Shown: in pieces, positions 1-36,527 of the stretch
Layout of the letters: each line of letters begins with the position of its first letter
Numbering within the stretch: the first letter of the stretch is position 1
NCBI GenBank assembly: GCA_031416075.1
Contig: JANOSY010000066.1
Coordinates: forward strand, 1 to 36,527
Direction: 5' to 3'
Length of the DNA: 36,527 bases
From: Candidatus Tenderia sp.
GTDB taxonomy: Bacteria > Pseudomonadota > Gammaproteobacteria > Tenderiales > Tenderiaceae
Position numbers and translations under genes: made by a program
Notes under the pieces: model-generated
Database searches by the model: none
The model's input: only the letters and a program-made list of their open reading frames with translations
Told to the model about the DNA's origin: nothing

Positions 1-136
1 TCGTTTGCCTGGATTGAAAAATGTCGGAGGTTATGGAAAAACTGCGAACGACAACTCAATACCAGCCTGCAATTTGTGAATCTGGCTTTCCTCGTGCTGC
101 TCTTGAGAAGAAGTCAGAAAGATTTGGAATAGGCTC
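1..136 (+). mobile_element. 3' end of an IS5-family transposase with right end, truncated by the window edge
   Basis: Frame 1 translates SFAWIEKCRRLWKNCERQLNTSLQFVNLAFLVLLLRRSQKDLE* (stop 130-132), resembling the (ER)SFAW-xxxRRL-ER C-terminus of IS5-family transposases. It ends in ...AGGCTC followed by TTA, a possible target triplet. Confidence 0.7.
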
Positions 137-139
137 TTA

Positions 140-343
140 GGACGGCAGCGTACTTTGCAAAGGAGAGTCTGTGAAGTACGCATCCATCAAGCAGCATCGG
201 GAAATATTTTCTGTCAGTCGCCAGTGCGCTGTGCTGGGCGTCTCCCGCAGCGGCTATTACGAATGGCTGGGGCGGCCAGAGAGCACCCGCCGTCGAGAAG
301 AACAGCGCTTGGGGGCGGCGGTTTTCAAGCGAGTTGTCGCCTC
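140..343 (+). pseudogene. IS3-family fragment: orfA C-terminus and orfB N-terminus
   Basis: TAAYFAKESL* (stop 172-174) overlaps a GTG at 171 starting KYASIKQHREIFSVSRQCAVLGVSRSGYYEW, the typical IS3 OrfB N-terminus. Similarity is lost after about 340. Confidence 0.8.
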
Positions 344-359
344 AAGTTTAAAAATACTT

Positions 360-441
360 AACTACCACCTACTTAAAGTAGGTGGGTTTGCGCAGCTGGG
401 TGCAGACGACTAAAGTCGTCTAACCGCACCCAGCTAAACGC
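360..441. repeat. Double hairpin resembling an IS200/IS605-family end or derived MITE
   Basis: CCACCTACT-TAA-AGTAGGTGG (365-385). AGCTGGGTGC (394-403) pairs with GCACCCAGCT (426-435) and encloses AGACGACT-AA-AGTCGTCT (404-421). Confidence 0.55.
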
Positions 442-513
442 GTATGTAACTGCTGTCTTGATCCAAAAGTATGGAAATGGAATAAAGCCCAGTATCTCTG
501 CTGACCACATCAA

Positions 514-1530
514 TCACTGCGGTTTTGAATTAATCAACTCCACGGTCACTTCATTCTGACACTGCCCTGCTTCCTCAAACAGACTGATGTTTTGGAGTGT
601 GGTTTGGGCGATGTTCAACATGGCCTCTCTGGTAAAAAATCCTTGATGCCCTGTGATCAACACATTTGGGAATGTCAGCAGGCGTTGAAAGACATCATCC
701 TGTATCACTTGGTCTGATAAATCATGGAAGAATAGATCGCCTTCCTGTTCATATACATCCAACCCAAGATGGCCAATGTGACCGGATTTGAGCGCGGCGA
801 CCACTGCACTCGCATCCACCACTCCACCACGACTGGTATTAATGAGCATGACACCACGTTTCATCTGACTCAACGCGGTAGCGTCAATCAGGTGATGGGT
901 CTGTTGGTTGAGTGGGCAATGCAACGTAATGATGTCACTCTCGCGATAGAGCTCGGCGAGTTCTACGTAATTGACTCCCAACGCCTTACATTGATTGTTC
1001 TGAGACACATCATAGGCCAGCAGGCGGCAACCAAATCCAGCCAGAATCTGCGCTACTGCCTGGCCGATACGCCCTGTACCGATGATGCCGACGGTTTGGC
1101 TGTGCAATTCAAAACCCAGCAACCCTTCAAGTGAAAAATTTCCATCACGGATACGATTAAAGGCGCGATGTGTTTTTCGATTGAGTGTAAGCATCAACGC
1201 CAGTGTATGCTCGGCCACGGAATTCGGCGAATAGGCGGGCACCCGCACCACTCGGATTCCATATTTTGCTGCCGCCGCTATATCGACATTGTTAAAACCA
1301 GCACAGCGTAGCGCAACCAGACGCAGGCCATGGCCAGCCATGGTTTTTAGTACACTATCGTTTAAAACATCATTTACAAATGCGCAGACAACCGGAAAGC
1401 CAGTGAAGAGCTGCACGGACTCTTCAGATAAGTGGACATCGAAAAATACCAGCTCATGGTTGAAGCTGGCATTGGCAGCCAACAAAAACTCACGGTCATA
1501 AGATTGAGCGCTGCAAACGGCGATTTTCAT
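514..1530 (-). CDS. ldhA: D-isomer-specific 2-hydroxyacid dehydrogenase (D-lactate dehydrogenase type)
   Basis: Motifs LRCAGFNNVD, VPAYSP, GIIGTGRIG, LINTSRGG, LDVYEQE, TGHQGF. ATG at 1530 follows AAGGAG. Confidence 0.85.
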   Translation of the reverse strand: MKIAVCSAQSYDREFLLAANASFNHELVFFDVHLSEESVQLFTGFPVVCAFVNDVLNDSVLKTMAGHGLRLVALRCAGFNNVDIAAAAKYGIRVVRVPAYSPNSVAEHTLALMLTLNRKTHRAFNRIRDGNFSLEGLLGFELHSQTVGIIGTGRIGQAVAQILAGFGCRLLAYDVSQNNQCKALGVNYVELAELYRESDIITLHCPLNQQTHHLIDATALSQMKRGVMLINTSRGGVVDASAVVAALKSGHIGHLGLDVYEQEGDLFFHDLSDQVIQDDVFQRLLTFPNVLITGHQGFFTREAMLNIAQTTLQNISLFEEAGQCQNEVTVELINSKPQ

Positions 1531-1628
1531 GCCCACTCTCCTTCTCTAATATGTCGCTTAAGCGGTTGATTCACTGCCTTCAAAGGCACAACCCGATTTG
1601 AACCAGCATACCACGCTCATCCAGCCAT

Positions 1629-1662
1629 AAAAAAAGCCCGGTTAACACTGGGTCAACCGGGC
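1629..1662 (-). terminator. Intrinsic terminator of ssb
   Basis: GCCCGGTT/AACCGGGC stem followed by T7 on the minus strand. Confidence 0.8.
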
Positions 1663-1692
1663 CGCTCTACGTTTTATAAAATTCAGAATGTA

Positions 1693-2187
1693 TTAAAAGG
1701 GAATATCGTCGTCGAAGTCATCAAAGCCGTTGTTATTACCACTGCTCGGGGCGGGGGTCGCCGGTGCCTGCTTTTTTGGTGCGTTGTACTGTGGCTGGCT
1801 GCTGCCCTGTGACGAGCTATCAAAATCAGAGGAGCCACCGCCGCCGCCACTGCGACCGCCCAACATCTGCAGCTCGCTGGCTACAATCTCGGTGGTATAT
1901 TTATCCTGGCCCTGCTGGTCCTGCCACTTCCGGGTCTGTAATTTACCTTCAATATAGACCTGCGAACCCTTTTTCAGGTACTCACCTGCAATCTCACCCA
2001 AACGACCAAACATGACAACACGATGCCATTCGGTCTGCTCTTTCTGCTCGCCAGATGTTTTATCTTTCCAGCTTTCAGAGGTGGCTATTGTCAAATTGGC
2101 CACCGCACCACCGCTGGGCATGTAACGAACTTCAGGGTCCTTACCCAGATTACCTACTAAAATTACCTTGTTAATGCCGCGCGCCAT
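1693..2187 (-). CDS. ssb: Single-stranded DNA-binding protein
   Basis: [20 protein letters not shown]-terminus and DDDIPF C-terminus. Confidence 0.98.
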
Positions 2188-2361
2188 GGATAACTCCTAA
2201 ACTCTGTTGATGAATACATACCCGGACGGACACACCGGGGAATTGCCAGTGCTGTATGATCACATTTTTCCGCCCTATTTGCCATGACTGAGAGGCTCCA
2301 CGCCCTGCCCCCTCGCCTACCAGTCAGTAGAGGGGCCATATACACCCATAGCGCCGGGGTA

Positions 2362-2652
2362 TTAGCCGTGCAGTGCCTTGATGCGACGATCCATCACAAA
2401 GCTGGCAAACGGGATCATTGAGGCCAGGAAGACCATAAACGAAAAACGGTCTGTCCAGGCGTGGCGCTGGCTGACAACGATCAAGACTCCGCTAAACACT
2501 AGAAACAGCCCGCCGTGGGCGGCCCCCGCCAGTGAGACGGCCTCGGGCATGCCGTAGTGATATTTAAGTGGCATGGCGACAAACAGCAATGCCAATAGTG
2601 AAATACCTTCCAGGATGGCAACCATTCGTAGCCACGTGACCATATTCTTCAT
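2362..2652 (-). CDS. DUF3817-like small membrane protein
   Basis: LEGISLLALLFVAMPLKY...HGGLF...SMIPF pattern, three hydrophobic segments, G-rich RBS. Confidence 0.8.
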   Translation of the reverse strand: MKNMVTWLRMVAILEGISLLALLFVAMPLKYHYGMPEAVSLAGAAHGGLFLVFSGVLIVVSQRHAWTDRFSFMVFLASMIPFASFVMDRRIKALHG

Positions 2653-2759
2653 ATACCCCTCCCCCTCTTCATATAACAGAAAGGGGTTGCGCTACTCCTC
2701 CCCAGAAGCGCCACAACCCCAGTAAAAGTACCCCATTCAACCACAGAAGGGTGGATGAA

Positions 2760-3992
2760 TCAACGCTGTTGCAACCACTCCAGCACCCCATATCCGGCAC
2801 GCCGGCCGGTAGCAAAACTGGCTGTGAATAGATATCCCCCCGTGGGGGCCTCCCAGTCCAACATCTCACCAGCACAAAAAATACCGGGCAGCGACCGGAG
2901 CATCAATCGTCCATCAAGGGCATCAAAACAGACACCACCGGCACTGCTGATCGCCTCATCAAGCGGACGTGTGGCCAGTAGGCGTAGCGGTAACGCTTTG
3001 ATAGCTCTGGCCAAATACCCTGGATCGGCAAGCTCAGCCACGGAGAGTTGTTCCCGCAGCAGCCCCGCCTTCACCCCTTCAATACCGGCGCGGCTGCGTA
3101 GATGTTTGGCCATGGAGTTGGAGCCGCGTGGTTTGGATAACTCTCTCAGCAGCCGTGTTTCACTCCGCCCCGGTGCCAGATCAAGATGCAATGTGGCGCT
3201 GCCATATTTCATAACCCCATCGCGCAACGGTGCTGACAAGGCATAGATCAGCCCCCCTTCAATGCCCGTGGCCGTGACCATCATCTCACCCTGCTGCTGC
3301 ACACCATCCAAGCTGGCCACAACCGATTTCACTGCATACCCGGCAAACCGCTCACTAAAGTGGTCGCTCCAGCCCACCTCAAAACCGCTGTTGGCGGGCA
3401 GCAGTGGTGCCACCGCCACCCCACGCGCCGCAAGCAACGGCAGCCAGGCACCGTCAGACCCGAGCTTGGCCCAACTCCCGCCGCCCAGTGCCATCACCAC
3501 TGCATCGTGCTCTGCCAGCAGCTCACCGGCGGATGTATCAAACCTCAACAACCCCTCCTCCGTCCAGCCGACCCAGCGATGGCGTACGTGGAAACGTACC
3601 CCCGCCTGGCGCAATCGGTGCAGCCAGGCACGTAAAAAAGGCGCGGCCTTAAAGTCGACAGGAAAGACACGTCGTGATGTCCCTACAAACGTCTGTATGC
3701 CGAGGGCGTGAAGCCACGCCTGCAGCTCATCAGGGCCAAACAGATCAAGCATCGGCTTAAGTAGCTGTTGGCGGTTACCATAGCGGCTGACAAATAGCTC
3801 ATACGGCTCTGAGTGTGTGATGTTCATGCCACCTCTGCCAGCAATCAGCAGCTTGCGCCCCACCGAGGGCATGGCGTCATACAGCGCCACGTTCAAGCCC
3901 GCAGACACCAATACCTCTGCCGCCATCAATCCAGCGGGACCACCGCCAATAATGGCGACGGAGTGGCCGGGCGTTTGCGGGGATGTTGTCAA
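2760..3992 (-). CDS. HI0933/BaiN-family flavoprotein (TIGR03862 type)
   Basis: IIGGGPAGLMAA, GRKLLIAGRGGMNITHSE, AISSAGGV, AGEMLDWEAPTGGYL. Confidence 0.88.
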   Translation of the reverse strand: MTTSPQTPGHSVAIIGGGPAGLMAAEVLVSAGLNVALYDAMPSVGRKLLIAGRGGMNITHSEPYELFVSRYGNRQQLLKPMLDLFGPDELQAWLHALGIQTFVGTSRRVFPVDFKAAPFLRAWLHRLRQAGVRFHVRHRWVGWTEEGLLRFDTSAGELLAEHDAVVMALGGGSWAKLGSDGAWLPLLAARGVAVAPLLPANSGFEVGWSDHFSERFAGYAVKSVVASLDGVQQQGEMMVTATGIEGGLIYALSAPLRDGVMKYGSATLHLDLAPGRSETRLLRELSKPRGSNSMAKHLRSRAGIEGVKAGLLREQLSVAELADPGYLARAIKALPLRLLATRPLDEAISSAGGVCFDALDGRLMLRSLPGIFCAGEMLDWEAPTGGYLFTASFATGRRAGYGVLEWLQQR

Positions 3993-4035
3993 AAATCACC
4001 TACTAAAATGAAAGGCCTTAGTAATGGATTCAACA

Positions 4036-4806
4036 TCACTGCTTACGAGTGAATACCCACTGGTTTTCGTTACTAAGCTTGGCATTAAAGGAGTACCCCT
4101 CCAGCGCAAACTTCTGTAGTGCGGCTGGCTCAGTGATGCGCTGCTGGATGATGTAACGGCTCATCAATCCACGGGCACGTTTGGCGTAAACGCCCATCAT
4201 CTTATAGCTGCCATCTTTATAATCTTTAAATTCCGGGGTGATAATCTGCGCCTGCAACAGGGCAGGCTTGACGGTCTTGAAGTACTCGTTGGAGGCCAGA
4301 TTGATCAACGTTTCGGAACCGATCTGCTGCAGCTGCTGGTTCAACCCCTGGGTAATCGTCTCGCCCCAAAACGCGTACAGATTTTTACCACGCTCGGTAT
4401 CGATTTTACGCCCCATCTCAAGGCGATAGGGCTGCATCAGGTCCAGTGGCCGCAACAGGCCATAGAGGCCCGACAGGATACGCAGATGCGCCTGGGCAAA
4501 CTCAATATCCTCAGCACTCAGACTCTCGGCAGAGAGGCCACCATATACATCCCCCTTAAAGGCAAACAGCGCCTGCCGGGCATTACCCAGCGTAAAAGGG
4601 GTTCGCCAATGCTGGAAGCGCTCAACATTTAATGCCGCTATCTTGGCGCTGACCGCCATCACCTCCATTAAATCAAGCTCAGAGTAGCGGCGCGCCCGCT
4701 CAACCAGCTGCCTGGAGTCCTTGAGATAGGCTGGCATTGAGTGTGACGCAGTACTCACCGGGGTTTCATAATCCAGGGTTTTAGCTGGCGAGATCACTAA
4801 CAGCAT
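4036..4806 (-). CDS. yaaA: Peroxide stress protein YaaA
   Basis: MLLVISPAKTLDY, FKGDVY, ILSGLYGLLRPLD, YRLEMG, NLASNEY, AKRARG. Confidence 0.95.
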   Translation of the reverse strand: MLLVISPAKTLDYETPVSTASHSMPAYLKDSRQLVERARRYSELDLMEVMAVSAKIAALNVERFQHWRTPFTLGNARQALFAFKGDVYGGLSAESLSAEDIEFAQAHLRILSGLYGLLRPLDLMQPYRLEMGRKIDTERGKNLYAFWGETITQGLNQQLQQIGSETLINLASNEYFKTVKPALLQAQIITPEFKDYKDGSYKMMGVYAKRARGLMSRYIIQQRITEPAALQKFALEGYSFNAKLSNENQWVFTRKQ

Positions 4807-5020
4807 ATTAACTCACAACCGTTCAATTGATGATCTTGCATTATAAAGTCAGTGCCCCCATAGGTGTCGGCGAATCGTCCATTAATCACAAAAAACCTGA
4901 ATCATTGGTAACTGGCAATGGTTTGCATAGAAGATCACAATGGTAAAAACCGTGAATAAACGTGTCATTTAACGGCTGAAAATAGTATCGTGGCGGGGTA
5001 TATAGCCACGTTAAATAAAA

Positions 5021-5572
5021 ATGCACCGACAAGACCTGCTTAATTTACTCGCGCGTTACAAAACAGCACATATGGAAGAGGCCGCCATGGTTGAGCGTAC
5101 TCGCCGTTTTGTGATGCAGCACCCCAACTGTTTTGACCGCACACTGTTCACTGGCCACGTTACTGGCTCTTCCTGGGTAGTGAATCCAGCACGTACACAC
5201 GTGCTCATGATGCTGCACCGCAAGCTCAACCGCTGGTTACAACTTGGTGGCCATGCCGACGGCGAATCCGATATTGTGCAGGTGGTATTAAAAGAGACGG
5301 CAGAAGAGTCCGGTGTCGACATCCACGCATTTACGCTGGTGAGAAATGAGATCTTTGATGTGGATGTACATATCGTGCATGCCAATCAGCATGACCCGCG
5401 CCATGAACATTTTGACATCCGCTTTCTGCTTGAACTTGATGATTCAATCCCGCTGCCGGGCAATGATGAGTCACACCAGATCGGCTGGGCAGCACTGGAA
5501 CAGGTACCCCGCCTCAACAACGCCCGTTCCCTCTACCGCATGGTACAAAAGACACGCCGCCTAGTGTGCTAA
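5021..5572 (+). CDS. NUDIX hydrolase
   Basis: GHVTGS, WLQLGGHADGE-x8-KETAEESG Nudix box, HFDIRF. Confidence 0.88.
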   Translation: MHRQDLLNLLARYKTAHMEEAAMVERTRRFVMQHPNCFDRTLFTGHVTGSSWVVNPARTHVLMMLHRKLNRWLQLGGHADGESDIVQVVLKETAEESGVDIHAFTLVRNEIFDVDVHIVHANQHDPRHEHFDIRFLLELDDSIPLPGNDESHQIGWAALEQVPRLNNARSLYRMVQKTRRLVC

Positions 5573-5608
5573 GAGACTCTTCTCAAAAGATCAAGGCGGC
5601 AACGCCCA

Positions 5609-6238
5609 TCACGCATCATCACCGGGCACACCACTAAGACTGCGTATTGCCTCCATCGCTGCATGGGCAGCAACACTAATATCTGCCTCTTTCCCGGCAA
5701 GCGTAAGACGACCAAATGCACCCACGGCACGGCACTCCACCAACGTAATATTGGCGGCCTTTTCGGCCTCATTGGCGGCATAGACGATATAACCTGCCGG
5801 CTCGGTCTCAAGAATAAACATGCTCTGCCCTGGCAGAATCATAGAGCCCTTACGGTCCTGACGATTGATCAGTACGGCATGATCCGGGGTAATCGCCCGC
5901 ACAATTTCACCCCAGGCAACTCGAGCTTTCTGACGTGAGTCTTCTGATGTACCAAGCTGGTTCAGCACCGCACGGCCCGCTTCAATCACATCACTCTGAT
6001 CACGGTGATGGAATACCATCGAACCAAAGGCACGCTCCACCACCTGCTGGCCAAGATGAACACGTGTAGCCTTGAGCGCGATATCACTCAGGCGATGAAT
6101 AGCCATACCCGGCGCAACCTCAAGCCAGAGGCAAGCATCACCAGGAACAGGTAAAAATCCTTGCGACACACTTCCCAGATAGACCGCAAGCTGCGGCTGC
6201 AGGGAGTCAATAAAAACATAGGTCCGTAACTTAATCAT
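5609..6238 (-). CDS. csoS1D: Tandem-BMC carboxysome shell protein CsoS1D
   Basis: [51 protein letters not shown]. Located at the end of the cso locus. Confidence 0.93.
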
Positions 6239-6288
6239 ATAAACCTTTACACACTACTTTTTAGATCTCATCAATTTAATGCAACCGA

Positions 6289-7314
6289 TTAATCAGGTTT
6301 GGACTTAGCGCACGCACGTTCATGGCGCAACGCAAACTGATTATAGAGGTTCAACATTCGCTCACTAATAACAGGCTCGGTTGCCCGCGCAAACTCAAGA
6401 AATGCCTGAGCAATCGGCGACAGCTCCTTGTCATTGTTATGAGCCAGATACCACTTACGTTCGATGGGAAAGCCCTCAACATCAAGCACATCCAAAGGAC
6501 CATTGGCCCCTTCCAATACCAACGTATGCAGTGACGATATCGCCACACCCAGCCCACCTACCACCGCATGTTTAATGGCCTCGTTACTCCCCAGCTCCAT
6601 CCGCACATTAGGCTCCAGCCCTTTTTCATGAAACAGTTTCATAATGGCATCACGGGTGCCCGAGCCCACCTCACGCGAAATAAATGGCTCCTGAGCCAAG
6701 CGCTCGATCGAAATATTGGACTCTTTAGCCAAGGGGTGGTCAGACGACGCCATCACCACCAATGGGTTAGGCGCAAAAGGGTACGCCGTCAGATTCAGTG
6801 ACTTCTCCGGTGGCTGACCCAGGATATAGAGGTCATCATCATTATTCTGGATACGTTCAATAATGCGATAACGATTGGCAACCTTGAGCGAAATGTCCAC
6901 ACCCGGATATAACCGCCAAAAATCGCCCAGGATCTCAGGTGCAAAATATTTAGCTGTCGTAATAACAGCCAGGCGCAAGCGCCCACGATGCAACCCTTTA
7001 AGTCCGGCAATGCGTGTATCAAGGTTCGACAGCGAGTCAAATATTTGCAACACAGCGCGGTATAACGCCTCACCTGCCTCCGTTGGTTTAAGCTGACGCC
7101 CTGACTGGTCCAGCAGCGGCAACTCCATCACATCAGTCAACTTTTTTAACTGAGTGGATACTGTCGGTTGCGTTAAAAAAAGCTCTTCTGCAGCGCGGGT
7201 AAAACTACCCAAGCGCACAATCGCTTCAAATATCTGCATCTGTCTGAAAGTGGTATGGCGAACCAGATAATCTGGCAGACCACCCTTGAATCTGGAACTG
7301 TTCTGCTCAGCCAT
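6289..7314 (-). CDS. cbbR: LysR-family regulator, CbbR type
   Basis: TFRQMQIF..SFTRAAEELFLTQPTVS HTH, TTAKYF, REVGSGTR, SNEAIKHAV. Start is probably the ATG at 7314. Confidence 0.88.
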   Translation of the reverse strand: MAEQNSSRFKGGLPDYLVRHTTFRQMQIFEAIVRLGSFTRAAEELFLTQPTVSTQLKKLTDVMELPLLDQSGRQLKPTEAGEALYRAVLQIFDSLSNLDTRIAGLKGLHRGRLRLAVITTAKYFAPEILGDFWRLYPGVDISLKVANRYRIIERIQNNDDDLYILGQPPEKSLNLTAYPFAPNPLVVMASSDHPLAKESNISIERLAQEPFISREVGSGTRDAIMKLFHEKGLEPNVRMELGSNEAIKHAVVGGLGVAISSLHTLVLEGANGPLDVLDVEGFPIERKWYLAHNNDKELSPIAQAFLEFARATEPVISERMLNLYNQFALRHERACAKSKPD

Positions 7315-7350
7315 TAACAGCCCCACGAGTGTCAGAACGACATCTCATGT

Positions 7351-7671
7351 CTAACGCAATCGCTTATCGAACTTTTCTGGTGTCATCACCATCACATCAG
7401 AGATAAAGACAGTCAGGTGGTAACCTTTACGTAACTTACGCTCAAGGCTTTCCAGCAGGGGTTCCATACGTTCCGGGGAGAGAATCACCTTCACCAGAAT
7501 ATTGCCACCAAAACCAGTCATATCTGATTCCAGGCCAGAAGAACCCTCACCACCTGCACGTATCAACGTATAACCGCTGACACCATATTTTTTAAACATC
7601 AAAACCAAACGCTCTTCCATAGAATCATTGGTAATGATATTCAGCAACTTTTCAGGATACAACTTCACCAT
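7351..7671 (-). CDS. sbtB: PII-like protein SbtB
   Basis: GVSGYT..GGEGS PII-like motif, immediately downstream of sbtA. Confidence 0.8.
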   Translation of the reverse strand: MVKLYPEKLLNIITNDSMEERLVLMFKKYGVSGYTLIRAGGEGSSGLESDMTGFGGNILVKVILSPERMEPLLESLERKLRKGYHLTVFISDVMVMTPEKFDKRLR

Positions 7672-7708
7672 AGATCACCTTCCTTTTAAGCGCATAAACA
7701 AATCAGCT

Positions 7709-8752
7709 TCAAGATGCCATAGCCTGCACCAGATTGTGATAAAGCGGAATCCCAACAACAACATTAAATGGAAAGGTAATACCCAGCGACAGCGTCAAAT
7801 AGAATGAGGGGTTAGCCTCAGGAACCGCCAACCGCATCGCCGGAGGCACCGCGATATACGAAGCACTGGCACCCAACACCGCTACCAACGTAGCGCCACC
7901 AACGCTGAATCCAAGAATACTGTGGCCAACAAACGCGCCCACAACACCACCAATCAGTGGCATAACCACGCCAAAGATTGCCAACACCATACCCACCTGA
8001 CGAAGATCACCTAAGCGCCGCGCGGCCACCATCCCCATCTCAAACAGGAACAGGCAGAGAACCCCCATAAATATCTCTTCGACAAAAGGGGTAAGTTTAG
8101 CCATGCCTGACGGCACGGAGATCGCCCCTATAATCATGGAGCCAATCAATATTACCACACTGCCATTAGTGAAGGCATCACGCAACAAGGCCCCAAAAGT
8201 ATTGTTGCCATGTTTCACATCACTGTAATCATCATCGTCATCATCACTGCCATCAACAACTGCCGCCGACAATTTGTCACCCTTTGCAGCAATGGTCTGT
8301 CTCGCCTTAGCCGCCAGTAACAGACCCACAATAATTGCCGGAGACTCCATCACCGCAAGCATAATCAGCGGGTAGGTCTCGTGAGGAACACCACTGCTAT
8401 CAAGGTAGGCAATAGCGGTTAAAAAAGTACCCGCACTCACAGAACCGTAATGGGCAGAAATTGCAGCAGCATCCAGCGGGCTCACCTTGCGTGTTGCCAG
8501 CAATATCAAATAGCCAATAATAGGCAAACTAAATCCGAGAATTAAAGCCCACACAATAGCGTTAATAGCCGTCATCATATCGGCCGAGGCCAATGCGTGA
8601 CCACCATGGAGGCCAATCGCCATCAAGAGGTAGATGGAGAGAACCTTGGCCAAATCGGGAGGAAAACGAAGATCTGACTTAATCAGCCTAGCAATAACAC
8701 CAAGCGCGAAAAACAGCACTGCAGGCAACAACAGATTACTCAGGCTTGACAT
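7709..8752 (-). CDS. sbtA: Sodium-dependent bicarbonate transporter, SbtA family
   Basis: IKSDL, HYGSVSAGTF, MESPAI, SASYIAVP, SLGITFPFN. About 10 TM segments. Confidence 0.93.
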   Translation of the reverse strand: MSSLSNLLLPAVLFFALGVIARLIKSDLRFPPDLAKVLSIYLLMAIGLHGGHALASADMMTAINAIVWALILGFSLPIIGYLILLATRKVSPLDAAAISAHYGSVSAGTFLTAIAYLDSSGVPHETYPLIMLAVMESPAIIVGLLLAAKARQTIAAKGDKLSAAVVDGSDDDDDDYSDVKHGNNTFGALLRDAFTNGSVVILIGSMIIGAISVPSGMAKLTPFVEEIFMGVLCLFLFEMGMVAARRLGDLRQVGMVLAIFGVVMPLIGGVVGAFVGHSILGFSVGGATLVAVLGASASYIAVPPAMRLAVPEANPSFYLTLSLGITFPFNVVVGIPLYHNLVQAMAS

Positions 8753-8824
8753 ATTAATCCTCCGCGAACTTATTGGCCACTGGTCATAAAGTACCTACAG
8801 TATTTCAACCTGTAGTCGCTGATG

Positions 8825-8867
8825 CCAATCGATAGTTTGAATGCCTTACATTGATGACAATCAACGT
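8825..8867 (-). promoter_or_regulatory. Putative CbbR operator overlapping the -35 of an internal sbtA promoter
   Basis: 29/43 gapless identity with 16654-16696 upstream of cbbL. Minus strand reads TTGGCA-N18-AATACT. Confidence 0.65.
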
Positions 8868-8894
8868 GTCACCAATCGTAATACTACGATCAGC

Positions 8895-9050
8895 TCAGTC
8901 GGGCCAAACCCGGCGGGAAGGAAATCTAACAGTTGTCTCTTCTTTAGTCGTTTTGCTCTGCGGTGCAACCACAGTACTTTTGCTCTTGGCATCAGCGCTT
9001 GGCTTAGACGCTGTATTTGCAGTACTGCTTTCGTTTTTATTAGTGCTCAT
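8895..9050 (-). CDS. mcdB: McdB-like carboxysome positioning/adaptor protein, 51 aa (absent from the ORF track)
   Basis: Manual translation: MSTNKNESSTANTASKPSADAKSKSTVVAPQSKTTKEETTVRFPSRRVWPD*. AAGGA RBS, low-complexity body, C-terminal RVWPD motif. Confidence 0.8.
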   Translation of the reverse strand: MSTNKNESSTANTASKPSADAKSKSTVVAPQSKTTKEETTVRFPSRRVWPD

Positions 9051-9092
9051 CTCGCTTTCCTTCTTTATCACTCATCAATTCAAATTGGTTAG

Positions 9093-9350
9093 TTAAATCG
9101 CAACAGGCACCAGAGCATCAAGTTGACGGGCATACTCAAACAACTCCTCACTCACTTCGTCAGGCTGATCCGGCGATGTCAACGTAATAGAGACATGGGT
9201 ACGCCCAAAACTCATATCCGGATAGTAACCCCGCTGTTCAGACAGCTCGGCCGCTTTGTCAAGAAAGTCCCGTGTCTTCTCGTAGTCAGTAAACTCGAAA
9301 CGACATTCAAGACGCGCCGGACGTTTACGCTCTACCCACTTATCGCTCAT
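9093..9350 (-). CDS. Pterin-4a-carbinolamine dehydratase-like Rubisco assembly factor (acRAF/Raf2 type)
   Basis: W.ERKRPARLECRFEFTDYEKTRDFLD, YPDMSFGRTHVSITL. Lies within the cso locus. Confidence 0.88.
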   Translation of the reverse strand: MSDKWVERKRPARLECRFEFTDYEKTRDFLDKAAELSEQRGYYPDMSFGRTHVSITLTSPDQPDEVSEELFEYARQLDALVPVAI

Positions 9351-9366
9351 GGCTGATGTTCCCCGA

Positions 9367-9819
9367 TTAAATCAAAGCGGTCGGTTGTCCGGCCACAACG
9401 TCCTGCCACCAAGTACTAATATCAGCAGCATGTTGCTGCTCTTCACGTAGCAGCAGTTCAAAAAAAATCCTGTTCTCATGATCTTCCATGAGATGGCAAT
9501 GGTTTACCGCGTGGGTATAAAACCCAATGATCTCCGCTTCGAGATCGGCAACATGTTTCACCAGTTCCGCTAACGCCCCATCTAATTGTGATGGACGCAA
9601 ACAACTGGCGTTCGGCGCAACACCCAAGGCCAACATACGACCGATAATACGGTCAACGTGTTGCATCTCCTCTTGAGCTTCACGACGAAATTTCTCACCC
9701 GCCTTAGCCATACCACGTATTTCAAGTAATCTTGCCAGCGACAGATACTGTTGAACGGCCGACAGCTCAAAGCTCAAGGCGCGTCCTAAATATCCTAAAA
9801 TAGCCGGGTCGTATGTCAT
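9367..9819 (-). CDS. Carboxysome-associated bacterioferritin-like protein
   Basis: E18, Y25, E51, M52, H54, E94, E127 and H130 occur at the same positions as in E. coli Bfr. Confidence 0.85.
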   Translation of the reverse strand: MTYDPAILGYLGRALSFELSAVQQYLSLARLLEIRGMAKAGEKFRREAQEEMQHVDRIIGRMLALGVAPNASCLRPSQLDGALAELVKHVADLEAEIIGFYTHAVNHCHLMEDHENRIFFELLLREEQQHAADISTWWQDVVAGQPTALI

Positions 9820-9908
9820 CTGTATCTATTACTTCAACTTAAACAAATTAGAGCTGGATGTGGTGAGTCGCTCTCGCTGTTCTCATCACACCCAAGCCCT
9901 GCATTGTT

Positions 9909-10205
9909 TTATTCCATTGTATTGTTGAGGATTGGCTCAACTTCTTTGTGCGGACGAGCAATGATGTGTGCAGCCACGAGGCCATCACCAACACGCTCAC
10001 ATGCATCAGCACCGGCACGCACAGCAGCGTTAACCGCACCTGTCTCGCCACGTACCAGAATGGTGACATAACCGCCGCCAACAAATTCACGTCCAATCAG
10101 ACGCACTTCAGCCGCCTTGGTCATGGCGTCTGCTGCTTCAATAGCAGGAACCAGACCGCGGGTTTCAATCATGCCTAATGCAATACCGTAATGTTCAGTT
10201 GCCAT
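9909..10205 (-). CDS. csoS1: Carboxysome hexameric shell protein CsoS1
   Basis: GIALGMIETRGLVPAIEAADAMTKAAEV...AAHIIARPH. Confidence 0.97.
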   Translation of the reverse strand: MATEHYGIALGMIETRGLVPAIEAADAMTKAAEVRLIGREFVGGGYVTILVRGETGAVNAAVRAGADACERVGDGLVAAHIIARPHKEVEPILNNTME

Positions 10206-10236
10206 GGTTTTCTACTCCTCTGTGGATGGTTTAAAA

Positions 10237-10554
10237 TTACATTGTCCGGTTAGGACTAGTGCTAAGGCCCATGCTCAACACTGGCTCTACTTCTTTATGT
10301 GGACGGGCGATGATATGAGCAGCCACCAGGCCATCACCAACACGTTCACAAGCATCGGCACCAGCACGCACAGCAGCGTTAACCGCACCTGTCTCGCCAC
10401 GTACCAGAATGGTGACATAACCACCACCAACAAACTCACGTCCAATCAGACGCACTTCGGCTGCTTTAGTCATGGCGTCTGCTGCTTCAATGGCAGGAAC
10501 CAGACCGCGTGTTTCAATCATGCCCAGTGCAATACCGTAGTTGTGTTCGCTCAT
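10237..10554 (-). CDS. csoS1: Carboxysome hexameric shell protein CsoS1 with short C-terminal extension
   Basis: Core identical to 9909-10205, with tail SMGLSTSPNRTM. Confidence 0.97.
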   Translation of the reverse strand: MSEHNYGIALGMIETRGLVPAIEAADAMTKAAEVRLIGREFVGGGYVTILVRGETGAVNAAVRAGADACERVGDGLVAAHIIARPHKEVEPVLSMGLSTSPNRTM

Positions 10555-10628
10555 TTCTCTATCTCCGTCTTGATGTAAATCATTGCTCGTTAATTAAAAA
10601 CTTCCGCACCAAAATTTTCTGTCCAGTC

Positions 10629-10901
10629 TCAAACAACCTGCTGTGTCTGTCCTGCTTCTTCATCCCAATAGTCGATAATCCCACCAATGGCCAAGTCCGT
10701 TAAGACCGCAAAATCACCACATGCAAATCGCGCACCCGAGCCACTTACTACAAAAACCCAGTTACCTGGCCGACAGCCACAGGTATCAACTGCCACCTGT
10801 CTTTTGCCATTTACATCACGCAGTACCCGCAGACTGGTTTGATAAAGCTCAGCATGGCGTAGTGTGCACACCAGTGAACCTTCCACCTGCAAAATATCCA
10901 T
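10629..10901 (-). CDS. csoS4B: Carboxysome pentamer CsoS4B
   Basis: MDILQVEGSLVCT..VAVD.CGCRPGNWVF..SGSGAR..TDLAIGGIIDYW. Confidence 0.95.
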   Translation of the reverse strand: MDILQVEGSLVCTLRHAELYQTSLRVLRDVNGKRQVAVDTCGCRPGNWVFVVSGSGARFACGDFAVLTDLAIGGIIDYWDEEAGQTQQVV

Positions 10902-11152
10902 CAGGTCGATGCCTCATCCCAATAATCGATAATTCCAACGATAGTGAGATCACTTGGATACTCTTTGCTGCCTGCCGCTTCACGCGCTGCAGAACTGCCA
11001 ACACAAATTACCCAGTCACCCGGCGAGCAGCCAACAGAGTCAACCGCGACCAAACGAACCTTGCCATCCAAAACAACCTGTAGATGTTTGTGTTCCATGC
11101 TGGGGACACGATTAGTTGCCACCAACGGCTTTTCAACCTTACAAATTTTCAT
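10901..11152 (-). CDS. csoS4A: Carboxysome pentamer CsoS4A
   Basis: MKICKVEKPLVATNR..GDWVICVGSSAAREAAG..YPSDLTIVGIIDYW. Confidence 0.95.
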   Translation of the reverse strand: MKICKVEKPLVATNRVPSMEHKHLQVVLDGKVRLVAVDSVGCSPGDWVICVGSSAAREAAGSKEYPSDLTIVGIIDYWDEAST

Positions 11153-12672
11153 CAGTGGGCCTCCTGTTGCTGTAGATCCAAAGAGCTACCGACCACTTCA
11201 GCCATACCGTCATTTTGACAGTCACGCACCATTAACAACGTATGCAACAAACCACGATCGGCAAAATCACGAAAGCGGTTACGAAGAGCGTTATCCAGCT
11301 GATGGCAACGCGCCTCAGCCCTGTCTCGTGCGCCGGGCACTTGCCCGTGGTAATCATTACGAATCACCACCGGGATAGGCAGCCCGCGTCTGGCGTTCAG
11401 GCCGGTAAATATTTTGATACCAACATCCATATCCTTGGCACCCTCTTCTACTGTCTGCAAATAAGCAAAGTAGGTGAGGTTGCGTAGCTGAACTTCCTCA
11501 AAACCAATGCCCATACCGATAAAGCGCTCTTGATGACCGATATCACTGTAACAACCACCGTGGTATTGACGTACATAATCAATCTGCGACAGATTTCCAC
11601 ACAGCAGGCGCGCTGATAAACGCATCATTCCGGCAGTTGGTTGTGAAACACCACACGCCAAACTCATATCCTCAAGATAACGCTTTACTGCTGCCTCAGC
11701 ATCGAGCCCACTACTGTTACGTGTGGCGTTAAAGAGATCTATCGCATCCACATAACGATCCACATCCATTTCACCATTGGCATCCGGCAGGTGTAGCCGA
11801 ATCACATCGTTGTCTGTATCCATGCCAATCAGCAGCAAGTCAATCGAAGCACCACAACAAAAGCCGTTCTCAACACTCTGGCGAAACGCCTGTAACTTTG
11901 CTAACGCAGCCGCAGCCGCTTTCTGGGTATCACTGCCGTGTGCCGCGCACCCTTCACTCTCTGGCTTGGATGAACTGTGGTGATACACAGCAACCTTTAA
12001 GTAACGGGTCGGAACAGCCGCTTGATTAGGGCTACCTTCACGATGGCGCAACATCTCGGTTTCGATCCATTTCTGCAGACTATCTTCCACATCAAACATG
12101 GCACCGGCATACGACTTGCGCCGTACAGCTTTGTAAGGCAGTCGCAAAACATAACGGATCACATGGGCTAGACGGCCATCCGCACAAGGAGAGACATCCA
12201 ACGTATGAAACCCGCACTGCTCCAGAAATCTCTGAAACTCAAAATCATCGGCATCGGCCAACGGCCTGGTATCAAAAAACTCGTCCGACATTTGACGGAA
12301 GGTCTCAAATACACACCAAGCATATAGGCGGCCAATATCCAGCGGTTTTATCCAGCTATCTGCCAACAACGACTCAGGCAACTCCAATCCCAGTTCACTT
12401 TTGACTAGCGCCTGAGCACGACCAACAAAATCCGCCTCATGCTGTGCCGCTGACAGCATACGTAACGTCGGCTCAATCTCCGCAAATGCCTGTTTAACCT
12501 TCTGTTCATAATGAAACAACCGGCTATTTTCATCTTTACGGGTAAACGGATGTAACTGACTGTTCGACGACCAGCCATGGGCGGCAGCTGCACGCCCTTG
12601 GGGCAGTGCGCCACGCTGCGGAGGCTGATACCCCTGCGGTGCACGTCTGCTTTTTGATCTGGTGTTGAACAT
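11152..12672 (-). CDS. csoSCA: Carboxysomal carbonic anhydrase CsoSCA (CsoS3)
   Basis: PCADGRL, HHSSS..GCAAHGS Zn ligands, DTDND, FEEVQLRNL. Confidence 0.96.
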   Translation of the reverse strand: MFNTRSKSRRAPQGYQPPQRGALPQGRAAAAHGWSSNSQLHPFTRKDENSRLFHYEQKVKQAFAEIEPTLRMLSAAQHEADFVGRAQALVKSELGLELPESLLADSWIKPLDIGRLYAWCVFETFRQMSDEFFDTRPLADADDFEFQRFLEQCGFHTLDVSPCADGRLAHVIRYVLRLPYKAVRRKSYAGAMFDVEDSLQKWIETEMLRHREGSPNQAAVPTRYLKVAVYHHSSSKPESEGCAAHGSDTQKAAAAALAKLQAFRQSVENGFCCGASIDLLLIGMDTDNDVIRLHLPDANGEMDVDRYVDAIDLFNATRNSSGLDAEAAVKRYLEDMSLACGVSQPTAGMMRLSARLLCGNLSQIDYVRQYHGGCYSDIGHQERFIGMGIGFEEVQLRNLTYFAYLQTVEEGAKDMDVGIKIFTGLNARRGLPIPVVIRNDYHGQVPGARDRAEARCHQLDNALRNRFRDFADRGLLHTLLMVRDCQNDGMAEVVGSSLDLQQQEAH

Positions 12673-12793
12673 GGTTTTTAATCCATTCCCAAAAATTCAT
12701 TAAACGTCTATTCACTCAAAATCGGGTCAACGAGGCCATAAATGACCTCATCAACCAAACCCACTGCATATACATCTTTTGGATGTAGAACTA

Positions 12794-14719
12794 CTAACCG
12801 CGAGCACCACCGGAAAGTGTAATCGGGGCACCTTTATCAGAGGTTCCACTACCACCACCACCGGTCACATTAATATCGCTACGATCAACTTCTTCGTTAC
12901 GCTTTGGCGCTGCATTCAACATGGCACTCACTGGACCACGTCGAGTCGGATTACGTTTGATAGCCGAAGTACCCTCGGTACCGGTCACACGGTCACCACG
13001 ATTCCAGTCGTTGCCCGTAATTTTCATACTGAGTTCCATCCCTTCACCAGTAACACGTTTTTCCTTTACGTTATCCATTTTGGCTACTGCAGGAGCAACT
13101 CTAGCTACTGCAGAGGCAACAACTGACTCTCTTGCATTTGCCCGTGCCCTGCCTTCGCTTGAACGAAACTGCTCAGTACCCGTGATTTTGCCTTCACCTA
13201 ACGAGAAGGTACCGCTCACACGACCCTGCTCATAACGCACACCTGTAACACCCTCTTTCACCGCTGTTTTCTGGCTGGCATGAACAGGTAGCTGGTTAGG
13301 CTGTATCAGACTAAACGCACCCCAAGGTGCATCCGCCATCGGCTTTGGAAAATCAGGCTCACCCACTTGTGCTGGCACAGCACCACACACCTGCTGGTGA
13401 TGAGTAACACCCACATACGCAGTACCACTCACATCACGACAGGCACCCTTAGTGGCTCCGGTCAATCCAGAATACCCAGGCTGCATACCGGTGATATCAC
13501 GACCAGCAACGCCGGTACGACGCTGATTCCGCACTTCAGAAAGAGTTACATCATCTTGAGCACAAAAGTCGCGGAACTGCTCTGACCCAGCATAAGGCGT
13601 ACCAGTCACAGCACTGCATGTACCCGCCTCACCACCACTTACCTGATGAGAACGTGCCGGTTTAGAACCGGAGATGATCTGACCACGTGTAGTTTGCGAG
13701 AAACTCACCTTGGCAACACCCGGTTCTGGTTTGCTTTTGCAGAAATCGTCGTAGTGCTCGCGCCCTACATACTCCACACCTGTTACCGTGCGGCAGCTGC
13801 CACGTTCGTTGCCGGTCACTTTTTCACTCAGCCCAACCTTGCCACTGGCTGTAATCACACCACCACTGAGGTTTTCGCTGGACTCAACCTTACGTGGTAC
13901 AAAAGGCACCTCTTTCTGGCAAAACTCTGCAAACACATCACTCGAAAAGTAATCTGTACCGGTCACTGCGCGACAGAGTCCCGTCTCATCACCCGTAGTA
14001 CGTTCACTGTGTGAAACACGCGTTCCACTTACGCCGTTGTTCTGACGCTCCGGACGACGACGCCCCGCAGTTGCCGCACGTCCAGCTGGCTGTGTGGTAC
14101 CGCTGCCATTACCGCCACTGCTGCTACGCTGAGTACGCACTGTACGAGCAAGATCACGACCCGATATGTCAGGGTTTTGATGCCTGACCATCTGCGCTGA
14201 ACTGACACCTTTGCGATAAGCATCGGCACCTGTTTTACCATGTGCTGCCAACGCCTCACGACGCAGCTTGGAGTTAAGACGGCCAGCACTGCTAGCAACT
14301 ACAGCCTTGACATCATTACGACGTGGACTGTTGGTTGCTTTAGGCACTGCCAACATTGGCGCAGTTTCCCGTGCTGTCTTAGCATCACCACCGCCGCAGT
14401 CTTTCTCTACAGCACGGCTCATACGTTTGGCGTTAGCAATACGATCAGTGACCACGCCAGCCTTACCCTGCTCTGACATTGCCTGACGACGGGCACGTGA
14501 AGCTTCACGTCCGCTGTTCTTGGCAACCACAACAGAACGGGGAGATGCTTGTACAGCTGGCTTCACGGGTGAAGCAACAGGTGTCTGCACAGTCGCTTGA
14601 ACGGGAGCCTTGGAAACCACACTGGCTCCAGTTTTGGCTGACAGTGCCGCCTTGCCGTTAATTTGAGCATTACGGCGTGCCCTGGCGACATTACGTCCTG
14701 ACAGATCTTGAATAGCCAT
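12794..14719 (-). CDS. csoS2: Carboxysome scaffold CsoS2
   Basis: Four N-repeats (R..RR...GK-like), four Cys/VTG M-repeats, and a C-region ending ITLSGGARG. Confidence 0.96.
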   Translation of the reverse strand: MAIQDLSGRNVARARRNAQINGKAALSAKTGASVVSKAPVQATVQTPVASPVKPAVQASPRSVVVAKNSGREASRARRQAMSEQGKAGVVTDRIANAKRMSRAVEKDCGGGDAKTARETAPMLAVPKATNSPRRNDVKAVVASSAGRLNSKLRREALAAHGKTGADAYRKGVSSAQMVRHQNPDISGRDLARTVRTQRSSSGGNGSGTTQPAGRAATAGRRRPERQNNGVSGTRVSHSERTTGDETGLCRAVTGTDYFSSDVFAEFCQKEVPFVPRKVESSENLSGGVITASGKVGLSEKVTGNERGSCRTVTGVEYVGREHYDDFCKSKPEPGVAKVSFSQTTRGQIISGSKPARSHQVSGGEAGTCSAVTGTPYAGSEQFRDFCAQDDVTLSEVRNQRRTGVAGRDITGMQPGYSGLTGATKGACRDVSGTAYVGVTHHQQVCGAVPAQVGEPDFPKPMADAPWGAFSLIQPNQLPVHASQKTAVKEGVTGVRYEQGRVSGTFSLGEGKITGTEQFRSSEGRARANARESVVASAVARVAPAVAKMDNVKEKRVTGEGMELSMKITGNDWNRGDRVTGTEGTSAIKRNPTRRGPVSAMLNAAPKRNEEVDRSDINVTGGGGSGTSDKGAPITLSGGARG

Positions 14720-14752
14720 AACTGTTATCCCATTTTAAACTGAGAAACCAGA

Positions 14753-14783
14753 ATTGACCGTGGCGTACAACGCCACGGTCAAT
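14753..14783 (-). terminator. Perfect 14-bp hairpin between cbbS and csoS2 (leaky terminator or mRNA stabiliser)
   Basis: ATTGACCGTGGCGT-ACA-ACGCCACGGTCAAT followed by a weak U-tract. Confidence 0.6.
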
Positions 14784-14787
14784 CCGC

Positions 14788-15138
14788 CTACCACGTTTTG
14801 CCGCGATAAACGACAAAGCAGACACCCTGACTCTGGGTGTAGTTGTCGTAACCAAGCAGACGTACATGGTGATCAGGATATGCGCGATGACACGCATCCA
14901 GCTCAGCCACTACGTTGCCCAGCTCTTTCTCACCGAAAAAAGGCAGCTTCCACATAGTCCAGTAATGGTTAGTGGATTGGGCAGGATGTTCGTGCTCAAT
15001 CGCAGGTGTTAAACCCTGGCTCAGCATGTAGCTGATCTGGTCGTAGATCTCTTGCTGGGTCAGCGGTGGCAGAAAGGAGAAGGTCTCCAAAGTCTGCGTG
15101 GTGCGGTAATCACCCATAGTGCTGATATTTGCTTTCAT
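14788..15138 (-). CDS. cbbS: Rubisco small subunit, Form IA carboxysomal
   Basis: [29 protein letters not shown]. Confidence 0.98.
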
Positions 15139-15172
15139 TGTTTGCTCCTCTTAATTGGTGACGTTAAGGACT

Positions 15173-16585
15173 TTAGGCGACGTCCAGCTTGTCCACAGTT
15201 TCGAATTCGAACTTGATCTCTTTCCAAGTTTCCATCGCGATGGCCAGTTCTGGGCTGTTACGAGCAGCGCCTTCCAGGATGTCCTTAGCTTCACGCTCAA
15301 GCTCACGACCTTCGTTACGGGCCTTAACACACGCTTCCAACGCCACACGGTTGGCCGCAGCACCTGCAGCGTTACCCCATGGGTGACCCTGTGTACCACC
15401 ACCAAACTGAAGGATTGAGTCATCACCAAAGATGTTAACCAGCGCAGGCATGTGCCAAACGTGGATACCACCGGAGGCAACTGCAAATACACCAGGCATA
15501 GAACCCCAATCCTGGTCAAAGAAGATACCGCGACGACGATCTTCAGGAACAAATGATTCACGCAGCAGATCAACATAACCCAGTGTTGACGCACGGTCAC
15601 CTTCCAGCTTACCAACAACAGTACCGGTATGCAGATGGTCACCACCTGACAGACGCAGACACTTGGCCAGCACGCGGAAGTGGATACCGTGTTTAGGGTG
15701 ACGATCGATTACAGCGTGCATTGCACGATGGATATGCAGCAGTATGCCGTTTTTACGGCACCACTTGGCCAGACCACCGTTAGCGGTGAAACCGCCTGTC
15801 AGGAAGTCATGCATGATCACTGGCTGACCCAGCTCTTTAGCGAATTCAGCACGCTCATACATATCTTCAGGGGTGTTGGCGGTTACGTTCAGGTAATGGC
15901 CTTTCACTTCGCCTGTTTCAGCCTTAGCCTTTTCAACAGCCATGGCAACAAACTCAAAACGGTTCTGCCAGCGCATAAATGGCTGTGAGTTTACGTTTTC
16001 ATCATCTTTGGTCAGATCCAGACCGCCACGCAGACATTCGTATACAGCGCGACCGTAGTTTTTAGCAGACAGACCAAGCTTTGGCTTGATGGTTGCGCCC
16101 AACAGTGGACGGCCATACTTGTTCAGCTTGTCACGCTCAACCTGAATACCACTAGGTGGTCCCATGCAGGTCTTAACAAAGGCAATCGGGAAGCGAATAT
16201 CTTCCAAACGCAGGTGTTTAACAGCCTTAAAGCCGAATACGTTACCTACCAATGAGGTCAGTACGTTAACGATTGAACCCTCTTCAAAGAGGTCAAGTGG
16301 GTAAGCAATAAAGGCATAGAAGCTCTCTTTGTCGCCTGGAACATCTTCAATACGGTAGGCGCGTCCCTTGTAAAACTCCATATCGGTCAACAGTTCTGAC
16401 CAGACGGTACTCCAAGTACCTGTAGATGATTCAGCGGCAACAGCTGCTGCGGCCTCATCCTTAGGTACGCCGTCCTGGGGCGTTACTTTGAAACAGGCCA
16501 GCAAATCTGTATCGAGCGGAACATAGTCCGGGGTCCAATATAGATCGCGGTACTCTTTTACACCGGCATCGTATGTCTTTGCCAT
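15173..16585 (-). CDS. cbbL: Rubisco large subunit, Form IA carboxysomal
   Basis: [56 protein letters not shown]. Confidence 0.99.
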
Positions 16586-16625
16586 AGTCAGTCACTCCTG
16601 CTGTGGTTGTGTGGAATCTTCGGGT

Positions 16626-16696
16626 GCCAAGGTATCACGCTCAGCATTGATTACCAATCGAACATTTGAATGTGCCCTATTGATGATTGGCAATGT
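16626..16696 (-). promoter_or_regulatory. cbbL promoter with putative CbbR operator
   Basis: Minus strand TTGGTA-N17-TACCTT with an extended TG. ATTG-N8-CAAT dyad containing T-N11-A. Motif shared with the sbtA upstream region. Confidence 0.65.
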
Positions 16697-16712
16697 CAGG
16701 CGAAATACTCCA

Positions 16713-16741
16713 GAAAACAGTCCCGGCAAATGGTCGCCGGG
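16713..16741 (-). terminator. Probable terminator of the amidotransferase gene
   Basis: CCCGGC/GCCGGG stem followed by ACTGTTTT on the minus strand. Confidence 0.45.
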
Positions 16742-16875
16742 GGTTTAAATCGCGTCATATGATTGTGCAATTGGCACTTTATTGCAACCATTAAGCGTCT
16801 TTATTTACCTAAATGAGACTTTATCTCACACTTCCAGCCCCCCAAAAGGGCCGTGTATGCGCATCTCGAGGAAGG

Positions 16876-18657
16876 TTATCGCGAGCCAACATTGCGCTGC
16901 AGCCATAATTCCAGCAGCGCCAGATGCCAGAGATGGCTCCCCTGCAACCGGGTAAAGTATCGGTCGGGGGCGGCAAGCAGCTTATTAATGTAGCCACGAT
17001 CGATCAAACCACGCTCGCGGCACGCCTGAGAATCGAGGGTATCGCGCATCAACGCCAGGAACTCTCCACCCACAAATTTGAGTGCCGGCATGGGGAAATA
17101 CCCCTTGGGCCTATCGATAACCTTGTTTGGCAGGCAACCACGTGCAATTTTTTTGAGTATATGTTTGCCGCCTGAGCCAAGCTTAAGCTCTGGCGGCATC
17201 TGTGCCGCCAGCTCCAGCAGCTGATGATCCAGAAAGGGCACCCGCGCCTCCAGACCCCAGGCCATGGTCATATTGTCCACGCGTTTTACAGGGTCATCAG
17301 TGATCAGCATAGTGACATCCATACGTAACACCTGATCGATATACTCATCTGCCTCTGGCTGGGTCAGACGTGCTGCCACTAACTCACCACTATAGTCGGC
17401 ACCACGATAGGCTGCGGTGACGGTCTGCAGGTATTCATCATGATCGCGGTCAAAATAGTGGCGACGAAAACGGTCCAGGGCACTACCTTCGTCCTCTGCC
17501 GCCATCTTTGGATACCAGAAGTATCCACCAAAGGCCTCGTCGGCCCCCTGTCCGCTCAATACCACCTTCACCTCTTTGGAGACCGCCTCCGACAGTAGAT
17601 AAAAAGCAACGGCATCCTGCCCGACCATCGGCTCCGCCATGTTATCAATCGCCTCAGGCAGGCGTCGCAACACCTCACTGTTGGCGATGTGGTATTGATG
17701 GTGACGGGTACCGAAGTGCTGGGCCACTGCGTCGGAGTACTCAAACTCATTGCCACGCTCTTCCGGGTGGTCCTCAAATCCAATGGAGAAGGTGATGATA
17801 TCTTTCACCCCCTGCTCTGCCAGCAATGCCACCAGTAGGCTTGAGTCAAGACCACCAGAGAGCAGCACCCCCACCGGCACGTCGGCAATGGCGTGGCGAC
17901 GCCGTACCGCATTGGCCAGTGAGTCATGAATCAACTGCGTCCACTCCTCCTCACTGCGCGGCTGGGCGGGACGTTGTGCCGAGAGGTGCCAATATTGACG
18001 AGTGGTGACCTTGCCGTGCAGATCAATCGTCAGGGTTGTGCCCGGTGCCAGTTTACGCACACCTTTTAATAGCGTACGTGGTGCCGGTACCACTGCGTGT
18101 AGTGTCAGCTGATGGTGCAACGCCACAGAGTCGATTGAAGTATCAATATCCCCGGCTGTTAACAGCGCCTGGGTATTGGAGGCAAAACGGAATGAACTGT
18201 CTGTTTGCGAAAAATAGAACGGCTTAATACCCACCCGGTCACGGGCGCAAAAGAGCTGCTGACGCTGGCGGTCCCAGATGGCAAAGGCAAACATGCCGTG
18301 CAGATGCTCCACACACGTCTCACCCCACTCGGCATAGGCACGCAAGATCACCTCTGTATCACTACTACTGACAAAGTGATGGCCACGCTGCTGCAACAGG
18401 GCACGTAACTCGGGATGATTGTAGATAGTGCCATTAAATACCAGGGCCAGCCCCGCGACATCGTCAACCATCGGCTGTGCCGCACGGTCAGAGAGGTCGA
18501 TAATCGACAGGCGTCGATGGCCCAGCGCCACTGCCCCCTCCAGAAAAGTGCCCTCCGCATCCGGGCCACGTCGCCGTAGCGCATCCTTCATACGCTCTAT
18601 CACTGCTGGATCCGGTCTGCTACCGTCAAACTTCACTTCACCAGCAATGCCACACAT
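16876..18657 (-). CDS. AsnB-family glutamine amidotransferase (N-acetylglutaminylglutamine amidotransferase-like subfamily)
   Basis: MCGIAG, GHRRLSIID, LSGGLDSS, SGQGADE, DDPVKRVDNMTMAWGLEARVPFLD. Confidence 0.88.
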   Translation of the reverse strand: MCGIAGEVKFDGSRPDPAVIERMKDALRRRGPDAEGTFLEGAVALGHRRLSIIDLSDRAAQPMVDDVAGLALVFNGTIYNHPELRALLQQRGHHFVSSSDTEVILRAYAEWGETCVEHLHGMFAFAIWDRQRQQLFCARDRVGIKPFYFSQTDSSFRFASNTQALLTAGDIDTSIDSVALHHQLTLHAVVPAPRTLLKGVRKLAPGTTLTIDLHGKVTTRQYWHLSAQRPAQPRSEEEWTQLIHDSLANAVRRRHAIADVPVGVLLSGGLDSSLLVALLAEQGVKDIITFSIGFEDHPEERGNEFEYSDAVAQHFGTRHHQYHIANSEVLRRLPEAIDNMAEPMVGQDAVAFYLLSEAVSKEVKVVLSGQGADEAFGGYFWYPKMAAEDEGSALDRFRRHYFDRDHDEYLQTVTAAYRGADYSGELVAARLTQPEADEYIDQVLRMDVTMLITDDPVKRVDNMTMAWGLEARVPFLDHQLLELAAQMPPELKLGSGGKHILKKIARGCLPNKVIDRPKGYFPMPALKFVGGEFLALMRDTLDSQACRERGLIDRGYINKLLAAPDRYFTRLQGSHLWHLALLELWLQRNVGSR

Positions 18658-19090
18658 AAAAGATTCCTTTATATATAAACCGTGAACCAGAACACTTTAA
18701 AACCCTTAAATAAAAGAGCTATATCGTCGCCATTAAAGAACCAATAGGCACGGGTTAACACACACTACCCCCAACCCATATAGATCAAATCGCTACACTA
18801 CGCCCGAAATAGAACAAGCGCTCAGCACCGAACTAAAATTTAACAATTGAACACTTTTGCTTATGGGGCAAGAAAATATCAATATTCACAACAGCTTAAC
18901 CATATATCACACATTCTTTACCCGTCCCGCAACACCCCTGCTGGCCCGCCACATCCCAACCAACGCCAGCAAATAGCAGTATGATAGGCGGGCAGAGGAG
19001 TTCAGGATGTCTGCACCACACACTGACTAAGACACGGATGCTGCCTTATTCACTATCAACTTCACAACGCTTCACATATGAGGTTTAGTC

Positions 19091-19423
19091 ATGAAAATAC
19101 AACACATTATTCTAAGTGCTATTTTGTCACTGGCCATCACCGGCACGGCGATGGCCCAGACCAGTACCAACAACAATACCAATACCAACGTCACAACCAA
19201 CAACGGTACTGGCCCCGTCTTCTCTGGCAGTTTTGGCGGCTCGTTTAGCATGTCCAGCAACGGCACCACCATTAATCAGAATATGGGAACGGACACTTTT
19301 TCCCAATGTTTCAGTTTCACCTCCGGTCTGATGCAGATCGTGCAGATCATACTGGGCAACTCGTTTACCCAGACCATGACCTTTTTAACCGGCACAGAGC
19401 CGGTGGTTGACCCCTGTCTCTGA
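19091..19423 (+). CDS. Small secreted T/N/S/G-rich hypothetical protein
   Basis: GAGG RBS, Sec signal peptide ending AMA|Q, upstream TATGAT -10, downstream 11-bp hairpin. Confidence 0.7.
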   Translation: MKIQHIILSAILSLAITGTAMAQTSTNNNTNTNVTTNNGTGPVFSGSFGGSFSMSSNGTTINQNMGTDTFSQCFSFTSGLMQIVQIILGNSFTQTMTFLTGTEPVVDPCL

Positions 19424-19444
19424 CCTGAGGCAGTCTGCACAACC

Positions 19445-19473
19445 GGCGTGGACAGGAGCGCTCTGTCCACGCC
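19445..19473. terminator. Hairpin between convergent genes
   Basis: GGCGTGGACAG-N7-CTGTCCACGCC, with no U-tract. Confidence 0.5.
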
Positions 19474-19498
19474 ACTGCCACACCCCTATCCCCCCTGA

Positions 19499-20887
19499 TT
19501 AACCGCGCCGCCAGGTGGTAATACCGGCACCATCTTCCAGAATTATCTTCTGCGTCAATAGCTCATCACGGATACGGTCTGCTTCGGCCCAATTTTTATT
19601 TTTACGGGCATCGAGACGCTGCTGGATAAGGGTGTCGATATCAACATCACTCAAGCCATCTGGAGTCTGTACACCCCCTTTGAGAAAAACATCCGCATCA
19701 TCTTGCAACAGCCCCAACACCCCACCCAGATAACGGAGCTGGCCTGCCAGCTGAATCGCCGCCGCGCCGCTGTGATCGGCCTTGGCCCTGTTCAGGGCAT
19801 TGGTAATTTCAAACAGCACTGCCAGTGCTTCAACACTATTAAAATCATCATCCATGGCGTTACGGAAACGTGCCTCATATTCTCCACCATCCTCGATCAC
19901 TACGGTCTCGACACCACGCAGTGCGGTATAAAAACGTTCAAGCGCTATCTTGGCGCCATCAAGATTCTGGTCTGCGTAGTTAAGTGCGCTGCGGTAGTGG
20001 CTGGCCAGAATAAAGTAGCGGATCACCTCCGGCGCATACTCTTTAAGCACTTCACGCAGGGTAAAAAAATTATTGAGTGATTTGGACATCTTCTCTTCGT
20101 TGATCTGCACAAAACCGTTGTGCATCCAGACGTTTACAAATTGGCAGCCAGTGGCCGCTTCAGACTGGGCAATCTCATTTTCGTGGTGTGGAAATTGTAG
20201 ATCAAGGCCGCCGCCATGGATGTCAAAATGGTTGCCAAGGCAGTCGGTGGCCATGGCAGAACATTCGATATGCCAGCCGGGACGACCCGCGCCCCAAGGG
20301 GAGTCCCAACTCGGCTCATCCGGTTTTGCCGCCTTCCACAAAACAAAGTCCATGGGATCATCCTTAACCTCATCCACGGCTACGCGCTCACCGGCCCGCA
20401 GATCCTCCAGTTTTTTGCCCGATAGTTTGCCGTAACCGTCAAACTTGCTGACATCGTAATAGACATCTCCATTGCTGGCGGGATAGGCGTACCCCTTTTC
20501 AACCAGGGTTGCGATCATCGCCGTGATCAGCTCCATTGAGGTGGTCGCCTTTGGCTCCTGGTCCGGCGGCAACACCCCCAGCGCCGCCGAGTCCTGGTGC
20601 ATGGCATCAATAAAACGCTGGGTCAGCGCCGCCATCGGCTCACCGTTTTCATGGGCACGTTTGATGATTTTGTCATCGACATCGGTGATGTTACGGACGT
20701 AATTGACCTCATAACCGCTGTGGCGCAGATAGCGCACTACCATATCAAAGACCACCAGCACCCGTGCATGACCAATGTGGCAATAGTCGTAGACCGTCAT
20801 GCCACAGACATAAAGCCCCACCTTGCCCGGCGTGATGGGGGTAAACACCTCTTTCTGGCGGCTAAGGTTGTTATGAATCTTTAACAT
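19499..20887 (-). CDS. cysS: Cysteine--tRNA ligase
   Basis: [32 protein letters not shown]. True start is MLKIHNN at 20887. Confidence 0.98.
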
Positions 20888-21045
20888 GGGGATATCCTGC
20901 AGCTGTGTTGACACAAACAAAGGCCGCCATTGTAGCCAACACTCCCCCGCGACGCTATTCCGTCGGCCACGCCAACGGTTACCATGACAGCCGCCGATCA
21001 AACCGATATCATGGACGGCCTTATCCACTATATAGGTATGTCTCA

Positions 21046-21633
21046 ATGAAACAGCTGTTCCAAACCCTGATCCTGGCCGGTGCAACCACCCTCTTCTCCC
21101 TCAGCGCCAGCGCTGCCGGCGACCACCCCCGTGTCCAGCTACAGACCAATATGGGCAACATCACAGTTGAGCTGGATGCCAAGGCAGCCCCCAACAGCGT
21201 TGCCAACTTCATCAAATATGTAGAAGATGGCACTTACAACGGCACCATCTTTCACCGCGTGATCAGTGACTTTATGGTCCAGGGCGGCGGTTTTGGTACT
21301 GACTACAACCAGAAAAAGACCCGTGCCCCGATCAAAAACGAGGCCAATAACGGTTTAAAAAACAGCCGTGGCACCATCGCCATGGCCCGCACTGGCGATC
21401 CTCACTCCGCCACTACCCAGTTCTTTATCAATACCGTGGATAACGGTTTCCTCGACTACACCGCCCCCTCCATGCAGGGCTGGGGCTACGCAGTCTTTGG
21501 CAAAGTGGTAGAGGGGATGGATACCGTCGACAAGATCCGCGCCCTGCCCACCGGACGTGGCGGCCCGTTCCCAAGTGATGTCCCCAAAGAGAAGGTAATC
21601 ATCAACAAAGCCACTGTTGTTACTGACAAATAA
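21046..21633 (+). CDS. Cyclophilin-type peptidyl-prolyl isomerase with signal peptide
   Basis: [35 protein letters not shown]. Start is MKQLF at 21046. Confidence 0.93.
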
Positions 21634-21688
21634 TACGTCTCGCCGCCCCTCCTACCGGGAGGGGCTACACGCCACCAATGGATCTGCC

Positions 21689-22408
21689 ATGATCACCCTG
21701 TTTATCGCCGACATCCACCTGGGCAACGAACACCCAGAGATTAGCCAACGTTTTTGTGACTTTTTGTACGGCGAGGCCAGCCGCGCCACCGCCCTGTATA
21801 TCCTCGGTGATCTGTTTGAGGTCTGGATTGGCGACGACGGCAACCAGCCAGAACACGCCGCCGCCATCACCGCACTGCAACAGCTCACCCAAAGCGGGGT
21901 ACCGGTCTACGTGATGCACGGCAACCGCGATTTTCTGCTCGGCCCCCAGTTTGCCACCGAGACCGGATGCACCCTAATCGACGATCCGGTTGTGATCGAC
22001 CTATACGGCAAACCGACGCTGTTGATGCATGGCGACAGCCTCTGTACCGATGACCATGAGTACCTCCAGTTTCGTGCGCAGATGCGTAACCCAGCGTGGC
22101 AGCAGCAGTTTTTAAGCCAAAGCGTTGAACAACGGCTCGCCACTGCCCGCCACTACCGGGAGGAGAGTCGTCGTCGCAATCAGGGCAAGACGCAGGAGAT
22201 TATGGATGTCAACGCCACCGCCGTCGTCGAGGCGATGAAGGCCCACGGCATTAGTCAACTCATTCACGGCCATACCCACCGCCCGGCGCTACACGAACTG
22301 ACGGTTGATCTGCATCCGGCACAGCGCATTGTGCTGGGTGACTGGTACCAACAGCAGAGCGTTTTGCGCTGCGATGCCAGCGGCTGCCAGCTCTCCAACC
22401 TAACCTAA
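21689..22408 (+). CDS. lpxH: UDP-2,3-diacylglucosamine diphosphatase
   Basis: DIHL, LGDLFEVWIGDD, HGNRDFL, MHGD, IHGHTHRP, LGDW. Conserved cysS-ppi-lpxH synteny. Confidence 0.95.
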   Translation: MITLFIADIHLGNEHPEISQRFCDFLYGEASRATALYILGDLFEVWIGDDGNQPEHAAAITALQQLTQSGVPVYVMHGNRDFLLGPQFATETGCTLIDDPVVIDLYGKPTLLMHGDSLCTDDHEYLQFRAQMRNPAWQQQFLSQSVEQRLATARHYREESRRRNQGKTQEIMDVNATAVVEAMKAHGISQLIHGHTHRPALHELTVDLHPAQRIVLGDWYQQQSVLRCDASGCQLSNLT

Positions 22409-22417
22409 GGCCAATCC

Positions 22418-23368
22418 TCAAATCCCGTTTCGCAGCTGCAGGGCATCGGGATAAGGATCGAGGTAGTGCTGTTGCTGCAGATAGGCGTTAGGGTGTCTGC
22501 CAAGATGGTGTTTCAGCAGCGTCATTGGCACCACCAGTGGCACCCTACCCAGGCGATACCGGTCAATCAGCCCCAGCAGCTCGTGTTTCTCCCGCGCCAC
22601 AATCTGGCGCTTTAAATACCCCATCAGGTGGACCAGCACATTGGTATGGTTGCCACGACTGGCCAACGGACGCAGTGCCGTCATCAATGCCTCAAAGTAA
22701 CGTTGCGCCAGCGCCTCAATCCCACCATCACCCGCCGTCGCCACCAGCTGTCCCAGCTGACGATAGGGGACCGGCCCCCGCGCCATCACCATATATTTAT
22801 GTTCAGTATGAAACGCCACCAAACGGGCCGCCGTAATACCTTCGGCAGACAGTTGCCACCAGCGCTGGCAGACGTAAACCCGCTCTATAAAATTCTCGCG
22901 CAGCGCTAAATCCTGCAGCCGCCCCTCCTCCTCCACCGGCAGCCAAGGGTGTGCTGTCAACAGCTCATGGGTAAACAGCCCCACCCCCTCACGACTCGGG
23001 ATGCCGTTATCACCATAAAGGCGTACCCGCGCCATGCCACAGCTGGGGGAATCTTTTTTAACGATAAAACCAGCCACCCGCTCCGGCGCGGCCAGCAGCT
23101 GGGCCGCTGTCTGGCGTCCAAATGCTGTCAGCGCTGCGCTCACATCAACCCCATCGCGGTTACCCACCGCCCGTACCCCGTCCGACACGTACTTCAAACG
23201 CAAGGTCTGGCGCGGTGCACCCAGGCCGATCGCCATCTCCGGGCAGAGCGGCACAAAATCAAAAAACTGTCCGAGGGTCTCGGTCACCCACGGCGCACGT
23301 TTGTGGCCACCATCAAATCGGACCGGCTGCCCCAGCAGACAGGCACTGATACCTAAGCGGGGCCTCAT
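22418..23368 (-). CDS. DUF523-DUF1722 (YbgA/RudS-like) Fe-S desulfidase
   Basis: SACLLG, CPEM, KKDSPSCG, EEEGRL, FH..HKY, HLMGY, Y..PYP. Confidence 0.88.
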   Translation of the reverse strand: MRPRLGISACLLGQPVRFDGGHKRAPWVTETLGQFFDFVPLCPEMAIGLGAPRQTLRLKYVSDGVRAVGNRDGVDVSAALTAFGRQTAAQLLAAPERVAGFIVKKDSPSCGMARVRLYGDNGIPSREGVGLFTHELLTAHPWLPVEEEGRLQDLALRENFIERVYVCQRWWQLSAEGITAARLVAFHTEHKYMVMARGPVPYRQLGQLVATAGDGGIEALAQRYFEALMTALRPLASRGNHTNVLVHLMGYLKRQIVAREKHELLGLIDRYRLGRVPLVVPMTLLKHHLGRHPNAYLQQQHYLDPYPDALQLRNGI

Positions 23369-23910
23369 AACAGCTTCTCGATAGCGCCAACCAGATCCGT
23401 GCCCAGCGGTTCGCTACGACTTGGATAACTGGCCACCAACTTACCGTCACGGCCAATCAGATATTTATGAAAATTCCAGCCGGGGTAACTGCCCGACGCA
23501 GCTGCCAACGCCTTAAACAGCGGATCATCGGTACCGGCGGCCACATGGCTCTTTTCAAACATTGGAAACTTCACCCCGTAGGTGAGGCGGCAGAACTCCT
23601 GAATCTGCTCCGCAGTCCCCGGCTCCTGACCCGAAAAATCATTAGAAGGGAACCCCAATACCACCAACCCTTGTGCCTGATAACGGCGATACAGCGTCTC
23701 CAGCCCCTCGTACTGATGGGTATAACCACATTTGCTAGCAGTATTCACCAGCAGGATCACCTTACCCTGATACGCCTGACAGAGATTAACCACCTGCTCT
23801 TTTTTGGCCAGCGGCTGGCGCTCAAAGTTAAGCAGCTCCGCACACTCGGCCGCGCTTAGACGCAACGGTACCAACAGCCATAAAACCACAACAGCGAAGA
23901 GTTTGTTCAT
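23365..23910 (-). CDS. Glutathione peroxidase family protein, probably exported
   Basis: NTASKCGYT, GFPSNDF..QEPG, WNFHKYL. N-terminal signal peptide. AGGAG precedes the ATG at 23910. Confidence 0.92.
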   Translation of the reverse strand: MNKLFAVVVLWLLVPLRLSAAECAELLNFERQPLAKKEQVVNLCQAYQGKVILLVNTASKCGYTHQYEGLETLYRRYQAQGLVVLGFPSNDFSGQEPGTAEQIQEFCRLTYGVKFPMFEKSHVAAGTDDPLFKALAAASGSYPGWNFHKYLIGRDGKLVASYPSRSEPLGTDLVGAIEKLL

Positions 23911-23955
23911 ATACACTCCTTGGTTGAAAATACTTGTACAATAATTACATAAATG

Positions 23956-24003
23956 TTGAAAACTTCCATTTATCCTCTACAATAGTTATACAATAGTTCA
24001 ACA
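23956..24003 (+). promoter_or_regulatory. Sigma70 promoter overlapped by a CarH-type operator
   Basis: TTGAAA-N16-TACAAT. TnnACA repeats at 23976, 23987 and 23998 (11-bp period). Confidence 0.7.
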
Positions 24004-24028
24004 GTCGCACAAGAGCAACCCCCAGATC

Positions 24029-24940
24029 ATGGCCGCAGATAACGATAATGGACTCTTCCCCATACGCACCGTCTCCAGCCTGACCGGGGTCAACTCCGTG
24101 ACTATTCGGGCCTGGGAGCGACGTTATGGTCTGCTGCAACCAGAGCGCACCGCCAAGGGCCATCGACTCTATTCACAGGCCGACATCAACCTCATCAATC
24201 AGGTAGTAGCGCTCCTGAATAAGGGCATGGCCATCAGCCAGGTTAAACCCCATCTGGAGACTCGCCAACAGACAGACCCTAACCACGGTCCTTGGGGCGA
24301 CTACCAGCAGCGCATGTTAAAGGCCGTGGTGCGTTTTGATGACCGCGCCCTGGAGGGGTGTTACAACGAGGTGCTCTCGCTCTATCCCATTGAGATGGCT
24401 ACCCAGCAACTGATCTTGCCGCTACTGCAGCATCTGGGAGAGCGCTGGAGCAGCGCCGAAGGGAGCGTGGCAGAGGAGCATTTTTTTGGTGCCTACCTGA
24501 GGAACAAGCTCGGGGCGCGTTTTCACCATGAGGCCAGCCGGGCACAAGGCCCCAAACTGCTCGCCGCCTGTCTGCCCGGCGAACACCATGAGGTTGGGCT
24601 ACTACTGGTCTGCCTATCGATGATGGCCCACGGTTACCGCATCGTTCTACTAGGGGGGGATACACCGCTGGAAGAGCTGGCCATTCCCGCCGCACACAGT
24701 GGTGCCGCCGCTGTGCTGCTCTCCAGCGCCATCGACCCCAGCACCGATCTGCTGTACAACAGACTCCCCCGTCTAGTCCAGCAGCTGAACATCCCGGTTT
24801 TCATTGGCGGCCCCACCGCCTTGCGCCACCACAACGCCATTCAACAGGCCGGGGCCATTGCACTCGGCACCGATATCCAGCACGCCTTAACACGGATAGC
24901 CGCCACACTTCATACAACTCAACCACCGGAGCAGTCATGA
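24029..24940 (+). CDS. MerR-family cobalamin-binding photoreceptor/repressor (CarH/LitR type)
   Basis: MerR HTH (TIRAWERRYG..GHRLY), W-x9-EH (WSSAEGSVAEEH), ExHxxG (EHHEVG). Confidence 0.9.
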   Translation: MAADNDNGLFPIRTVSSLTGVNSVTIRAWERRYGLLQPERTAKGHRLYSQADINLINQVVALLNKGMAISQVKPHLETRQQTDPNHGPWGDYQQRMLKAVVRFDDRALEGCYNEVLSLYPIEMATQQLILPLLQHLGERWSSAEGSVAEEHFFGAYLRNKLGARFHHEASRAQGPKLLAACLPGEHHEVGLLLVCLSMMAHGYRIVLLGGDTPLEELAIPAAHSGAAAVLLSSAIDPSTDLLYNRLPRLVQQLNIPVFIGGPTALRHHNAIQQAGAIALGTDIQHALTRIAATLHTTQPPEQS

Positions 24941-26385
24941 CAGATAACGCCATCGTCTGGTTTCGCCAAGACCTGCGCCTCGCAGACAACCCCGCCTTGC
25001 ACCAGGCGCTACGCCAGCACAAGCAGGTCACACTACTCTATATACATGCCCCCGATGAGGCCGCACCTTGGCAACCCGGTGCCGCCAAACAGTGGTGGCA
25101 ACATCACAGCCTCACCGCCCTGCAACAGAGCATAAAAAAATTGGGCGGAAAACTGATCCTGCGCGAAGGGCCAAGCCTGGACACGCTGCAAACCGTACTG
25201 GCAGAAAGCAACGCCCACACTGTCTATTGGAATCGCAGCGTCGAACCGGCGCTAATCAAACGCGACAAAATGATCGAACAACAACTGTCAGAACAAGGGG
25301 TTGAGTGTCACAGCAGCGATGGCAACCTGCTCTACCCCCCCGGCAGCATCCGCACCCAGACCGGCAAACCCTACCAGGTCTTCACCCCTTTCTGGCGCGA
25401 ATGCCAAAAACAGGGGCTGGGGGATGCGCCACTGCCCAGACCCGCACGGCTCCACCCCAGCCCTCTCGCCAGCCTGCCACTGACAGCACTGGCGCTACTC
25501 CCGACCATCCGTTGGGATCAAGGGCTTGAACAGTGCTGGCAACCGGGTGAGGCGCACGCCCAGCAACGGCTGGCGCAATTTTGTGATGGCGCGCTCAACC
25601 ACTATCCTGAACAGCGCGATCTGCCTGCCCAGCCCGGCACCTCCAGCCTCTCCCCCTATCTCGCCAATGGTGAGATCACCCCGCGCCAGATCAGTGCCGC
25701 CTTGATGACCCAATTCATAGGCAACCACAGCAGCGCCAGTAGTGTAGAAACCGTCATCCGCCAACTGGGATGGCGCGAGTTTGCCCACCATATCCTCTAC
25801 CACTACCCCCACACCGCCGAAGCGCCACTCAACGAGCGCTACCAATCCTTCCCCTGGCACAACAACCCGGCGCTACTGCACGCCTGGCAGCAGGGCAAAA
25901 CCGGCTTCCCCATCATCGACGCCGGCATGCGCCAGCTCTGGCAGAGCGGCTGGATGCACAACCGGGTACGGATGGTGGTCGCCTCGTTCCTATGCAAAAA
26001 CGGACTCATCCACTGGCGCGAAGGGGCAGATTGGTTTTGGGATACGTTGGTCGATGCCGATCTCGCCAGCAACAGCCTTAACTGGCAGTGGGCCGCCGGG
26101 TGTGGCGCAGATGCCGCACCTTACTTCCGGGTTTTTAATCCCGTACGTCAGAGCGAACGTTTTGATGCCGACGGCGAATATCTGCGCCACTGGTTACCGG
26201 AATTAAATGCAGCGCCCAAAAAGCTGGTCCACCAACCCTGGAAGATCAGCAAAGGTATTCAACAGCAGAGTGAATTGCAGATTGGCAATGGCTACCCACC
26301 ACCGATCCTCGACCTGAACATCACCCGCCAACAGGCGATTGCCACGGCCAAGGTTGCAATAAGAAGAGAGATAGGCGGCCTCTGA
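24937..26385 (+). CDS. phrB: Class I CPD photolyase
   Basis: WFRQDLRLADNPAL, TSSLSPYL, WREF, TGFPIIDAGMRQL, MHNRVRM, NWQW, FRVFNP. Confidence 0.92.
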   Translation: MTDNAIVWFRQDLRLADNPALHQALRQHKQVTLLYIHAPDEAAPWQPGAAKQWWQHHSLTALQQSIKKLGGKLILREGPSLDTLQTVLAESNAHTVYWNRSVEPALIKRDKMIEQQLSEQGVECHSSDGNLLYPPGSIRTQTGKPYQVFTPFWRECQKQGLGDAPLPRPARLHPSPLASLPLTALALLPTIRWDQGLEQCWQPGEAHAQQRLAQFCDGALNHYPEQRDLPAQPGTSSLSPYLANGEITPRQISAALMTQFIGNHSSASSVETVIRQLGWREFAHHILYHYPHTAEAPLNERYQSFPWHNNPALLHAWQQGKTGFPIIDAGMRQLWQSGWMHNRVRMVVASFLCKNGLIHWREGADWFWDTLVDADLASNSLNWQWAAGCGADAAPYFRVFNPVRQSERFDADGEYLRHWLPELNAAPKKLVHQPWKISKGIQQQSELQIGNGYPPPILDLNITRQQAIATAKVAIRREIGGL

Positions 26386-26500
26386 AAACCCCGTTCGCCC
26401 TGAGCCTGTCGAAGGGCTGGTGACGTAACGTATTGATTGTTAACCACCCTCCACTCATGGTTCGACAAGATCACTAAGAGAGGAGGACTTATTCAGAGGC
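26378..26500. repeat. REP/MITE-like element
   Basis: Outer inverted repeat GCCTCTGAA/TTCAGAGGC encloses CCGTTCGCCCTGAGCCTGTCGAAGGG...GGTTCGACAAGATCAC, a widespread palindromic repeat type. Confidence 0.65.
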
Positions 26501-26530
26501 TCCATCGCTTGATCACAGTGTCCCGCTCAT

Positions 26531-26555
26531 AAAAAACCCCGCATCAGGCGGGGTT
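26531..26555 (-). terminator. Intrinsic terminator
   Basis: AACCCCGC/GCGGGGTT stem running into a T6 tract on the minus strand. Confidence 0.8.
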
Positions 26556-26580
26556 CAAAAAACAGAACTGCTACCAAAAT

Positions 26581-26703
26581 TTAGAACATGAAGCGAGCCA
26601 TTACACTGCCAACATCATTTTTAGCAGGGTAAGTGGCACTACCGGCAGCACTTTTCAACTCCTTAACGTAAGCGGCAGTGAATCGCAGATTTTGGGCTGG
26701 CGC
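26581..26703 (-). pseudogene. Orphan 3' end of an outer-membrane beta-barrel gene
   Basis: Manual translation: APAQNLRFTAAYVKELKSAAGSATYPAKNDVGSVMARFMF*. Two amphipathic strands, terminal Phe, and a terminator directly after. Confidence 0.6.
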
Positions 26704-27319
26704 TGCCGATAAAATCACCCGGATTATCTTCACCAATGCGCGCGAGCAGCTGCTCCACAACAGCGCTCGGCGCGGTCACGCTACTGGAACCTACCGCCAG
26801 CAGGAACGGCCCCGCGCCCCGCGCCAGAAAAAACAGCTCATGTGGTAGCCAACCGAGCCGCAACTGCGGTGGCTGATCACCGAGGCCAGCCGGGTCGGAC
26901 GTCACCTCCAGACGCCAGTAACGGTCGCTGTTGATGCTCATGCTGGGCTCATTGTGCAACTCAGTGCCCTGCTCCTGGAGTCGATAGAACAGACCGCTAT
27001 AACGCCGCATCCACGGCGCACTCTTTGTTGCACTCGACAACAACACACCTTCCAACAGGCTGTTGTTCTCTGCCAGCAGCAGATCGATACGACCGACTGG
27101 CAGCTGGGCCTGAGTATCGAATTCGTATACGGGTTTAGTCTCTTGGCTGCGCTGACCGGCGATCTCCAGCCATTGATCAACGGGGCGCGTAGTGCTGCGT
27201 GGCAGGTACACCTGCACGGTGGTAACCAGCGGATAACCGAAGGCAAACTCTTCCGCTGTCAGTGCAAAGAGTGGCAACGGCACAACGCAGAGCAACCACA
27301 TAACTACAAAACGTTTCAT
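26663..27319 (-). pseudogene. DUF3999-like gene, internally deleted and 3'-truncated
   Basis: Signal peptide plus FAFGYPL, then YRL..RYWRL..LGW.P..L.FLARG.GPF.LA.G. Follows DUF2339. Only 218 aa with no C-terminal TM helix. Confidence 0.6.
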
Positions 27320-27327
27320 GCCGTGGC

Positions 27328-30090
27328 CTACTCTTGAGTACGTGGTGGCAGTGGCGAGAAGTAACCGATCACCAGCATCAAGCCGCCTACCACCAGGAAG
27401 GAGACAATACGCGCCATGGTGCCGATGCCGGACAGATCAACAATGAAGAGTTTGATGACGGCCGCCGCCAGCAGCGCAGCACCGGCAAACCAGATCGGAC
27501 GTTGTGCCTGACGGGTGGCAACCACCATCACCAGCAGTGCCGTGAGTGTCCAGAGGATCGACGCCGACGCCTGGAACAGCACCGAATCACCCAGTGCCGC
27601 CACCGTAAAATCAACACCGCCCCAAAAGTGCACAGCACGCGCCACGGCGGCATTGAGCCAGGCAAATCCACCTAACGCCAACGCGCCGTAAAGTAACTCA
27701 GCAGGTGGCCGGTATTTTGTCGGCACATCGCTATCGCGTAACCACAACAACCAACGCGCCAGCAGCAACAGCACAAAAATTTGCGCCAGATCGAGTGGAT
27801 TGATCAGCGCAACATAGGGTAATGGATCGGCAGCACCATGCCTCAGGCAAGCACCCAACAGCCACACAAACAGATAGAGTGCGATCGGTGCGAGACCCAG
27901 GCCAAGATAGGCGTGGGCATGTTGACGCACCGGCCAGCGCAGTGCCAACCCCCACTTCATCAACACCGCCATCACCATGCCCGGCAACACCGCCCAGGCA
28001 ATCGTGCGCCAGGTCTCCGCCCCCGGCAGCATCTGGCGAATGGCCCAGTCGAGTTCCCAACTACCAAGCACTACCAACAACCACAACCCCAATGCATGCC
28101 AGAGCATGATCAACCGTGGCGGCCAGTGCGTTTCGAGTCGCCACAACAGGTAATAGCTCGCCGCCAGCGTCAGCACCCAGGCCAGCCAGCCCCAACCGGC
28201 AAAGGCGTGTGGGTGGAGGTATGACTCCAGCTCATAGACCAACAGCAGACACAGCAACGGCAGCAGCCCGAGTGGTGGATAACGCAGCTCCGGCCACTCA
28301 ATCCGCTGGGCCAGCCATGCCATTGCAACCGCACTGCCGGCAAGCAACAGAATCATGGCATTGGTAATATCGCTACCGTTGAGGTGCGCGTCGATTTCAC
28401 GACTGCTCGTGCCCAGCCACCAGAGCAGCCCCCACCCCAGCAAAATGGGCGACAGCAGCTGCGCCTTGCCACTGAGCAAGCTGCGATGACGCTGCAGATA
28501 CCACGCCGAAAACATACCCGCCACACTGATGATGAGGCCACCCAAAAAGATGCCATTCCAGATCGGCATCAGACCAGCGGAATCATACAGCGCCAACAGA
28601 AACGCACTGCCAGCGCCAAGCTGCAACAACACGCCAAAGGCACGCGCCAGGCGGCGCTGCTGACGCACACCGATCCATATCAGTGCCGCCCCCTCCATCG
28701 CCCAGGCCGCTGCCGTCCAACGACCATCCAGCGCCAGCGGTATGGCCAGACTGCCAAACACCACCCCGAGCGCCAGGAATGCCTCGGTGATCAGCCGCAA
28801 ACCCGGCGCGGCACGGCGCCACAGTTGCGACGCCAGCACCAGGTAGAACAACGCCAACGCCAGTGCGCTGTAGGCCAGACCAAATTCAAAATCGCTTACC
28901 AAACCGGTTTGCAGACCAAAGCCCACCAGCGGCACACCAAATACCAGAGCGCCATCAACATAGCCTTTAAGCTGCGGCGGCTGACGCGAGGCAAACAACA
29001 CCGCAATGGCGACATAGAGCAGGAAAAAAAACAGCAGAAACGGTTCGGTGCTGGCAAACAGCTCGGGGCGATAAAACTGGTATCCCCAGCTTGCGCCGAT
29101 CACAAAGGTGAAGAGAAAACCAAGCACGTTGAGTTCACGCCAGGCACGGAACCAGGCGATGCCGAGAATACCAACATTAAGCAATGCAAAATAGGAGAAG
29201 AGCATGACGTGTGATCCACCGCCCGTTGAGGTGAGCACCGGCGCGAGGAAACCACCGGCGCTGCCAAACACGGCCAGGACGCGGGCATCCTGCAACACCG
29301 CCAGCACTCCAGAGAGCGTCACCAGCGCAACCATGATGATCAAAGCAAAACCAGGCGGTAGTAACTGGTAGAGCTTGGCCGCGGCAAAAACGGTGAGATA
29401 CAACACACCCATCGCACCACCCTGTAAAACCAAACCGTAATTACCGGAGCGCGCCCGCAATCGCCACCCCAATACCAGCACCGCCAACGCCGCCAACACA
29501 ACAGCGCTGAGGCGCAACTCGATGGGCAGCAGATTCTGTTCAGCCGCGTACTTAAGCAGGAAGGAGACGCCAAAAAAGAGCACCACAATACCAATCCGGA
29601 CAACGGGATTGCCGCGCGTAAAAAAACCGATTACGTGATCAAACAGATTTGGTGTGCGTGCTGCTTCAGGTTTATGGGTGGCGCTGGCGGGCGTACTACG
29701 CCACGGATTTTGCGACGTGGATTCGGGTTTCATAGCCACGTCCTGACTGACCACCTTAGGCAGCACCTCAATTGGCAGCGGCTGTTGCACAGGCGTAGCT
29801 GGTTGGCCCTCGGCTATGGCGCTCTCATCGGCAACATCGGGCGTCCCGGCTGCTGCGGCAAGCTGGGCGGCTTGATGGCGCAACCCCTCTTCGAGCACCG
29901 ACAAACGCTTTTTATAACCACTGGCCATCACCTCCTGGCGCCGTTCGACCTGAACAATGCGCGCCGCTAACGATTGCACCGTGCCAATCACATAACCCAA
30001 CGCCGCCCCCATGAGTGCAGGCCCCGGCCCCCACAACACCCCCGCGATGGCCGCGATGAATACGATCAGAACAACTGTCAGCAGCGACAT
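27328..30090 (-). CDS. DUF2339 polytopic membrane protein
   Basis: GNPVVRIGIVVLFFGVSFLLKYA, GFLAPVLTSTG, KLFIVDL...RIVSF...GYFSPLPP. Confidence 0.88.
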   Translation of the reverse strand: MSLLTVVLIVFIAAIAGVLWGPGPALMGAALGYVIGTVQSLAARIVQVERRQEVMASGYKKRLSVLEEGLRHQAAQLAAAAGTPDVADESAIAEGQPATPVQQPLPIEVLPKVVSQDVAMKPESTSQNPWRSTPASATHKPEAARTPNLFDHVIGFFTRGNPVVRIGIVVLFFGVSFLLKYAAEQNLLPIELRLSAVVLAALAVLVLGWRLRARSGNYGLVLQGGAMGVLYLTVFAAAKLYQLLPPGFALIIMVALVTLSGVLAVLQDARVLAVFGSAGGFLAPVLTSTGGGSHVMLFSYFALLNVGILGIAWFRAWRELNVLGFLFTFVIGASWGYQFYRPELFASTEPFLLFFFLLYVAIAVLFASRQPPQLKGYVDGALVFGVPLVGFGLQTGLVSDFEFGLAYSALALALFYLVLASQLWRRAAPGLRLITEAFLALGVVFGSLAIPLALDGRWTAAAWAMEGAALIWIGVRQQRRLARAFGVLLQLGAGSAFLLALYDSAGLMPIWNGIFLGGLIISVAGMFSAWYLQRHRSLLSGKAQLLSPILLGWGLLWWLGTSSREIDAHLNGSDITNAMILLLAGSAVAMAWLAQRIEWPELRYPPLGLLPLLCLLLVYELESYLHPHAFAGWGWLAWVLTLAASYYLLWRLETHWPPRLIMLWHALGLWLLVVLGSWELDWAIRQMLPGAETWRTIAWAVLPGMVMAVLMKWGLALRWPVRQHAHAYLGLGLAPIALYLFVWLLGACLRHGAADPLPYVALINPLDLAQIFVLLLLARWLLWLRDSDVPTKYRPPAELLYGALALGGFAWLNAAVARAVHFWGGVDFTVAALGDSVLFQASASILWTLTALLVMVVATRQAQRPIWFAGAALLAAAVIKLFIVDLSGIGTMARIVSFLVVGGLMLVIGYFSPLPPRTQE

Positions 30091-30371
30091 TCCGTCACCC
30101 TCATGAATGGCACATGTGCGCCAATATTGATCTCAAAGACATACAAACACCCAAGCGCCTTCACTGGGGTGCCTAATGCAGATGGCGAGGCTAGCCCCAC
30201 AACATCACGCCAAAAACAGGGCCTCCATTCTAACGCATTGCCGTGGATCTGCCGCTGGCAGACGAACCTAGTAATTTGGAATGAAACCACCAGCGGGGTG
30301 ATATTGTCATTGCATTCCACCATTCTGCGGCTAAGCTATGCCGTTATCCTTATAAATGAGTTATCTGGACC

Positions 30372-33300
30372 GTGAAACAGCTAAAAAGCAGCGACATTCG
30401 CCTCGACATCAGCCAGCAAAGCTACGCTCGTGGCAAGGCCTATTACGATGAGCAACGAGTGATCGCACTAACCATCGACAATGAAACGGATGATCTGGTC
30501 GAGCTAAGTGCAACGGTCCGCGGCAGTGGCAACGCCCGTTACCAGCAGCAGATCGAAATAATCTGGGACGCTGATGACGTCACCATCAATGGCGATTGTG
30601 ACTGCCCGGTGGGTTATAACTGCAAACATGTGGCGGCCGCCTGCCTGAAATATCTGGCACAGTTTCACCTCTCAACGCCGGGCGCCACACTAAAAAAGGA
30701 GAGCACCGCCTGCCTCACCTGGCTCGATGAGTTCACCGCACCAGCCACTGCACAACCGCAACAAAACGCCGTTACCAGAGAGCAGCTCTTCTACATACTT
30801 AAACCGACCGGCCAAGTGGGTAAACTCCAGGCCGTTTTTTATACAGCGCGTCTATTGAAAAATGGCCGACTGAGCAAGCCACGCACCATCCACCTGCACA
30901 ACATCAATGATAGCTATCATCCCGCCCCCTATATTCAGCCGCTTGATCGGGATATAGGCAAACTGCTGCGCGCCAATAACGACAGCTGGCACGTTGTCTT
31001 GTTACATGGCGAACTTGGTTTTCTTGCGTTGAGCAAGATGGTGCAGAGTGGCCGTTGCCACTGGCTTGATCTGGAGTCAGTTGCGCTCTACCCCGGCGAA
31101 GAGCGTGAACTGGCATTGCAGTGGCAAGAGGATGCCAAGGGTAATAACAAACTCAATGTCGAGATCATGCCCGAAGGTCAGCTGCTACTCACCACACCGG
31201 CACTCTATCTTTCACACAAAACCCATAGCGTCGGCCCGGTGGTCAACGCCCCCTATTCCCAGACCCAACTGGAGAAGCTGCTGAACGCCCCGCCGGTTCC
31301 GGCGCAGCTGGTCACCGAATTCAGCCAAAAATTGGTGCGCAAGATTGCACCCACACTGCTACCACCACCACAGCAGGTAGAGAGCGAAGAGATCAACGGC
31401 GAGCACGCCATCCCCTGCCTGCAACTCTCGGCACGCGAACGCGAAGGTCATCTCTACCATATCCTGCGATTGCGCTACCGCTACGCCACGCACGAGATCA
31501 TGGCCTCGCCACAAGAGGAAACGGCGCTGCTTGAGATCAACGGCAAGATCATCCGCATTGAACGCGATATCAAGGGCGAGACCGCCGCCTTTGATGAGAT
31601 CGAGGCATTAGGCTTTAAACCACTGCTCGACCAGAACCAACACGACATCATCTTTCTCAGCATGAGCAACACAAACCCCATAGAGGGCGTAGTGCGCTGG
31701 CAATATTTTCTTGCCAAGGTGATCCCCGCGCTCCAGCAACGTGGCTGGCAGGTGGAGTTTGACAGCAGCTTCCAGATGCATTTTCACGAGGCCCAGCAGT
31801 GGCAGGCCGAGATTGAAGAGCATGGCAACGACTGGTTTGGCCTGCGCTTTGATGTCGAGGTGGAAGGGCAGTCCATCGCACTCCTGCCACTGGTGGCGCA
31901 GGCGCTGGAGCACTACCCACCGGATCAACTGCCCGACATCCTCACACTCCATCTCGGCGGCGCGCAGTATCTGAACATCGCCCGCGAACAGATCGAGCCG
32001 ATCATAACCACCCTTTACGAACTTTATGACCGCGACACACTGCAAGCCGATGGTTCGCTGCGGCTGTCACGTTACGATGCGGCACGCCTGACCGAACTGG
32101 AACAGACCAGCGACGTGCAGTGGCGCGGCGGTGAAGCACTACGCAAACTCGGACAACAGCTCAAAGATTTTCAGGGGATCAAAAAAATTGCGCCGCCCAC
32201 TGGGTTAAACGCCACCCTGCGCCACTACCAGCAACAGGGGCTCAACTGGCTGCAATTCCTGCGTGAATATGGCTTTGGTGCCATCCTCGCCGATGACATG
32301 GGGCTAGGTAAAACGGTACAGACCCTCGCCCACCTGCTGTTGGAGAAAGAGCAGGGGCGCCTCACCAAACCGTGCCTGATCATCGCCCCCACCAGCCTCA
32401 TGAGCAACTGGCGGCGCGAGGCACAACAGTTTGCACCGGCGCTCACAGTACTGGTGCTGCAAGGACCGGAGCGCCACCAGCTCTTCGACCAGATTACAGA
32501 ACACGACATCGTGCTGAGTACCTATCCCCTGCTGCCGCGAGATGAAGAACAGCTGTTGTCCCACCACTACCACGCCCTGATTCTGGACGAGGCGCAGATC
32601 ATCAAAAACCCCAAGGCCAAGGCGTCACAGATCGTGCGGCTGATCAAGGCCGATCAACGCCTCTGCCTTACCGGCACCCCGATGGAGAACCACCTGGGTG
32701 AACTCTGGGCACTGTTCGATTTCCTGATGCCCGGTTTTCTTGGCACAACACGCCAGTTCAACACGCTGTTCCGCACCCCCATCGAAGATCACGGCGATGG
32801 AGAACGGCGTCAGCGGCTGGCAAAACGGATCGCCCCCTTCATGCTGCGCCGCACCAAAGATGAGGTGGTCAAAGAGCTGCCAGAGAAGACCGAGATCATC
32901 CGCACCGTCACACTCGGTAAAAAACAGGCCGCACTCTACGAAAGCATCCGCCTCTCGATGGAATCCAAGGTGCAACAAGCCATCGCCAGCAAAGGGCTGG
33001 CACGCAGCCACATCACCATCCTCGATGCGCTACTAAAATTACGCCAAGCCTGTTGTGATCCACGCCTGCTACCACTGGCGCAAGCACAAAAGGTCAACGA
33101 ATCCGCCAAACTCGAACTGCTGATGGAGATGGTGCCAGAGATGGTTGAAGAGGGACGCCGCATCCTGCTCTTCTCCCAGTTCACAAAAATGCTCGGCCTG
33201 ATCGAATCCGAACTCAGCAAACACAACATCCCCTACACCAAACTCACCGGCCAGACGCGCAATCGTGATGAAGCGATTGAACGATTCAAAAGTGGTGAAG

Positions 33301-33614
33301 TACAGGTCTTTCTCATCAGCCTCAAGGCCGGAGGCGTCGGCCTCAACCTCACCGAAGCCGACACCGTCATCCACTACGACCCGTGGTGGAACCCGGCAGT
33401 GGAGCGCCAAGCCACCGACCGTGCCCACCGCATCGGCCAACAGAAGGCAGTGTTTGTTTATAAACTGGTCACAGAAAACAGCGTAGAAGAGAAAATCGTC
33501 GCCATGCAGGCAAGAAAGCAGGCACTGGCGCAGGGGGTGTACAACAAAACCGAACAGGGTGAAGAGCTGACTCTCACTGCCACCGATATGGAGCAGCTGT
33601 TTGCGCCGTTGTAG
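30372..33614 (+). CDS. SWIM zinc-finger SNF2-family helicase
   Basis: CDCPVGYNCKH SWIM, LADDMGLGKT, ILDEAQ, LTGTPMEN, LLFSQF, LKAGGVGLNL, WWNPAVE.QATDRAHRIGQ. Confidence 0.95.
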   Translation: MKQLKSSDIRLDISQQSYARGKAYYDEQRVIALTIDNETDDLVELSATVRGSGNARYQQQIEIIWDADDVTINGDCDCPVGYNCKHVAAACLKYLAQFHLSTPGATLKKESTACLTWLDEFTAPATAQPQQNAVTREQLFYILKPTGQVGKLQAVFYTARLLKNGRLSKPRTIHLHNINDSYHPAPYIQPLDRDIGKLLRANNDSWHVVLLHGELGFLALSKMVQSGRCHWLDLESVALYPGEERELALQWQEDAKGNNKLNVEIMPEGQLLLTTPALYLSHKTHSVGPVVNAPYSQTQLEKLLNAPPVPAQLVTEFSQKLVRKIAPTLLPPPQQVESEEINGEHAIPCLQLSAREREGHLYHILRLRYRYATHEIMASPQEETALLEINGKIIRIERDIKGETAAFDEIEALGFKPLLDQNQHDIIFLSMSNTNPIEGVVRWQYFLAKVIPALQQRGWQVEFDSSFQMHFHEAQQWQAEIEEHGNDWFGLRFDVEVEGQSIALLPLVAQALEHYPPDQLPDILTLHLGGAQYLNIAREQIEPIITTLYELYDRDTLQADGSLRLSRYDAARLTELEQTSDVQWRGGEALRKLGQQLKDFQGIKKIAPPTGLNATLRHYQQQGLNWLQFLREYGFGAILADDMGLGKTVQTLAHLLLEKEQGRLTKPCLIIAPTSLMSNWRREAQQFAPALTVLVLQGPERHQLFDQITEHDIVLSTYPLLPRDEEQLLSHHYHALILDEAQIIKNPKAKASQIVRLIKADQRLCLTGTPMENHLGELWALFDFLMPGFLGTTRQFNTLFRTPIEDHGDGERRQRLAKRIAPFMLRRTKDEVVKELPEKTEIIRTVTLGKKQAALYESIRLSMESKVQQAIASKGLARSHITILDALLKLRQACCDPRLLPLAQAQKVNESAKLELLMEMVPEMVEEGRRILLFSQFTKMLGLIESELSKHNIPYTKLTGQTRNRDEAIERFKSGEVQVFLISLKAGGVGLNLTEADTVIHYDPWWNPAVERQATDRAHRIGQQKAVFVYKLVTENSVEEKIVAMQARKQALAQGVYNKTEQGEELTLTATDMEQLFAPL

Positions 33615-34081
33615 CGAAATCAGCACGTAAAGTGGGCAGCAACACAACATCCAACTCCATTCGGCGCAATGGGTTGCCCACGCGGTGCGTCACCAGCAAC
33701 CACAGCGGTTTGATTTTCCGCGAAGACGCTCCAAAAACAATGCGAAGCTGACCCCTTTAGTTGCTTGCGCTGAAGTTTTGAAAGTAAACCATACCATTAT
33801 TCCTTATTCTTTAAGAACCACGAACAGGAAGGCATTTTACCGAGAATACGCCCCTCATGAACCCGAGCGCAAGCCGCCTTTAATGCTCTAAACATCCTGC
33901 ACCAAACTCAACGCCATCACTGTGCCAAAACCGTGAGACAATGATTTTGACATGGGATATTTACTGCTCTGACCTTGATGTTGGCTGCTGTCCTGTCGAG
34001 GATCGCCATGCTGTTTATCTTGATGGCTAGCGCAACCGTCTTTTCCATCACTGCGCATTATCGATTTTGTAATTTTGTGCG

Positions 34082-34189
34082 CGCTAACGCTTAGGCTGAG
34101 GGGCATTATGGAGTGGTGGATATTTTGTGCTATTCAGAGCACAAAATATATGCTGCTGAATAATGTCCCTCTCAAGCCAATTGTTAGCT
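34082..34189 (-). mobile_element. Integron attC site (about 108 bp)
   Basis: Minus strand: AGCTAAC (R'') AATT GGCTTGAGAGGGACATTAT ... ATAATGCCCCTCAGCC TAAGC GTTAGCG (R'). Extra-helical bases on one arm and a central 12-bp hairpin. Overlaps the DUF3800 stop codon. Confidence 0.85.
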
Positions 34190-35205
34190 CATTTTTTTAC
34201 CATGGCCCTACAAGAAGCAATCATAATTTTAACAAGCTCCTTACTTTCCCCAACAGGATATGACTTGGAGTTCAAGGAAACTAATCCTATAGGAGCGCTA
34301 TTAGATTTTTCTTGCACCATAAGACCACCAAGTAGTCTCGCTGCGGTTTCATTATCTGCGAAACCTCTTTTTAAGACTCTTCTGACTCCGGATGCTAATA
34401 AATCTGCTATCTGAATACCATCCACAGAGCGAGAATCTAGAAATTTAATATCTTTTCTAACAATTTTCTGGATATCGTACCCTTCTTCATCTTTCAAATG
34501 AGGAAATTTCTCCACTAAATATTCAGGTATTTCACCTTTTCCATAAATGTATTCACGCATAGGCCTATAATCGCACCAGTTTAATGCTGGCATAGGCTCT
34601 TCTAGAGAAAAGGTCTGTAATAGGGCAGGGCTAAGTTTTTCAAAAGCATCTTCGTAATTCAGCTTTTTCGCCGGTTCTTTCTGATCAACGCGCCACTTAA
34701 AGCTTTTCAGAGTATTTGGATACCTCTGAACGAAGTAGCAAATTCCTCTATTAACGACTTCTAGCATTAATATGATTTGACACACCATCTGGGTATAGAG
34801 CTGATTTGAAAGAGAATCTATTTGAGACGTAAGGTATCGAAGAGCCTCTTTACCGCCTTCATACAACATTTTATCGACACCACTTAATATTGATGATGCC
34901 AGCTTATTCTTATGGTTATCTATTAGCTCTTCTGTATTAAAGTGTGTATCTGTTGCTACACAGAACAAAACTCCTTTCTGCTTGTTAAGCTCATTCAAGA
35001 AATTAAAGTATTCATTTTCATCAATTTCATAAAGCTTAATTTCCTCCTGAACTGCGCAATTATTCCTCAGCTTAAGCTTTCTAAGTGCCTCCCTATATTT
35101 TCTCTTTTCGGACTCAGGAGTCACATATGAGGCGACAACACACCATGAATTAGTGGCTGCCCCTTTGGCAGTAAAACTCCCAGATTCATCAATAAATATT
35201 TCCAA
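34189..35205 (-). CDS. DUF3800-family protein (gene-cassette ORF)
   Basis: N-terminal IFIDESG and C-terminal DS....IQIADLLAS. AT-rich. TTG start at 35205 with AAGG RBS. Confidence 0.8.
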   Translation of the reverse strand: MEIFIDESGSFTAKGAATNSWCVVASYVTPESEKRKYREALRKLKLRNNCAVQEEIKLYEIDENEYFNFLNELNKQKGVLFCVATDTHFNTEELIDNHKNKLASSILSGVDKMLYEGGKEALRYLTSQIDSLSNQLYTQMVCQIILMLEVVNRGICYFVQRYPNTLKSFKWRVDQKEPAKKLNYEDAFEKLSPALLQTFSLEEPMPALNWCDYRPMREYIYGKGEIPEYLVEKFPHLKDEEGYDIQKIVRKDIKFLDSRSVDGIQIADLLASGVRRVLKRGFADNETAARLLGGLMVQEKSNSAPIGLVSLNSKSYPVGESKELVKIMIASCRAMVKK

Positions 35206-35220
35206 TTGAAAACACCTTAC

Positions 35221-35280
35221 TGAGCTAACATTAAATGGACCCCAAAGTGGGGTGATCAAATACCCAACTCTGGGGTATTT
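35221..35280 (-). other. Cassette 5' core site plus attI-like repeats
   Basis: GTTAGCTCA (35229-35221) is the exact reverse complement of TGAGCTAAC at the gene end. Two palindromic repeats, ACCCCAAAGTGGGGT and ACCCAACTCTGGGGT, lie 23 bp apart. Confidence 0.55.
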
Positions 35281-35416
35281 CCTACTTTAAAATTTATACT
35301 CGGTTGCCGTATGAATGACAAAACAAAAAACATGGCCACGCATAGGTTGTTGGTGTGAAGGCAGGTTATGTTTTTAATCTGGGTGTGTCTGCCTGTTGTG
35401 ATCTGAATGCAGGGCT

Positions 35417-35560
35417 ATAGGATGCGCTGAGGTACGAAGCGCATCGTGCCCAAAGCACTTCGCGGGGCAGGCTCTACCCAAAGCGCTTGCCCAAAGCACT
35501 GCGTGGGGCAGGCTCTTCGTGCAATACAACTGATGCGCCTCCTGCGTCGGCACATCCTAT
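35417..35560. repeat. REP-type inverted pair enclosing a 29-bp direct repeat
   Basis: ATAGGATGCGCTGA..GAAGCGCATC pairs with GATGCGCCTC..TCGGCACATCCTAT. TGCCCAAAGCACT..GGGGCAGGCTCT occurs at 35447 and 35488. Confidence 0.7.
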
Positions 35561-35769
35561 CTCATTACGCCGTTGATATTTACTACACGTGGGATTTGAT
35601 TCTGACTGGATTGTGTTTTTGATCTTCATGACATGCCCCCATGTATGTGGCTCACTATGACTAGTTGCGGTGTGGTGGTCAACATCAAAAAGAGGCTGGA
35701 TGACTCAAAGGATATTATAGAGTTCCTAAAAACATCTTTTGATCTCACATTTGATCCTGCCAGGGCCAC

Positions 35770-35969
35770 GCCACCGACCGCGCCCACCACATCGGCCAAG
35801 AGAAGGCAGTCTTTGTATATAAACTGGTGACCGGGAACAGCGTCGAAGAGAGGATCGTCGCCATGCAGGTAAGAAAATGGGCATTGGCGCAAGGGGTATA
35901 CAACAAGGCCGAACAGGGCGAAGCACTAACCCTCAACGCCCCCGACATGGAGCTGTTATTTGCATCGTT
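35770..35969 (+). pseudogene. Diverged duplicate of the SNF2 helicase 3' end
   Basis: Gapless 165/200 match to 33411-33610. Translates ATDRAHHIGQEKAVFVYKLVTGNSVEERIVAMQVRKWALAQGVYNKAEQGEALTLNAPDMELLFAS. Confidence 0.93.
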
Positions 35970-35982
35970 ACAACACGATGAG

Positions 35983-36527
35983 TGATCTGGCTAGACTACC
36001 CCGGACATACAGCCTCAAATAATGTTGAGGCATAACCGAGAGAGTGTTCCGATGAATGAACAGCAGAAACAAAAGCACTACCCCGCCGAATTCAGGGAGT
36101 CTGCTGTCAAGCTGGCAGTGGAGAGTGATCAACCGATCAGCAAGATTGCTGATGAGCTGGGGGTCAACAAGAACACACTGCCGCAAGTTCAAGGCGACGA
36201 CATACTCCAACCATAACAGGCCTGTCGTGCCTAATTTGCTGGCCCGCGAATTTGAGGTGGCCAAGCCGAACACCGTTTATGTTGCGACATCGCCTATATT
36301 GCGACCACAGAGGGGTGGCTCTATCTGGCGGTATGGATAGACCTCTACTCCCGCGCTGTCGTCGGTTGGGCCATGTCGGAACGGATCAATGCCCAGCTGG
36401 TCACGGATGCATTGACCATGTCGATCTGGAGGCTTGATGGTACACAGCGATCAAGGCAGCCAATATGCCTCAGAGCTGTATCAGGAGACCCTCAAGGCCA
36501 ATGGGGTTATTTGCAGCATGAGTCGCA
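35983..36527 (+). mobile_element. Degenerate IS3-family element with internal deletions and frameshifts, running off the window
   Basis: TG-initiated left end TGATCTGG..GGACA. orfA YPAEFRESAVKL..IADELGVNKNTL is joined directly to orf[51 protein letters not shown]. Confidence 0.9.

Follow-up and report, generated by a model that had tools for sequence, protein, structure and literature searches.

A decayed second tail of a SWIM-SNF2 helicase gene beside a variable cargo site in Candidatus Tenderia

How does a bacterial gene come to be followed by a second copy of its own 3′ end, with other DNA in between and no integrase beside it? The question is raised by a 36,527-nucleotide stretch of Candidatus Tenderia DNA (the window), which is the whole of contig C66 in a 3.5-Mb genome (G000) with carboxysome and RuBisCO genes. 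An ordinary alpha-carboxysome cluster occupies positions 5609-16585 (RuBisCO, CsoS2, CsoSCA, BMC proteins and a bicarbonate transporter). Further along, an intact SWIM-SNF2 helicase gene precedes the duplicated end. An initial annotation proposed that foreign DNA with a homologous tail had crossed over at helicase motif VI, replaced the C terminus and pushed the old tail downstream, so that the gene would act as a landing pad for cargo.

The second tail copy

The SWIM-SNF2 gene lies at 30372-33614 on the forward strand and encodes 1080 amino acids; it is intact and was identified by Pfam matches. Using blastn, we confirmed that 33411-33610 and 35770-35969, both on the forward strand, form a direct and gapless repeat at a spacing of 2359 bp, with 35 mismatches in 200 bp (82% identity, E 2e-53) and no perfect match longer than 16 bp. 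The mismatches number 20, 8 and 7 at codon positions 3, 2 and 1, and 18 codon differences are synonymous and 12 non-synonymous. Its left end lies at the Ala of QATDRAHRIGQ, inside motif VI as annotated. Copy 1, the functional one, runs from motif VI through the last codon, and its amino acid sequence is 100% identical in G000 and in the congeners G001 and G003. Copy 2 has no gene body, a changed stop codon (TAG to CAA) and an Arg to His exchange in motif VI at a position that does not vary in alignment A2; the initial annotation was accurate on each of these points. When the search was extended beyond the window to the whole G000 genome, copy 2 remained the sole second tail of this kind.

Copy 2 and its left flank occur together in single contigs of the metagenome runs X1, X2, X3 and X4 with 0 mismatches (these runs come from two studies, and X1 may be the source sample), and diverged variants of copy 2 are present in runs X5, X6 and X7. 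These contigs and variants rule out an assembly chimera as its origin. Contigs from 8 runs, a form of data that drops rare variants, contained no credible joint between the two tails. Joints from 33403 to 35770 in X7 and X9 were considered as excision products and rejected, and we read them as SNF2 genes of other organisms (sides of 23-27 bp, extra letters).

Private changes of the G000 tail copy are spread 5/5/5 over the codon positions (n=15), and those of its orthologue in G001, a copy of 150 bp, 4/3/7. Because of the even spread, copy 2 can be called dead and neutrally decaying, in line with its earlier description as a displaced tail. The two tail copies cluster in the tree (UFboot 85-87, aLRT 92) and both stand behind the same 240-bp block; these comparisons show a single junction with a common ancestor. 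They differ from each other at 31 of 144 positions, of the same order as the synonymous divergence of the gene. Both share 9 changes, unpolarised, 6 of which are at third positions (p 0.04), and several of which are conservative (Ser and Leu states also found in G002, G012 and G008). The synonymous lean of the repeat thus derives from the living gene and from the shared stem, not from a copy 2 that was functional until recently.

Cargo and flanks of the variable slot

Behind the stop codon, a non-coding stretch at 33615-33762 (forward strand) is common to G000 and G001. Its last 19 bp (33744-33762) form a motif that marks where the cargo of the two genomes diverges. Allowing up to 3 mismatches, the G000 genome contains 4 matches to this motif, which occurs also on C55, C64 and C65, in C64 upstream of an attI homologue, and is possibly the end of an element.

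The cassette itself is on the reverse strand. The only long open reading frame in the insert, at 34189-35205, encodes a DUF3800 protein of 338 amino acids from a likely TTG start, and the stop codon overlaps the R″ box (AGCTAAC) of an attC site at 34082-34189. This attC site also has an R′ box (GTTAGCG) and a long hairpin (z -6.0). The cassette is 1.1 kb long with 38% GC (53% in the genome), holds a single frame and runs from GTTAGCT to the exact complement AGCTAAC, followed by attC. Beyond the attC site lies either a truncated second cassette or plain flank (33763-34081, reverse strand), and a 44-amino-acid frame in it has no Pfam match. In G003, G008 and G015, a homologue of the 110 bp ahead of the cassette lies upstream of complete intI genes, which justifies the label attI-like for 35223-35330 (reverse strand), with a core GTTAGCT complementary to the R″ box of the cassette. 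Taken together, these att sites identify the insert as a genuine integron cassette at an attI homologue without integrase; the annotated attC cassette and attI-like site both stand. No intI adjoins the attI homologue as it would in a complete integron, and G000 has no match to TIGR02249 (intI) above the cut-off. A cluster of REP-like short repeats follows at 35416-35563, again as annotated; one repeat has 17 hits in the genome. An Rfam search gave a single match, which we judged to be chance.

G000 has 7 matches to this attI-like site, that of the window included and two of them partial, which gives 6-7 attI homologues. The others are at C34:1281-1382, C64:7392-7496, C12:5565-5670, C15:1479-1579, C17:124383-124440 and C17:143038-143088, and the five that we inspected each precede a different open reading frame. 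Solo attI-like sites are also found in G003, G004 and G008. The IntI trace in G000 consists of a 37-codon N-terminal fragment (C26:1202-1312).

Beyond the cargo, the slot is bounded by a non-coding block of about 240 bp (block X, 35516-35758, forward strand) that is present in G000, G001 and G003. Block X is 95% identical in G001 (over 35475-35758) and in G003 (over 35516-35701). Its conservation at 95% in three species stands beside adjacent dead DNA at 78%. Between G000 and G001, block X differs at 15 of 284 positions, compared with the 31 of 144 of the tail copies (p 8e-7), so that later exchange of block X or constraint on it must be assumed.

Block X ends in the remnant of the 3′ end of a glutaredoxin-like gene (35694-35744, forward strand), 41 of 51 positions of which are identical to a G001 gene that sits 1.3 kb downstream of the G001 tail copy. 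None of 1000 shuffles reached the score of this match, 6 of its 10 mismatches are at third positions, and the remnant is nearer to the G001 gene than to the gene that G000 itself has on another contig. The duplicated unit thus extends from SNF2 motif VI to the end of the glutaredoxin gene. Because the remnant abuts motif VI of copy 2, motif VI is a non-homologous joint and not a crossover. On the far side of copy 2, a broken transposase remnant (36022-36527, forward strand), which we take to be IS3-type from its HTH_Tnp_1 and rve domains, runs off the contig. Positions 36417-36527 overlap C84:20147-20257 of G000 exactly over 111 bp, which suggests that C84 continues the contig through the insertion sequence remnant.

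Four congeners were searched. The gene is present in G001 and G003, G002 has a body-less SNF2 tail and G004 no close match to the gene. The cargo after the SNF2 stop differs in 3/3 genomes of the genus with the gene (G000, G001 and G003), as the initial annotation anticipated: a DUF3800 cassette in G000, a different cassette-like gene of 273 amino acids in G001 and, directly after the stop in G003 (L031:3766-6372), a PtuA-like ATPase with its partner that match PDC-M01A/B and form a candidate defence pair. The suggestion that the cargo may serve defence therefore has a candidate in G003; for the DUF3800 protein of G000, PADLOC models of 0 families matched at E 0.01. Further alleles with unlike downstream sequence were seen in contigs of runs X3/X4, X5/X6 and X9. 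In G001, a REP doublet as well as block X precedes the 150-bp tail copy. No tail copy is present in G003, which does have cargo and block X, and the profile used is sensitive enough to detect the remnants in G001 and G002; the slot is therefore variable, yet it does not include the tail copy and does not need one. The G002 tail (L033:12693-12796) has an internal stop and lies beside a foreign-looking 556-amino-acid open reading frame; the gene on its other side resembles one for phosphoenolpyruvate carboxylase.

Exchange of the helicase gene between species

We compared fourfold-site differences of the SNF2 gene with those of the backbone, defined as the genes of this contig with cysS left out and with sbt and lysR lacking G003 data. 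Between G000 and G001, the backbone differs at 882/1751 sites (0.50) and SNF2 at 139/476 (0.29). Between G000 and G003, the order is reversed, with 198/1751 (0.11) for the backbone and 148/472 (0.31) for SNF2, and between G001 and G003 the values are 701/1448 (0.48) and 88/490 (0.18); p<1e-15 in all three comparisons. Set against those of the backbone, these distances show that the entire SNF2 gene, and not its tail alone, has crossed between congeneric species. Three genomes only (G000, G001 and G003) carry the close allele.

To the left of SNF2, the DUF3999 and DUF2339 genes (26663-30090, reverse strand) form the left part of the tract whose identity pattern is unlike the backbone. G001 has kept the extreme 3′ end of DUF3999 alone (L032:8247-8408, 89% identical to window positions 26542-26703), and DUF2339 is missing there. 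This DUF3999 remnant marks the left edge of the exchanged tract.

The tail and body of the G000 gene are equally distant from G001 and from G003 (Fisher p 0.84 and 1.0), which rules out a swap of the tail alone in G000. The proposed crossover at motif VI with replacement of only the C terminus thus finds no support in these distances or in the position of the glutaredoxin remnant. Tail exchange as such fares better elsewhere: G001 and G003 differ at 12/31 fourfold sites in the tail and 76/459 in the body (p 0.006), so crossovers near the SNF2 3′ end do occur.

Origin of the displaced tail

The layout of gene, cargo, glutaredoxin remnant and dead tail is shown by the sequence. The reading we favour, to which we give about an even chance, is that copy 2 is the scar of one old homology-anchored insertion. 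The incoming DNA, derived from a relative and spanning SNF2 through the downstream glutaredoxin gene, would have recombined homologously at the SNF2 body or upstream of it, and its other end would have been joined non-homologously to motif VI of the resident gene. The incoming copy would then have kept the helicase and lost the glutaredoxin gene, and the resident copy would have kept the glutaredoxin gene (as in G001) and lost the helicase body. Ordinary homologous recombination would have carried the tract through the genus, and the cargo between stop codon and block X would turn over by capture of integron cassettes and by replacement between conserved flanks, adding no new tail duplication. 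The incongruence of the whole gene with the backbone points to a homologous anchor without locating the crossover point itself, and the glutaredoxin remnant abutting motif VI points to a non-homologous joint. Homology-facilitated illegitimate recombination involves a short microhomology at the joint; at the predicted joint here it is 6 bp, which 16% of 5000 random controls equal, so that it lacks significance. Against this reading count the 51-bp length of the glutaredoxin match, the tail/body break between G001 and G003, the conservation of block X and the restriction of the close allele to three genomes.

The main rival keeps the event within one chromosome: the segment between motif VI and the glutaredoxin end would have been duplicated in tandem and the two copies would have decayed reciprocally, which yields a tail copy without foreign DNA. 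It predicts the same layout with the same remnant, fits the neutral private changes and the agreement between tail-copy and synonymous divergence, and accounts for the data nearly as well because the 9 shared changes cannot be polarised. We nevertheless consider it possible rather than probable: the shared changes lean synonymous with several conservative ones, and the locus has demonstrably been exchanged between species. The landing pad of the initial annotation, with C termini swapped repeatedly by foreign tails crossing over at motif VI, could draw on the differing cargo of the congeners, the unlike downstream alleles of the metagenomes, the G001-G003 break, the body-less tail in G002 and a separate 80-bp copy in a distant genome (L182). 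It is improbable given one junction of one origin for both copies, no stacked tail copies anywhere, no tail copy in G003, no tail/body break in G000 and the rarity of tail copies elsewhere. The data do not support recurrent tail swapping. An island or prophage driven by an integrase, which brought a replacement gene end to motif VI and has since lost that integrase, would resemble the locus outwardly, and the repeat does start in a conserved motif; we regard this as very improbable, since G000, G001 and G003 have no tyrosine recombinase within or next to the repeat region, all 6 matches to tyrosine recombinases in G000 are on other contigs (the annotated absence of an adjacent integrase holds), the junction abuts a host-gene remnant and the longest perfect match is short. 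Finally, a second full-length SNF2 gene could have lost its body by deletion and left copy 2 behind, as body loss in G002 and orphan tails in two other genomes illustrate. This we find hardly credible: no intact tandem full-length copy, the paralogue that the initial annotation had named as an alternative, exists in the 16 family genomes searched, and the glutaredoxin remnant would go unexplained.

Of 160 distant SNF2 loci, 7 had no parsable motif; the remaining 153 included 108 with a downstream stretch of 2.5 kb or longer. Seven of the 108 gave hits: one direct tail copy (L182), one inverted paralogue (L209) and five short hits of 22-32 bp, treated as chance. The L182 case (L182:8312-12130) is independent, with its 80-bp decayed tail directly behind an autotransporter gene of 1166 amino acids. 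In a survey of the class, 162 of 401 genomes matched, 45 of them, besides G000, with two or more matches; 44 of these were resolved (G055 was left out, and up to 15 candidates were scored per genome), and 0/44 had a short direct-repeat tail behind a full SNF2 gene, although the profile picks up the remnants in G001 and G002. Such tails, in 1/108 distant loci and 0/44 multi-match genomes, reject a general SNF2 landing pad. Two orphan decayed tails, at G125:C25:31638-31754 (inverted, 15 kb from the gene) and G385:C194:19708-19881 (adjoining a transposase-like frame), are other events; these were the orphan short frames examined, with G112:C74 and G399:C96 left out.

The anatomy has precedents. 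In E. coli K-12, icd/icdC flanks the cryptic prophage e14 (PMC13626634), and there too an intact gene is followed by inserted DNA and a C-terminal pseudogene copy in direct repeat, as the SNF2 3′ end is duplicated around its insert. Unlike icd/icdC, the SNF2 locus has no integrase or phage genes, no tyrosine recombinase on the window contig and no observed excision; its copies are only 82% identical and its insert consists of cassette and repeats over 2.2 kb. For the orphan 3′ ends of T6SS/Rhs loci, homology-facilitated illegitimate recombination is the proposed origin (Kirchberger et al. 2017, PMC5361080); these loci share with ours one homologous anchor, one non-homologous joint, an old 3′ end moved downstream and later spread by ordinary homologous recombination. 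Unlike those loci, SNF2 encodes a conserved helicase with an unchanged C terminus and has a single scar, not an array of successive ends. Cassettes without integrase (CALIN/SALIN) are also known (Loot et al., bioRxiv 10.1101/2022.09.11.507474); an attC cassette with no integrase nearby is the shared feature, and the cassette of the SNF2 locus differs in lying at a recognisable attI homologue and not at a bare GWT attG site. Unlike CALIN/SALIN, G000 has its 6 to 7 attI homologues and no complete intI, and unlike a strict SALIN (one attC, no other att site near), the cassette is preceded by an attI homologue. In searches limited to open papers, neither this locus nor a hotspot at SNF2 came up. 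The locus is thus a new case of a kind of event already described: most likely one scar with a displaced tail, in the manner of icd/icdC or of homology-facilitated recombination, at a variable site, where accessory genes are likely to turn over by routes other than tail duplication.

We also considered a bolder reading, which we hold to be doubtful, of SWIM-SNF2 as a recombinase-free shuttle. The whole gene would cross species together with defence genes and solo attI-cassette units, repeated 3′-end insertions (G000/G001, G002 and L182) would leave dead tails, and the scattered solo attI sites would be a separate route of cassette spread. If true, the gene would cross between species about 50% diverged at fourfold sites, and solo attI sites in a genome without intI would be a separate, little-described route by which cassettes spread.

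On the reading we favour, the locus is a readable natural fossil of foreign-DNA entry without integrase, in which the duplicated unit has two identifiable ends and the order of ages can be read from the sequence, with the scar first, then the spread across species and the turnover of cassettes last. It also cautions that a dead gene tail beside variable cargo is alone no proof of repeated tail swapping. The variable slot is a place to seek new defence genes in this genus.
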